Source: a virus
Taxonomy: Duplodnaviria > Heunggongvirae > Uroviricota > Caudoviricetes
IMG/VR virus record: IMGVR_UViG_2684623133_000001
Coordinates: 1-64,000 of that record
Reading direction: 5' to 3' (one strand)
DNA: 64,000 nt
Part shown: positions 1 through 64,000 of the stretch, piece after piece
Layout: each line of letters opens with the position of its first letter
Position numbering within the stretch: position 1 is the first letter of the stretch
Notes under the pieces: model-generated
What the model was told of the DNA's origin: nothing
Database searches by the model: none
What the model saw: the letters and a program-made list of their open reading frames with translations, nothing else
Program-made: the position numbers and the translations under genes

Positions 1-1044
1 CTAGCGCCAGGTGCGCGCGAACTTCAGGAACGCGTCGTTCTCCATCGGTGCCCCGATGGTCACCCGGACTCCGTCAGTGCCAAAGGGGCGCACGATGATT
101 CGAGCCTCCGCGGAGGCCTGGGCGAATTCGGTGGAGCGCTCACCCAGCGGCAACCACACGAAGTTCGCCTGCGACGGCGGCACCTGATAGCCGGCTTCCC
201 GCAGTGCGCTGGTCACCCGGGCGCGTTCGGTGACAACGTCATTGGTGCGCGCGAGCAGCTCCTCGGCGGCGCCGAGGGAAGCCACCGCGGCGGCTTGCGC
301 GAGGCTCGACGCACTGAACGGTACGTACACCTTGCCCAGTGTGGTGATCACATCGGGATCGCCGACCGCGTAGCCGACTCGCAGCCCTGCCAGGCCGTAC
401 GCCTTCGAGAAGGTGCGCAAGACAACGACATTGGGGTGCTCACGCACCAGTGCGAGGCTGTCGGTGAAGTCCTCGCGTACGTACTCGACGTATGCCTCGT
501 CGATCGCGATCAGGATATGCGGCGGCACCGACTCGACGAACCGCCGCAGTTCGGCGGGCCGCACCACGGTGCCGGTCGGGTTGTTGGGGTTGCAGACGAA
601 GATCAGCCGGGTGACGTCGGTCACGGCGGCCGCCATGGCGGCGAGGTCATAGGTGTGGTCGACCAGCGGTACCGGCACCGGAGTCGCCCCCGCGACCCGC
701 ACCACCAACGGATAGGTCTCAAAGGACCGCCAGCCGAACAGCACCTCGTCGCCCACCGTTGCGGTGATCTGGACCAGCTGCTGGCATAGGCTCACCGACC
801 CGCACCCCACCGCGATGTGCTCGGGTGGCATGTCGACGTGCTTGGCCAGGTGCGAGCGCAGCTCGGCGTAGCCGTTATCGGGGTACCGATTGATTAGCGA
901 TCCCGCCTCGGCGAGGGCGGCCCGCACGCTCGGCAGTGGTTCCTGCACGGTCTCATTACTGGCGAGCTTGATGGCGCCGGGGACGTTTCGGCCCGGTGTG
1001 TAGGCCGGTAGTTCGGTCAGCTCGGGGCGAAGTCGTGCGGGCAC
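1..1044 (-). CDS. hisC: Class II PLP aminotransferase, histidinol-phosphate/aromatic aminotransferase family (HisC/Pat-like); host chromosomal gene
   Basis: Complete 347-aa ORF from the track. Motifs NPNNPTG and SFSKAYGLAGLRVGY are typical of the HisC family and resemble mycobacterial HisC2/Pat. Confidence 0.85.
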   Translation of the reverse strand: MPARLRPELTELPAYTPGRNVPGAIKLASNETVQEPLPSVRAALAEAGSLINRYPDNGYAELRSHLAKHVDMPPEHIAVGCGSVSLCQQLVQITATVGDEVLFGWRSFETYPLVVRVAGATPVPVPLVDHTYDLAAMAAAVTDVTRLIFVCNPNNPTGTVVRPAELRRFVESVPPHILIAIDEAYVEYVREDFTDSLALVREHPNVVVLRTFSKAYGLAGLRVGYAVGDPDVITTLGKVYVPFSASSLAQAAAVASLGAAEELLARTNDVVTERARVTSALREAGYQVPPSQANFVWLPLGERSTEFAQASAEARIIVRPFGTDGVRVTIGAPMENDAFLKFARTWR

Positions 1045-1180
1045 GTCACCAGACTATCGGGGCACGTGGGGCCCGATGACGACCAACGGCTTTGCCTTTG
1101 GGGCGCGCGGCCCTGTACTCTGTGCCCTCGGCGGTTCGGGATCCATTTTTATGGGTTCGGAGTCCCGCTCAGGAAGTTCA

Positions 1181-1269
1181 GGAGGCGTGCCAGAGCGGCC
1201 GAATGGGACTCACTGCTAATGAGTTGTCCCCTTTACGGGGGACCGGAGGTTCAAATCCTCTCGCCTCCG
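1181..1269 (+). tRNA. tRNA-Ser (anticodon GCT), long variable arm
   Basis: GGAGGCG...CGCCTCC acceptor stem. Anticodon loop is cTGCTAa. A long extra arm is present, with a GGTTCAAATCC T-loop. No CCA is encoded. Confidence 0.9.
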
Positions 1270-1317
1270 CGTCGGTCTGCAGGCCAAACCTGTTGACCTG
1301 CAACAATTGAATAGTAA

Positions 1318-1393
1318 GCGCCCGTAGCTCAACGGATAGAGCATCTGACTACGGATCAGAAGGTTAGGGGTTCGAATCCCTTCGGGCGCACCA
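1318..1393 (+). tRNA. tRNA-Arg (anticodon ACG), CCA encoded
   Basis: GCGCCCG/CGGGCGC acceptor stem. D-arm is TAGCTCAACGGATAGAGC. Anticodon loop is CTACGGA. T-loop is GGTTCGAATCC. Terminal CCA is encoded. Confidence 0.9.
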
Positions 1394-1658
1394 CAGAAGG
1401 CCCGTCGCCCTCGGGCGGCTGCTCGCCTTCACCGTCGGCTAACCAACTCACTGGTACGCCACAGGCCAATGCCCAGGCATTAAGAACAATCTTCTTCGGG
1501 ACGGTTCGGCCCTTTTCGCAATTGCCAATAACCGACCGGCCGACCCCCATCATTTCGGCTAATTGCCTTTGATCTAGTTGGGCTTCTTCCCGTGCGATCT
1601 GTAGGCGGTATCGCAGACGCATTGGGGGGATGTTCCCTGTTTCGTATGCAACGGTCAT
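1356..1658 (-). CDS. XRE-family HTH repressor-like protein (prophage immunity repressor candidate); the ORF reads into the tRNA-Arg 3' end
   Basis: Track ORF 1356..1703. HTH motif QLDQRQLAEMMGVGRSVIGNCEKG. Start probably at the internal Met (1658 or 1622). The C-terminal codons are the reverse complement of the tRNA-Arg 3' half. Confidence 0.6.
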   Translation of the reverse strand: MTVAYETGNIPPMRLRYRLQIAREEAQLDQRQLAEMMGVGRSVIGNCEKGRTVPKKIVLNAWALACGVPVSWLADGEGEQPPEGDGPSVVRPKGFEPLTF

Positions 1659-1783
1659 ATGCGCATGGTATGCGCGTACGCGCACCCACGCAAGGTGGTG
1701 CAAATTGACCTAATCCGCAAACATCCCCTGATTGCTGCAAAGTCGACATAAGTTCACTAGCTGCGAAAACTTCCACAAGGGTG

Positions 1784-1812
1784 CTTGCGCGCACTATGCG
1801 AATATGCGCAAG
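1784..1812. promoter_or_regulatory. Candidate operator: 7-bp inverted repeat CTTGCGC-N15-GCGCAAG in the divergent repressor/cro intergenic region
   Basis: A perfect IR is seen in the sequence between the divergent HTH genes. An AT-rich TATGCGAATAT sits between the arms. Confidence 0.3.
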
Positions 1813-1820
1813 ATGGGCGT

Positions 1821-2054
1821 ATGGCCGCACCCACCGCTGAGACACCTGAGCAGCCAGACGAGATCACCGTCACTAAGGCCGCGACGACCTACAACGTCTC
1901 CAAACGGACTCTCCAGGCACTCGCCGTGTCCGGCCGCATCCCCGCCCGACTCGTCGGCAAGACCTACCTGCTCGACCACCAGGCCGTCCGCCTATATGCA
2001 CAGGCACGCCAGGCCACCCGCGACCTCAACGACTACGCCCAGGCCGCCTCATGA
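1821..2054 (+). CDS. HTH_17/excisionase-family DNA-binding protein (Cro/Xis-like)
   Basis: Track ORF 1785..2054. Motif TTYNVSKRTLQALAVSGRIPARLVGKTYLL is a typical excisionase/MerR-like HTH. Divergent from the repressor. Start likely at Met13 (1821). Confidence 0.55.
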   Translation: MAAPTAETPEQPDEITVTKAATTYNVSKRTLQALAVSGRIPARLVGKTYLLDHQAVRLYAQARQATRDLNDYAQAAS

Positions 2055-2950
2055 GCACCATCGCAGCCACCGCCATGTCCCCATCGGCCGCTCGTGACCT
2101 CACCGAGCGCATCCGCACCACAATTGACCGCACCTGGGACCTCATCGCCAAGGCATACACAGACCGCGCCTGGGCAGTCCTCGGATACCCGACCTGGGAC
2201 GTCTACTGCGAACGCGAGTTCGGGTCCACCTGGTTCAAGCTCCCCCGCGAGACCCGCGGCGAGGTAGTGCAGTCCCTGCGCGACCTCGGCCTGTCCACAC
2301 GTGCCATCGGCTCCGCAATAGGGGTCGATGACCGCACAGTCCGCCGCGACCTGTCAGGCGCGGCATCTGCCGCACCTGCGGCGGTCATGGGCACCGACGG
2401 CAAGACCTACGCGTCTACCCAGCCCGCTCGCCCTCACCTGGCCGTCGTGCCAGACCTCCCCACAACCGAAGACCACCCGGAGACCGCCCCCTTGCCCCAC
2501 GGCGGGACGGCCTCCGGGCCACCACTGACCCCGTCGCTACTCATTTCCGGCGACGGGTACTCAGTCGTGCACAACGCACCCCAAGCCGACGGCGTCGAGC
2601 CACAGCTCACGTCCTTCGCCATCTGCCACTGCGGCGCCCGAGCCGACCTGTACGACAACGCCACCCAAGAGGACCGCGAGCGGTTCGACGAGTTCGGCGT
2701 CATACACGACCAATGCCCTGAGCAAGACGATCCGGAGCCCGAGACCGCGCCCGCCCCGGCGCGCCGGAAGCCGATTACAGACTCCTTCGACGACGCCACC
2801 ACGGCAGTCACGAAGGCGGTGAAGCGGGTAGAGGCACTGGCGGCTGACGACCGCTTCGACAAGAACGCGGACCAACTCGCCCTACGCAAGAGCGACCTGG
2901 TCCGCGCACGGGACGCGCTGCAACGCGTCATCGAGAAGTTCCCCTCGTAA
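2051..2950 (+). CDS. Hypothetical phage early protein with HTH-like segment (LGLSTRAIGSAIGVDDRTVRRDL)
   Basis: 299-aa ORF. ATGA overlap with the upstream stop. Confidence 0.5.
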   Translation: MSTIAATAMSPSAARDLTERIRTTIDRTWDLIAKAYTDRAWAVLGYPTWDVYCEREFGSTWFKLPRETRGEVVQSLRDLGLSTRAIGSAIGVDDRTVRRDLSGAASAAPAAVMGTDGKTYASTQPARPHLAVVPDLPTTEDHPETAPLPHGGTASGPPLTPSLLISGDGYSVVHNAPQADGVEPQLTSFAICHCGARADLYDNATQEDRERFDEFGVIHDQCPEQDDPEPETAPAPARRKPITDSFDDATTAVTKAVKRVEALAADDRFDKNADQLALRKSDLVRARDALQRVIEKFPS

Positions 2951-2970
2951 CCACAACAAGGAGTTGCTTC

Positions 2971-3834
2971 ATGTCGAATGCTATACCGCTGCACCGGCCC
3001 CCGGCCATCACGACGGACATCGAAACCATCGACGGCACGACCGCCGACGAATACCTCAAGTTCAACACCCACAACCGGCCCCTCAACGAGCGCAAGGTCA
3101 TCCAGCTGGCCGCCGACATGGAGGCAGGCCGTTGGCAGATGAACGGCGAGGCAATCAAATTCGATACCGCAGGCGCCCTGCTGGACGGCCAACACCGCCT
3201 CCACGCGATCTCCCTGTGCGGTGTATCCATCGACTCGGTCGTAATCCGCAACCTGCCGCCGGAAACCCAGATCACCATGGACCAGGGCACCAAACGGTCA
3301 CCCAGCGACCAACTCAACCTGTCCGGCATCACCGCCTCCAAGTCCGACGCTTCGGCCGTCAAGACGCTGATCATCTGGGAGCGCGGCTGGTTCTACACCG
3401 ACCGCGCCACCGGCTCGGTCACCAGCTCTGAGATTGTCGAGTGGACCCTTGCCAACCCCGACACTTTTGAGTTGATCAGGCGCGGCACCCACTACACGCG
3501 CATCAAGGCGCGCCGCGGACTCATCATGGCCGTCTACGCAGGCATCGGACGCATCCACGGCGTGGAGGTCACCTCAGAATTCTTCCAACGCACCCTCGAC
3601 GGCGTTGGCCTCGAAATCGGATCGCCAATCCTTGCACTGCGCAACAGGTTTGATCGCGTCCGCGGTGAAGGCTTCAAGATGCCCGACGCCGAGGCCATCG
3701 GCTATTTCGTCGCCGCCTTCAACCACTGGCTATCCGACCACCACGTGGCCCGGTTGCAGCAGCCCAAGGGAGGCTGGAACAAGACCAACTTCCCGCAGCT
3801 CGTCGGCGCACCGGCCCAGGAAGTACTCCGGTGA
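2971..3834 (+). CDS. ParB-like nuclease domain protein
   Basis: N-terminal ParB/Srx-like motif ERKVIQLAADMEAGRWQMNGEAIKFDTAGALLDGQHRLHAI. Confidence 0.6.
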   Translation: MSNAIPLHRPPAITTDIETIDGTTADEYLKFNTHNRPLNERKVIQLAADMEAGRWQMNGEAIKFDTAGALLDGQHRLHAISLCGVSIDSVVIRNLPPETQITMDQGTKRSPSDQLNLSGITASKSDASAVKTLIIWERGWFYTDRATGSVTSSEIVEWTLANPDTFELIRRGTHYTRIKARRGLIMAVYAGIGRIHGVEVTSEFFQRTLDGVGLEIGSPILALRNRFDRVRGEGFKMPDAEAIGYFVAAFNHWLSDHHVARLQQPKGGWNKTNFPQLVGAPAQEVLR

Positions 3835-3906
3835 TCCGCGAGGTAGTCGTACCGCTTGTCTGGATGCTCCTGTTCGGCGCATTCATCGGCGCCGTCTTGA
3901 TGGCCA

Positions 3907-4287
3907 GTGTCATGGCGGCCCGGTGATGACATGGCGCGCATCCACGAACGCCCCGAGTTGCCAATGCATCTCGTCGACATCACCGGCGATCACACCGTCG
4001 CCGAGGCCGCGCGCCTGCTATCCCTTGACCCGTCCATCAGTATCGGCCGCGACCAGCTATTCGACGCCATGGAGGACGAGGACTGGATCTTCCGCGGCCG
4101 TGACCACCGATGGATCGCCTACGCCGAAGCCGTAACGCTCGGCTACCTCGCACTCCATGACGGAGGCGAATACCAAACGCCCACAGGGCAAACCAAAGAA
4201 CGACCCAAACAGATTTACCTAACCCCTAACGGGGTCGCGGAAATGCACTACCGCCTCGGCGGCAGCCAACAGCTAGCACTCACCTGA
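3907..4287 (+). CDS. Hypothetical protein
   Basis: 126-aa ORF from the track. Start may be at the internal Met (about 3931). Confidence 0.4.
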   Translation: MSWRPGDDMARIHERPELPMHLVDITGDHTVAEAARLLSLDPSISIGRDQLFDAMEDEDWIFRGRDHRWIAYAEAVTLGYLALHDGGEYQTPTGQTKERPKQIYLTPNGVAEMHYRLGGSQQLALT

Positions 4288-4452
4288 TCAACCACCTACT
4301 CAGCACGAGGAGACAGCCATGCCCATACGTGAAACCAAGTGGTGGCGCCGCGCCCTATTCGGTGTCCAACCAACACCACCTCCGGTGCCGCCGAGCCCTA
4401 ACCCAATCTGGGACGAGCTGACCGCCAAGCACGGCAGCCCGGCCGAAATCTG

Positions 4453-5079
4453 GTGTGCAGCAGCATGATTGAAAACACCTCGCAACGCCACCCCATCGAA
4501 CATCTGGTCGGCTGCCTCGACGGCAACACCTCCAACTACATCGAGGGCATGGAGCGGTCCGGGCAACAGCAGCTCCTCAAATCCGACCTCCTCCCTGCCG
4601 ACGCCGGGCGGGTGTGGTCAGGTGAGGGCGACGGAATGCTCGGCATCAATGGCTGGGATGTTCTGGAACAGTGGGGATTCCAACGCGGCGAAAGTGTCGA
4701 GGCTGACCCACTGTTCGTCTGCGCCACCCTCCCGCAGGGGTGGTCGCGCAAGGGCAGCGAACACGCCATGCACTCAACCATCGTCGACGACCGCGGCGTA
4801 GAACGCGTCAGCGTCTTCTACAAGGCCGCCTTCTACGACCGCCGGGCCAGTATGTCCGTGATCACCGACCCCGGGGGCAACCTCGGAAGCAACGCGATCT
4901 ATGGCGCCGCCGCCGTGGCCCTGCCGGATGAGTGGTCGGTGCTCACCGCCGAAGAACGCGAGGGATTCCGAGGCGCGCTCGACGGCTATCTACGGCGTGC
5001 CGACGAGTATCCAGACATCTACGGGGACCGGGTGCCCCGAGTACGCGACCTCGTGGCACTGGTGGAGGCCGCAGCATGA
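4453..5079 (+). CDS. Hypothetical protein
   Basis: 208-aa ORF. Stop overlaps the next start (ATGA). Confidence 0.5.
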   Translation: MCSSMIENTSQRHPIEHLVGCLDGNTSNYIEGMERSGQQQLLKSDLLPADAGRVWSGEGDGMLGINGWDVLEQWGFQRGESVEADPLFVCATLPQGWSRKGSEHAMHSTIVDDRGVERVSVFYKAAFYDRRASMSVITDPGGNLGSNAIYGAAAVALPDEWSVLTAEEREGFRGALDGYLRRADEYPDIYGDRVPRVRDLVALVEAAA

Positions 5080-5375
5080 TGCGCCGACTTCCCACCGTGG
5101 CTATGGCCGCCGTACTGGCGCTCGCGACCGCAGCGCCAGCATCGGCCGACCGGGTCAACGACGTCGCCAACGACATCGGCGGCGCAGTCTGCGTCATCGT
5201 CGGCGCCGACCCAACCTTCCACGGCATCAACAGCATCGGACAGGCCCTCAACCAGCGCGGGTTCACCGACCAGGCCGCCGGACGCGTCATCGCCCTCTCC
5301 GTATCTGCCTACTGCCCATGGCATCAGCCACTCATCGACCTGTACACCAAGGCCGCCCGCTGGAGGTCAGCGTGA
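5076..5375 (+). CDS. Small secreted protein (N-terminal signal peptide)
   Basis: MMRRLPTVAMAAVLALATAAPASA signal-like N-terminus. In frame within track ORF 4932..5375. Confidence 0.5.
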   Translation: MMRRLPTVAMAAVLALATAAPASADRVNDVANDIGGAVCVIVGADPTFHGINSIGQALNQRGFTDQAAGRVIALSVSAYCPWHQPLIDLYTKAARWRSA

Positions 5376-5944
5376 GCCGTGACGTGTGGGTCGTCGACCT
5401 GGAAACAACCGGACTAGACCGGAATATCCACCTCCCAGTCGAAGTGGCGGCCGTGAACCTCAAGACCGGGCGCGAAATCCGCTTCGTGCCCTTCATCACC
5501 GGAGATGAGCTGGGCAAGGCAGACCGGGAAGCCATGCGGATCAACATGTACTACGAGCAGGGCCTGTACAAGGACCAGCTTGACCGCGACACGTCAATCC
5601 GCTGCTACCAAGACGTTTTCGAGCTGCTACAAGGGCAGACCCTGGCAGGCGCAAATCCCCGGTTTGACGCCGACATGCTGCTGATCGGCTACGAGTGGCT
5701 ACTCCAGCAGGAGCCGCGGCTACCCGGTAGCAGCACTCGCGTAGAGGCGCCATGGCATCACCGTCTAGCAGACGTATGCGCCTACGCCGCAGGAACTCTC
5801 AACATCGCCCCCGACGACATACCCGGCCTCGCCGGGGTGTGCCAACTACTCGGCGTCACCAATGAGGCCGAGCACACCGCGCTGGGAGACGCCCGCGCGA
5901 CCGTCGAATGCTTCCGCCGCCTCTACCCCGGGAAGGACCAATGA
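5372..5944 (+). CDS. DnaQ-like DEDDh 3'-5' exonuclease
   Basis: Exo I motif VVDLETTGL and Exo III motif HTALGDARAT. GTG start overlaps the upstream stop (GTGA). Confidence 0.75.
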   Translation: MSRDVWVVDLETTGLDRNIHLPVEVAAVNLKTGREIRFVPFITGDELGKADREAMRINMYYEQGLYKDQLDRDTSIRCYQDVFELLQGQTLAGANPRFDADMLLIGYEWLLQQEPRLPGSSTRVEAPWHHRLADVCAYAAGTLNIAPDDIPGLAGVCQLLGVTNEAEHTALGDARATVECFRRLYPGKDQ

Positions 5945-6195
5945 ACGACCCCGTCGCACGCCACAACCAACTGGTGAGCAAGAACATCGAGATCGCCACG
6001 AGCAAGTTGTCTCCCATGGAGCGGCTCCGGAAGCAAGCAGCCGCCAATTCCAGCACCCTCGGGTACGCCGTCTTCCTGGGACTGCAACGACAGGCCAACA
6101 CCTACGCCGGGACAGTGCCCGCTGACGAGGTCCAGCGTCGGCGCCGCCGGAACCGCGCGGCCCGCAAGGCGCGCCGTAGGAACCGCGCGTCATGA
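5941..6195 (+). CDS. Hypothetical protein with Arg-rich C-terminus
   Basis: ATGA coupling to the upstream gene. C-terminal RRRRRNRAARKARRRNR. Confidence 0.45.
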   Translation: MNDPVARHNQLVSKNIEIATSKLSPMERLRKQAAANSSTLGYAVFLGLQRQANTYAGTVPADEVQRRRRRNRAARKARRRNRAS

Positions 6196-6977
6196 GGAAG
6201 GAATGCACCCGGCCCAACTGCACCGAGTTGGTACAGGCCCGCGGACTGTGCCCGACTCACTACGCCAAGTACCGGCGCCTCGCTGTCTCCGACGGCCGCT
6301 GGAGCCCGCTGCACGTACCGGCCGACGACACCCGCACCCGCGTCCTCGCCCTGATGGCGGCGGGGGTCGGCATATCCCGGATCGCGGAACTTGCCGGAGT
6401 TACCCACCGGGCCATCGACTTCCTGACCCGGGAAGACCAGCGCCTGGTGAAACGAACCACCCGCGCCGCAATCCTCGCTATACCGGTGCCCGTGTGTCCG
6501 TTTGGGCCACAGATGGCCGCTGGCGCGCGGATAGATGCCACCGGTTCACGGCGCCGCGTTCTCGCCCTCTCCGCTGTCGGATGGTCGCAGCAGCACCTCT
6601 CGGTGCGCCTCGGGCTACACCCCGGCCGCCTGTCCAAGGTCGCAACCGGCGCCGTCAAGAAGGTCACGGTGTCACGCGCCCGAGAGATCGACGCCCTGTA
6701 CCGCGAGTTACAGGAAGTACCAGGTCCTTCCAACGTCGCACGGCGCATCGCCACGCAGAGGGGATGGCCGCCGCCAGTGGCATGGGACGACACCGAAATC
6801 GACGACCCCGCCGCAACGGCCCACATCCGCGGAGGACAGGTCGTATGGATCGACCTCTACCGCGACTACCTCGACCTCGGATTGTCCAACGACCAGATCG
6901 CCGAACGCATGGGAGTCACAACGGAATCCGTCGAAGCACGGCTCAAGCGGCTACGCAAGAAGGGCATAGCGGCATGA
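6192..6977 (+). CDS. DNA-binding protein: N-terminal Cys4 zinc finger plus three HTH-like repeats (possible transcription regulator)
   Basis: CTRPNCTELVQARGLCPTHY. Repeated HTH-like segments. C-terminal sigma-region-4-like segment LSNDQIAERMGVTTESVEARLKRLRKKG. Confidence 0.5.
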   Translation: MRKECTRPNCTELVQARGLCPTHYAKYRRLAVSDGRWSPLHVPADDTRTRVLALMAAGVGISRIAELAGVTHRAIDFLTREDQRLVKRTTRAAILAIPVPVCPFGPQMAAGARIDATGSRRRVLALSAVGWSQQHLSVRLGLHPGRLSKVATGAVKKVTVSRAREIDALYRELQEVPGPSNVARRIATQRGWPPPVAWDDTEIDDPAATAHIRGGQVVWIDLYRDYLDLGLSNDQIAERMGVTTESVEARLKRLRKKGIAA

Positions 6978-7186
6978 CAGCACGCAAGAAGGCCAAGCCG
7001 CTACCGGGTGCCATAACCACCCAGAAACGCAACGACGGCACCGGTTGGAGCTGGCGCTGGCTCTCCAACAAGGGCAACGTGCACTTTCACCCGGGACCGT
7101 TCCCAACCACCACCGCTGCGCGCGCCGCAGCCCGTAAGTGGGTACGAGACAAAGTGCTTCGCGAGGCCCCCGGTGACGACGAATGA
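6974..7186 (+). CDS. Small AP2-like DNA-binding domain protein
   Basis: 70 aa. GWSWRWLSNKGNVHFHPGPFPTTTAARAAARKW resembles an AP2/integrase-type DNA-binding fold. ATGA coupling. Confidence 0.4.
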   Translation: MTARKKAKPLPGAITTQKRNDGTGWSWRWLSNKGNVHFHPGPFPTTTAARAAARKWVRDKVLREAPGDDE

Positions 7187-7368
7187 GCGCGCGGCGACGC
7201 TGCCCAGTATGCGGTGCAACCGTGTTCCGCACACCCAACGGCAACGTCCTCACACACCACGACCCACACGGCATCGCGCGCTGCCCCATGTCGGGCGACA
7301 GGTTCGAGATTTGCGAGCCGTGGACCCCACGCGTCAAACACCTTTGGGAACGGCGCGCCGCAGCGTGA
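7183..7368 (+). CDS. Small Cys-rich (zinc-ribbon-like) protein
   Basis: 61 aa with CPVCG...CP. Coupled starts. Confidence 0.4.
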   Translation: MSARRRCPVCGATVFRTPNGNVLTHHDPHGIARCPMSGDRFEICEPWTPRVKHLWERRAAA

Positions 7369-7715
7369 CAACCGACGACATCTGGGCAGAGCCGTACATC
7401 ACCGAGTGGAACGAAGACCTGACCCGTGAACACGTCAAGGGCCGGTCAATGGGCTGGTGCGAGTGGTGTGGCAAGCAGCACGGGACTGACATGCACCACC
7501 GCCGCAATCGTTCACAGGGCGGTGGCTGGCACCCCGCCAACATCGTGCACCTGTGCCGCGACTGCCACCACTGGGTCACCACCAACCCGGCGGACGCCGA
7601 AGCAGTCGGACTCACCCTCACCCACGGCCAGGACCTATACGACACCCCCATCGCGCTACCGCTGCACGACATCTACCTGCACGACAACTACCTACCGAAG
7701 GGCCGCAACGCATGA
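7365..7715 (+). CDS. HNH endonuclease
   Basis: CEWCG...HHRRNRSQGG...NIVHLCRDCHHW is an HNH motif with a zinc ligand set. Confidence 0.75.
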   Translation: MTTDDIWAEPYITEWNEDLTREHVKGRSMGWCEWCGKQHGTDMHHRRNRSQGGGWHPANIVHLCRDCHHWVTTNPADAEAVGLTLTHGQDLYDTPIALPLHDIYLHDNYLPKGRNA

Positions 7716-8611
7716 CCGCCGCCGACGTGAAGCTGATACCCGCCGTGGACGGCGTGTACGCCGGTATCCCCGACGAGGCGTACCACGCCGACCGAGCCAG
7801 CCTGTCGTCATCAGGTGCACGTTCCCTGCTGTCACCGTCCTGCCCGGCGATCTTTCACCACGAGCAACAGCAGCCGCCGAAGCCGAAGAAGCAGTACGAC
7901 TTTGGGCACGCCGCACACAAGTACGTGCTGGGCGAAGGCAGCGAGATCGCAGTCTTGGACCCCGCGGTGCACGGATTGAACAAGGACGGCACACCGTCCA
8001 AGGCGCCGACACACACCGCCATGTGGCAGCAGGCCGTCGACGAGGCACGCCAGCGCGGCCAGGTACCCATGAGCGTTGACGAGGACACCAAGGCCCGGGC
8101 GATGGCGGCGAAGGTCCGCGAACACCCACTGGCCGCCGCACTGCTGTCAGATGGCACCCCGGAGTTGTCCGGGTACTGGCACGACCCAGAAACCGGTGTC
8201 CGGCTCCGCTTCCGGCCTGACTGGCTGCCCAACCCCGGCCGCGGACGTCTCGTTGTCGTCGACTACAAAACGAGCACCAGTGCCAGCCCCGCTCACTTCG
8301 CCAAGGCCGCAGCCGAATACGGATACCACCAACAGGTTCCCTGGTACCTCGACGGACTTGCCGCCGCTGAAATCTCGGATGATGCCGCGTTCGTATTCAT
8401 CGTCCAGTCGAAGGACGCCCCATACCTGGTGTCCGTCATGGAACTTGACCCGCAGGCCGTCGACCTTGGCCGCCGCCGCAACCGCAAGGCCATCGACCTC
8501 TACGCCCGATGCGTCGCCAACGACCACTGGCCGGACTACGGCCAGGGCATCCACCCCGTATCCCTACCCAACTATGCCGTCTACAGCCAAGAAGGAGACC
8601 TAGACCAGTGA
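7712..8611 (+). CDS. RecE-like/Cas4-family PD-(D/E)XK exonuclease (phage recombination exonuclease)
   Basis: VVVDYKTS core motif. Sits immediately upstream of RecT, which is the canonical phage Exo-RecT order. Confidence 0.65.
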   Translation: MTAADVKLIPAVDGVYAGIPDEAYHADRASLSSSGARSLLSPSCPAIFHHEQQQPPKPKKQYDFGHAAHKYVLGEGSEIAVLDPAVHGLNKDGTPSKAPTHTAMWQQAVDEARQRGQVPMSVDEDTKARAMAAKVREHPLAAALLSDGTPELSGYWHDPETGVRLRFRPDWLPNPGRGRLVVVDYKTSTSASPAHFAKAAAEYGYHQQVPWYLDGLAAAEISDDAAFVFIVQSKDAPYLVSVMELDPQAVDLGRRRNRKAIDLYARCVANDHWPDYGQGIHPVSLPNYAVYSQEGDLDQ

Positions 8612-9813
8612 CCGTCACCGCCTACCAGCCCGTATCCGCTCCCACCCGTACCGCCACCAGCCAGGCGACGTCTGTGGAGCAGTCCCGCGCAATCGCCGAG
8701 GTTCAATCGGCTGTCATTGTCGCGCAACAGATTCCGCGCGACCTCAACCGCGCCGAGGCAGAGATGCGGGACGCGTGCAGCCGTTTGGCCATGGCCGTCC
8801 AAGCGTTCTACCAGGTACCCAACCGTGGCACCGGCCCGTCTGTTCACCTAATGCGCGAGCTGGCCCGGGTATGGGGCAACGTCCAGTACGGCGTCAACGA
8901 ATTGCACCGCGACGACACCAGGGGGGAATCAGAGATCCTGGCCTGGGCGTGGGACGTCCAAACCAACACCCGAGCCACCCGCACCTTCATCGTCCCGCAC
9001 GCCCGCATGGCCCGCGGTCGCCGCGAAGAGCTGACCGACCTCGGCGACATCACCAATAACAACAACAACGCTGGCGCCCGCGCCGTACGCGAGTGCATCA
9101 GCGCGATCCTGCCCAAGTGGTTCACCGAGGAAGCACAAAACCGGTGCCGCGCCACCCTCGAAAACGGCGAGGGCGTCCCACTCAGTGAGCGCATCGAGAA
9201 GATGGTCACCGAGTTCCGCAAGCAGCTGGGCATCACCGAGGCCCAGATGGAAGCCCGGATCGGAAAGAAGCGCGGGGCCTGGGACGCAGGGGACGTCGCC
9301 CAGATGGGCATCACCTACACCTCCATCACCCGCGACGGGCTCGACAAAAACGAGGCATTCCCGGCCGCGGCATCGTCACTGGCCGACGAAATCACCGCAG
9401 CGGCAGCAGAGAAGAAGCAACCAGAAACGGACCCCGAGGCATCTACGACCGGTGATCTGGCACCCGACGACCAGCGCGCTACCGAGCGCGAGGGTGCTAC
9501 AGAGCCCGGGGCCGAGGAGGTCCCCGCGCCGGGCGGTGGTGACCCCACGCCGCCGCCCGGCAGCGGCACGTCTGACGGGGACGACCCGGCAGAGGTCAAC
9601 AGCTGCGGCGATTTCCTGGCCACGAAGAAGGACGTCGGCACTATCCGCGGCCTTCTCGCCAACGCCAAGTACTCGTTCCGCACCAAGGAATCCGCTGCCG
9701 ACGCACTGGCCTACCTCAAGACGGTCATCGGCAGGGACATATCGGACATCAACCACCTGTCCGAGTCAGAAGCGGCAGCCATCATCACCGCACTCAACAA
9801 CAAGGAGAACTAA
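8608..9813 (+). CDS. recT: RecT-family single-strand annealing recombinase
   Basis: 402 aa from a GTG start. The RecT-like N-terminal two thirds precede an acidic, Pro/Gly-rich tail. Paired with the upstream exonuclease. Confidence 0.65.
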   Translation: MTVTAYQPVSAPTRTATSQATSVEQSRAIAEVQSAVIVAQQIPRDLNRAEAEMRDACSRLAMAVQAFYQVPNRGTGPSVHLMRELARVWGNVQYGVNELHRDDTRGESEILAWAWDVQTNTRATRTFIVPHARMARGRREELTDLGDITNNNNNAGARAVRECISAILPKWFTEEAQNRCRATLENGEGVPLSERIEKMVTEFRKQLGITEAQMEARIGKKRGAWDAGDVAQMGITYTSITRDGLDKNEAFPAAASSLADEITAAAAEKKQPETDPEASTTGDLAPDDQRATEREGATEPGAEEVPAPGGGDPTPPPGSGTSDGDDPAEVNSCGDFLATKKDVGTIRGLLANAKYSFRTKESAADALAYLKTVIGRDISDINHLSESEAAAIITALNNKEN

Positions 9814-9817
9814 CCAA

Positions 9818-10705
9818 ATGTCCTGGGAATTCGTAACATTCCTCATCGTCGGCGGCATCGCATTGCTGCTATTTCTCGGTGGTCTAGGCGTCAAATTCTT
9901 AGACCGAAACTCTGAGGGCGCTATCGCCTCGATGGGCACCGGGCTCATCGGCATCCTGATTGCCTTCGCGGTCCTCCTCATCGGCTGCTTCACGGTCGTA
10001 GGCACCCGCAAGGTCGGAATCGAGACCGTCTTCGGGCGGCCCTCCGGCGAAACGCTTTCCAACGGCTTCCACTGGAAGAAGCCGTGGGCGACGGTCGACG
10101 AGATGGACGCAGCAGTCCAGATCGACAAGTACGAGGGCAACGGCCGCATCAAGGTCCGGCTGGGCAACTCGTCCACCGCCGACGCTGACGTATCCGTGCG
10201 CTGGCAGATCAAACAGGACGCCGCCGACGAGCTGTACGTGCAATACCGGTCATTCGACAACGTCCGTACCAACCTGATTACCCGCAACCTCCAGGTCTCA
10301 CTCAACGACGTGTTCTCCAAGCTCGACCCGCTGGCAACCAAGTGGGCCAACGGGTTACCGCTGGAGACCTTCGCCAAGGAAGCGTCTGAGAAGCTGCGCG
10401 CCTTGGTAGGTGACCAGGTCGACATCCTGGACGTCGCCGTCCCCACCATCGACTACGACGACGGTACCGAGGCCCGTATCAACGAGCTGAACGCAGAGCG
10501 TGCGAACACCGCGAAGGCCGAGCAGGCGAAGAAGACGGCCACCGAACAGGCCGAAGCCAACCGCATCCTCTCCTCGTCAGTGTCCAACGACCCCAACGTG
10601 ATTGTGCAGAACTGCATCACCAAGGCACTGGACAAGAGCATGTCGCCGTGGGGCTGCTGGCCCGGCACCGGCGCACTCGCCACCATCCCCGCACCCATCA
10701 AGTAA
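9818..10705 (+). CDS. SPFH/band-7 (stomatin/prohibitin-like) membrane protein
   Basis: Two N-terminal hydrophobic helices, then a band-7 core (GIETVFGRPSGETLSNGFHWKKPWATVDEMD...) and a coiled-coil Ala/Glu-rich tail. Confidence 0.65.
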   Translation: MSWEFVTFLIVGGIALLLFLGGLGVKFLDRNSEGAIASMGTGLIGILIAFAVLLIGCFTVVGTRKVGIETVFGRPSGETLSNGFHWKKPWATVDEMDAAVQIDKYEGNGRIKVRLGNSSTADADVSVRWQIKQDAADELYVQYRSFDNVRTNLITRNLQVSLNDVFSKLDPLATKWANGLPLETFAKEASEKLRALVGDQVDILDVAVPTIDYDDGTEARINELNAERANTAKAEQAKKTATEQAEANRILSSSVSNDPNVIVQNCITKALDKSMSPWGCWPGTGALATIPAPIK

Positions 10706-10731
10706 CACCCCACGAAAGGAACACCGCCCAT

Positions 10732-11097
10732 ATGACCACTCCAGCCCCCGAGGAAGAGGACCGGGTACGCCCGTTCGCCGACTTCCTGCGGGAACTCCAG
10801 AAGGGCCGCGTGCACGACGAGCTGTCCGACGGCCTCAAGGAAGTCGTCGCCGCCGTCCGCGCGACCGGCAAGGCCGGATCACTCACGTTGAAGCTCAGCG
10901 TTTCTGAGCAGGCCAACACTTCCATGTTGGTCATCAAAGACGACGTGACCGTCAAGGCGCCACAGGCCGACCGCCAGGTATCCCTCTGGTTCGTCGACCG
11001 CGAGGGCAACGTCACCCGCACCGACCCGGCGCAACTCCAATTCGAGTCCATGAAAGCGGTCGCCGAGAGCACCACGAACATCCGAAAGGAAGCCTGA
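10732..11097 (+). CDS. Hypothetical protein
   Basis: 121-aa ORF in frame with track 10648..11097. Confidence 0.45.
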   Translation: MTTPAPEEEDRVRPFADFLRELQKGRVHDELSDGLKEVVAAVRATGKAGSLTLKLSVSEQANTSMLVIKDDVTVKAPQADRQVSLWFVDREGNVTRTDPAQLQFESMKAVAESTTNIRKEA

Positions 11098-11100
11098 CCC

Positions 11101-11925
11101 ATGACCGACGAAATCCGCACCGAGGCAGACGCTGTCGCCGAACTCACCAACGCGGCGGAGCGGCACCGCACCGAGCAGGTAGTGCCCGACACCGCGCACA
11201 TCCTGTCGTACGTCACAAACGAAGACGAACACCGCGAGTTCGACTCGTTGGAGCGGTTCCTGCCGAACCCACGCCGCGACCGCGGCACCACCACCGTGCT
11301 TGACGTCGACAGCTTCAACAAGCTGAGCGACGGCGCTCTGCAACTCGACGCCGTCGCGTACGCCGACCGCGGCCCCAGCCGCATCACCGCGGTCCTGAAC
11401 GACAAGGGCTGGCGTGACCACCGCATCGTGGTGGCGCTACAGCTGTCCCGTGAGTGGAACCACTGGGCGGCGGCCGACGGCAAGCTGCTCAACCAGATTC
11501 AGTTCGCCGAGCACATAGAGGACGGCCTGGCGGCCATCACCTCGCCACCGGCAGCGGACCTGATGGAGGTCGTGCAGAACTTCCAGACGAAACGCAAGGT
11601 CGAGTTCCAGTCCGGCCACCGCACCCAGTCCGGCGAAGTGCAGTTCCAGTACAAGGAGGAGGCCACCGCCACCGCTGGCGGCAAGGGCGGACACATCGAG
11701 GTGCCCGAGCACTTCACCCTCCGCATCCCCGTCTACGAACGCGGCGACGTGTACGACCTCACCGCGCGCCTGCGGTTCCGCATCGGACAGGACGGCTTGC
11801 TCCTCGGCTACAAGCTGGACCGTGCCGGGGACGTCAAGGACGCAGCGTTCGACGCCGAGGTGGCGAAGCTGGCCGTCATCAAGTCCGTGTTCGGTCCCGC
11901 GCCCGACACGATCCGCGAGCTGTGA
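11101..11925 (+). CDS. Hypothetical protein, DUF2303/YfdQ-like
   Basis: 274-aa ORF whose sequence resembles the phage YfdQ family. Assigned from memory, not searched. Confidence 0.4.
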   Translation: MTDEIRTEADAVAELTNAAERHRTEQVVPDTAHILSYVTNEDEHREFDSLERFLPNPRRDRGTTTVLDVDSFNKLSDGALQLDAVAYADRGPSRITAVLNDKGWRDHRIVVALQLSREWNHWAAADGKLLNQIQFAEHIEDGLAAITSPPAADLMEVVQNFQTKRKVEFQSGHRTQSGEVQFQYKEEATATAGGKGGHIEVPEHFTLRIPVYERGDVYDLTARLRFRIGQDGLLLGYKLDRAGDVKDAAFDAEVAKLAVIKSVFGPAPDTIREL

Positions 11926-11945
11926 GCAGGAGGAAGGAGTTCCCG

Positions 11946-12323
11946 TTGGTGGCGGTGTTAGCCGTCACCAACGGACTCCCTGAAGGCGCCATCTGCACCG
12001 TGGTGCAGGTGCAGGACCTGTTGTCGCACATGACGGGCAACCGGATCTTCTTGCACCAGATACCGCGTGCGAAAGACGTGTGCGGCAAGTTCCTCCGCGA
12101 CCAGCACACCTGGCTAGACAACACCTGTCCCTCGTCGGAGCAGCTGGCAGACGTCGCCAAGTTGCGGCGCTGGGCGAATGCAGTCCAGAAGGTGCGCGGC
12201 GAAACGGTGAAGGTAAGCGTGTTGCCTGGGGACGCCTACACGTACATGGACCCAATCATCGAGAACGCGGTCAACATCAAGGCCGCGGAGCAAGCCGCCA
12301 AGGAGAAGGCGGCGGCAGGGTGA
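11946..12323 (+). CDS. Hypothetical protein
   Basis: AGGAGG RBS at about 11928, then a TTG/GTG start. In frame with track 11454..12323. Confidence 0.4.
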   Translation: MVAVLAVTNGLPEGAICTVVQVQDLLSHMTGNRIFLHQIPRAKDVCGKFLRDQHTWLDNTCPSSEQLADVAKLRRWANAVQKVRGETVKVSVLPGDAYTYMDPIIENAVNIKAAEQAAKEKAAAG

Positions 12324-12598
12324 CCACACACACCGCCACCGGCTACCTGATCTTGGAGGCGTCGCGCGGCTACCGCACAGGCGACGACGGACTCAAGGTC
12401 GTCAACGGCCTGCGCATCGCCGGGTACCGGGCCAACCGCCCGGCGAAGCTGGCGCGCGACCAGATCACTGTCAAGGTTGGGGTCACCGTTGATGCTGCCG
12501 AGTTCTCGCCCATAACAGCAGAAATCGCGGTCACCCTCGCCCCGTCACAGGTAATCCACCCGGTCATTGAAGCCCTAGACCCAGCCAAGGAGCCCTGA
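12320..12598 (+). CDS. Hypothetical protein
   Basis: GTGA coupling. Confidence 0.4.
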   Translation: MTTHTATGYLILEASRGYRTGDDGLKVVNGLRIAGYRANRPAKLARDQITVKVGVTVDAAEFSPITAEIAVTLAPSQVIHPVIEALDPAKEP

Positions 12599-12894
12599 TG
12601 GCCATCCTCACCCAGGCCGACATGTTCCCCACAGCCAAGCGGAACACCCTCAACTACCGGGGCGACATCGCCGACCACGTCATGAGTGTCAACCAGCGAT
12701 GGGGGCCGGACATCTTCGGTGCCCTCTACACACCGGTGGCCGCGGTCTACGACCCCGAGGCCGATCAGACAAAGGTCACCTTCCGGTCTATCCCACGCCC
12801 ACAACCACAACGCGCCCACCAGCGCGACGAGATCCCGTTGGCACACCCGGACGGCAACCGGCGCCAGCGCCGACACAAGGGGAAGAAACATTGA
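12598..12894 (+). CDS. Hypothetical protein
   Basis: ATGA coupling. 98 aa. Confidence 0.4.
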   Translation: MAILTQADMFPTAKRNTLNYRGDIADHVMSVNQRWGPDIFGALYTPVAAVYDPEADQTKVTFRSIPRPQPQRAHQRDEIPLAHPDGNRRQRRHKGKKH

Positions 12895-13235
12895 CCACCA
12901 ACGACATTGAACGCGCCGTCAACGCGCTCCTAGACCTGTCCGGCCGCATGGTCCGAAGCATCGCCGACCAGATCGAGGCCACCTCCAAGACCTTCGACAC
13001 CGACAAACTTATGCAACGCCTCACTGGCGGCACGGATGAGCCACCAGAACGCGTGCATTTCGAGACCCTACTGCGCTGCGCCTACTGCAAGGCTTCCCTA
13101 AAAGTCAAGACTGGCCACAGCCCGTTTGAAGCCTGGATATGCCAAGCCTGCGCCCGCACCTGGCACAACTGGGACGGCGTTGCCCCGACCGTCGCCGCCC
13201 GCCTCCGCGTGACCGGAGCGGGTGATCGTCTATGA
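12891..13235 (+). CDS. Hypothetical protein with C-terminal Cys cluster
   Basis: TTGA coupling. CAYC...CQAC. Confidence 0.35.
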   Translation: MTTNDIERAVNALLDLSGRMVRSIADQIEATSKTFDTDKLMQRLTGGTDEPPERVHFETLLRCAYCKASLKVKTGHSPFEAWICQACARTWHNWDGVAPTVAARLRVTGAGDRL

Positions 13236-13840
13236 CCGCGCCCACCAACAAGGGATGGCTACGCAAGTGGCTGCGCCTAGAACCACACCAACCTATCGGT
13301 GCAGAAGGCGAGGCGCCGTACCTATTGCGCTGGTATGTAATCCCTCGCAACCGGTGGCTCAACATCTACCTCCACAAGTTCCTGCGTGATGACGATGACC
13401 GCGCCCTGCACGACCACCCCTGGTGGTTCCTGTCCCTGATGCTGTGGGGGCAGTACGTCGAGGTCACCGACGAAGGCCGCACGGTGCGCTCGGCGCCGGA
13501 GCCATGGCGCTGGTTCTGGGGCGACCATCCACTAGCGTTCCGGCCCGCCAAATGGACGCACCGCGTCGAGCTGATCAGCACCAGCGTGCAAGACCGTTAC
13601 GAGGACGGCACATGGGCCAGGAGCGCCACCCGGCACAAGCTGCCGTGCTGGACGCTAATTATCACCGGCCGCCGGTCCCGGCTATGGGGATTCTGGTGCC
13701 GCCGCCTCGTTGACCTGCGGGGGCTGGAAGCTATCGACGACGAGCTGGACCGGGTCGTGGCATCCACTGACGGTCAGGCCCTTGTCGAACGGTTCGTGCC
13801 GTGGGACGAGTTCGACGACGCCGGATGCGGTGAGTCGTGA
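13232..13840 (+). CDS. Hypothetical protein (HDHPW motif; possible metal-binding fold)
   Basis: 202-aa ORF. Confidence 0.4.
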   Translation: MTAPTNKGWLRKWLRLEPHQPIGAEGEAPYLLRWYVIPRNRWLNIYLHKFLRDDDDRALHDHPWWFLSLMLWGQYVEVTDEGRTVRSAPEPWRWFWGDHPLAFRPAKWTHRVELISTSVQDRYEDGTWARSATRHKLPCWTLIITGRRSRLWGFWCRRLVDLRGLEAIDDELDRVVASTDGQALVERFVPWDEFDDAGCGES

Positions 13841-14265
13841 TGCACAACGAGCTTCCAGCCGCCGAGACGACACCGACCGGACGTGTGTTGCAGATCGTGT
13901 TCTACGAGCGCATCTCTCAGAACGCGAAGTGGGGCGACCAGAACCACCCGAACGTCGAAACTGTGCTCACGCAGCGGCCGGGTGGTTGCACGCCGGAACG
14001 CATGGCGGAGGAGTACGGCATACCGAGCGCGATGCGCGCAAAGTACATGTGCCAAAAGGCCGCCAGGGAAGGCGAACCTACCTGGGCACACATCCTCGTC
14101 GAAGAGGTTGCAGAGGCCATCGAGGCGGCAACCCACCTCGACCGCGCAGCACACCTGGACTCCGACGCCTTCGACGCACTGCGCCAACGACTCCATGCCG
14201 AGCTGATCCAAACAGCCGCGGTAGCCGTCGCCTGGGCCGAGAAGATTGGAGGGGCAGATAAGTGA
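13837..14265 (+). CDS. MazG-like nucleoside triphosphate pyrophosphohydrolase
   Basis: ISQNAKWGDQNHP and the EEVAEAIEA EExxE motif. Confidence 0.55.
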   Translation: MMHNELPAAETTPTGRVLQIVFYERISQNAKWGDQNHPNVETVLTQRPGGCTPERMAEEYGIPSAMRAKYMCQKAAREGEPTWAHILVEEVAEAIEAATHLDRAAHLDSDAFDALRQRLHAELIQTAAVAVAWAEKIGGADK

Positions 14266-14729
14266 AGATCATTGACACACAACGCGAATGGATAGCCGTC
14301 TGCATCGACTGCCCGTCCCCGCCCGGTGAGGACGAGGCTACCTGGGCGTTTCCAGGTACCGACGAAGGCCAGAAGCATGCGGACGCCTTTGCGAAACGCC
14401 ACAACTCGCTGCAAGGGCACCGGACCCATGTCAACGAGCAGTTCGTGGTCACAGCCAGTAAATACGAAGGGCCGCACCTCCTCTACGTGGACCCGCTGCG
14501 TGTTGGTGATGCCGGTGACACCGCCGCGTCGATAGGTGAGAGGGTCACCCACACAACGGTATTCACCGGGCGACCTGCGGTGTACTACCTCGCCACCTGC
14601 CAGGAGTGCGTCGATATGAAGCTCCCGTTTGACACCGAGAACGACCGCGACCTATGGGCCGACACCCACCACGCGGGCACCGGCCACGACGTCGCACCGT
14701 CCGTCGAGATAGGGCCGGAGGAGGACTGA
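14262..14729 (+). CDS. Hypothetical protein
   Basis: GTG start. 155 aa. Confidence 0.4.
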   Translation: MKIIDTQREWIAVCIDCPSPPGEDEATWAFPGTDEGQKHADAFAKRHNSLQGHRTHVNEQFVVTASKYEGPHLLYVDPLRVGDAGDTAASIGERVTHTTVFTGRPAVYYLATCQECVDMKLPFDTENDRDLWADTHHAGTGHDVAPSVEIGPEED

Positions 14730-15049
14730 TGCCACCGATCAAGGTGAAGATCGTTCTGACAGCGGTCGTTTGCGACCACTGCAATACGTATTTCGGTGTG
14801 CCTCTGTGGCTTAGCGGGTCGCCGTTCCACTGCCCGCTTGGCCACCTCAACACCGCCCGCGAGTTCGAGAGGGACGAGCCCGCCGAATTGGACCCGGACG
14901 CCGAGCCGGTCTGCGACGAGTGCGACGAAGCCATCTATCAGCACATACACAACGACGGTCACTGGTACCACCGCGAGTCCGGCCAGCCCTGGTGCTACCG
15001 CGACCCCCAGCACACCGAAGTTGCACACCCCCGAAGGACACCACGATGA
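14729..15049 (+). CDS. Hypothetical Cys-rich protein
   Basis: CDHCN...CPLGH...CDECDE. Confidence 0.4.
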   Translation: MPPIKVKIVLTAVVCDHCNTYFGVPLWLSGSPFHCPLGHLNTAREFERDEPAELDPDAEPVCDECDEAIYQHIHNDGHWYHRESGQPWCYRDPQHTEVAHPRRTPR

Positions 15050-15249
15050 AGCGCATACCCCGTAACAGGTTGGTGCGTATCGGCGGGGGCACGAAGGTCT
15101 ACCGCGTCCATATCGCGCCTCGTGTCGGCGACGAGGGCGAGTACTACCTGACAGCCGATGCCGACCACCCCGAAGCCGCCAAGCGGGTTCCCGATGCGTT
15201 CCGCTGGTACAAACGCGACGAACTGCACCCAGTCGAGACGGGTATCTGA
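15046..15249 (+). CDS. Hypothetical small protein
   Basis: 67 aa. Coupled. Confidence 0.35.
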   Translation: MKRIPRNRLVRIGGGTKVYRVHIAPRVGDEGEYYLTADADHPEAAKRVPDAFRWYKRDELHPVETGI

Positions 15250-15458
15250 TGGCCAACACCGTCAACCTCCGCACCGGCACATACCGATCCGGGGACGGCA
15301 TCACCTTCATCGTCGCCGACGACGACCTCGGACCGTGCGGCATAACTGACTGCGCCACCCCCGCCATGATCGCCATCGACTTGGGCGGCCAAGGCGGCGC
15401 CCGCTGCCCCGAGCACTACCAACCATGGGCCGAAAACCCAACGGAGACACAACCATGA
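15249..15458 (+). CDS. Hypothetical small protein
   Basis: 69 aa. Coupled. Confidence 0.35.
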   Translation: MANTVNLRTGTYRSGDGITFIVADDDLGPCGITDCATPAMIAIDLGGQGGARCPEHYQPWAENPTETQP

Positions 15459-16042
15459 CACCCGAGAATATGCTCGAAGTATCGACCCGTAACCACCAGA
15501 TGAAGGTCCTGCGCGACAACGGCCTATACCGGCATATACGGTTTGCCGAACCAGGTACCGGTATATGGCGCTTCGACCTCGTTACATGGCCTGGCCACCT
15601 GGTGATCACCGGCGATCTAGAGGACTTCCACTTCGCCCGTATCGAGGACATGTTCGAGTTCTTCCGCAATCCCGTTGGATACATCAATCCGCAGTACTGG
15701 GCCGAGAAGCTACGCGGCCCGGTGCGGTCGATGTCGTTCTCCCAAGAGGTGTTCAAGCGCCTTGTGTACGAACATTTTCGCGACTGGTGCCGATGGAACG
15801 ACGGACCGCATCGACCGCTCTGGCGGGCCATCTGCAATGAAGTACTTCTCGACGAATACGGCGAGATGGGCGACGAGACCATGGCGCACCACGCGCTAAC
15901 CCAGTTCCGTCACGGCGATTTCGAGTTCACCGACAGCTGGGAATGGGAACTCAAAGACTACGACTTCCACTTCCTCGTTGCGCTGCACGCCATCGTGTGG
16001 GGCATCAACCGGTACGACGCGGCCAAGGCGGCGGCAGCGTAA
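15455..16042 (+). CDS. Hypothetical protein
   Basis: 195 aa. Confidence 0.4.
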   Translation: MTPENMLEVSTRNHQMKVLRDNGLYRHIRFAEPGTGIWRFDLVTWPGHLVITGDLEDFHFARIEDMFEFFRNPVGYINPQYWAEKLRGPVRSMSFSQEVFKRLVYEHFRDWCRWNDGPHRPLWRAICNEVLLDEYGEMGDETMAHHALTQFRHGDFEFTDSWEWELKDYDFHFLVALHAIVWGINRYDAAKAAAA

Positions 16043-16935
16043 TGGGTGACAAGACCGGCATCGAATGGACAGACGCCACGTGGAATCCGACAACCGGATG
16101 CGACAAAGTCTCTCCTGGCTGCGACAACTGCTACGCAATGACTCTGGCAAAACGGTTGAAGGCCATGGGATCTCCCCGATACCAGGTAGACGGAGACCCG
16201 GAAACGTCAGGTCCCGGCTTCGGCGTTACCGTCCACCCAACCGCGCTCGACCAGGCGCTGCGATGGACACGACCTCGCCGCATATTCGTCAACAGTATGT
16301 CGGACCTGTTCCACACCAGGGTGCCTGACGAGTACATCGCCCGCGTGTTCGCCGTCATGGCGCTGGCGCCGCGGCACACGTTCCAGCTGCTCACGAAGCG
16401 CCACGGGCGCATGCGGGCGCTCTTGAATTCACGAGACTTTCTCCAGTTGGTGTGGGACGCCTGGAGTGTGGAAAACGGTCCTGACGAATCCGAATCGCTC
16501 GGGACCGACCCAGCCGAGCGCTGGCCGCTACCCAACGTCTGGTTGGGCGTGAGCGCCGAGGACCAGAAGCGGGCCGATCTCCGCATCCCGGCCCTGTACG
16601 ACACTCCGGCCGCTGTGCGGTTCGTCAGCGCCGAGCCACTACTGGGTCTGATTGATACGACGACTTCCGGGCTCCTCGCCCGCGACGAATTCGACCGCGG
16701 TATCGACTGGATGATCGTCGGCGGCGAGTCCGGGCCAGGCGCGCGGCCAATGCACCTCGACTGGGCCAAACAACTCCGCGACCAGTGCGAGGAGGCCGGT
16801 GTCGCGTTCCATATGAAGCAGTACGGCGAGCACCTGGCGCGCGCGCTGAAACTCAAGGACCGGAAGGGCGGCGATCCCGCAGAATGGCCCGAACAGTTCC
16901 CGAGGGAGTATCCGGTCCAGGCGGCGAAATGCTGA
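16042..16935 (+). CDS. Phage Gp37/Gp68-family (DUF5131) protein
   Basis: N-terminal IEWTDATWNPTTGCDKVSPGCDNCYA resembles this family. Confidence 0.5.
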   Translation: MGDKTGIEWTDATWNPTTGCDKVSPGCDNCYAMTLAKRLKAMGSPRYQVDGDPETSGPGFGVTVHPTALDQALRWTRPRRIFVNSMSDLFHTRVPDEYIARVFAVMALAPRHTFQLLTKRHGRMRALLNSRDFLQLVWDAWSVENGPDESESLGTDPAERWPLPNVWLGVSAEDQKRADLRIPALYDTPAAVRFVSAEPLLGLIDTTTSGLLARDEFDRGIDWMIVGGESGPGARPMHLDWAKQLRDQCEEAGVAFHMKQYGEHLARALKLKDRKGGDPAEWPEQFPREYPVQAAKC

Positions 16936-17390
16936 TGACGGCCAGGGACGTGCTTGCCGCACTGCGGCTCCACCACGACAAGGCGGCCCTGGTCCAGGAG
17001 GTCGTGATCGCCGACGATTACCCGTACTGGCTGGACGATGACGAGGCCGTCAAACGAGACCCGTTGACCCGGCGTATCGACGCGCTCATGTTCGACACGA
17101 GCCTGGTGCGTACCGCTATCGAGATCAAGGTGTCCAGGGCGGACGTTGCGCGCGAGTCGTGGCGGAAGGTCTACCCATGGCGTCGGGTTGTTCACCGGTT
17201 TGTGTACGCCGTCCCCGCGGGATTGATCGAGCATCCGCCGGTCTACGGGTGCGGCCTGTGGTGGGTCCACCCGGACGGACGTATTGAGGTCCGGCGTAGG
17301 GCAAAGGTCAACAACGCGCCAGAGCCACTGCCGCAACACGTAATACGGGCTCTTGCGTACCGAGCGGCCGGGCGGGCGGTTCCCGAATGA
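16929..17390 (+). CDS. Putative PD-(D/E)XK-type nuclease (MmcB/VRR-NUC-like)
   Basis: RIDALMFD...AIEIKVSRAD is a D...E-x-K arrangement. Confidence 0.35.
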   Translation: MLMTARDVLAALRLHHDKAALVQEVVIADDYPYWLDDDEAVKRDPLTRRIDALMFDTSLVRTAIEIKVSRADVARESWRKVYPWRRVVHRFVYAVPAGLIEHPPVYGCGLWWVHPDGRIEVRRRAKVNNAPEPLPQHVIRALAYRAAGRAVPE

Positions 17391-17740
17391 GCGAGAAGCA
17401 GTTCGTGACGGAGACCGAGGGAAACCTGCTGGTGAACGTGCACCCGATGGACAACTGCGCCGGGACCCTGTGCGTGATCCACAACCCGTCCGACCACCAC
17501 ATGCGAGCCTGGCCGCTGGTATGGCGCAACGACCGGAAGCTGTTCGAGCGCACCTGCCCTCACGGTGTTGGCCACCCTGACCCCGACCAGTTCGGGTACT
17601 GGGAGAAGGCGCGTAGGGCGTGGCGGCCACCGGTAAACGCGGACGTGATCGACGGACCCGAGGTATCGAACCCATACGACGGCATGGGGATTCACGGCTG
17701 CGACGGCTGCTGTGGCGGCGGGGAGGAAGTCAGCAAGTGA
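17387..17740 (+). CDS. Hypothetical Cys/His-rich protein
   Basis: 117 aa. Confidence 0.35.
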   Translation: MSEKQFVTETEGNLLVNVHPMDNCAGTLCVIHNPSDHHMRAWPLVWRNDRKLFERTCPHGVGHPDPDQFGYWEKARRAWRPPVNADVIDGPEVSNPYDGMGIHGCDGCCGGGEEVSK

Positions 17741-18090
17741 GTGGCGGCAGCTTCAACTACCTGTACTCGGACGACCTAGATGAAGTCATGTGCCACATGT
17801 CCACCCTCAACGACATGGCCGACGCCCTCGACTCGTCCTTTCCGGGGACTCGCGCCGCACGGGACACCCGTGCACTCATCGCCCGCATTAACGAGGCCTT
17901 CACCGCGTGGGAGTCCGAGCAGATGACGGCGTTACGGGATGTCTGGCACGACGTCGAGTGGTGGACATCCATGGACTACAGCCGAGATAAGGCACAGGCG
18001 GCCGTCGACAACTACCGCAGCAACCACAACGGGCTGCTCAGCTGGGCGCCCATGTCCGGCAACGCAACCCATGACAAGGAGACAGCGTGA
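17737..18090 (+). CDS. Hypothetical protein
   Basis: GTG start. Coupled. Confidence 0.35.
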   Translation: MSGGSFNYLYSDDLDEVMCHMSTLNDMADALDSSFPGTRAARDTRALIARINEAFTAWESEQMTALRDVWHDVEWWTSMDYSRDKAQAAVDNYRSNHNGLLSWAPMSGNATHDKETA

Positions 18091-18503
18091 ACCTCAACGC
18101 GACACTGAACACTGGCGCACCGGTCCAGACCCCGCCGGAAGTTCCACCTGAATATCTGGACGGCCGTGTGACCGTAAGTGACACCGAGCTGGCCGCCATG
18201 ATCGTTTGGCTACAGAAGGAGATACCCGACTTCCCAAAGAAGCTGGAGTACAACACCGCCAAACACTTAGTGGTCGGGTTGCTCCGCGCCCTCAACGTCA
18301 AGCGCCTGGGCTACGCCGAGGGCAGCGTGGCCGTACACACAGACGGTCGCCTGGCCCGTCGCTACTACTCGGCCGCCGAGAAGCGGTTGACCTGGTTAGT
18401 GATTCAACCTCCCAGCGACGCGCAACTGGAGGTAGACAGCGGCACCGAGCTGCCAGGTTTCAGCTGGACCGTCCACCCCGTGGAATGGGCCGTGACCCAG
18501 TGA
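18087..18503 (+). CDS. Hypothetical protein
   Basis: GTG start. 138 aa. Confidence 0.35.
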   Translation: MNLNATLNTGAPVQTPPEVPPEYLDGRVTVSDTELAAMIVWLQKEIPDFPKKLEYNTAKHLVVGLLRALNVKRLGYAEGSVAVHTDGRLARRYYSAAEKRLTWLVIQPPSDAQLEVDSGTELPGFSWTVHPVEWAVTQ

Positions 18504-19234
18504 CCGTGTCCTACACATTCAACACCCGCCCCGTGCAACCGGGTCCGGTCGTCGACTTCTTCGACTACACCGACCTCAAGTGCATACCGGCAACCCCCAA
18601 CCTGGAACGCGCCAGCCTCCAGAACGCCGTCTTGTTCGGCGGCCCCGCTGTCCGGCGGTGCCTGGAGCAGGCGCCCATTGTCGGCGATCACACACACGTG
18701 CACGTCGACACGAAGGTGTCGCTGCTTCTGCCCGGGTTCATCCCTGCGATACCCGGCTGGCACACCGACGGCGTACCGCGGCGTAACGCAGACAAGCCGG
18801 GCGAGGAGACGAGCTTTATGTCGGCCAGTGCGTCCAACACCGGCGCTCCGTCGCTGGCGGCACAAACGCTCCTGGAGGCGCGGGGCTACCGGCCCCGATT
18901 CCACACCGTCCACGTCGGCAACGACTGCCCCACGCGGTTCATGCGGCACCCGTACGTGGTTGGCCTGGAGCACAGCGGGGACTCCGGCCTGTACCGCGAG
19001 CTGACACAGAAGGTGAACGCGGCAGCACCACGCATGGGCAACGATGACTTCCTGGACGCTCCACTGGCGCAATGGATGTCGTGGGACTGGTGGAACATCC
19101 ACACCGCCACCCCGGCCGAGACCCGCGGCTGGCGCCTCCTGATACGCGTCACCGAGTCCGACCAGCCGCCCCTAGACACTGGCTTCATCCGATCCCAGAC
19201 CCAGGTGTACGTGCCCACGGAGTTCGGCTGGTGA
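18500..19234 (+). CDS. Hypothetical protein (His-rich motifs HTHVHVD / HTDG)
   Basis: 244 aa from a GTG start. Confidence 0.4.
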   Translation: MTVSYTFNTRPVQPGPVVDFFDYTDLKCIPATPNLERASLQNAVLFGGPAVRRCLEQAPIVGDHTHVHVDTKVSLLLPGFIPAIPGWHTDGVPRRNADKPGEETSFMSASASNTGAPSLAAQTLLEARGYRPRFHTVHVGNDCPTRFMRHPYVVGLEHSGDSGLYRELTQKVNAAAPRMGNDDFLDAPLAQWMSWDWWNIHTATPAETRGWRLLIRVTESDQPPLDTGFIRSQTQVYVPTEFGW

Positions 19235-19236
19235 GC

Positions 19237-19614
19237 ATGCCCCAACGTATTCAGTTGCGGCGTAGTGCGGGCTGGCGGAAACCGGAAGGCGCGATCAGCG
19301 TTACCCGGCCCGGGCGATGGGGCAACCCGTTCAAGGTCGTGTGCGCCGGTACGGAGCCCGGCCTTTTCAGCCGCCGTCGCGAACGTGTCTGGACCGTCGA
19401 GGGGCCAGGAACATTCTTCCAGGGCACCGGGACACACGACTGGGCAGCCACCTACGCAGTGCGCCTGTACCGCCGCTGGCTCCTCGGCTCCATGAAACGC
19501 GTGGAGGACCTGGTGCCACTTCTCCGAGGCCACGACCTTTGCTGCTGGTGCCCACTTGACGCCCCCTGCCACGCCGACGTCCTACTCGAGCTAGCCAACC
19601 AGAAGGAGACATAG
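19237..19614 (+). CDS. DUF4326-like phage protein
   Basis: RPGRWGNPFKV...CCWCPLDAPCHADVLLELAN. Confidence 0.45.
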   Translation: MPQRIQLRRSAGWRKPEGAISVTRPGRWGNPFKVVCAGTEPGLFSRRRERVWTVEGPGTFFQGTGTHDWAATYAVRLYRRWLLGSMKRVEDLVPLLRGHDLCCWCPLDAPCHADVLLELANQKET

Positions 19615-19616
19615 CT

Positions 19617-20567
19617 GTGCCGCGCGACCATGGTCGGATTCTGACAATCATCTGGCGGGACAAAGACTTTCAGCAGCGCTCGGTGGAGGCACAGCGCATG
19701 TACATGCTCCTGCTGTCGCAGCCGAACGTGAACAACGCCGGAGTCTTGCCGCTGCAACTGAGCAAGTGGGCGAAGGGCTGCGACCAGACCAGCGTCGCCG
19801 ATGTACGCCGCGCTACAAGCGAACTCGCCGAGCACCTGTATGTGGCGTACGACGAGGACACCGAGGAGTTGCTGGTCCGCTCGTACATACGCAACGACGG
19901 CGTGCTCAAGCACAAATACCTGTTCGCGAATGCTCTGAAATGCGCCCAGGCCGTCGAATCCCCGAGCCTGCGTGCCGTGCTGGCGGCCGAGTTGCGGCGC
20001 ACCCGTCGTGCCGATGCGGTGACGGTCGCCAACCAGATCGACCCCTCTGGCCCCGGGCCAGACGGCACCCCGACAGACCCGAGGCCGGACGATGACCCAA
20101 CGCCCCCAGACAGTGACCTCGGTGGCATCGAGATGCCATCCGAAACCGACCCCGATGCCATCGAAAACCCATCGCAATCCGATGTGCCATTGGAATGCCA
20201 TTCCGATGGCATCGCGATCACTAGGGGGAAGGGGAAGGGGAAGGGGAAGGGGAAGGGGTCACCTTGGGTAGGTGGTTACGTTGGGGAGGCGCCCACCCGC
20301 TGCCCCAAGCACATCAACGACCCACATCCCCCAAACTGCCGTGACTGCATGACAGCCCGGCTGGCAGCGGAGGCAGCCGCCGAGGAGGTAGCCGAACGTC
20401 AGAAGTCGGACCGGGCAGCAGCCCTGGCCCGGCGGGAGGCGTGCACCCGCTGCCAGGGCGGCGGCTGGATCGAGGCCGACGACGGTTCCGGCGTCCTGCC
20501 CTGCACGTGCCGTAAACCCCTACAGCTCGTCCCACACCCCGCAGACGCACGGAGGGCAGCCGGATGA
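19617..20567 (+). CDS. Hypothetical two-domain protein with (GK)n linker and C-terminal Cys-rich zinc-finger-like domain (possible replication/organizer protein)
   Basis: 316 aa. The internal GKGKGKGKGKG is encoded by (GGGGAA)5. C-terminal CPKH...CRDC...CTRC...CTC. Confidence 0.45.
   Translation: MPRDHGRILTIIWRDKDFQQRSVEAQRMYMLLLSQPNVNNAGVLPLQLSKWAKGCDQTSVADVRRATSELAEHLYVAYDEDTEELLVRSYIRNDGVLKHKYLFANALKCAQAVESPSLRAVLAAELRRTRRADAVTVANQIDPSGPGPDGTPTDPRPDDDPTPPDSDLGGIEMPSETDPDAIENPSQSDVPLECHSDGIAITRGKGKGKGKGKGSPWVGGYVGEAPTRCPKHINDPHPPNCRDCMTARLAAEAAAEEVAERQKSDRAAALARREACTRCQGGGWIEADDGSGVLPCTCRKPLQLVPHPADARRAAG
20224..20258 (+). repeat. In-frame hexanucleotide microsatellite (GGGGAA)5
   Basis: Five perfect tandem GGGGAA units plus a trailing GGGG, seen directly in the sequence. 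Confidence 0.9.
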
Positions 20568-20770
20568 CCGCCAGCGAGACGTCACGGGCATTTCAGGCCA
20601 AGTACCCAGACCAATGCGAGGACTGCGACGAGCCCGTCAACGTCGGCGACTGGGTCCGGTACGTCGACGACGCCCTCATCCACGCGGACTGCCCCAACGC
20701 CGCGCCGCCAGCGGCCATCACGGACGTTTGTGGCAAGTGCTGGACCGTGCACGCTGGGGGCTGCCTGTGA
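20564..20770 (+). CDS. Small Cys-rich protein
   Basis: 68 aa. CEDCDE...CGKC. Confidence 0.35.
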   Translation: MTASETSRAFQAKYPDQCEDCDEPVNVGDWVRYVDDALIHADCPNAAPPAAITDVCGKCWTVHAGGCL

Positions 20771-21162
20771 TGACCGAAGACCGCCTCACCGAACAGCAGA
20801 TCGCAGCCCTAGTAGACACCCAGCTGCTCGGACTCAACGACCAGTTTGTCGGCCGACGCCCCACCTGCCAGCACCCACAACACACGTGCAGGCGGGCGGT
20901 CACCGCGGTCGTCTCGGTACACGTCCTGGACAACTGCGACGGCGAGGAGGCAGACGAATTCGGCAACGAGGTGTTCCTGTTGTGCACGAATTGCGCACGG
21001 GCGCTGTGGATAGCGGCCCAGTGGGAGGTACGCGACCGCACGGTCGCCGCTACCCGTGCTGGCGTCATACCCATGTGCTCTACCTGCCAGGCGCCAGTGG
21101 CCAAGCCATCGCACATCGTCCGCGATGTACGCAAATACGAGGAGGTTTTCAATGCACCGTGA
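20770..21162 (+). CDS. Hypothetical Cys-rich protein
   Basis: About 130 aa. Coupled. Confidence 0.35.
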   Translation: MTEDRLTEQQIAALVDTQLLGLNDQFVGRRPTCQHPQHTCRRAVTAVVSVHVLDNCDGEEADEFGNEVFLLCTNCARALWIAAQWEVRDRTVAATRAGVIPMCSTCQAPVAKPSHIVRDVRKYEEVFNAP

Positions 21163-21469
21163 GTGGACCCCGGAGCAGCTAAAGCGTTGGCGCATACGCA
21201 AAGCGCAGGACGGCGAACAGACACCCTGGCAGCGCCGGGACTGGTCCGCACTGCCCGACGACGTCCTGACCGCGTCGCCGCAATGGTGCATATGGCGGCC
21301 CTGGGAGCAACACCCCATTGCCTGTGTCGACACCCAGCAAGACGCCATCCGGCACGTCATCCTCCAATTGCAGAGCGCGTACCTACGCGCGGCCGAACGG
21401 GAGGAACTGGAGCGACAGGGCATGGAGCTAGCGCGCATCAACAACCGATCGCGGGGGCTGGCGTCGTGA
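21152..21469 (+). CDS. Hypothetical protein
   Basis: About 105 aa. Confidence 0.35.
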   Translation: MHREWTPEQLKRWRIRKAQDGEQTPWQRRDWSALPDDVLTASPQWCIWRPWEQHPIACVDTQQDAIRHVILQLQSAYLRAAEREELERQGMELARINNRSRGLAS

Positions 21470-22074
21470 GTGTGCTTCTTGAGGCCCTGGCGCTATTCCT
21501 CGCGGCTAGTGGCGGATTCACCGCGTACCTGTTCACACTTGGACCGCGCCGACGCGGCAACCAGATCCAGATCTCCGGCGACAATTCCGTCGCGATCCAG
21601 ACTGGCGGGACCATTACGGTGCAGGCCAGCCACGGCAGCATCGCCGCCCACACCATCGTCGGCGACGTGACTATCGGCGGCGGGCGTCGGGTCAGCGTCG
21701 AGCCGAACCCGTTAAGGCGCGCCCTGCTTGCCAGGTCTGGTGCCGGGCAACCGCTGTTCATGGTCGGCGAGGTCGACTCTCCCGACGAGTTGCTCAGCAT
21801 GGTCAACGCGGCCGACCACATCGGCAAGTGGTGGTGGGACCGCACGAGCAAGGTCGCATACCTCTGGATAGGCCAGGGCTACAAAGTCCTAGGCGCACCC
21901 GAGACAGCCAAACCGACACGACCCGACACCTACCGCGTATCTGAGTTCGCTGCCCAGTGCGCCTGCCCCCGTTGTGGATTCATCAACACCCACTACATCC
22001 AGCCATGCACACAGGACCCCGGCTCCGTTACCCGGGAGTGCACGGAATGTGGACAGACTTGGCGGCAGCAGTGA
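21466..22074 (+). CDS. Hypothetical membrane-anchored protein with C-terminal Cys cluster
   Basis: N-terminal hydrophobic LLEALALFLAASGGFTAYLF. Confidence 0.35.
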   Translation: MSVLLEALALFLAASGGFTAYLFTLGPRRRGNQIQISGDNSVAIQTGGTITVQASHGSIAAHTIVGDVTIGGGRRVSVEPNPLRRALLARSGAGQPLFMVGEVDSPDELLSMVNAADHIGKWWWDRTSKVAYLWIGQGYKVLGAPETAKPTRPDTYRVSEFAAQCACPRCGFINTHYIQPCTQDPGSVTRECTECGQTWRQQ

Positions 22075-22523
22075 CCCATCAGAGCGTACGTCTGGACGAT
22101 CCGACCACCCCAGTTGCGTTGCACCGCAACGGTAAGAAGTGGCCACTACCCTTCCGTCTAAACCTCGCACACGACGACTTTGTCCGCGCCAGGCTGACCG
22201 ACACCCTGCACCCCGGCGACATCCTGGACCTGCCCTTCAACGTCACCGGCACCATAGTGGAGATCGCCGTATGGCCGCCGAAAGCCCGCGACAACGACGG
22301 CCGCTGGTTCGCACGCAAGACCCACCCATACCGAATCGCTCTGCAATTCCACGCCTTCGATACCTGCCCCCAATGCGACACCCAGGCAGCACACCAGGTC
22401 GAGATACCCGAATACGAGACGTGGTGGGACAGTCCGCTAACCGCCGAGTTCCCGCACCGCAGGTACGTCCTCCGCACCTGCATCACATGCCGCAACTCAT
22501 GGGAACAGGACGAGGCGCAATGA
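22047..22523 (+). CDS. Hypothetical protein
   Basis: About 158 aa. Confidence 0.35.
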   Translation: MWTDLAAAVTHQSVRLDDPTTPVALHRNGKKWPLPFRLNLAHDDFVRARLTDTLHPGDILDLPFNVTGTIVEIAVWPPKARDNDGRWFARKTHPYRIALQFHAFDTCPQCDTQAAHQVEIPEYETWWDSPLTAEFPHRRYVLRTCITCRNSWEQDEAQ

Positions 22524-22825
22524 GCAGCGCAGGCGCTCCCGTCCTATGCGGCTGCGGCCACTACACCCCGGACGTGGCCATGGTGATGCAGGGCTATGCC
22601 TGGACGTGCCCCGGATGCACGCGCCGCTGGGTCAAACATCAGGACCGCATCTGGTTTCTAGAGCCGGGCCAGGATCTGCCCGTAACGGCCTGTCTCAGAT
22701 GCGGTCAGCCGATAGACGACGACCAACGATGCATACCCGTCCTAACCGGGCCACCCGTGCCAAACGTCCTCGTACCCAACCACGACTACATCCACCTCGA
22801 CTGCCTGCTAGGAGTAACACTGTGA
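22520..22825 (+). CDS. Hypothetical Cys-rich protein
   Basis: 101 aa. Confidence 0.35.
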   Translation: MSSAGAPVLCGCGHYTPDVAMVMQGYAWTCPGCTRRWVKHQDRIWFLEPGQDLPVTACLRCGQPIDDDQRCIPVLTGPPVPNVLVPNHDYIHLDCLLGVTL

Positions 22826-23859
22826 CGCACCGTGATCCGCACCGCTGCGCGTTCGGACACCGATGCATAAACCACGACTGGTCAACCGTCGTCGACGAAG
22901 ACGACCAGCCGTCCGGCCAACTCATCGCCGACGGCGTCGTCTGCGGCGGCTGCCTAACCCGCCTCCGGTACGCCGTCAACGGCCTACCCCGGGACTGGGA
23001 CCGACTACACGAGGGCATCGGCGAACGTGTGTACGTCGACCGAGCACGCGTCACCATGACCGCCACCGCTGCCATCAACCTCAACACTCAACGTGATGCC
23101 CTCCAGCGCGACATCGTCGAGACCGCCGACCGGGCCGCGGAAATGGTGGAGCACGCGATGAACCTAACCGGCAGGCAGCGCCACGGCCGCCAAGGCTTCA
23201 CCGTCCACCAACGTCAGGTAGTCGCCCGCTCAGCCGCCGTGATCACCGAGAACCTAGACGTACTCCTGGCCCAGCCCGCCCAACCTATGCTCGTCTGGGG
23301 CCGAGTACCCGACGGCGACGAGGGCTGGCATCCCCAGCACGGGCAACCCCGCCACCTCGTGGACCGAGACGGCGTCGACATCGCCCTCCAACTAATCGAG
23401 CTGTCCCGCAACGTCTACCAGGCCCTTGGCCTGCCCCGACTACGACACCACTCCGCCATGCCCTGCCCCGCGGTCAAACGAGACGGCCAGCAGTGCGGCG
23501 CATACACCGTCGGCCGCTGGGACGGCACCAACCAATACGACTGCACCACCTGCGGCCGGACATACGGCGAACGGGAATACCCCTGGCTCCAGCGCGGCGT
23601 CATCGACCTCATGCGCGAACTCGAAGAACGGGAGAAGAACATGCAACTACTCGATCAAATGAAACACCTTCTCGCCGAGGCATACTGGCGCCTCGACGGC
23701 ATCAACGACATGGTCCAGCGCGTCGCCGACGAGCCACTGCTGGACGAGGCGGGCGCCGGACGCCTCGTTGTCGACAAAGTCAGCGCGATCCTCAACAGTG
23801 GACCGGTGCCGCACCAAACCCCGGAGCAACGCCAGACGACACCCGCGGGCACCCCGTGA
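22822..23859 (+). CDS. Hypothetical protein
   Basis: 345 aa from a GTG start. Confidence 0.4.
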   Translation: MTHRDPHRCAFGHRCINHDWSTVVDEDDQPSGQLIADGVVCGGCLTRLRYAVNGLPRDWDRLHEGIGERVYVDRARVTMTATAAINLNTQRDALQRDIVETADRAAEMVEHAMNLTGRQRHGRQGFTVHQRQVVARSAAVITENLDVLLAQPAQPMLVWGRVPDGDEGWHPQHGQPRHLVDRDGVDIALQLIELSRNVYQALGLPRLRHHSAMPCPAVKRDGQQCGAYTVGRWDGTNQYDCTTCGRTYGEREYPWLQRGVIDLMRELEEREKNMQLLDQMKHLLAEAYWRLDGINDMVQRVADEPLLDEAGAGRLVVDKVSAILNSGPVPHQTPEQRQTTPAGTP

Positions 23860-24209
23860 CAGAGGCCGCGGTCGAGGACCTGGATGTCATCGAAGCGCGG
23901 GTCTACCGCCGCTACGCCGAGACAGTCGCCGCCAGCATTCCCGGTATGCCCGACTTCTCCAATTGGCTGGACACCCTGTCCCCACCAACCAAGTACACCG
24001 TCGACACCGCGCTGGTATGCCCCGGCACCGTCACGGAGGTTCCGCAGTTCCCGCCCGAACGCTGGATCACGTACCCGGCCCGGCGCCGCGTGTCCCTGAT
24101 GCTGGCCGACGAGATGCTCAACCGCATCAACGACGGCAACACCGCCCACGACTGGCTCACCATGGCCGGAATCCTGCTGACCTTCGGGGGACGGAGCCGC
24201 GAGGCATGA
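23856..24209 (+). CDS. Hypothetical protein
   Basis: GTGA coupling. Confidence 0.35.
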   Translation: MTEAAVEDLDVIEARVYRRYAETVAASIPGMPDFSNWLDTLSPPTKYTVDTALVCPGTVTEVPQFPPERWITYPARRRVSLMLADEMLNRINDGNTAHDWLTMAGILLTFGGRSREA

Positions 24210-24293
24210 CGCTGCGTACCCGGCACCTGCTTCCATGGAACCCAGAGACGGGACACATCAACGTATCCCGCAGCCCAGCGATAGGGCACGACT

Positions 24294-24719
24294 ATGACTG
24301 ACCAGAAAGTTTGGAAGTGGACAGGCGACAGCCGCGAGGACAAGGCGAAACGTGTCGCACTGTCCTACCGCCAGCTCCTTGAGGACGTCGCGGCCGGACG
24401 CATCACCGACCCCATGCAGGCCCTCATAGAACGCGACAGGTACTGGCAAGACCTCGGCGTCTACTGGGCAGTGCCATCCGTCGCCCCCGTCGACCAGGAG
24501 GCGTGGTTGTCGGCCGCCGACCTCGTCATCCACCTCGCCCACATCGTTCAACTCACCGAGCACCAGGTCCGCAACTGGGCGTACCGGCGACGAAAAGGAC
24601 TGGGCGACGGCATAACCGAGCGCACCGGGCCAGAAGGCAAACCGGAATACAACGTCGCCGACGTCCTTGCCTACCTCACCCGCCAACGCGTCCGCCGACA
24701 GGGAGGCACCAGCGCATGA
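24294..24719 (+). CDS. Hypothetical protein with C-terminal HTH-like segment
   Basis: 141 aa. Confidence 0.4.
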   Translation: MTDQKVWKWTGDSREDKAKRVALSYRQLLEDVAAGRITDPMQALIERDRYWQDLGVYWAVPSVAPVDQEAWLSAADLVIHLAHIVQLTEHQVRNWAYRRRKGLGDGITERTGPEGKPEYNVADVLAYLTRQRVRRQGGTSA

Positions 24720-25060
24720 TCTGGGAACTATGGGCCACCCCGTCCGGCCAGATCTTCTGGCAGCTCGACAACTGGGGCGGCTTCTACAAATGCGAACCGC
24801 CCAGCAACGGCCGCGAGACGGTGGAGACGCTGCCCGCCGACGCCCGGCCACTGATCAACGACGGCAGGTGGATCACCGGCGTCATGGACGCCGCCGAAGA
24901 CGAGGCCCAACGCCGCATCATGGAGCCCGACTGGCCAACCCAACGTGTAGAACGCCCCTACGAGAAAGCCCAGCGCCTGCGGTTTGAGCGGTACATGGCA
25001 GAGGTCAAAAGCATGACCGCAGCGGCCATCGCAACGCCCCAGAATGGCGGAACGTCATGA
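24716..25060 (+). CDS. Hypothetical protein
   Basis: 114 aa. Confidence 0.4.
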   Translation: MIWELWATPSGQIFWQLDNWGGFYKCEPPSNGRETVETLPADARPLINDGRWITGVMDAAEDEAQRRIMEPDWPTQRVERPYEKAQRLRFERYMAEVKSMTAAAIATPQNGGTS

Positions 25061-25494
25061 CCGGCATCGCCTTCGTCGACGTGACCCTCGCATGGAAACG
25101 CATCGAGGACCGTTGGCATAAGGGCCGCTGGTTGTGGGTTGCCCACCACCGCGACGACATCGGCGGGACCTACACCCTGCTGCCACGGACAACGGAGTAC
25201 CGCCTCTGGGACCCGCCGACTAACACCACCACCGAGATAGTCAAACGCTGCTGGATCACTGAATACGTGCCCGGCTCGCGCGACTGGGACGCTATTCCGT
25301 CATCCCGGGACCTCTACTGCGGCAACGACCTACGCGCCGCCCGCAAGGCCGCTGAGAAACACCACGCAGAGACCCGCCGCCGTTCCGCGTGGGAACGCTA
25401 CATGCGGAACAACGACCCGCCAGCGCCGACCACACCCGAGGAAGAGGCACGCTGGTACAGCCGAGTGATGGCAGTCCGAAGCATCCCTGGTTAG
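25057..25494 (+). CDS. Hypothetical protein
   Basis: 145 aa. Last gene of the early plus-strand operon. Confidence 0.4.
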   Translation: MTGIAFVDVTLAWKRIEDRWHKGRWLWVAHHRDDIGGTYTLLPRTTEYRLWDPPTNTTTEIVKRCWITEYVPGSRDWDAIPSSRDLYCGNDLRAARKAAEKHHAETRRRSAWERYMRNNDPPAPTTPEEEARWYSRVMAVRSIPG

Positions 25495-25652
25495 TCCGTC
25501 CCGGGCATGTCGTCTAGATCGTCCGAATAGTGCTCGGCGTAGTTGACCTCGTGACCGACCATCGCCGCCACTTTCTCGGCCGCGGCGCATTCGTGGTCAG
25601 CGATAACGTAGATCTCTTCGCTGCCTGTATCTACTACGTATACCGCGTCCAT
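25491..25652 (-). CDS. Small acidic hypothetical protein (53 aa)
   Basis: Not in the track (under 60 aa). Translated by hand as MDAVYVVDTGSEEIYVIADHECAAAEKVAAMVGHEVNYAEHYSDDLDDMPGTD. Convergent with the upstream operon. Confidence 0.3.
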   Translation of the reverse strand: MDAVYVVDTGSEEIYVIADHECAAAEKVAAMVGHEVNYAEHYSDDLDDMPGTD

Positions 25653-25656
25653 CTGG

Positions 25657-25860
25657 CTAGCCTTTCTCTGCCTGGATGTTTCGCCGTTCGACCTCGGCTA
25701 GGGTTTCGGCTGCGAGCTTGTCGGCCGCTTCGTTGGTCAGCCGGACTCCGTCGCCGACAAGGAACTCTTCCTTGTCGAGGTCGATGTCGTCGACGACCAG
25801 GTCATCGCCGAAGGTGAGGCGCTTGAGGTCGGCTTCGCTGTGACTGCTCATGAGGGTCAT
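25657..25860 (-). CDS. Putative antitoxin-like protein (BrnA-like), second gene of a coupled pair
   Basis: About 67 aa starting MTLMSSHSEADLKRL. ATGA overlap with the upstream gene. The acidic DDIDLDKEEF segment resembles the BrnA N-terminus. Confidence 0.35.
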   Translation of the reverse strand: MTLMSSHSEADLKRLTFGDDLVVDDIDLDKEEFLVGDGVRLTNEAADKLAAETLAEVERRNIQAEKG

Positions 25861-26108
25861 TGTGCCCCTCCTTTCCGGTACTTGGTGGGCATGGCGTGGA
25901 TACATACCCAGGTCCAGTCCTGGGTGGCGTGTGGGACCAGGATCAGCTCCAGCTCGACACCGGTGTCGTCGGTGCCGATGAAGTAGAGGCGCCAGATGCC
26001 GTCGCGGTTGTCGACGAGGAGCGGCATACCTGCGTTGCGGAGTGCCGACGTGACGCGGCGCTTGTTGGCGCGCATCCGCGCTTTCGCTGTGAGTATCACT
26101 CTTGCCAT
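25857..26108 (-). CDS. Putative toxin-like protein (BrnT/DUF497-like ribonuclease candidate)
   Basis: 83 aa. WRLYFIGTDDTGVELELILVPHATQDWTWVCIHAMPTKYRK resembles the conserved DUF497 C-terminal pattern. Confidence 0.35.
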   Translation of the reverse strand: MARVILTAKARMRANKRRVTSALRNAGMPLLVDNRDGIWRLYFIGTDDTGVELELILVPHATQDWTWVCIHAMPTKYRKGGAQ

Positions 26109-26118
26109 GACTCAGAAT

Positions 26119-26134
26119 GTATAGCGCACTATAC
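26119..26134. promoter_or_regulatory. 16-bp palindromic site GTATAGcgcaCTATAC in an AT-rich pocket
   Basis: Seen in the sequence. Identical to the 16-mer at 29627..29642. Lies between divergent operons. Confidence 0.4.
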
Positions 26135-26166
26135 GAAAAAACAAGCCTTAACGACCTTGCTTCTGT

Positions 26167-26182
26167 GTATAGCTCTGTATAC
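26167..26182. promoter_or_regulatory. Related half-site pair GTATAGctctGTATAC
   Basis: Same spacing and half-site as the 26119 site, in an AT-rich stretch. Confidence 0.3.
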
Positions 26183-26192
26183 GTTCCGAGTC

Positions 26193-26531
26193 ATGAAAAG
26201 CCTCTATGTAAAACGTATTGCCGTCATCGGAGCCGCCATTGCAGCCCTAACGGTGCTCCCAACTGCGACCGCCTCCGCGTTCCCCGACCGTTGCCTGTAT
26301 GCCGCGACAGACGCTAAGACCTGCCTGGGCGCCCGACCGGCACCCTTCACGCCAGCCGGTGGCGGCGGATACAAACCCCCGGAGGACCCGGAATGCCCTG
26401 AGGGCCAGCACCGTCCGTCTACAGCTCCGGCAGGTCCTGGCGCGGGTGAAACTGGAGGTAACAGCGCTGGTAGCGGGTCCACTGGTAGCGGTGGTTCCTC
26501 GGCGAGCGGAGGAGCTGGCGCCGGACGGTGA
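26193..26531 (+). CDS. Small secreted Gly/Ser-rich protein
   Basis: Signal-peptide-like MKSLYVKRIAVIGAAIAALTVLPTATASA, then a low-complexity GSG tail. Confidence 0.5.
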   Translation: MKSLYVKRIAVIGAAIAALTVLPTATASAFPDRCLYAATDAKTCLGARPAPFTPAGGGGYKPPEDPECPEGQHRPSTAPAGPGAGETGGNSAGSGSTGSGGSSASGGAGAGR

Positions 26532-26585
26532 TGGTCGCGGCTACCGAGCGGCTATACAGCCAAGCCTCAATCCTGTTGCAGCACC

Positions 26586-26603
26586 GCTATACCGCGGTAT
26601 AGC
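26586..26603. promoter_or_regulatory. Perfect 18-bp palindrome GCTATACCGCGGTATAGC with an AT-rich tract just downstream, immediately upstream of the Y-RNA array
   Basis: Seen in the sequence. Shares the TATAC/GTATA half-site with the 26119 and 29627 sites. Confidence 0.4.
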
Positions 26604-26632
26604 TTCGTTTTCAGACAACAAAAACAACGGAC

Positions 26633-26751
26633 GACGTGAACAGAATGCAGGTCGGTTATCTCGGGGTACGCCCCCGTAGTTCAAGTTAGAACGCCCCGAG
26701 CCAAGCGGGGAAATGGAGCCAAACCCGTCCAGCGCCAACCACGTTCACGTC
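26633..26751 (+). ncRNA. Y-RNA-like repeat unit 1 (divergent; no clear tRNA-like module)
   Basis: 5' GACGTGAAC pairs with 3' GTTCACGTC. Shares the GCAGGTCGGTTATC motif with the other units. Internal long stem CTCGGGG...CCCCGAG. Confidence 0.4.
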
Positions 26752-26780
26752 ACTCCCAGACCACAACTACATAGAAACCA

Positions 26781-26921
26781 GATGGTGCGAGCAGGACGCA
26801 GGTCGGTTACCACTTGTAATGGAGAGGTCGCGGGTTCGAGTCCCGCCAGCCAGCCCCCGGCTGTAGCTCAGTTGGCAGAGCGCTAAACCCCGGTCAGCAC
26901 ACACACGTTCGCCCCATCACC
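26781..26921 (+). ncRNA. YrlA-like Y RNA unit 2 with permuted tRNA-like module
   Basis: Terminal helix GATGGTGCGAGC with GTTCGCCCCATC. T-arm GCGGGTTCGAGTCCCGC. Acceptor-like stem CAGCCAG/CCGGCTG capped by a CCC loop. D-arm TAGCTCAGTTGGCAGAGCGC. CCGGTCAGCAC motif. Confidence 0.6.
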
Positions 26922-26940
26922 CAACACAACTCCATGCACA

Positions 26941-27080
26941 GCACGGTGTGAACAGGACTTCGTTCGGTTATCTCCTTTCCTGAGAGAGACGCGGGTTCGA
27001 ATCCCGCCAGCCACGAAAGTGGTTGTAGCTCAGCGGCCTAGAGCGCTAAACCCGGACGAAACCCACACGCTCACACCACC
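26941..27080 (+). ncRNA. YrlA-like Y RNA unit 3 with permuted tRNA-like module
   Basis: GGTGTGAAC pairs with GCTCACACC. Hairpin TCTC-CTTTCCT-GAGA. T-arm GCGGGTTCGAATCCCGC. 7-bp acceptor stem CAGCCAC/GTGGTTG closed by a GAAA tetraloop. D-arm TAGCTCAGCGGCCTAGAGCGC. Confidence 0.65.
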
Positions 27081-27104
27081 TCAAACACCAGCAGACGCAT
27101 GCGC

Positions 27105-34738: not shown

Positions 34739-34820
34739 ACCCCGACACACCCGTCTGACCTGCATACGGGCCTGCGCCCGTATCACGTGTTATACATATG
34801 TCGTTGGCACCGCTGTGCCC

Positions 34821-34860
34821 GAAACGCCCCCGGACCTCACCCCGGGGGCGTTTCGTTTAT
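34821..34860 (+). terminator. Rho-independent terminator-like hairpin
   Basis: GAAACGCCCCCGG-ACCTCAC-CCGGGGGCGTTTC, then a T-rich TTTCGTTTAT. Confidence 0.55.
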
Positions 34861-35198
34861 CCGCTTCCCGCCCCCGCGCCGCGTCAACCCGGTACCGCTG
34901 ATACTGCCGGTAAGCGCGCGACCCCAGGTTCGCCGCGTGCTCGGCGCCAGGGTCACCAGGTACGCCACCACATCGCCGCCCGGCCTGTCGGGCGGGTGGC
35001 ACGCCGATGCCCAGGACGCCCCAACTCCTTGGGGGTGAGGGCGCGCTGCGCCGCGCTGGCGGGAAGCCCCCAAGGCCGGTGCACCGGGCCGCCATTTGCC
35101 CTCGCGTGGAACAAGCTGGGCAGCTATCGCGTCACGGCCGAACGGGTAACCAGGCCCGGTGCACCCCAAACATGTTGTTACGCAGGGAGATACACGCA

Positions 35199-35504
35199 AT
35201 GGACGATTCCCCAATCCCGCCCGCTCGGCGTCCATCAAACACACTCATCGACCGCCTGCTGGACAAGCTGATTGACCGGGTACTGGACCGCGTATTCGCG
35301 CGAATCGGCGAACTCGACGACAAGCTGCCCGTGATCGCCGACGCCATTACCCGCGCAATCCTGGACCGCACTGGCCTCAACAAACTCGACGAACTCGCAA
35401 AAACCATTGTGACAGAGCTACTTTCACGCCTACGCGGTCTCCCGTCCATCCCCTTCAAGAACCTCTTCCCCAACCTAGGAGACTCCGATGGCCGCACGCC
35501 TTGA
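35199..35504 (+). CDS. Hypothetical protein
   Basis: About 101 aa. First gene after the 460-bp gap. Confidence 0.4.
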   Translation: MDDSPIPPARRPSNTLIDRLLDKLIDRVLDRVFARIGELDDKLPVIADAITRAILDRTGLNKLDELAKTIVTELLSRLRGLPSIPFKNLFPNLGDSDGRTP

Positions 35505-35838
35505 GATCCGCTTCAACGACCGCGTCATCTACTTGCAGGACGTCGACGAATACACCATCGACACCACCGCGGAAGGCACGGTAACGCTGGCCGCCATCGA
35601 GTCCGGGCATCGCGCCGACCCCGCCATCACGACCGGCACCGTCATGGACGGCGTCATCAGCCTCGACAACCTGCCGCCAGAGTCCGTCGTCATCGCGCCG
35701 GACGCCCACCTCAGCGACGCCACCATCCAGGACCCCGAGGTGCTGGAGACCGTGCACACCGGCGAGGCGTACACGACGACCGGCGGCGAGGACCACACCC
35801 CGGCGGCGGACACCGGTAAGGGCGCCAAGGGCAAGTGA
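35488..35838 (+). CDS. Hypothetical protein
   Basis: 116 aa. Confidence 0.4.
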   Translation: MAARLEIRFNDRVIYLQDVDEYTIDTTAEGTVTLAAIESGHRADPAITTGTVMDGVISLDNLPPESVVIAPDAHLSDATIQDPEVLETVHTGEAYTTTGGEDHTPAADTGKGAKGK

Positions 35839-36317
35839 GCGCTCTGCCAGAGTCGTTCACGGTCAGCTACGACACCTGGGCCGGTGTCACCGACCGCCAG
35901 ACCGACCCGGACAACGAGCCGGACATCCGACCCGTCACCGGCACCATCCTGTTCCGGTACAGGGTGCCGTCCGGCTGGGCGTTCCGCGCCGCCGAGTACG
36001 ACCCACGCCCCACCGACTTCGCGCTCGACACCTTCACCGCCCGTCTCGACGAGGGCCGGTTGAAGCAGCTGGATGGCACGGTCAACGTCAAGCTCATCGC
36101 CAACACCCCGCTCCTGGCGTGGGATCAGCCGCTGTACATCGACATCAGCTTCTCCAACATCGTGTTCAACCGCGGGGACCGGTCATGGCGAAACTTCGCC
36201 ATCGTCGCCCCCACCACCGGTGGTGGGACGGTCAACCTGACCACGGTGCAGCGGTACCCGTTCCTCACACCGCAGCAGTACGAGCAGTGGTTCCAGAACC
36301 ACCCGGCGCCTGTCTGA
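35835..36317 (+). CDS. Hypothetical protein
   Basis: 160 aa. Confidence 0.4.
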   Translation: MSALPESFTVSYDTWAGVTDRQTDPDNEPDIRPVTGTILFRYRVPSGWAFRAAEYDPRPTDFALDTFTARLDEGRLKQLDGTVNVKLIANTPLLAWDQPLYIDISFSNIVFNRGDRSWRNFAIVAPTTGGGTVNLTTVQRYPFLTPQQYEQWFQNHPAPV

Positions 36318-36688
36318 TGCGTGCCGGTGTCGTCGTCGCCCGCAGCCGTGAGGACGGCGAGCGGCTGGCCGACCTCCTGGACCTGACCGGCTGGCAGATC
36401 ATCACACCAGGGCAGTCCCGTAAGGGCCGCCGCTGCAAGCCCGTGGTGATCACCACCGACCCCGACCTCCTCACCCCGGACGTCGTGGCCACCGTCGCAG
36501 GCATGGCGTATCCGGCGTCCCAGCCGCTGACCTTCTGCACCCTGCTCCTCACACTGCCCATCCCTGCCGCACCACCACCGCGCGCCCAAGAGGTGTGCGG
36601 GCACTGCGGGCAGCAGCTCGGCGGCGCATGCCCCGGCTGCCACCGACGCCAGCACGACCACACCAAGAAGAAGTGCTACCTGTGCTGA
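36317..36688 (+). CDS. Hypothetical protein with C-terminal Cys cluster
   Basis: CGHCGQQLGGACPGCHRRQHDHTKKKCYLC. Confidence 0.35.
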   Translation: MRAGVVVARSREDGERLADLLDLTGWQIITPGQSRKGRRCKPVVITTDPDLLTPDVVATVAGMAYPASQPLTFCTLLLTLPIPAAPPPRAQEVCGHCGQQLGGACPGCHRRQHDHTKKKCYLC

Positions 36689-37065
36689 CCCAACCCGCTC
36701 TCCACGACCCGCTGCTGCGAGCAGTGATCGACGAGGCAGGCCTGACCATGACCTGCAACCTATGGCGCCAAGGAGACCCAGCCATGTTCCACAGCACCCC
36801 CACCAGCCACGCCGACATCGACCACCGGTTCAACTACCACCGACCCGATGTCGACCAGGTCACCCGCCACGAGAGCATCCGCGGGAAGTGCCGGGACCTG
36901 GCGCACGACCTCGACTCGATCCTCCCGCCGGGCCGCGAGAAGGCCCTCGCGTTGACCAAGCTGGAGGAAGCGCTGATGTGGGGCAACGCCGCCATCGCCC
37001 GCGAGGTCCTGCGGGAGCCGATCGCTAACGCCCACCAGTCCGTCATCCAGGACCACCACGCATGA
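36682..37065 (+). CDS. Hypothetical protein
   Basis: GTG start in frame with track 36595..37065. Confidence 0.35.
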   Translation: MLTQPALHDPLLRAVIDEAGLTMTCNLWRQGDPAMFHSTPTSHADIDHRFNYHRPDVDQVTRHESIRGKCRDLAHDLDSILPPGREKALALTKLEEALMWGNAAIAREVLREPIANAHQSVIQDHHA

Positions 37066-37505
37066 CCACCGCAGAGAAGGTCCACCAGGACGCCGTTGCT
37101 GGCCCGAAGGTCACCGTTGTCACCGTCAGCGGCGACCGCCAGCACGGCAAGACGCACATCCTGCTCGACCTCGTCGCCGGTGAGCTTCGGCGCGGCCGTT
37201 TCGTGCTGTACGAGACGTCGGACTGGCCCGTGGCACAGGAACACCACCGCAACCTCGTCGACGTCCATCTCATGCCGGGCATCGACGTGCTGGAGCGGGT
37301 CCGCCGCAGTGCTAACGACCTGTCCGTCCGGCACCGCTCCGGCGGCCGGGTCCAGTTCCTGTCCATCGGACGGACCCGCAGCGGCGCGCACTACCGGGCC
37401 GACACGTACGTCTTCGACGACGTCCCGGTACCTCGGGAGCTGCTGTACGGGCCGCCCGCCCGCATCTACCACGCGCCGCGCGCCGATGATCGGCTGTTCT
37501 GGTGA
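37062..37505 (+). CDS. P-loop NTPase-like protein
   Basis: Walker-A-like VSGDRQHGKTH. Confidence 0.35.
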   Translation: MTTAEKVHQDAVAGPKVTVVTVSGDRQHGKTHILLDLVAGELRRGRFVLYETSDWPVAQEHHRNLVDVHLMPGIDVLERVRRSANDLSVRHRSGGRVQFLSIGRTRSGAHYRADTYVFDDVPVPRELLYGPPARIYHAPRADDRLFW

Positions 37506-37933
37506 GCAACCAGCGCACGATCCGCGCCGTTATCCCGGTCCTTCCTGACATGGACATGGACCAGGTGCTCTGGCACACCCGCGAGTCGATTGAGACCACC
37601 GCGGCGGCCGACGGCCTCACCGTCGTCGCTGTCACGTCGGCCGTAATTCCTGTCGACGCACTACCGAAGGACCCGAACACCGGTGTACCGCTCGCAGCCG
37701 CCAACCTTGACCGGCCACTCGCCGAGTACACGTTCTGCGAGTTCGTAGCGACCGTGGAGCGACCCGAGGCCGACACCAGTAACCCCCCATGCGGCTACTG
37801 CGGACACCCCTCCCACGCTGATGGCAAGTGCGAGCACCCGGCACCCGACTGGCTGGGCGGCCCCGACGCCCTGTGCACCAGCTGCCCCGGTGACGCCGAC
37901 GTCCGCGGCCACAAGCCCGTGGGTCTCCACTGA
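37502..37933 (+). CDS. Hypothetical protein
   Basis: 143 aa. Confidence 0.35.
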   Translation: MSNQRTIRAVIPVLPDMDMDQVLWHTRESIETTAAADGLTVVAVTSAVIPVDALPKDPNTGVPLAAANLDRPLAEYTFCEFVATVERPEADTSNPPCGYCGHPSHADGKCEHPAPDWLGGPDALCTSCPGDADVRGHKPVGLH

Positions 37934-38190
37934 TGCCCGATGGCCAGCGCGTAGGCGTCGTCATCGACGGCGTTGTGTACATCGACCACGTGAGCGGCAA
38001 GAAGTATTCAGGGGTCCATGCCTTCGGCGGACTTACACCTGACTTAGAACCACCCGCCTGCCCGGCACCCGGCCAGGACCCAGTCGCCCGCGCCCACAGG
38101 CGCATCACCGAGCTGTACGACACCGTGCGGTACCTGACCGCACCTCGCTGGAAGCGGCCACTGCTGCGCATACTCCGGTGGTTCCGCTGA
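37933..38190 (+). CDS. Hypothetical protein
   Basis: 85 aa. Confidence 0.35.
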   Translation: MPDGQRVGVVIDGVVYIDHVSGKKYSGVHAFGGLTPDLEPPACPAPGQDPVARAHRRITELYDTVRYLTAPRWKRPLLRILRWFR

Positions 38191-38414
38191 TGGCCGACAA
38201 CGTCACCCGCCTCGACGACCACCGCACACCGCTGACCACCAACCACCGCTGCATCAAATGCGGTAGCGAGTGGTTCCGGCTGGACGGCACCCTCGCCGGA
38301 CCCAATGCGCCCGCCCACGGCGCCGTGGTCCTGGCCGCCGACGACCGCATCCGCATCACCGGCTACTGCGGCACACCCCGCTGCCTGGAGTGCGGCCACC
38401 TGGTGGCGGTCTAG
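38190..38414 (+). CDS. Small zinc-ribbon protein
   Basis: CIKCGSEWF...CGTPRCLECGH. Confidence 0.4.
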   Translation: MADNVTRLDDHRTPLTTNHRCIKCGSEWFRLDGTLAGPNAPAHGAVVLAADDRIRITGYCGTPRCLECGHLVAV

Positions 38415-39166
38415 TGCTGTACGTGGTGACTGGCCCACCCGCAGCAGGCAAGTCCACGTGGGTACAGGCCAACGCCCAGCCCGGCGACATCACCATCGAC
38501 TACGACGCCATCGCCAACGTCCTCACCCCGCCCGACGGTGACCCCCACAGCCACCCCGAGCACGTGAAGGCCGTAACGAAGGCAGCCCGGCAGGCAGCCA
38601 TAGACACCGCGGTCCTACTGATCGCCACCACTGACGTGTACGTCATCCACTCCACCCCCAGCGAGGCCCTGCTCACCAAGTACCGCGCACTGGGCGCTGA
38701 GGTCGTAACCATCAACCCCGGCAAGGACGTGGTGCTCGCCCGCGCCCAGCAGCAGCGGCCCCACAACATCCAGCAGGCAGCCCGCCACTGGTACGAGACC
38801 CACGACGAAGCGCCCACCACACCCGTGGACCCCGCCAACGTCCAGGGCCTGGACGCAGACGGACGCCCACGTTCCCGCGCCTACCGCAAGCTCGTCGCCG
38901 ACTTCCGCACCGCCTGCGCCCACCACACCAACGACGACGGCACCACCGGCGCACCCTGCTGGATCTGCCACCGACCCATCGACTACACCATCACCGACCC
39001 GTACCACCCCGACGTCTTCAACGCCGACCACGCCGCACCAGTCAAGGAACGCCCCGAGCTGGCCATGGACATCAACAACCTCCGGCCCTCCCACCGCGAC
39101 TGCAACCTCAAACGCGGCACCGACGACGCCCACATCGACATCGGTTTGCCCTCAGAGCAGTGGTGA
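38414..39166 (+). CDS. Fusion protein: N-terminal P-loop kinase/NTPase domain plus C-terminal HNH endonuclease
   Basis: Walker A VTGPPAAGKST. C-terminal CWICHRPID...ADHAAPVKERPELAMDINNLRPSHRDCNLKRG HNH motif. Confidence 0.55.
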   Translation: MLYVVTGPPAAGKSTWVQANAQPGDITIDYDAIANVLTPPDGDPHSHPEHVKAVTKAARQAAIDTAVLLIATTDVYVIHSTPSEALLTKYRALGAEVVTINPGKDVVLARAQQQRPHNIQQAARHWYETHDEAPTTPVDPANVQGLDADGRPRSRAYRKLVADFRTACAHHTNDDGTTGAPCWICHRPIDYTITDPYHPDVFNADHAAPVKERPELAMDINNLRPSHRDCNLKRGTDDAHIDIGLPSEQW

Positions 39167-39345
39167 CGCTGAAACGCCCTGTGCGCCCCTGTGCCACAGA
39201 GGACCGATGACACCCGACACCCCACAAACGGCCGTCTCAGGGCCAACCAGAGGGGTAAGGGGGCTCCGAAACTTCAAACGCCCAGGCGAGGCCCATGCCG
39301 CCCGGCTTGTGTCCTCCCCCCCCGACGAAAGTTGACGGAATCCAC

Positions 39346-40803
39346 ATGACCACGACCCCCGAGGACCTGGTCGTCCGAGTGTTTGCTGTAACCGACCTGA
39401 GGACTTTCGCCGGCAACCCCCGGCGCGGACAGGTCGACGCCATCGTCCAGTCGCTCTCCCGTCATGGCCAGTACCGGCCAATTGTCGTCAACGCAGGCAC
39501 TAAGACAGGTCGCCCCATGGAGGTACTTGCGGGCAACCACACCCTCCTGGCTGCCCGCAAGCTGGGCTGGGACACCATCAGCGCCACTTTGCTGGACGTC
39601 TCCGAGCAGCAGGCCAAAGCCATCGTCGCGGCCGACAACCGTTTGTCCGACCTGGGTGACTACGACGCTGCCGAACTGCTGGCGCTCCTGGAGGACCTGG
39701 ACGAGCTGGACGGCACCGGATACTCGGCGGCCGACCTGGAGGAGCTGGCGGCCGAGTTGAACCCGGGGGAGGGGGACACCGAGGGTGCCAAGGCGACCCT
39801 GGCCGAGCGGTTCGGGGTGCCGCCGCTGTCGGTGCTGGACGCACGGCAGGGTCCGTGGCGCGACCGCGGCCGGGCTTGGAAGGCACTAGGCATCGCCTCG
39901 GTCGAGGGCCGCGCGGTCGCCGGACAGATGGCCTACCAAGCAGCCCAGACCGTCTACAAGAACTGGTACCAGGTCAAGAACACTGCCGAGGCGAAGCTAG
40001 GCCGGACCCTTGCCGACGACGAGATCATCGAGCGGTACGGCGACCAGCTCAAGCAGTACGAGGGCGGCCACGTCTCGGTGTTCGACCCTGTACTGGCAGA
40101 GCTGCTGGTGACATGGTTCTCCCCGCCTGGCGCCGCGGTGATCGACCCGTGGGCCGGTGGCAGTGTCCGCGGCATCGTGTCGTCCGCTATCGGCCGCCGG
40201 TACCGCGGCATAGACCTGTCCGCCGACCAGATCGCGGAGAACGACGAGCAGTGGGCGGCGGTTGAGCCGAACCTGTACAACCCCGGGCCACGGCCGGAAT
40301 GGGTGCAGGGCGACTCCCGGGAGCTGCTCAAGACCCTCGATGCCGACTCCTTCGACATGATGATCGGCTGCCCTCCGTACTACGACCTGGAGCAGTACTC
40401 CAAGGACCCTGCGGACTTATCCGCCATGTCGACAGCCGAATTCGACCAGGCATTCATCGAGACCATGGGGGAGGTGGCGCGTGTGCTCATCGACGACTCA
40501 TTCGCCTGCCTGGTCGTCGGGTCCGTGCGTGACAAGCGTGGAGACCTTCGAGATATGCGAGCACTGGTGCAGCGCGCCGCCGCGGAAGCGGACATGAGGC
40601 TGGCCAACGACGCCGTGCTCGTGCAGGCGGTTGGCTCTAACCGTTTCACGGCCGCCAAGCAGTTCACGCAGGGCCGCTCACTGGGGCGCACTCACCAGGA
40701 CATCCTCGTCCTAGTGAAGGGGGACAGGAAGCGCGCTGCCCGCCGGTGCGGTGAGGTTCAGATGGTCATCGACCCGCCAGCCGACGAGGACGGCGACGAC
40801 TAG
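39346..40803 (+). CDS. ParB-like N-terminal domain fused to a DNA N6-adenine/N4-cytosine methyltransferase
   Basis: N-terminal ParB-like region. Methyltransferase motif I-like VIDPWAGGS and motif IV IGCPPYYD (DPPY-type). Confidence 0.65.
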   Translation: MTTTPEDLVVRVFAVTDLRTFAGNPRRGQVDAIVQSLSRHGQYRPIVVNAGTKTGRPMEVLAGNHTLLAARKLGWDTISATLLDVSEQQAKAIVAADNRLSDLGDYDAAELLALLEDLDELDGTGYSAADLEELAAELNPGEGDTEGAKATLAERFGVPPLSVLDARQGPWRDRGRAWKALGIASVEGRAVAGQMAYQAAQTVYKNWYQVKNTAEAKLGRTLADDEIIERYGDQLKQYEGGHVSVFDPVLAELLVTWFSPPGAAVIDPWAGGSVRGIVSSAIGRRYRGIDLSADQIAENDEQWAAVEPNLYNPGPRPEWVQGDSRELLKTLDADSFDMMIGCPPYYDLEQYSKDPADLSAMSTAEFDQAFIETMGEVARVLIDDSFACLVVGSVRDKRGDLRDMRALVQRAAAEADMRLANDAVLVQAVGSNRFTAAKQFTQGRSLGRTHQDILVLVKGDRKRAARRCGEVQMVIDPPADEDGDD

Positions 40804-41253
40804 ATGAACGCGGCGGAACGCCTGGCGCGGGATATGAAAGCCGTGCGTCTGTTCATCGCCGGTAAGTCCTTCCGCGCCATCCAAGAGGCATGCGGCTACA
40901 ACACCCTGGCCGCCTGCCACAAGGCAGTCCGGCGCGAGATGCAGAAGTCGGAGCGCCGGGACCTGCTCCGCGACCAAGCGTTCGACGTGTACGTGGAACG
41001 GCTGGAGGCGCTGTGGGCCGCGCACTATCCGCGTGCCGTTGCCGGTGACACTCGATCTGCTGAGCACTGCCGACGCGTCCTACAGCAGGAGGCCCGCCTG
41101 TTCGGGCTAGAACCGGGCGCGGGCACCCGCGTTCCGGGTGGCGAACCGCCGGACCCCGACGGCAACGAAGACGACGAAGGCGCCGACGGCGGAGACGCCA
41201 GCGGCGACAACGTGAGTGACCTCGACGAGTGGCGTTCTCGACAGAACGCTTAG
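40804..41253 (+). CDS. Terminase small subunit (putative)
   Basis: 149 aa. HTH-like N-terminus with an acidic C-terminal tail. Directly upstream of the large terminase. Confidence 0.5.
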   Translation: MNAAERLARDMKAVRLFIAGKSFRAIQEACGYNTLAACHKAVRREMQKSERRDLLRDQAFDVYVERLEALWAAHYPRAVAGDTRSAEHCRRVLQQEARLFGLEPGAGTRVPGGEPPDPDGNEDDEGADGGDASGDNVSDLDEWRSRQNA

Positions 41254-42826
41254 GGGACACACAGTCCCCAGGCTGTTCACACCACCCCTAGCCGATCACT
41301 GCGACCCGGACCTACCCGAGACCTGCGGATGCGGGTGCGGCCTCAACGCCGCCACCTCATGGGGCTTCGGCTGCATCGACTTCCTCGAAAACGTAGTCAA
41401 CTGGGAACTTCTGCCCTGGCAGAAGTGGCTCTACGTCCACGCGTTGGAGAAGGGCGTCGGGGGCATCGGCTTCCGGTTCCGCACCGTCTGCATCCTGATC
41501 GCCAGGCAGAACGGCAAGACGCAGTGGCTGCGCGGACTCGGGCTGTGGCGCCTGTACCTCAACAAGACCGGCCACCCGATGGCGGGGAAGCCACCGGCAG
41601 CCAAAACGGTCCTGATCGCGGCGCAGGGTCTGGAGTACGCCGAGGCGACACTGGGCGAGGTCGTCATCAACGTCGACGAATGCCCTGCCCTCAGGCGCGA
41701 ATTCGTCAAACACGTCCAGACGAACGGCAAGCACCGCATGCTGCTGACCGGCCGCCGGTCATGGCGTGCGGTCGCCGCCAACCGCAAGGGTGGCCGATCC
41801 TTCTCAGTTGACCTGGCAGAGCTGGATGAGCTGCGCGAGCACCACGACTGGCTGGCATGGGACGCCATCGTTCCGACAACCACCGCCCGGCCGAACAGTC
41901 AGGTGATCTGCGCCTCCAACGCCGGTGACAAACGCTCGGCGGTGCTGCGGTCCGTCCGGCAGGGCTGCCTAGAGGACATCTACCGCAACGCCACCGCGGG
42001 CACCAGTACAGGACTGTTCGAGTGGTCCGCGCCGGACGACGCCGACCCGGGTGACCGGTCGGTATGGCCCATGGCCAACCCCGCCCTCGGCTGGCTGCCA
42101 GGCCACGACGAGCAGTCACTGGCTGCCAAGTACGAGGCGAAGCGCGGCGACATAGCCGGATTCAAAACCGAGCACCTATGCCAATGGGTCGACACCCTGT
42201 TGCCCGGAATCATCGAGCCTGAGCACTGGGCGGAAACGATGGACCCGGACTCACGCAGGGCTGAGGGGGCACCTGTGTGGGCTGCCGTAGACGTCAACTT
42301 CCAACGCTCCCGCGCCTACATCGCCATCGCGGCACGGCGCGCCGACGGACTCCTTCACGTCGAGGTCGTGAAGGCCGGACGCGGAACCGACTGGATTACA
42401 CCGTGGTTCATCGACCCCGTACGCGCCGGAAAGTTCGTCGCGGTGGCGGTACAGGTCCGCGGCGCACCAGCCTCCGGCCTGATCGAGGGCATGGAAAAGG
42501 CCCAAATCCCGGTGCTGGAGTGGGGCGGCCCGGACCTGGCGAAGGCGTGCGGCGACTTCTACGACGGCCTCGTGCAACGGGGAATCAAGCATCGGCCCCA
42601 AGCGGCTCTGGACACCGCTGCCGCATCAGCAGCTGCGAAATCACTAGGCGACGCATGGGTATTCGACCGCAAGGGAAGCCCGGTCGACGCCTCACCATTG
42701 GTCGCCTGCGCCGCCGCGGCATGGGCCGAATCCAAAGGGATACCGGAACCAGAACCGGTACCCGAAATCCATGAGTGGCCCGACGACGAGGAGATCGCGC
42801 GATGGGAACGAGGGGAGTTTGAGTGA
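41216..42826 (+). CDS. Terminase large subunit
   Basis: 536 aa. ATPase region with GKTQW/Walker-like motifs and a nuclease C-terminal half. Position before the portal gene. Confidence 0.75.
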   Translation: MTSTSGVLDRTLRGHTVPRLFTPPLADHCDPDLPETCGCGCGLNAATSWGFGCIDFLENVVNWELLPWQKWLYVHALEKGVGGIGFRFRTVCILIARQNGKTQWLRGLGLWRLYLNKTGHPMAGKPPAAKTVLIAAQGLEYAEATLGEVVINVDECPALRREFVKHVQTNGKHRMLLTGRRSWRAVAANRKGGRSFSVDLAELDELREHHDWLAWDAIVPTTTARPNSQVICASNAGDKRSAVLRSVRQGCLEDIYRNATAGTSTGLFEWSAPDDADPGDRSVWPMANPALGWLPGHDEQSLAAKYEAKRGDIAGFKTEHLCQWVDTLLPGIIEPEHWAETMDPDSRRAEGAPVWAAVDVNFQRSRAYIAIAARRADGLLHVEVVKAGRGTDWITPWFIDPVRAGKFVAVAVQVRGAPASGLIEGMEKAQIPVLEWGGPDLAKACGDFYDGLVQRGIKHRPQAALDTAAASAAAKSLGDAWVFDRKGSPVDASPLVACAAAAWAESKGIPEPEPVPEIHEWPDDEEIARWERGEFE

Positions 42827-42996
42827 TCAGGTTTGCCGTAGCAACGCTCGTTGAGCTGCTAGGAATCTTCGCGATTGTCGCTGGCGTGTGGGTAATTTAC
42901 CCCCCGGCCGGGCTGATTGTCACCGGAATAGGTTGTGTAGCAATAGGTTTAGCTATTGACCCGCCTCCTAGTCGTGAGCGGCGGACTGAGCAGTGA
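42823..42996 (+). CDS. Small membrane protein (57 aa)
   Basis: Not in the track. GTG start coupled to the terminase stop. Hydrophobic, IRFAVATLVELLGIFAIVAGVWVIYPPAGLIVTGIGCVAIGLAI. Confidence 0.3.
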   Translation: MIRFAVATLVELLGIFAIVAGVWVIYPPAGLIVTGIGCVAIGLAIDPPPSRERRTEQ

Positions 42997-44300
42997 GCTT
43001 CCTGTCCCGCATCTTCACCGGCGCATCGGCTGTGGAGGAGCGGGCCATCACCAGCTCGTCGTTTGTGCCCACCCCGGCCGAGGACGCCGCGATGAACGGC
43101 ATGTACGGGTACGGGTCCATGACGCCGACGGGTACCCGCGAGATGCAGGTCGCCGCCTTCTCCGCCTGCGTAACCCTTCTCGCCGACACCATCGCCGCTC
43201 TGCCGCTTGTTGCCTACCGGCGCCAGGGCAAAACCAAGGTGGCCCTCGACCCGCAGCCCGTCATCGTCCAACAGCCCTACGTAGAAAACACGATCTTCGA
43301 CTGGGTCTGGATGTTGGTCGAAGCGCTAGCTGTAACCGGAAATGGCTACGGCTACATAACATCTCGCGGACCAGATGACCGGCCACGCGGCATCATGCCT
43401 GTCCACCCCGACTGCATCACAGTGGAGATGCCCGACAAAGACCGGTGGCCCAACCCCAACTACTACGTTGAGGGCAGCAAGGTCAACCGTTCCGACATCC
43501 TCCATATCAAGCGCTACCCCATCGCCGGAGCGGCACTCGGGCTATCGCCTGTACAACGCGCAGCAGCAGCCGTCGGCATCGCCCTTGCCGCAGAACGCTA
43601 CGGCCTCAACTACTTCCGCGACTCGGCCAACCCCAGCTCTGTCCTTGAGACAGACCTCGTCCTAGACGCCACGGCCACCAAGAACCTGCAACAGCAATGG
43701 ATCGCCAGCCATGGCGGACGCCGCCGCCCTGCGATCCTGTCCGGCGGGGTGAAATGGCGCCCAATCGCCATATCTCCCAACGAATCCCAATTCCTAGAGA
43801 CGCGTAAGTACCAGCGCGGCGAGATCGCCATGCTGTTCCGCATCCCGCCCCACATGATCGGCGACACTGAGAAGACGACCTCATGGGGTACCGGCATCGA
43901 GCAGCAGTCCACCGGCTTCGTCCGGTACACCTTGCGCCCCTGGCTCACCTGCATCGAGCAGCAACTGTCCACACTGCTCCCGCGCGGCGTCTTCGTGAAG
44001 TTCGACGTCAACGACCTGCTCCGCGGCGACATCAAGTCCCTATGGACGTCCTACAAGGCCGGTCGCGACGCCGGTGTCTACAGCGTCAACGACATCCGCG
44101 AACGCGAAGACATGGAACCCGTGGAGGGCGGCGACATCCGGCTACAACCCACCAACATGGCGCCCCTCGGCTGGACACCCCCGGACCCACCCGGGACGTC
44201 CGAGGCAGAGCCAGAACCAGAGGACGACGAAACCCCCGAAGAAGAACCGGCCGACGAACCCGACGAGGACGAAGAAGGCACGGGACAGGAGGACCAATGA
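42993..44300 (+). CDS. Portal protein (HK97-family)
   Basis: 435 aa. Acidic C-terminus. Sits after the terminase and before the protease. Confidence 0.75.
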   Translation: MSFLSRIFTGASAVEERAITSSSFVPTPAEDAAMNGMYGYGSMTPTGTREMQVAAFSACVTLLADTIAALPLVAYRRQGKTKVALDPQPVIVQQPYVENTIFDWVWMLVEALAVTGNGYGYITSRGPDDRPRGIMPVHPDCITVEMPDKDRWPNPNYYVEGSKVNRSDILHIKRYPIAGAALGLSPVQRAAAAVGIALAAERYGLNYFRDSANPSSVLETDLVLDATATKNLQQQWIASHGGRRRPAILSGGVKWRPIAISPNESQFLETRKYQRGEIAMLFRIPPHMIGDTEKTTSWGTGIEQQSTGFVRYTLRPWLTCIEQQLSTLLPRGVFVKFDVNDLLRGDIKSLWTSYKAGRDAGVYSVNDIREREDMEPVEGGDIRLQPTNMAPLGWTPPDPPGTSEAEPEPEDDETPEEEPADEPDEDEEGTGQEDQ

Positions 44301-45181
44301 CCACCAACACCATTCGCGCCGACCGCGACAACCGCAAGGACGTCTGGGAACACCGGATGACCTCCGCGTTCGAGGTCCGTGAAGATGGCGACACCATCAC
44401 CCTCACCGGGTACGCATCGACGTTTGAGCCGTACGAGATGTATGGCGGCCCGGACGCTGGCGGCTGGATTGAGCAGTTGGACAAGGGTGCCTTCACCAAC
44501 ACCCTTCGCGAGAAGCCGGACTTGCACCTGCTCATCAACCACGAGGGAATGCCGCTGGCGCGCACTAAGTCCGGCACACTCCAGCTAGGCGTCGACCGGC
44601 ACGGTCTCAAGGTCGGCGCCACACTCGACCGGTCCGACCCCGACGTGCAACGGCTTGAGCCGAAGATGCGACGCAAGGACCTGGACGAAATGTCCTTCGC
44701 CTTCCGCGTGAAGGGCCAGAAGTGGGAGTGCACCGAGGAATTCCCGGAGGACAACTACGCCCTCCGCACCATTACCGAGGTCTCGCTGCACAAGGGAGAT
44801 GTGTCCGTGGTCAACTTCGGCGCCAACCCCACCACCAGCGCCGAACTCAAGTCAGTCGACCAGGCCCTCGCGTTCCTAGCCGACTGCGACCCCGGAGCGC
44901 TCGCTGAAATCCGATCCGACGGCGACCTTCTCCGCCGAGCACGCGCCGTCCTGAACTCCCTCGGCAGCATCGACAAGGTTGCCGCGGTGCAGGCGGTCCA
45001 TACCACTGCCCGCGCCGCCGCAGACGCTGCGGCTGCCGCAGCCCAGGTTCTGCAATCTCGGTCCGAGGACGATGCCCCCAAGGGCATGTCGCTGCGAGAG
45101 GCCATGGCCCGTCAGGGCTTTGCGTCCGAGGATGGCTCCGTGCTGTCCCTCAACGACGCCCTCGCAGTCATCGACCTATAA
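44297..45181 (+). CDS. Prohead (capsid maturation) protease, HK97/S78-like
   Basis: About 294 aa. Positioned between the portal and major capsid genes. The family was recognised by resemblance. Confidence 0.65.
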   Translation: MTTNTIRADRDNRKDVWEHRMTSAFEVREDGDTITLTGYASTFEPYEMYGGPDAGGWIEQLDKGAFTNTLREKPDLHLLINHEGMPLARTKSGTLQLGVDRHGLKVGATLDRSDPDVQRLEPKMRRKDLDEMSFAFRVKGQKWECTEEFPEDNYALRTITEVSLHKGDVSVVNFGANPTTSAELKSVDQALAFLADCDPGALAEIRSDGDLLRRARAVLNSLGSIDKVAAVQAVHTTARAAADAAAAAAQVLQSRSEDDAPKGMSLREAMARQGFASEDGSVLSLNDALAVIDL

Positions 45182-45231
45182 CACCCGGCGCCAGTAGGCG
45201 CCCCACAAATTCCACCCGACGCACCAACCAC

Positions 45232-45260
45232 AAGGCCCCCGACACCCCGGGGGCCTTTTT
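45232..45260 (+). terminator. Rho-independent terminator-like hairpin
   Basis: GGCCCCCGACACCCCGGGGGCC followed by TTTTT. Confidence 0.55.
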
Positions 45261-45374
45261 CGTGCGCCGGGTCGAACGGCCTGCCCCCGCTCGGGGCCGC
45301 CGGTGCCCCGCTCGGGCCGCCCCCATTGCAAATCCAAACGCCCCCAGGGGCATCCACGAAAGGAACGAACCTCC

Positions 45375-46754
45375 ATGGAGGAACGTCTCAAGCGGCTCAT
45401 GGAGCTGCGCGCCAAGGCCGAGTCCGAGCTGGAGACCCTGCTCGCGAAGCGGACGGCCATCACCGACATCGTCAAGGAAGAGGCCCGCCAGGACCTCACC
45501 CCTGAGGAAGACGTCGAATTCCGCGCCAAGTCTGCCGAGATCAAGGCCAAGCAGGGCGAGATCGCGGGCTACAACGAGCGCATCCAGGAGCTGTCCGACG
45601 AAATCGAGCGGTCCGGGAAGCTGAGCGACGAGGCCGCCAAGGTCCGTCGCGCACAGGCCCGGGTCGAGTCGGTCAAGGAGGCAGCTGCCTACGCCAAGGG
45701 CAACGGCCGGTCCTACCTCCAGGACCTCATGCGGGTCCAGCGGAACATGGACCCCAACGGCCAGAGCCTGGAACGGCTCCAGCGTCACGCCCAGGACGTC
45801 GCCAACGACGCCGAGTACCGTGACCTGGACCGCACCGACGGCAACGGCGGCTACTTCGTGCCCCCGGCCTGGCTGGTCAACCAGTACGTGCCCCTGGCGC
45901 GCGCTGGCCGCGCCTACGCCAACCTGGTCACCTCGCAGCCGCTGCCATCCGGCACCGACAGCATCAACATCCCCAAGGTCACCGCGGGGACCGCGACTGC
46001 TGTACAGACGGCCGATAACGCGGCCGTCGCCGAGCAGGACCTCGACGACAACTTCATCGAGGCCAAGGTGCGGACCGTCGCCGGTCAGCAGGACGTCGCC
46101 ATCCAGCTCCTGGATCAATCGCCCGTCAACTTCGACGAGGTCGTCTTCCAGGATCTGATCGCCGACTTCGGAACCAAGCTGGACCTCCAGGTCCTCGCAG
46201 GTTCCGGGGCCAGCGGCCAGGTGCTGGGTGTCCACGGCACCCCGGGCATCGGCACCATCGCCATCACCGCGCTGACGGTGGCCTCGTTCTACGCGGCAAT
46301 CGCCGACGCGATCCAGCGGGTACACACCAGCCGGTTCCTGCCCCCGACGCACATCGTGATGCACCCCCGCCGTTGGGGCTGGCTCACCGCGTCGCTGGAC
46401 GGCGACCAGCGTCCGCTCGTGCTGCCTGCGGCAAACGCGCCGCAGAACGCCCTCGCCACCCTGGACGCCGTCGCGTCCCAGCAGGTGGTCGGCCAGCTCC
46501 AGGGCCTGCCGGTGGTGACCGACCCCAACATCGGCACCGCGTACGGCACCGGCACCAACGAGGACGTTGTGTACGTGCAGCGTTCCGCTGACCTGCTGCT
46601 GTTCGAGTCGGGTATCCGTACCCGCACCCTGCCGGAGCCGGGCGCGAAGAACCTGACGGTGTGCCTCCAGGTGTACGGCTACCTGGCCTTCACCGCCGGG
46701 CGCTACCCGCAGTCCGTGGTCGAGATCGGCGGACTGACCCCGCCCGCTTTCTGA
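45375..46754 (+). CDS. Major capsid protein (HK97-fold)
   Basis: 459 aa with an N-terminal coiled-coil delta-domain-like region. Sits after the protease. Confidence 0.75.
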   Translation: MEERLKRLMELRAKAESELETLLAKRTAITDIVKEEARQDLTPEEDVEFRAKSAEIKAKQGEIAGYNERIQELSDEIERSGKLSDEAAKVRRAQARVESVKEAAAYAKGNGRSYLQDLMRVQRNMDPNGQSLERLQRHAQDVANDAEYRDLDRTDGNGGYFVPPAWLVNQYVPLARAGRAYANLVTSQPLPSGTDSINIPKVTAGTATAVQTADNAAVAEQDLDDNFIEAKVRTVAGQQDVAIQLLDQSPVNFDEVVFQDLIADFGTKLDLQVLAGSGASGQVLGVHGTPGIGTIAITALTVASFYAAIADAIQRVHTSRFLPPTHIVMHPRRWGWLTASLDGDQRPLVLPAANAPQNALATLDAVASQQVVGQLQGLPVVTDPNIGTAYGTGTNEDVVYVQRSADLLLFESGIRTRTLPEPGAKNLTVCLQVYGYLAFTAGRYPQSVVEIGGLTPPAF

Positions 46755-46845
46755 CCCACCGCTAGGCCACCCACCGTCCCGTAACCCGGGGCGGTGGGTG
46801 CGCCCAGCACCCCGGCACGACAACAACAGAGGAGCTGAAATCCCA

Positions 46846-47186
46846 TGGCAGTACAGAAGCGTGACGCCGTCGCGGACACCGTCGCGGCACTGGAGACCAA
46901 GCGCGAGCTGCTGGCGTCCCTCGGCGAAGACACCTCCGCCATAGACGCGAAGCTCGCCGAGTGGCGCGCAGACATTGACCCGGTCGAGCCCGCCCCGCCG
47001 GTCGAGAACAAGGTCGCCCCCGCGGCGCCGGAGAAGGCAACCCCGCCCGCATCCGACAACGCAGCCGCCAAGCCCGGTAAGGCCGCGCTCGCCAAGGCAA
47101 CCGCCACCAAGACGGAACCTGCACCGGCACAGGTGAAGACCGAGGAGACCAAGGCCGCTGATGGCGGACCTGGTAACGACAACTGA
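46846..47186 (+). CDS. Hypothetical Ala/Pro-rich head-associated protein
   Basis: 113 aa. Confidence 0.35.
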
Positions 47187-47715
47187 CCTCGGCAAGTTCG
47201 AGGCTGGTGATCGGCAGTGGTTCCTCGACACCGCTGAATCGGCGGTGCGGGACTACTGCGACTGGCACATCGCACCGTCTCGCCGCGAGGTGGATCGGCG
47301 ATGCGAAATAGGGGAGCGCGGCATCATCATGCTGCATTCCCTGCACGTCACCGACGTTGAGTCTGTGAAGGTCGACGGCCAGGTACTCGAACCAGATGAA
47401 TACGACTGGGACGAGGCGGGATTCATTACACGGACCCGCACTACCTGGCCGCGCGGCCGGTACTGGCCAGTCTTCGGGCTGCCCTCGCCGCGCTACGCCT
47501 ACGTCACCTTCACTCACGGCTACCCGGAGGTACCGCTGGCGGTGAAAGCGGTAATCCTGGAGTTGGCGTCCAGCGGCATCGAGCTGCCGTCATCGGTAGC
47601 CACCGAGGCCACCGGCGGCCCGTTCCGCATCAAGTTCAAGGGCACCTCGGGTCTGTCGCTCAACGACGACCACAAGTCCCGGCTGGCCGACTACCGCATC
47701 CAGGCCATCGCGTGA
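47161..47715 (+). CDS. Head-tail connector (gp6-like) protein
   Basis: Position and resemblance to head-tail connector proteins. Confidence 0.45.
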   Translation: MADLVTTTDLGKFEAGDRQWFLDTAESAVRDYCDWHIAPSRREVDRRCEIGERGIIMLHSLHVTDVESVKVDGQVLEPDEYDWDEAGFITRTRTTWPRGRYWPVFGLPSPRYAYVTFTHGYPEVPLAVKAVILELASSGIELPSSVATEATGGPFRIKFKGTSGLSLNDDHKSRLADYRIQAIA

Positions 47716-48089
47716 GTATCTTCCCCGAGCCCTACGACATCGCGCACTACCCGTACAGCGCGACAGCGGGGAAGAACGCCCACGGCAACACCATTGGCGG
47801 CGTCGCAGAGGCACCGACGCCACGGCGGGCGATGGCCTTCTACCCCCGCGGTGAACGCGCAGCCGACAGGGTCGAGCCGGTAGCACCGGAGTACGTGGCC
47901 CGGCACATCGCCGAGCTGACAATGCTGGTGAAAGACCCAACGGTCTACAAAACCCAGGACCAGGTCGACATCCACGGCGCCCGCTTCGATGTCGTCGGTA
48001 TGGGAGCTGACGGTGACTGGCGCAACGGGCCGTGGCGGAAGTACTCGCAGATGTTCGGCGGGGAAATCTCGCTCAAGCGAGTCGGCTAG
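47712..48089 (+). CDS. Head-tail adaptor/head-closure protein (putative)
   Basis: Position. 125 aa. Confidence 0.35.
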   Translation: MSIFPEPYDIAHYPYSATAGKNAHGNTIGGVAEAPTPRRAMAFYPRGERAADRVEPVAPEYVARHIAELTMLVKDPTVYKTQDQVDIHGARFDVVGMGADGDWRNGPWRKYSQMFGGEISLKRVG

Positions 48090-48337
48090 TGGCCGTACGC
48101 ATCAAGTACAACATGGCAGGGTTCCGCAAGATCCGCCACGCCTACGGCGAGTACGTCGAGCAGATCGCCCGGCAGGCCGCCGAGGGACTACCAGATGGCT
48201 ACACCATTGTCGTGCAACGCGATCCGAATACGCAGCGTCCGCGTATCTTCATCGTCGCCGCTTCGTATGCAGCGCGCCGAGACGACGCAGCCAACTCGCG
48301 GCTCCTCAAGCTGATCGCTGGGTTACGGGGTCGCTGA
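48089..48337 (+). CDS. Tail-completion component (putative)
   Basis: Position. 82 aa. GTG start overlaps the upstream TAG. Confidence 0.3.
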   Translation: MAVRIKYNMAGFRKIRHAYGEYVEQIARQAAEGLPDGYTIVVQRDPNTQRPRIFIVAASYAARRDDAANSRLLKLIAGLRGR

Positions 48338-48774
48338 TGCCCGCCCTGTATCCGGCGATGCTGCCAGCGGACATGGTGGCGCTGGCAGTCGCGTACCTGA
48401 CACCCCAACCCGCCCTGACGGTTCCAGTCGGCTCCAAACTGCCGCCCACCCGAACAGATGCCACCTTGCCTGACGGGTTCCTGCGAGTCGAGTTCGGCGG
48501 CGGCTCCCGCGCCAACCTCCTCGAATGGGACCTCGACCTCATCCTGTTCGGCTATCACCCCGATGAGGTTGAAGCGTCCAACATCTCGCGGACCGCGACA
48601 GCGCTCATGGACGCCGCGACCGGTCTCACCATCGACACCTGGTACGTCGTCTGGGCACGCGCCACAAGCCTGACGCACGAGTCGAAGGACCCGAACGTGG
48701 CGACACCTCGATACCGGTCGATGGTCACCTGGCGCGTCCAGGGCCAACCCATCGGCTCACCCATCACCCCATAA
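48337..48774 (+). CDS. Tail terminator-like protein (putative)
   Basis: Position upstream of the major tail gene. Confidence 0.35.
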   Translation: MPALYPAMLPADMVALAVAYLTPQPALTVPVGSKLPPTRTDATLPDGFLRVEFGGGSRANLLEWDLDLILFGYHPDEVEASNISRTATALMDAATGLTIDTWYVVWARATSLTHESKDPNVATPRYRSMVTWRVQGQPIGSPITP

Positions 48775-48850
48775 CTCACCGCCCCCGCGCGGGAGATCAG
48801 GCCGTCCCGTCCGGGGCGGCCTTTCGCATATCACGAGAGGAAAGCCCCGC

Positions 48851-49432
48851 ATGGCTCTCAACAATGTGCTGGAGCTGGCCGCCCCGTCCCCGCGGGTCAC
48901 CGGCGGCGTCCTGCGTGCACCGGTCGGCACGACCCTGCCGACCACCGCTGTCGGCGCCCCCGCAGTGGCCTTCAACAACCTCGGCCACGTTGGCAAGGAC
49001 GGCCTGGAACGCACCGAAGATCGGTCGAACCAGGAGGAGTACAACTGGGGCGGCGACCTGGTCGCAGTGCTCCAGGAAAAGTACGGCCTGGAAATCAAGT
49101 TCAAGCTGCTCCAGGTCAACAACGTCGACGTGCAGAAGGCCGTGCACGGTGCATCCAACGTCACCGTCACTCCGGCCAGCACCACGTCCGGCACGGAGAT
49201 CAAGGCCGAACTGAACGCCAAGCTCCTGGACACGGGCGCTTGGGTTTTCGACGGCTTCTACAACCTGATCTCCATGCGCCTGGTCATCCCGATCGGTCGT
49301 ATCACCGCCGTCGCGCCCATCAAGTGGACGCACTCCGAACTGGCGGCCTACGAGTGCACGCTCAAGCCGTTCCCCGACGCCGACGGTAACCACGGTTACC
49401 AGTACTGGAACGACGGCGTGGTGACGATTTGA
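48851..49432 (+). CDS. Major tail protein
   Basis: 193 aa. Position before the chaperones and tape measure. Confidence 0.6.
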   Translation: MALNNVLELAAPSPRVTGGVLRAPVGTTLPTTAVGAPAVAFNNLGHVGKDGLERTEDRSNQEEYNWGGDLVAVLQEKYGLEIKFKLLQVNNVDVQKAVHGASNVTVTPASTTSGTEIKAELNAKLLDTGAWVFDGFYNLISMRLVIPIGRITAVAPIKWTHSELAAYECTLKPFPDADGNHGYQYWNDGVVTI

Positions 49433-49827
49433 GCACCACCACCGCGCGCAAGGCATCGCCCCGCAAAGCGGGCGCGAAGAAGGCAGCCGCACCAGCGGCA
49501 GCCGACGCACCGGTGGACGAGACGAAGGAGGCCCCCGCTTCGGCGGGGGCACCTTCTCCGTACCCCGACGGCACGGCCCTGTTCGAATTCACGACCAGCG
49601 ACGGGTACGTCGTCCAGTTCCCGAAGTACTCGGAGATCACGCCACCTACCCGCCAATTCTGGTGGGCGCTATACCAACTCGACGAGACCTTCCAAGCGTT
49701 CGAGTGGATGGACTGGGCAGGGGTTCCCAAGGAAATCCAACTCCGCGTCGTCGGCCTCGGCGATGACGAATACAAGGCCGTGTTCGACGCCTGGTTCGCC
49801 GACTCGAAACTGACCGCGGGGGAATAG
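49429..49827 (+). CDS. Tail assembly chaperone (G-like)
   Basis: 132 aa. Position immediately upstream of the tape measure. Ends in a G5 run before TAG. Confidence 0.55.
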   Translation: MSTTTARKASPRKAGAKKAAAPAAADAPVDETKEAPASAGAPSPYPDGTALFEFTTSDGYVVQFPKYSEITPPTRQFWWALYQLDETFQAFEWMDWAGVPKEIQLRVVGLGDDEYKAVFDAWFADSKLTAGE

Positions 49828-50261
49828 GTGCGCTCACCCGGGCCATCGGCCAGCACTGGCACGCGGTCGAGCGCGACCTCATATCGCTAGACAAGGACAC
49901 CGATTTCGACGACCGGCTGCTGCCAGTCGCCAAACTCGGGTCCATCGTGCTGGCCGCACCCCCTGGCACGGCCGTCTACCACGCCATCCACAGCGGGTGG
50001 ACCCGGGAGTCTCACCTGCTAGCTGCCCAGATGGAGCAGCACGCAGGTCTGGTCACTATGCCCCAACGGATCGCCCGTGAGGGCGTCGACCCCAACGCCC
50101 CTGTGCCGCAACCTGCGCGGCCGGTGGGACCACCACCGCCGGGGCTACTCACCTGCGACGAGATGTCACTTGAGGACTTCGAGCGACTACGCGCAGCCAA
50201 CTACGCGCTGGGCGAGTCGCCCGGCCGCGTCATCGGTATGAAGAAAGGAGTAACCGGTTGA
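49800..50261 (+). CDS. Tail assembly chaperone -1 frameshift extension (GT-like product)
   Basis: The -1 frame is open from at least 49791 through 50261 and overlaps the end of the G-like ORF. Candidate slip site is GCGGGGGAATAG at 49816..49827. Confidence 0.45.
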   Translation, partial: RLETDRGGIGALTRAIGQHWHAVERDLISLDKDTDFDDRLLPVAKLGSIVLAAPPGTAVYHAIHSGWTRESHLLAAQMEQHAGLVTMPQRIAREGVDPNAPVPQPARPVGPPPPGLLTCDEMSLEDFERLRAANYALGESPGRVIGMKKGVTG

Positions 50262-53200
50262 GTCCAGCAGTCGCCGCCGTTGAACTGGCACAAGTATGGG
50301 TGCCACTCATGCCCGAGGCGTCCGGCCTTGCCGCGGGCGTCGAACGCATCGGCCGCGACGCTGAACGCCGCTTCGGGCGTGCCACCCGGACCATGGGCGC
50401 CGACATGGCCCGCAACCTGGCCGCCAGCGGTAAATCGGCCGTCGACGCACTTCGCCAGGTCGAACGCGCCGAGAAGGCACTGGCGACTGCGAAGAAGGCA
50501 GACGCGGACGCCACCGGCCGCCTCACCGTCGCCCAGACACGACTCAACGAACTCAACGAGAAGGGCAGGGCCACAGCCACTCAGCGGGCTACTGCTGAGG
50601 AGGGAGTGGCGCGGGCGCGGCGCGCACAGGAGCTGTCGACACAGAACCTGACCCGCGCCACCCGGGACCTGGAGCGTGCGCAGAAGGCGCAGTCGCAGGC
50701 GTCCGGCCAGGTCAAGATGCCGTTCGGCGCCGGGCTGATCATGCGGGCCGAGGCGTACGGTTCGGACTCCGGCGCCCGCTTCGCGCAGGGCTTCCAGCGC
50801 GCCCTCAACACCGGCGCAGCACTGGCCGCAGGCGGCGGCTTCATTGCCGCCGTCAAAAGTGTTGTCGACACCGGCCTTTCGTTCGACTCTGCCCTCAACA
50901 CCATGCAGGGCGTCACCCGCGCCCTACCTGAACAGATAGCCGCCGTATCTCGGCGCGCCCGCGAGCTGGGCGCCGACACCCAGCTCGCCGGAGTATCGGC
51001 CTCCGACGCAGCCCAGGCGATGACCGAACTCGCCAAGGGCGGATTCGACGTCGACCAGTCCATGTCAGCGGCCCGGGGCACGCTGCAATTGGCAACCGCC
51101 GCACAGGTATCCGCAGCAGAGGCAGCCAAGATTCAGGCCAACGCCCTGCATGCCTTCGGAATGGACGCCAACCAGGCAGCCAATATGGCCGACATGTTGG
51201 CGAACGTCGCCAACGCATCCACCGGCGACATCGGCGACTTCGCCCTCGGCCTCCAACAGGCCGGTGCCGTCGCCCACGGCTTCGGGTTGACCGCCCAGGA
51301 CACCATCACCGCTCTCGGGCTCCTGGCCAACGCCGGTATCCGCGGCTCCGATGCAGGCACTCTCATCAAGACCTCACTCCAGGCCATCACTGACCAGGGC
51401 AACCCCGCACAGGGCGCCATCGAAAGCCTGGGACTGACCCTGTACGACACCACCGGCAAGTTTGTCGGCTACCGCTCCATGCTGGAACAGGTTGCCGCAG
51501 CGTCAAAGCGGATGACCGAAGAGGAGTTCCAGGCCGACACCAACATCCTGTTCGGCTCGGACGCCATGCGCGCCGCCATGGTCGCAGCCGGTGGCGGAGT
51601 CCAGATGTTCGACGAGATGTTCCGGGCTGTCGGCCGAGCCGGTGGCGCCAGCGAGATGGCCGCCGCCCAGATGCAGGGACTACCCGGCGTCGTCGAGGGA
51701 CTCAAGAACACCGCAGAGAGTGCAAAGCTGGCCCTTTACGACCTGGTTTCGCCGTCGTTGCAGTCGGCAGGTCGGGGGATGACCGGCTGGCTCGACAAGG
51801 CAGCCGACGCTATGCGTGACCTCCGCACCGGCGGTGGCGGCAGCGGTACTGCGGTCGACCAGATCCGGCAGGGCTGGCGCGACATCTCCAGCGCGGCCAA
51901 GGACCTGGCCCCCTCACTCGCTGCGGCGTCCAAGGCCATCGCAATGGGCGCCGGAGCAACTGCTGTAGCAGGTTGGCGTGCACTAGGTTTCGCCATGCAG
52001 GCGTTGGAGCCGCCGCTGAAACTGGTGGCCGACATCCTGGGCAACAACCAGTGGCTCACCACCGGTCTCGTAGCTGTCCTCACGGCGCTGTACCTCAAGT
52101 CCAAGCTGACTGGTCCCGCTCTACAGGTTGCGGCCAAGGCCACCCAGGCGTGGGGCACCGCCTTCGCCGGGTGGCGCACCCCCGCCGCGCAGGCGCAGCA
52201 GGCCATGGAGAACACGACACGCGCTGCTGGCGAATCAACACGCGCGCAACGGGGCTGGGCCACGCAGATGCGGGACAGCTACAACCAGGTGGCCGATCGG
52301 TCCCTGTTCTTCTCCCGCACAGCCGGAACCGCCGGGGCGGCCATGACCGGCATGAAGCTCGCTGGGTCCGGGGTGCTGTCCATGCTCGGTGGTCCGTGGG
52401 GCGTCGCCGCAGCAGGTGTCGGCATTGCTATGGGCATGATCGCCGACGCCCACCAGAAGGCCGCGCAGAAGGCACAGGAGCAGAAGCAGGCCGAAGAGGA
52501 ATTGCGGGCCACCCTGGACCAGGACACCGGTCGCGTCACCGACGAAACCCGCAGGAAGGCCGCCGAGCGGTTCGGTAAGGAAGACCCTTACAAGACGACC
52601 GACATCGGGCGAGCCAAGGGCCTAGGCATCGACCCAAACATGTTGGTAGACGCTGCAACTGGAACGGGCAACGTGCAGGCGTACGACATCATCAAGAAGC
52701 TGGCACTAGACAAGGGCGTCCGGGAGGGCCTGGACAAGGTCTCCATCACCGGGTCAGGCGGTACCAAGCTGGACTGGAAGGTCATCCAGCAGCAGTACCA
52801 GGCCATGGGGGTGTCATCCGACGAGCTGTACAACGCACTCCTCAAGGAGGGCAACGGCTGGGACACCGTCAACGAGAAGATCGCAAAGTACCGCACAGCC
52901 AACCCCGGTGACCAAAACCTCGTTGGACTGCAACAGATCATCGACGCAATGCCCGACGCGAATGAGTCGCTTATCACGCTGACTCAGAACGTAAACGAGC
53001 AGCGGCGTGAGACGGACAAGGGCGCACAGTCGTTGCGGGACATGGCACAAGCCCAGTACGGCTTGTGGAAGCCGACCGAGGAAGGCGCCGCCCGGTTCAA
53101 GGACCTGGGCGCGGCCATCGTGTCGGTACCCAACAACAAGTCCATTGATCTCAAGGTCGACCCGGCGAAGTACGACGAGACGAAGAAGAAGCTCGAAGAA

Positions 53201-54967
53201 CTTGGGTACACCGTCACGCAGCTGCCCGGCGGAATCGTAAAGGTCACCGCGGCAACCGATGAGGCGCAGAAGCGTTTCAACGACCTGGTGTACAAGGTCA
53301 ACAACACGACCGCCACCCTTCCTATAGATCTCAAACTGGCCAACTCGCTCGGTGCGATCTTGCCGCCCGGATTGCAAGGCGTATTCAGTGCAGCCACCCT
53401 CGCCGGGCAGGTACCAGGCCGCGCCTCCGGTGGACATGTCGACGGCCGCGGCGTCATCAGTGGCCCCGGGACGGGCACCAGTGACTCCATCCTCGCCCGT
53501 GTAATAGGCGGTGGTGCAGGTGGATTCATCAAGGTATCCAACCGAGAGTCGATCAACACTGCGCAGTCCACACGCGACAACATGCCGCTCATCAACGCCA
53601 TGAACCGCGGCTGGGTACCGTCCGCCAACTTCCTGCGAATCCTCACCGGTATACCCGGATACGCGGGCGGAGGTCCCATCTCGATAGAGGACGCAGCCAA
53701 CGACATGGCGGGTGCGCCCTACGTCCGCGGCGGCCACGGCCCATCCGGTACCGACTGTTCCGGGGCCGCATCCGTCCTTGTCAACGCCGCCGTCGGGCAG
53801 CCCCTGTACGGCGAGCGGATGGCCACCGGTAACGCAGCCGATTGGCTCGCCGCCCGAGGCGCCATCATGGGCCGCGGACCAGCAGGCACCCTGCGCGTCG
53901 GATGGAAGAACGGCGGCCCCGGCGGCGGCCACATGGCCGTCACGCTGCCCGATGGCCGCAACGCTGAATCCGGCGGCAGCGTAGGCAAGTTCACCGTCGG
54001 CGCGGGCGCCGCAGGCGCCGACGACCCCCAATTCACCAACCAGGCGTACATCCCCATGAACGCCATGTACCCCGACGGCTGGCCCAGCGGCGCAGCGGGC
54101 GGCGGCTACAGCATGTACGGCTCCGGCAGCGGTGGGGGCGGGGCAGGCGGCTACGGCGGTGGAGGAAGCGGCGGGGGAGGTGCATCCCCGGCCCAGCGAC
54201 GTCAACTGCGTGACGCAGAGCAGAAGGTCCAGGACAAGCAGTTCGACATCGAACAGGCACAACGGAAGCTCGACGAACTCCAGGGCAAGAAGAACGTCAA
54301 GCCGTCCGAGCAGGCAGCCGCCGAGGAACGGCTATCCCGGGCGCAGCGCGAGCACAAGGACGCGCTGGACGACCTGTCCACCAAGCAGGAACAGGTCAAC
54401 GACGCCGACGCCCGGGGCCGCGGTGGACGCAACGGCCAGCAACCGGGCAGCGGCCCCGACGGCAAGAGCTTCGCCAAGGACATGATGTCCGGCGCCATGG
54501 AGATGCTCGGCCTGGACGGCTCCGTCTTCTCCAACCCCATGGAGTGGGGAATCTTCAAGCTGTTCACCGGAGGTGCCAACGCCATCGGCGGAATGCTCAA
54601 GAACGCATTCGGCGGCCCGCAGCAACAGCAGCAGAACCCCTTGGGTACCCAGGCCATGCGCAACAACCGCCATGGCCCGGGCGGCGCCCCCGGACCCGGC
54701 AACGGGGGCCTTGGAGAGTTCGACTTCGGCGACGGCGGCATGGGCGTAGTCGGTGACGCACTCCAGGCGGCGCTCCCTCAGGTCGGCGACTTCCTGCCCA
54801 ACAGCCAGAACCCCGGCGGGAACAACTACACGACCAACCAGAACAGCAACAACAGCAGCGCCACCGGCGCCGCGTTCTACGGCCCCGTCACCATCAACGA
54901 CCCAGGAGGCCTGGTGAAGCCGCCCGACCGGATGAACACCCGGATGACGGGACTGCCTAAGCCGTGA
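50258..54967 (+). CDS. Tape measure protein with embedded NlpC/P60-like peptidase motif
   Basis: 1569 aa. Coiled-coil N-terminus. Hydrophobic segments. PYVRGGHGPSGTDCSGAAS...GGGHMAVTL is a Cys/His peptidase-like motif. Gly-rich C-terminus. Confidence 0.8.
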   Translation: MSPAVAAVELAQVWVPLMPEASGLAAGVERIGRDAERRFGRATRTMGADMARNLAASGKSAVDALRQVERAEKALATAKKADADATGRLTVAQTRLNELNEKGRATATQRATAEEGVARARRAQELSTQNLTRATRDLERAQKAQSQASGQVKMPFGAGLIMRAEAYGSDSGARFAQGFQRALNTGAALAAGGGFIAAVKSVVDTGLSFDSALNTMQGVTRALPEQIAAVSRRARELGADTQLAGVSASDAAQAMTELAKGGFDVDQSMSAARGTLQLATAAQVSAAEAAKIQANALHAFGMDANQAANMADMLANVANASTGDIGDFALGLQQAGAVAHGFGLTAQDTITALGLLANAGIRGSDAGTLIKTSLQAITDQGNPAQGAIESLGLTLYDTTGKFVGYRSMLEQVAAASKRMTEEEFQADTNILFGSDAMRAAMVAAGGGVQMFDEMFRAVGRAGGASEMAAAQMQGLPGVVEGLKNTAESAKLALYDLVSPSLQSAGRGMTGWLDKAADAMRDLRTGGGGSGTAVDQIRQGWRDISSAAKDLAPSLAAASKAIAMGAGATAVAGWRALGFAMQALEPPLKLVADILGNNQWLTTGLVAVLTALYLKSKLTGPALQVAAKATQAWGTAFAGWRTPAAQAQQAMENTTRAAGESTRAQRGWATQMRDSYNQVADRSLFFSRTAGTAGAAMTGMKLAGSGVLSMLGGPWGVAAAGVGIAMGMIADAHQKAAQKAQEQKQAEEELRATLDQDTGRVTDETRRKAAERFGKEDPYKTTDIGRAKGLGIDPNMLVDAATGTGNVQAYDIIKKLALDKGVREGLDKVSITGSGGTKLDWKVIQQQYQAMGVSSDELYNALLKEGNGWDTVNEKIAKYRTANPGDQNLVGLQQIIDAMPDANESLITLTQNVNEQRRETDKGAQSLRDMAQAQYGLWKPTEEGAARFKDLGAAIVSVPNNKSIDLKVDPAKYDETKKKLEELGYTVTQLPGGIVKVTAATDEAQKRFNDLVYKVNNTTATLPIDLKLANSLGAILPPGLQGVFSAATLAGQVPGRASGGHVDGRGVISGPGTGTSDSILARVIGGGAGGFIKVSNRESINTAQSTRDNMPLINAMNRGWVPSANFLRILTGIPGYAGGGPISIEDAANDMAGAPYVRGGHGPSGTDCSGAASVLVNAAVGQPLYGERMATGNAADWLAARGAIMGRGPAGTLRVGWKNGGPGGGHMAVTLPDGRNAESGGSVGKFTVGAGAAGADDPQFTNQAYIPMNAMYPDGWPSGAAGGGYSMYGSGSGGGGAGGYGGGGSGGGGASPAQRRQLRDAEQKVQDKQFDIEQAQRKLDELQGKKNVKPSEQAAAEERLSRAQREHKDALDDLSTKQEQVNDADARGRGGRNGQQPGSGPDGKSFAKDMMSGAMEMLGLDGSVFSNPMEWGIFKLFTGGANAIGGMLKNAFGGPQQQQQNPLGTQAMRNNRHGPGGAPGPGNGGLGEFDFGDGGMGVVGDALQAALPQVGDFLPNSQNPGGNNYTTNQNSNNSSATGAAFYGPVTINDPGGLVKPPDRMNTRMTGLPKP

Positions 54968-55977
54968 GGTTCATCCGGCAGTCCGAGATCCCCGCCTACG
55001 ACCAATGGGACAAGCTGCCGAAGGCCCTCCAGGGGCTCGACACCCGGATAGTCCACATCTCGCCCGATGGCGACTTCACCGACATGTACGGCGGTATCAA
55101 CGCCGGACGTCAGGGCGTGCAGCTGTCCGAAGACATTGAGGGCGAGCACCACTGGCCGTTTGAGCTACTGCTAACCGAGGGCGCCTATGAGCTTGGGGCA
55201 ACCGTCGAACGCGCCAACATCCTCAAACGAGAAATCAACTTCACGGTCTCCATCGGCGGTAAGGGAGTGCCGTTCAACAACTTCCAGTACCGGATGGCTG
55301 AGGACCGCTGGTTCCGAGGCCAAGACGAGAACCGTGACGGATGGCTCGGCATCTACACCCGCTTCTCCGGCTGGCGATGGATCAGGGTCCGGCCCGCCCA
55401 GACCGTAGGCGGCAGCCAGAAGCGCGACCCCGTAGCCTTCGGCAACAACTTCGCCAAGTGGCCGATGAAGTGGCTGGCCCAGAAGCCGTACTACAGCAAG
55501 CCGTCCATCTGGGCGACGTGGCAGAACAACCCCGCCACCGCAGCACAATTCGGTGGCGACGGCGAAGGCATCATCGTCTTGCCCAACCGTGGCGACCTGG
55601 AGTCCTACACCCAATTCATAGTCCCGCCCGGGCGGTGCTGGGTTGAGGACGGCGACAGCGGACGCATGGTCGAGCTACCCCTGATCGCCCCATCCGACGG
55701 ATACGTCCTCGTCGACACCGACCCCAAGGAGCGGACACTCACCGCATCCAACGACCCGGTCGACAACATCTTCTACCAGATCGCCAGGCGCTCAAAGATA
55801 TTGGACTTCCTACTGCACGACCTGGCAGCCACCGGTGAGCCGGTGTGGAAGCGATTCGACAAGCGGTTCCAAGCATCAGTCCCATCCAGGCACGTCGCGC
55901 AGATCCGGGTCAAGCACAGCAACCCCAATGCCAAGATCACCGCGATACTGCCGCAACGCTATAAGAGGTCTCGGTAG
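54964..55977 (+). CDS. Minor tail protein (distal tail protein-like)
   Basis: Position after the tape measure. 337 aa. Confidence 0.5.
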   Translation: MRFIRQSEIPAYDQWDKLPKALQGLDTRIVHISPDGDFTDMYGGINAGRQGVQLSEDIEGEHHWPFELLLTEGAYELGATVERANILKREINFTVSIGGKGVPFNNFQYRMAEDRWFRGQDENRDGWLGIYTRFSGWRWIRVRPAQTVGGSQKRDPVAFGNNFAKWPMKWLAQKPYYSKPSIWATWQNNPATAAQFGGDGEGIIVLPNRGDLESYTQFIVPPGRCWVEDGDSGRMVELPLIAPSDGYVLVDTDPKERTLTASNDPVDNIFYQIARRSKILDFLLHDLAATGEPVWKRFDKRFQASVPSRHVAQIRVKHSNPNAKITAILPQRYKRSR

Positions 55978-57813
55978 GTGACTAGCGCACTCCTAGATGG
56001 CGTACAGCACGGATTGACCACAGCGCCACTGGAGTTCACGCGCTGGCTCAACGACGCCCTCGTAGACACAATGAACCGGCCGACCAAGCCGGACCCGGCC
56101 ACAGACCCCATGTCGGCCTACAAGTACCTGCGCGGCCGACGTGACGCCATTGAAGGTGCGGCACGCCAGCGCCCCATGCTGCGCCTCTTCGACAAGAACA
56201 TGGACCCCATCGCCCAGATCGCGGGCGAGCGGCTGGCGTCGGTCGAAGAGATGAACTCGGACTCTGGTCAGGCGAATGTCGTACTGCGGTACGACAACTG
56301 GCTCACCGACTTCATCCTCCAACAGACGAAGATCCACGAGGACCTGCACCTCGTCGTCGACCCCATCCCCACACAGCCAACCTGGCGGACCCGGTGGGGC
56401 GGGAAGGTCACCGGCATCAACGCCAAGCGCGACTCGTCCGGCGTCCACACGCTGGAACTGGAGGCGATCAGTAACCGGCAGCACGCAAAGAACCTGCTCT
56501 TTGCCGCTAACCCCGTGTTTCCTCCCGAGGTTCAGCTGCCGAAAATGTGGGTGCTACCAGGCAATACACGCACCATCTTGTCCGCGTCCATGTTCATCAA
56601 CCTGGCGCGCCTGTTCTTCCCGCTCCTGTCCATCCCGACCAACGTCTTCAACCCGTTCGGCTGGCTCAACGGCGGCATCAGCGGACTCGACCCGCTGTCC
56701 TGGCCACTGCAAGTCGCATTCGTCAACCCCATCCTCGATCAGTCCCGCCTCTCCGTCATCGGCGCGGCATGGACCGACTGGCACTCGGCGATGAACGACA
56801 TGTTGAAGGACGCTGGCTGCGACTTCCGTGCCTACACCTGGCTCAAGGAAGACAAGGACTCTCCGCATACCGAACTCGTAGACCTGGTGCGCGGCACCGT
56901 CGCTGAGGACGCGGTCAACGACGCCACCAGGCCGCACCGCAACTGCATCGTCTTCGCCATCGAAGACAAGTCGGGCGTGACCGGCCCAACCGGAACAGCG
57001 GCCGACGGCGTCATCAACCTCATCGGCGCCACGTTGGACGACATGATCACCGAAACCCTCATCAACCTCGATGAGGACGGTGACGGCGAGACCGATCCGG
57101 TGTTCCGAAAGCTGCTCGGCGTCGCGCCCGAGAAGCCTAAAACCATCTGGTACGACGGCCAATTCAGCGGAATCATCGAATCGGAACGCCGACAACACAA
57201 GGGTCCAGTCAAGACGGTGATGACGGGCTCCCGCAGCCCGCAGATTGTCAACCAAGCCCAGACATTTGCTATCAGGTACGCGCTGTCGCAGCTGGCGCAG
57301 GTAATCAACTATGCAATAGGTGCCTACCAGCAGCCGGGCACTGAAGGTCTGGACAACCTCTACCAAGGCCAGCTGGACAACACTTTGCTGGCGTGGATGC
57401 GCTTCACTGATCCGCGCCGCGCGCTCTGGACCGGCGACATGGCCTGGCAGGAGCATTTCGAGAAGGGCGGCGGCACCGCCTACACCCTGTCCGGTGTCGT
57501 CACCATGCGCGTCGGCCACTACAAAACCCGTGCCTGGCAGGGCTTTACGGTCAAGGTCGTCAACGGCCGACCACACGCCATAGACATCGACATCGGCCTG
57601 GGCGACCGGGCCGGATTCGAGCAGGGCGGCATCATCTTCGTCGACCAGATCACCGCGATAAAGCGGACATGGTCCCGAAGTGAGCCAGTCACAGTGCAAC
57701 TGGCTATCGGCGATGACAGCGACAAGGAAGACCCCGCAGCGCGGGGTCTTCGTGCATTGCAGGCCGTTTGGACAACGCTGTCCCAATTCCTCGGCGAAGG
57801 GACCATCTTCTGA
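55978..57813 (+). CDS. Minor tail protein (tail-tip/baseplate hub-like)
   Basis: 611 aa. Position. Confidence 0.45.
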   Translation: MTSALLDGVQHGLTTAPLEFTRWLNDALVDTMNRPTKPDPATDPMSAYKYLRGRRDAIEGAARQRPMLRLFDKNMDPIAQIAGERLASVEEMNSDSGQANVVLRYDNWLTDFILQQTKIHEDLHLVVDPIPTQPTWRTRWGGKVTGINAKRDSSGVHTLELEAISNRQHAKNLLFAANPVFPPEVQLPKMWVLPGNTRTILSASMFINLARLFFPLLSIPTNVFNPFGWLNGGISGLDPLSWPLQVAFVNPILDQSRLSVIGAAWTDWHSAMNDMLKDAGCDFRAYTWLKEDKDSPHTELVDLVRGTVAEDAVNDATRPHRNCIVFAIEDKSGVTGPTGTAADGVINLIGATLDDMITETLINLDEDGDGETDPVFRKLLGVAPEKPKTIWYDGQFSGIIESERRQHKGPVKTVMTGSRSPQIVNQAQTFAIRYALSQLAQVINYAIGAYQQPGTEGLDNLYQGQLDNTLLAWMRFTDPRRALWTGDMAWQEHFEKGGGTAYTLSGVVTMRVGHYKTRAWQGFTVKVVNGRPHAIDIDIGLGDRAGFEQGGIIFVDQITAIKRTWSRSEPVTVQLAIGDDSDKEDPAARGLRALQAVWTTLSQFLGEGTIF

Positions 57814-58424
57814 TGGCCGCCGACCGGCCAGGCAAGGCACACCGCGTACCGGCAGACCAGGCGCCCCCAACGGCGGCCGACACTGCGACGCTTTCGCCCC
57901 GCGACCTTGCCGTCTGCGCGGCAGCTGACGACGCCGAAAATGGCGACCTCACACCAGATATGCAGGTCGGACTCAACGCCGGACTGGACATCGAGCAGGC
58001 GGCGAAGGTCGCAGAAATGCGTGAGATACAGCGCGCATACCTGGAGCTGCTGGAGGTCATGGAGTACCCAGTCGACCAGAACGGGCGCGTCCACGACCTC
58101 AACCACATGTCCGCCACCATCCTCGCAATCGCCTGGACCGCAGTGCTGTACGGATTCCGCCGCACCGCCGCCGCCCACATCAAGAAGCGGCGCATGCACG
58201 GCCCAGGCATCTACGAGAACGCGTGCACATGGGTGGACGTCAACGCCCCCGACGACGCCGAACGAGACCTACAGCCAGGCGATTACAGCGACGACCGACT
58301 CCGCCCACCCGACGTCCGCGGCCTCGCGGCACGCCGCGACGGCGAGGGGCCGGTCTTGACCGCCGAGTGGCACACGAAACCAGAGGTCCGCTACACCGAC
58401 GCACCCCGTCCCAAGGAGGACTAG
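57813..58424 (+). CDS. Minor tail protein (putative)
   Basis: 203 aa. Confidence 0.35.
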   Translation: MAADRPGKAHRVPADQAPPTAADTATLSPRDLAVCAAADDAENGDLTPDMQVGLNAGLDIEQAAKVAEMREIQRAYLELLEVMEYPVDQNGRVHDLNHMSATILAIAWTAVLYGFRRTAAAHIKKRRMHGPGIYENACTWVDVNAPDDAERDLQPGDYSDDRLRPPDVRGLAARRDGEGPVLTAEWHTKPEVRYTDAPRPKED

Positions 58425-59828
58425 ATGACTTCACCGGTACCACCCATCGGCCTGATGGTGTACCTCAAGTCCCTGCTGACGAACACCCACATCTACGCCG
58501 TGGTGTCCGATGGGGCGACACCGGATCAGTACGCGGTCACCATGGAAATCCAAGGCGACCAGGCAACTTTGGTAGTGCCAGCGCTCATGGGGCCACAGGG
58601 TCCGGCCGGTACCAACGCCTTCGCGCTGCGCCTCCAGAAGTCGATGATCGACGACCCCGAGGACCTGCCGACCAACCTCCAGGACATCGAGGAGGACATC
58701 GGCAAGTACTGGATCATGAACCACTACGCCACCGTCAACGAGGTCCAGACGGTGACACTGAACGGCGCCCCCACCTCCTTCACCATCGCGTACGACGGCC
58801 AGCCGACCGCATCCATTGCCGGTAACGCCACCGCCCAGGCATTCGAGGACGCGCTCGTTGCCCTACCCAACGTGTCCACCGGCGACGTCGAGGTCGTCGG
58901 CAACCCCGGCGGCCCCTACACGGTGACCTTCGCCGGTTCCAAGGCCGGTATCGGGCAGCCACAGATGACCGGCACGCCCACCGGTGGCACCAGCCCCTCA
59001 GTGGTGGTGACCACCGAACAGGAGGGCGTCACCAACCTCATCGGGTCTCGCGCCTACATCTGGTTCGGCACCGAATACCGAATCCTCATGATGGGATCGG
59101 AAGGCCCCCCAGGGCCGGTGCCCCAGATCAGCTGGAGCGTTGAGCTTCTCCCGCCGGAGGGCGCCCAAGACTCCTACGTCCACCAGACCGGCTCCCCATA
59201 CGCGCCGTCGTGCCGCCTGTACTTGAAGGTCCCGCGCGGCCCGCAAGGTCCCGCCGCCAGCCTCGGGCAGGCCCCGGACGTCGATATGTCCACCCCGCCA
59301 CAACACCTCCAGGTTCTGGGCTTCGACGAGAACATCGGGGCGTCCGGCAAGTGGCGGCCCATGTCCATCGGGTCGATCCTGCCCAGGCCGTTCACGGTGC
59401 CCGAAGCTGCCTTCACCAACTTCCAGGGCTTCTCCACCCGTGCACCCATCGGGTCGTTTGCCATTCCCGCGCAACCATTCCCGTGGAAGCCGATTGTCTT
59501 CGGGAAGATCAAGGCGACCGGTGTGGAGCTAGACCAGGACCCGCTCATCATCGGCTGCGAGGTGCGGCTGGGACACCCCACCTCCGGCCAACTCATCGCC
59601 CGCGGCTTCGGTAACACCTCCCAGTGGGCACACATGTCTCCGCACGCGTCGACGCCGTCGGACCCCACCATGGCCATCACGCCGGACAACACCTACGCCC
59701 TGGTGCCCGCCAACCACACCGGCAACCAGGGCACCGTCTACGTCAACCTCTACAACGACGGCCTGGCCGGTGCCTACCTGTTCGACAAGGCCAACGCCCA
59801 GCTGTACGTCGAGGTCATGCCGGTCTAA
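58425..59828 (+). CDS. Minor tail protein
   Basis: 467 aa. Short collagen-like GPQGPAG segments. Confidence 0.45.
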   Translation: MTSPVPPIGLMVYLKSLLTNTHIYAVVSDGATPDQYAVTMEIQGDQATLVVPALMGPQGPAGTNAFALRLQKSMIDDPEDLPTNLQDIEEDIGKYWIMNHYATVNEVQTVTLNGAPTSFTIAYDGQPTASIAGNATAQAFEDALVALPNVSTGDVEVVGNPGGPYTVTFAGSKAGIGQPQMTGTPTGGTSPSVVVTTEQEGVTNLIGSRAYIWFGTEYRILMMGSEGPPGPVPQISWSVELLPPEGAQDSYVHQTGSPYAPSCRLYLKVPRGPQGPAASLGQAPDVDMSTPPQHLQVLGFDENIGASGKWRPMSIGSILPRPFTVPEAAFTNFQGFSTRAPIGSFAIPAQPFPWKPIVFGKIKATGVELDQDPLIIGCEVRLGHPTSGQLIARGFGNTSQWAHMSPHASTPSDPTMAITPDNTYALVPANHTGNQGTVYVNLYNDGLAGAYLFDKANAQLYVEVMPV

Positions 59829-62344
59829 TGCCTCGGTCAGTCGATCTGGTCCCGCAGAACTTCAAGACGGAATACGACCCGACCAACCAACTCGCCCAGG
59901 ACCCGGCCCTCAAGAAGACGATCACCAACCTCGGCGACGTCCTCAAGCAGCTCCCGGTGATGATCCAGAAGGAACTCCAGCGGCTCATCGACTCGCTGCT
60001 GGGAATCGCCACCAACCCCATCCCCGAAATCATCGAGTGGCTGGACGAGCTGAAAAAGGGCATCGCCAACGTCCTGTCATGGATCAAGCCCGGACTGCTG
60101 CCGCTTATCCCCCTGTCGCAGATCGGCGAATGGTTCCCGAATCTGCTTCTCAACGGCGGCTTCGACACCGACGCCGCGGTTGTGGACAACCCAGACTGGC
60201 TGTGGGACGGCACCGTTGGCCGCACCAGCCCATTGGGATCGGTCAAGGCGATCATGTCGGGCACCGCAAAGTACCTGCACTCCAACGCCATACCGGTGGC
60301 CAAGAAGCAGCACCTGGAGCTGGAGGCGTTCACCCGCTGGCAGGGACTCGCGGCAGCTGCTGGCACCAACCCCATCCGGCTGGTCATCACCTCATACCTC
60401 GCCGGTAACCCTGTCGCATCCACAATCGTTGCACAACACCAGCCGTCGGCCGCCGACAGCAGCGGATGGGTGGAACTACACGGGACCTACACCGTGCCCG
60501 ACACCGGAGTCGACGAGGTCCGCACCACGCTGCTGGTTACAGGTGACGTCACCGCGGGCACCGTGTGGTTCGACGACGCCGATACCTGGAAGACCGGGAA
60601 GCTCCCGCAGGATTACGTGCAGGACCTCGTCACCCAGCTAGAGCAGTTCGGCACCGACATAGGCAACGCCCTAGAGGAGCTGGCACACAAGGTCGGACTG
60701 GACCGCTTCAAGGAGTTCTTCGACACCGTCGCCGGACAGGTCAACGCCGAAATCGGAGACGTCCAAAACCGCCTCACGGCCATCACCGCCGACGGCAAGA
60801 TCGACGCCGCAGAGATCCTGGGCTTGCTCGGCCTGGGCAACATTCCACTCCTCCCGCAGACCAAGGTCACGGACCTACCCGACCTCAACGCCCAGCTGAA
60901 CCAGATACGGGACATCTTCGCCGGGCTTGTCGTCACACCCATCAACTCGACCATCCAGGCCGTCAAGGACTGGTTCGGGCTGAGTAACAACAAGACTCAG
61001 AAGCTCACCAGCGGCGGAACACTGAACGCAGGCGACGTCGTCGGCAATTTCGACATGAGCCGGGTCAACGATCTGGTCAGCAACCTCGGCAACATGCTTA
61101 CCGGGGTCAAGACGGGTGCCGACGGAACAACCACCGGCACAACGGGAACCATCGCCGATCAGATCAACCAGGCCAAGGACTCCCTGCTGTCCCTGCTCGG
61201 CCTGTCGCAGGACGCCCTCAAAAGCGCTATCGCGGCCCAGACCACGTTGCAGGAACAGGAGACCGAGCAGAACACCGGTGGCGGCAACAGCTACAGCTTC
61301 GTGTTCTCCGGCGCTGACGGCTCCGCCCTGAATTCGACTGATTGGACCACCGGCCCGACCGCTGGCGACATCACCATCCGCGGGGACTCCGGTTATGCGG
61401 GGGTCAAGAACGGCAACCCTGACGGGTACTTCTTCGCCAGCCCCAACTACACCTACGCCACCGACGGCCAATCAGCCTCATTTGTGCTGGGCGACACCCA
61501 GAACGGCAACTACTACTCGGGCGTCTACATCCGATGCGACTCGGGCCGCACACAGGGCGCCTATTGCCTCGCCAAAGAGGGCGAGATCCGTATCGGCAAG
61601 TTCACCCGCTCAGGTAGCAGCTGGTCATTCAACACGCCGCTGACACTGCAAACCGGACTCTCAGCGGTCAAGCAGGGCGCGCGCATCGAGATCCGCTGCT
61701 CAGGCACCAACTACTTCGTGCGCGTCAACGGCCGCCAAATCCTCTCCGCCACCGACGCGGGCAACACCATCAACATCGGTGCCGCATACCGGTATTCGAT
61801 GTTCAGCGTGCAGCGGGCAAGCCCGTTTTTCACCTACGACTCCTACCGCATCGCCGCGTTCGCGATGTCCGACTACACCTCAGCGGGAGCGGGATTCTCG
61901 ATGTCAAACTCATGGAGCATCAGACGCGACAGCACCGCCGACGTCACCTATGGCCCCTATTCTTCCGGCGCGTTCCCGTCGGGGTTCTTCACATTCAACG
62001 ACTACACCACAGACGTCACGCTCGACGACTTAGGCACGGCACGTATCGAGATCGCCACCACCGGCTTGTACCGCATCAGCACAACGTACCGATCGGTCAC
62101 CGCCAAGGGCACGTCCGTGCCCTATTGGGTCGTGTACAAGAACGGCACCCGCATCACCGGGGCCATTCCCTCAGGTTGCCCTTTCGAGATCCCGCTCGTG
62201 GCGGGAGATGTCGTGCAGCCGGGATTTATCGCGGTCGACTACGACATACGGTCCAACGGCTCAACCGGCTCAGAAACCGTTGTGTCACGAAGCATCACAG
62301 CCCTATCCGGCATCGCCACATTCGATGGCCGCCGTATCGCATAA
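59828..62344 (+). CDS. Minor tail protein (large; probable receptor-binding/fibre component)
   Basis: About 838 aa. Gly/Thr-rich, with a beta-rich C-terminal half. Confidence 0.45.
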   Translation: MPRSVDLVPQNFKTEYDPTNQLAQDPALKKTITNLGDVLKQLPVMIQKELQRLIDSLLGIATNPIPEIIEWLDELKKGIANVLSWIKPGLLPLIPLSQIGEWFPNLLLNGGFDTDAAVVDNPDWLWDGTVGRTSPLGSVKAIMSGTAKYLHSNAIPVAKKQHLELEAFTRWQGLAAAAGTNPIRLVITSYLAGNPVASTIVAQHQPSAADSSGWVELHGTYTVPDTGVDEVRTTLLVTGDVTAGTVWFDDADTWKTGKLPQDYVQDLVTQLEQFGTDIGNALEELAHKVGLDRFKEFFDTVAGQVNAEIGDVQNRLTAITADGKIDAAEILGLLGLGNIPLLPQTKVTDLPDLNAQLNQIRDIFAGLVVTPINSTIQAVKDWFGLSNNKTQKLTSGGTLNAGDVVGNFDMSRVNDLVSNLGNMLTGVKTGADGTTTGTTGTIADQINQAKDSLLSLLGLSQDALKSAIAAQTTLQEQETEQNTGGGNSYSFVFSGADGSALNSTDWTTGPTAGDITIRGDSGYAGVKNGNPDGYFFASPNYTYATDGQSASFVLGDTQNGNYYSGVYIRCDSGRTQGAYCLAKEGEIRIGKFTRSGSSWSFNTPLTLQTGLSAVKQGARIEIRCSGTNYFVRVNGRQILSATDAGNTINIGAAYRYSMFSVQRASPFFTYDSYRIAAFAMSDYTSAGAGFSMSNSWSIRRDSTADVTYGPYSSGAFPSGFFTFNDYTTDVTLDDLGTARIEIATTGLYRISTTYRSVTAKGTSVPYWVVYKNGTRITGAIPSGCPFEIPLVAGDVVQPGFIAVDYDIRSNGSTGSETVVSRSITALSGIATFDGRRIA

Positions 62345-62366
62345 CCACCCGAAAGAGGCATCAGCG

Positions 62367-62528
62367 ATGACCACATTCACCATGCCCGAACTACCCGGCA
62401 TCACCTTCACCGCCGAGCGCGGCGGCCTGGACCCAGACGGGAAGCTCAACCCGTCCTGGATTCAGATCACCGGCACCAACGACGCAGACGGTCAAATGGT
62501 CTCCTGCATAGGATTCGCCGGTCCGTAG
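62367..62528 (+). CDS. Small hypothetical protein (53 aa)
   Basis: ATG start with RBS GAGG. In frame with track 62208..62528. Confidence 0.3.
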   Translation: MTTFTMPELPGITFTAERGGLDPDGKLNPSWIQITGTNDADGQMVSCIGFAGP

Positions 62529-63662
62529 ATGAGTTGGACCACCAACCCGCAACCGGAAACTACGGAGCCACAGCTGGGTTGGTGGAAAGAACCCCCACCG
62601 TCTGAACCACCAGAGGCGGTCACGGGCTGGTTCTGGATACCAGATCGGACCGCGGTCCTGCACGCTGAGGGCACCATGGCCGCCGAGGTCGCACAGGTAT
62701 ACACCGTCGGTGCCGACATGGCGGGTGCAGGCACACTCGCCGCCGCAGTATCCCAGATATACGACCGGGCAGCGGAATTCAGCGGAGCTGGCGCACTAGC
62801 CGCCGATGTCCGGCAGCTTTACCAGCGCGCAGCGGCCATGGCCTGTACAGGCAACATGTCAGTAGACGCGCGAGTCCGCCTGGACCGTCTAGCCCAACTT
62901 GCCGGTGCAGGCACACTGTCGGCACAACTACTCCAACAGTTCACGCGGCCCGCAGCCTTTGGCGGCGCGGGCACGCTGGCGGCGCAAGTGGCCCAGGCAT
63001 ACGCGCTGGGCGCGGCTCTCGCCGGTGCAGGCACACTGGCCGTCCAGGTGGCCCAGAAGTACCAATTAGGTGCGGCATTCGCCGCAACCGGCACCTTCGC
63101 GTGCGGAGCCGCATTCCCGGTGATGGCCCCGGCCCGTACCGACATCACCACCACCGGTGCCTACACCTACAACATCCCGTACTGGTGCCGCTACATCGAC
63201 TACGCGTACCTGCCCGGTGGTGGCGGCGGTGGCGGCGCCCAATTCTCCTTCACCCCCGCACAGGGCGGCGACGGCGGCCAATGGGTGTACGGAACCTGGG
63301 AGCGCGGCGTCGATTTCCCATGGACGGCCACACAGATCACCGGCTCAATCGGGGTGGGCGGCACAGCAGGCACCGGCGGCGGAAACGGCGGAAACGGCGG
63401 CCCCACAACCGGCATCGTCAACGGCTCCACCCTCGTTACCGCACCTGGCGCAACCGGCCGAGGCGGCATAGGCACTCAGTCCGGCGACCCCGTCGGCGGC
63501 GGCAACGCCAACTCCAACCGCGACGTCTCCCTCAACGGCCAGACCTACACCGGCGGCACCGGCGACGGCGCAGCACCGGGGTCCGGCGGCAAGGGCGGCG
63601 GCGCTTTCAGCAACGGCAACGCGGGTGCCCGCGGCGAAGCCCACTTCTACGCAAGGCAATAG
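62529..63662 (+). CDS. Glycine-rich minor tail protein with seven 20-aa tandem repeats
   Basis: Repeats of the form AGAGTLAAQVAQxYxLGAAx. C-terminal GGGGGGG and GNGGNGG tracts. Confidence 0.5.
   Translation: MSWTTNPQPETTEPQLGWWKEPPPSEPPEAVTGWFWIPDRTAVLHAEGTMAAEVAQVYTVGADMAGAGTLAAAVSQIYDRAAEFSGAGALAADVRQLYQRAAAMACTGNMSVDARVRLDRLAQLAGAGTLSAQLLQQFTRPAAFGGAGTLAAQVAQAYALGAALAGAGTLAVQVAQKYQLGAAFAATGTFACGAAFPVMAPARTDITTTGAYTYNIPYWCRYIDYAYLPGGGGGGGAQFSFTPAQGGDGGQWVYGTWERGVDFPWTATQITGSIGVGGTAGTGGGNGGNGGPTTGIVNGSTLVTAPGATGRGGIGTQSGDPVGGGNANSNRDVSLNGQTYTGGTGDGAAPGSGGKGGGAFSNGNAGARGEAHFYARQ
62676..63100 (+). repeat. About seven 60-bp in-frame tandem repeats
   Basis: Recurring GGTGCAGGCACACTG...GCCCAG units in the DNA. 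Confidence 0.6.
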
Positions 63663-63670
63663 GAGGCCCT

Positions 63671-64000
63671 ATGGCAATTCAAGTACCCCAGACCCGGCAA
63701 TCCCTGGCCGACGCCTGGAAGGCTCTTGGCAACTGGATTGGGTGCGCGACCGGCGCACCCGGCACCACGCAGACGCCCTCCAACGAGTCGACCGGAGGCG
63801 GCTACGCCCGCGCCCAAACTACTTGGACATCAGGCTCTGGCGGCAATGTAACGGGCTCCGCGGTAACCATCCCCGTCCCGGCATCCACCATTACCCACGC
63901 CATCCTGGCGTCTGCGGCGGCCGTCGGCGCCGCCAACATGATCGACAACTGCCCCGTCACCAATGCTGTCTTCTCAACCCCGGGCAACGTGGTTCTCACC
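63671..64000 (+). CDS. Minor tail protein, 5' partial (runs off the window)
   Basis: AGGAGG RBS then ATG at 63671. Open frame to the window edge. Not in the track because no stop is reached. Confidence 0.4.
   Translation, partial: MAIQVPQTRQSLADAWKALGNWIGCATGAPGTTQTPSNESTGGGYARAQTTWTSGSGGNVTGSAVTIPVPASTITHAILASAAAVGAANMIDNCPVTNAVFSTPGNVVLT

Follow-up and report, generated by a model that had tools for sequence, protein, structure and literature searches.

A cluster MabK prophage at the attB-1 tRNA-Arg gene of Mycobacterium abscessus, with a probable BPs-type integration-dependent immunity switch

Integration-dependent immunity was reportedly defined for phage BPs by Broussard et al. in 2013. 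In BPs, as Villanueva et al. (2015) described, the repressor gene contains attP and loses its 3' end on integration (PMC4557955). The short repressor is stable and active, while the long form is degraded via a C-terminal tag; both forms of this repressor, gp33, were purified and studied (PMC4557955). The repressor gene is flanked by a downstream integrase gene and a divergent cro-like gene (PMC4557955). Dedrick et al. (2021) described integration-dependent immunity in M. abscessus prophages and named both cluster MabK and the site attB-1 (PMC8092301). Amarh et al. (2023) assigned prophiT37-1 to MabK at attB-1 and obtained its attP PCR product in culture and in filtered supernatant (PMC9934374).

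Here we analyzed a stretch of 64,000 nucleotides (64 kb; the window). Its first 11,044 nt are identical (100%) to Mycobacterium abscessus CP014958.1 (L008), and the window corresponds to about 237,332-301,331 of that chromosome. We consider it very likely that positions 1318-1703 are the attL of a ~74-kb cluster MabK phage integrated at attB-1, with an integration-dependent immunity switch of the BPs type. The features of the locus are collected in Table 1.

Table 1. Coordinates and supporting evidence for features of the host flank, the left prophage junction and the adjacent phage genes (window positions).
Feature	Position	Strand	Basis
hisC (histidinol-phosphate transaminase), host left flank	1..1044	-	PF00155; NF002878, 572 bits
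tRNA-Ser(GCT), host	1181..1270	+	ARAGORN; Rfam RF00005
tRNA-Arg(ACG), attB-1 target	1318..1393	+	ARAGORN; Rfam tRNA model 71.6 bits
Prophage-encoded truncated immunity repressor, 100 aa	1356..1658	-	ORF; HTH_3 E=1.5e-10; BPs gp33 homology; annotated in OQ417969, MW584167
attL common core CAGAAGGTTAGGGGTTCGAATCCCTTCGGGCGCAC, 35 bp	1357..1391		exact repeat at attR, same genome; common to attB
Cluster MabK-type prophage body, first 62.6 kb of 74.1 kb	1392..64000	+	nucleotide identity; ORF list
Divergent control region, repressor gene versus rightward early genes	1659..1820		repeat families D1/D2
Excisionase-family HTH gene, Cro position	1821..2054	+	HTH_17; TIGR01764 29.9 bits vs cut-off 28.8; 'excise' in both relatives

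The left junction was placed by comparison with related genomes. Looked up by their HisC protein, M. abscessus genomes fell into three locus states: empty (FVMB01000002.1 and CP022230.1), with a MabK-type prophage after the tRNA (three genomes), and with another element whose 387-aa integrase lies beside the tRNA (four genomes). In many M. abscessus genomes hisC is the same neighbour at empty and occupied sites alike. The empty sites (L005 and L007, from the two genomes named above) match the window through 1391 and then differ, reading tcatccgcagg into an AHSA1-family gene. The empty site is thus ..GGGCGCAC/tcatcc and the lysogen ..GGGCGCAC/cacaga, and the first phage base is 1392. The original prediction had host genes ending at tRNA-Arg with phage genes following at once, and the empty sites bear this out, as do the GenBank prophage records, which begin at window 1357. 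The uninterrupted tRNA-Arg locus that it proposed to look for in related strains is the one found in these two genomes.

The tRNA-Arg gene is intact at attL, where the phage arm supplies the final two bases of its CCA end (1392-1393). At the empty site the gene has no encoded CCA (..GCGCAC tca; L005 9650-9660), whereas at attL the CCA is encoded by the phage arm (..GCGCAC ca; window 1389-1393). The right limit of the 35-bp core was set from the empty sites and the left limit from the phage arms at attR. The attL core is homologous to the annotated attP of BPs. A crossover left of the 35-bp core, at the anticodon loop, to which the phage arm bears an imperfect resemblance, was also considered and is ruled out by the host T at 1356, which is kept at attL.

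The prophage continues past the end of the window, with early genes followed by terminase, capsid, tape measure (50258-54967) and minor tail genes. No integrase was found within the 64-kb window, nor does the tRNA 3' segment recur there with three or fewer mismatches. The far end was reached from relatives of the prophiT37-1 integrase, via the cluster member P0147. Two other look-ups, with the AHSA1-family gene right of attB (P0121) and with the integrase representative P0003, returned, respectively, empty and second-element sites but not the CP014958.1 prophage end, and short Logan contigs only. The segment that holds the far end (L023; CP014958.1 301,583-322,503) begins 252 bases past the window end. 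It contains a second exact 35-bp core, CAGAAGGTTAGGGGTTCGAATCCCTTCGGGCGCAC, at window-equivalent 75,486-75,520, 74,129 bp downstream of the one at 1357-1391. This is the direct repeat that the original prediction expected beyond the window. The integrase that it placed past the far end is there as well: a PF00589 tyrosine integrase lies at window-equivalent 74.25-75.26 kb on the repressor strand, and about 230 nt separate it from the attR core. As called it has 306 aa, and with an upstream ATG as its start it has 334 aa. Between it and the attR core lies a 3' fragment of the repressor gene, also on the repressor strand. Insertion at a tRNA 3' end is thus supported by a core repeat at both prophage ends and by an uninterrupted, phage-free site in related strains.

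These findings bear on whether the region could be a defective remnant that has lost its integrase, with the overlap between the ORF and the tRNA incidental to decay. The window taken by itself would fit such a remnant, having neither an integrase nor a second att copy, but the integrase and attR 74 kb downstream in the same genome refute it. Moreover, the early and structural modules are complete and collinear with prophiT37-1 and prophiGD43A-5, prophiT37-1 is known to excise, and the overlap frame and its stop are the same as in BPs. We give this explanation virtually no weight and retain a MabK prophage with its integrase as our reading.

At attL, the repressor ORF as listed mechanically runs from 1703 to 1356 on the minus strand. 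We dropped the TTG start at 1703 in favor of the ATG at 1658, which is most likely the true start and gives 100 aa, because gene callers begin there in the source genome (L008 9387-9689) and BPs gp33 aligns there. The product matches HTH_3, HTH_19, HTH_31 and Phage_CI_repr. As first noticed, this XRE-type ORF reads into tRNA-Arg: 38 nt of it are antisense to the tRNA 3' half, comprising 11 full codons, the stop and a part codon (..VRPKGFEPLTF, then stop). The TGA stop is the reverse complement of 1356-1358, and its final base is the first host base. The core at 1357-1391 is read in the repressor frame and repeated at attR, in line with the proposal that the attP core copies the tRNA 3' end within a phage gene. 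The junction and the empty sites agree with the further suggestion that the repressor itself sits at attL.

An open frame across 35 nt is statistically unremarkable in DNA of 65% G+C, so the reading through the tRNA might be due to chance, with the real repressor ending upstream or the product being no repressor at all. The overlap gains its significance from homology, because BPs gp33 uses the same frame, as do three repressor alleles, all of which end at one host base. These alleles, of 99, 100 and 102 aa, come from three MabK-type lysogens. There is no in-frame stop before 1358, and the core-encoded segment RP(K/E)GFEP(L/P)TF is conserved with BPs gp33. A chance frame is accordingly so improbable that we set it aside, and we continue with a repressor gene that ends in the host.

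The resemblance to BPs extends across the locus. The repressor is 53% identical to BPs gp33 (Cluster G) by BLASTP (E=2e-39, 121 residues), an alignment that covers the HTH domain and the core-encoded segment. Both phages target the 3' end of a tRNA-Arg gene, and 33 of the 35 positions of the attP core are the same. The annotated BPs attP, CAGAAGGTTGGGGGTTCGAATCCCTCCGGGCGCAC, is read in the same frame, giving VRPEGFEPPTF in BPs and VRPKGFEPLTF here, and one and the same host base completes the stop codon. Both phages have a tyrosine integrase gene downstream of the repressor gene, and a divergent HTH gene. The two repressor forms are 100 and 135 aa here and 103 and 136 aa in BPs. The locus thus has attP in the repressor frame, truncation by a stop at attL, a far-end integrase, a divergent HTH gene and a homologous repressor, as in a BPs-type system.

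There are also clear differences. The host is M. abscessus here and M. smegmatis for BPs. The genome is 74 kb rather than 42 kb, and its structural genes are unrelated to those of BPs, being nearer to Cluster Y (for example Bipper, 76%). The integrase is shorter (334 aa, against 398 aa in BPs), and a gap lies between its gene and the repressor gene, where in BPs the two overlap. The viral-form C-terminus is -AAA or -DAA here and ..LDKAS in BPs, and the divergent gene belongs to the excisionase family here but is annotated Cro in BPs. The MabK integrase itself, unlike some family members, has no -AA tail (..LYPGS), which counts against the reading as integration-dependent immunity.

Classical lambda-like, tRNA-targeting prophages share with this one a tyrosine integrase and a core that copies and restores the 3' end of the tRNA gene. 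In those prophages, however, attP is intergenic and the integrase lies beside one junction, while here attP is within the repressor gene, and integration parts the repressor from the integrase, one at each prophage end. The classical layout is found at this very site in a second element, whose 387-aa integrase adjoins the core. The original prediction had called the arrangement atypical; the layout is as it described, but it did not recognise the named system, integration-dependent immunity, which is published for MabK and attB-1 (PMC8092301, PMC9934374, PMC4557955).

To obtain the viral form of the repressor, we reconstructed attP by joining the attR phage arm to the attL phage arm. The repressor frame runs through the core in the reconstructed attP of this genome, CP065033.1, GD43A-5 and T37-1. 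For prophiGD43A-5 and CP065033.1 it continues for 35 more codons past the core and ends in ..EADAA or ..DTAAA before the stop. Likewise, with the attR junctions of L024 and L028-L033 the frame continues to ..DTAAA or ..HTAAA. The viral-form C-termini of the relatives read ..PLPDTAAA, ..AELEADAA and ..RRHTAAA. The relatives have viral forms of 135-136 aa against prophage forms of 99-100 aa, and a 135-aa viral form is found in the L024 junction, which is otherwise identical, and in CP065033.1 and GD43A-5. The stop at attL shortens the repressor within the range of 20-35 residues expected of such a system, whereas the deposited attR of CP014958.1, with a one-base gap, gives only 102 aa.

This gap lies outside the window, at window-equivalent ~75,485. 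L023 is without one base (G in the repressor sense) directly left of the attR core, reading ccttctg/tcagta, where 14 other MabK-type junctions read ccttctg/Gtcagta or ccttctg/Gttaggt. With the extra base, the junction would read ..CCTTCTGGTCAGTA... As deposited, CP014958.1 would yield an excised-phage repressor of 102 aa that is untagged (..EPLTFCQ, then stop) instead of 135 aa, with the tag sequence intact in the adjacent frame. L024, from an independent sequencing run, equals L023 over 11,265 nt except for this gap. The prophiT37-1 record (OQ417969 ~76,173) is likewise without this base, and shows no other gap when aligned over 2.7 kb with its nearest relatives. The length of prophiT37-1 is given as 76,211 bp in the paper and as 76,210 in the record (PMC9934374). 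The simplest reading is a curation or assembly slip beside a repeat.

Taken at face value, the gap suggests a different account, in which the tRNA-targeted prophage is real but immunity in this copy is uncoupled from integration: the excised phage would make the untagged 102-aa repressor, presumably stable, and the switch would act conventionally or the prophage would be partly domesticated. The base is absent relative to 14 related junctions, is the sole difference between L023 and L024, and is also absent from the prophiT37-1 record. However, one base lost from a two-base homopolymer by a repeat is what assembly or curation errors typically look like, the one-base discrepancy in the published and deposited lengths of prophiT37-1 points the same way, and the tag-coding sequence is otherwise intact. 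The prophiT37-1 attP product in culture and filtered supernatant means that this phage excises and that its excised DNA reaches the supernatant. We regard uncoupled immunity in this copy as improbable. That the base loss is genuine and recurrent, putting the tag exon out of frame both in this genome and in prophiT37-1, which belongs to a different MabK sub-lineage, is somewhat easier to entertain, yet we still think it unlikely. If the gap were real, integration would change almost nothing in this copy, and the excised phage would make a stable repressor, a natural route for lysogens to uncouple immunity from integration; spontaneous lytic induction would be blunted. The border of the strand-exchange region may be where such a lesion originates. 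In prophiT37-1, core position 10 is G at attL (L001 position 10) but A at attR (L002 position 16184); host attB has A at this position and BPs attP has G. This pattern would place strand exchange in prophiT37-1 within the first 9 core bases, beside the base missing in the two records.

In our preferred reading, that of a BPs-type switch, the free phage would carry its attachment core within the repressor gene, about 100 codons in, with the tyrosine integrase gene just downstream in the same orientation. Recombination by the integrase with tRNA-Arg would split the repressor gene. The promoter and first 100 codons would stay at attL, with the frame running through the core to a TGA completed by the first host base, while the last ~35 codons, encoding an ssrA-like -AA tail, and the integrase gene would go to attR at the opposite prophage end. 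By analogy with BPs gp33, the short prophage form would be a stable, active repressor that keeps lysogeny and immunity, and the long viral form would be degraded, so that immunity would arise only after integration. The two junctions, the empty site, the frames and the homology to BPs gp33 are shown by the sequence itself. The predicted stability and activity of the 100-aa and 135-aa forms, and the candidate operators, follow the BPs experiments, and integration would likewise set the frequency of lysogeny.

The control region between the repressor gene and the early genes contains repeated motifs. ATATGCGCA and TATGCGCG motifs recur at 1657-1684, overlapping the repressor start codon, and at 1786-1810, just upstream of the excise-family gene, and so flank the control region. 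The exact ATATGCGCA 9-mer occurs only at 1657 and 1802 in 64 kb, with 0.23 occurrences expected. The ATATGCGCA-type repeats may be repressor operator half-sites. The excisionase-family gene is divergent from the repressor gene, 162 nt from the repressor start, and from its position may have a putative Cro role. A consensus sigma-70 scan of 1250-2100, a scan not tuned to mycobacterial promoters, returned no promoter. Terminator-like hits at 1623-1639 were set aside, being inside the repressor coding region on the opposite strand.

Assignment to cluster MabK rests on genome-wide similarity and on the site, attB-1, a tRNA-Arg gene beside hisC and tRNA-Ser. The closest relatives, prophiT37-1 (OQ417969, 76,210 bp) and prophiGD43A-5 (MW584167, 76,541 bp), share attB and gene order with this prophage. 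Nucleotide identity to the two is 93-94% over 100% of 40000-64000, 91% over 77-81% of 1357-25000 and 89-92% over 98% of 1300-5000. This prophage is shorter (74.1 kb vs 76.2 kb for prophiT37-1 and 76.5 kb for prophiGD43A-5), and its early region is mosaic. Each record annotates the parts of a split 'immunity repressor' at its two ends and a tyrosine integrase close inside the right one. Only one residue separates the prophage-form repressor from its prophiT37-1 counterpart, and the attL stop codon and convergent tRNA published for MabK fit exactly (PMC8092301). Our own reconstruction of the arrangement agrees with the published accounts throughout.

The structural genes at 40000-58000, from terminase to tape measure and minor tail, are 76-79% identical to those of the Cluster Y M. 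smegmatis phages Bipper, Typha and Hilltopfarm, and window 1351-1649 is matched by the immunity repressor gene of Bipper. It may therefore be that Cluster Y phages have this switch and this core too. Separately, ARAGORN called a tRNA-Thr(TGT) of 79 nt at 26778-26856 on the plus strand, with its anticodon at the unusual position 38 and a score below the Rfam gathering score; this could be a phage tRNA that has degenerated, or a false positive call.

Beyond the prophage, the right-end core is followed not by host DNA but by a second integrative element in L023 (CP014958.1), L013 (CP065033.1) and L014 (JABAOK010000001.1). In CP014958.1 it occupies L023 1-9690, from window-equivalent ~75,521 on. 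The element uses the same 35-bp tRNA-Arg core, has its own 387-aa tyrosine integrase beside it, and encodes a 1328-aa tape-measure-like protein, an HNH protein and a methyltransferase. On its own, in CP119725.1, it spans 16,650 bp between core copies, and L014 holds a 9.6-kb variant. The element was also seen at L004, L006, L009, L011, L020 and L022. As a unit it is absent from the phage collection, in which only the tape-measure-like gene matches other M. abscessus prophages, at 80-84%. The records of prophiGD43A-5 and prophiT37-1 end in ..gcgcacCAT and ..gcgcacCA, which match the arm of the second element and not the host arm, and in the GD43A-5 and T37 strains, too, the element probably follows the prophage in tandem. 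Prophages in tandem are known from attB-2 (PMC9934374), and we found no report of them at attB-1 in the M. abscessus prophage literature consulted (PMC8092301, PMC9934374).

The finding is real and its original interpretation correct, and the system, the cluster and the site are all already published. It adds no new biology; what it illustrates is that an integration-dependent immunity switch can be inferred from raw sequence alone. Prophage finders that expect an integrase beside the tRNA will mis-set the boundaries of such elements. For a selectable immunity marker cloned from such a prophage, the short, attL-encoded form of the repressor is the one needed.
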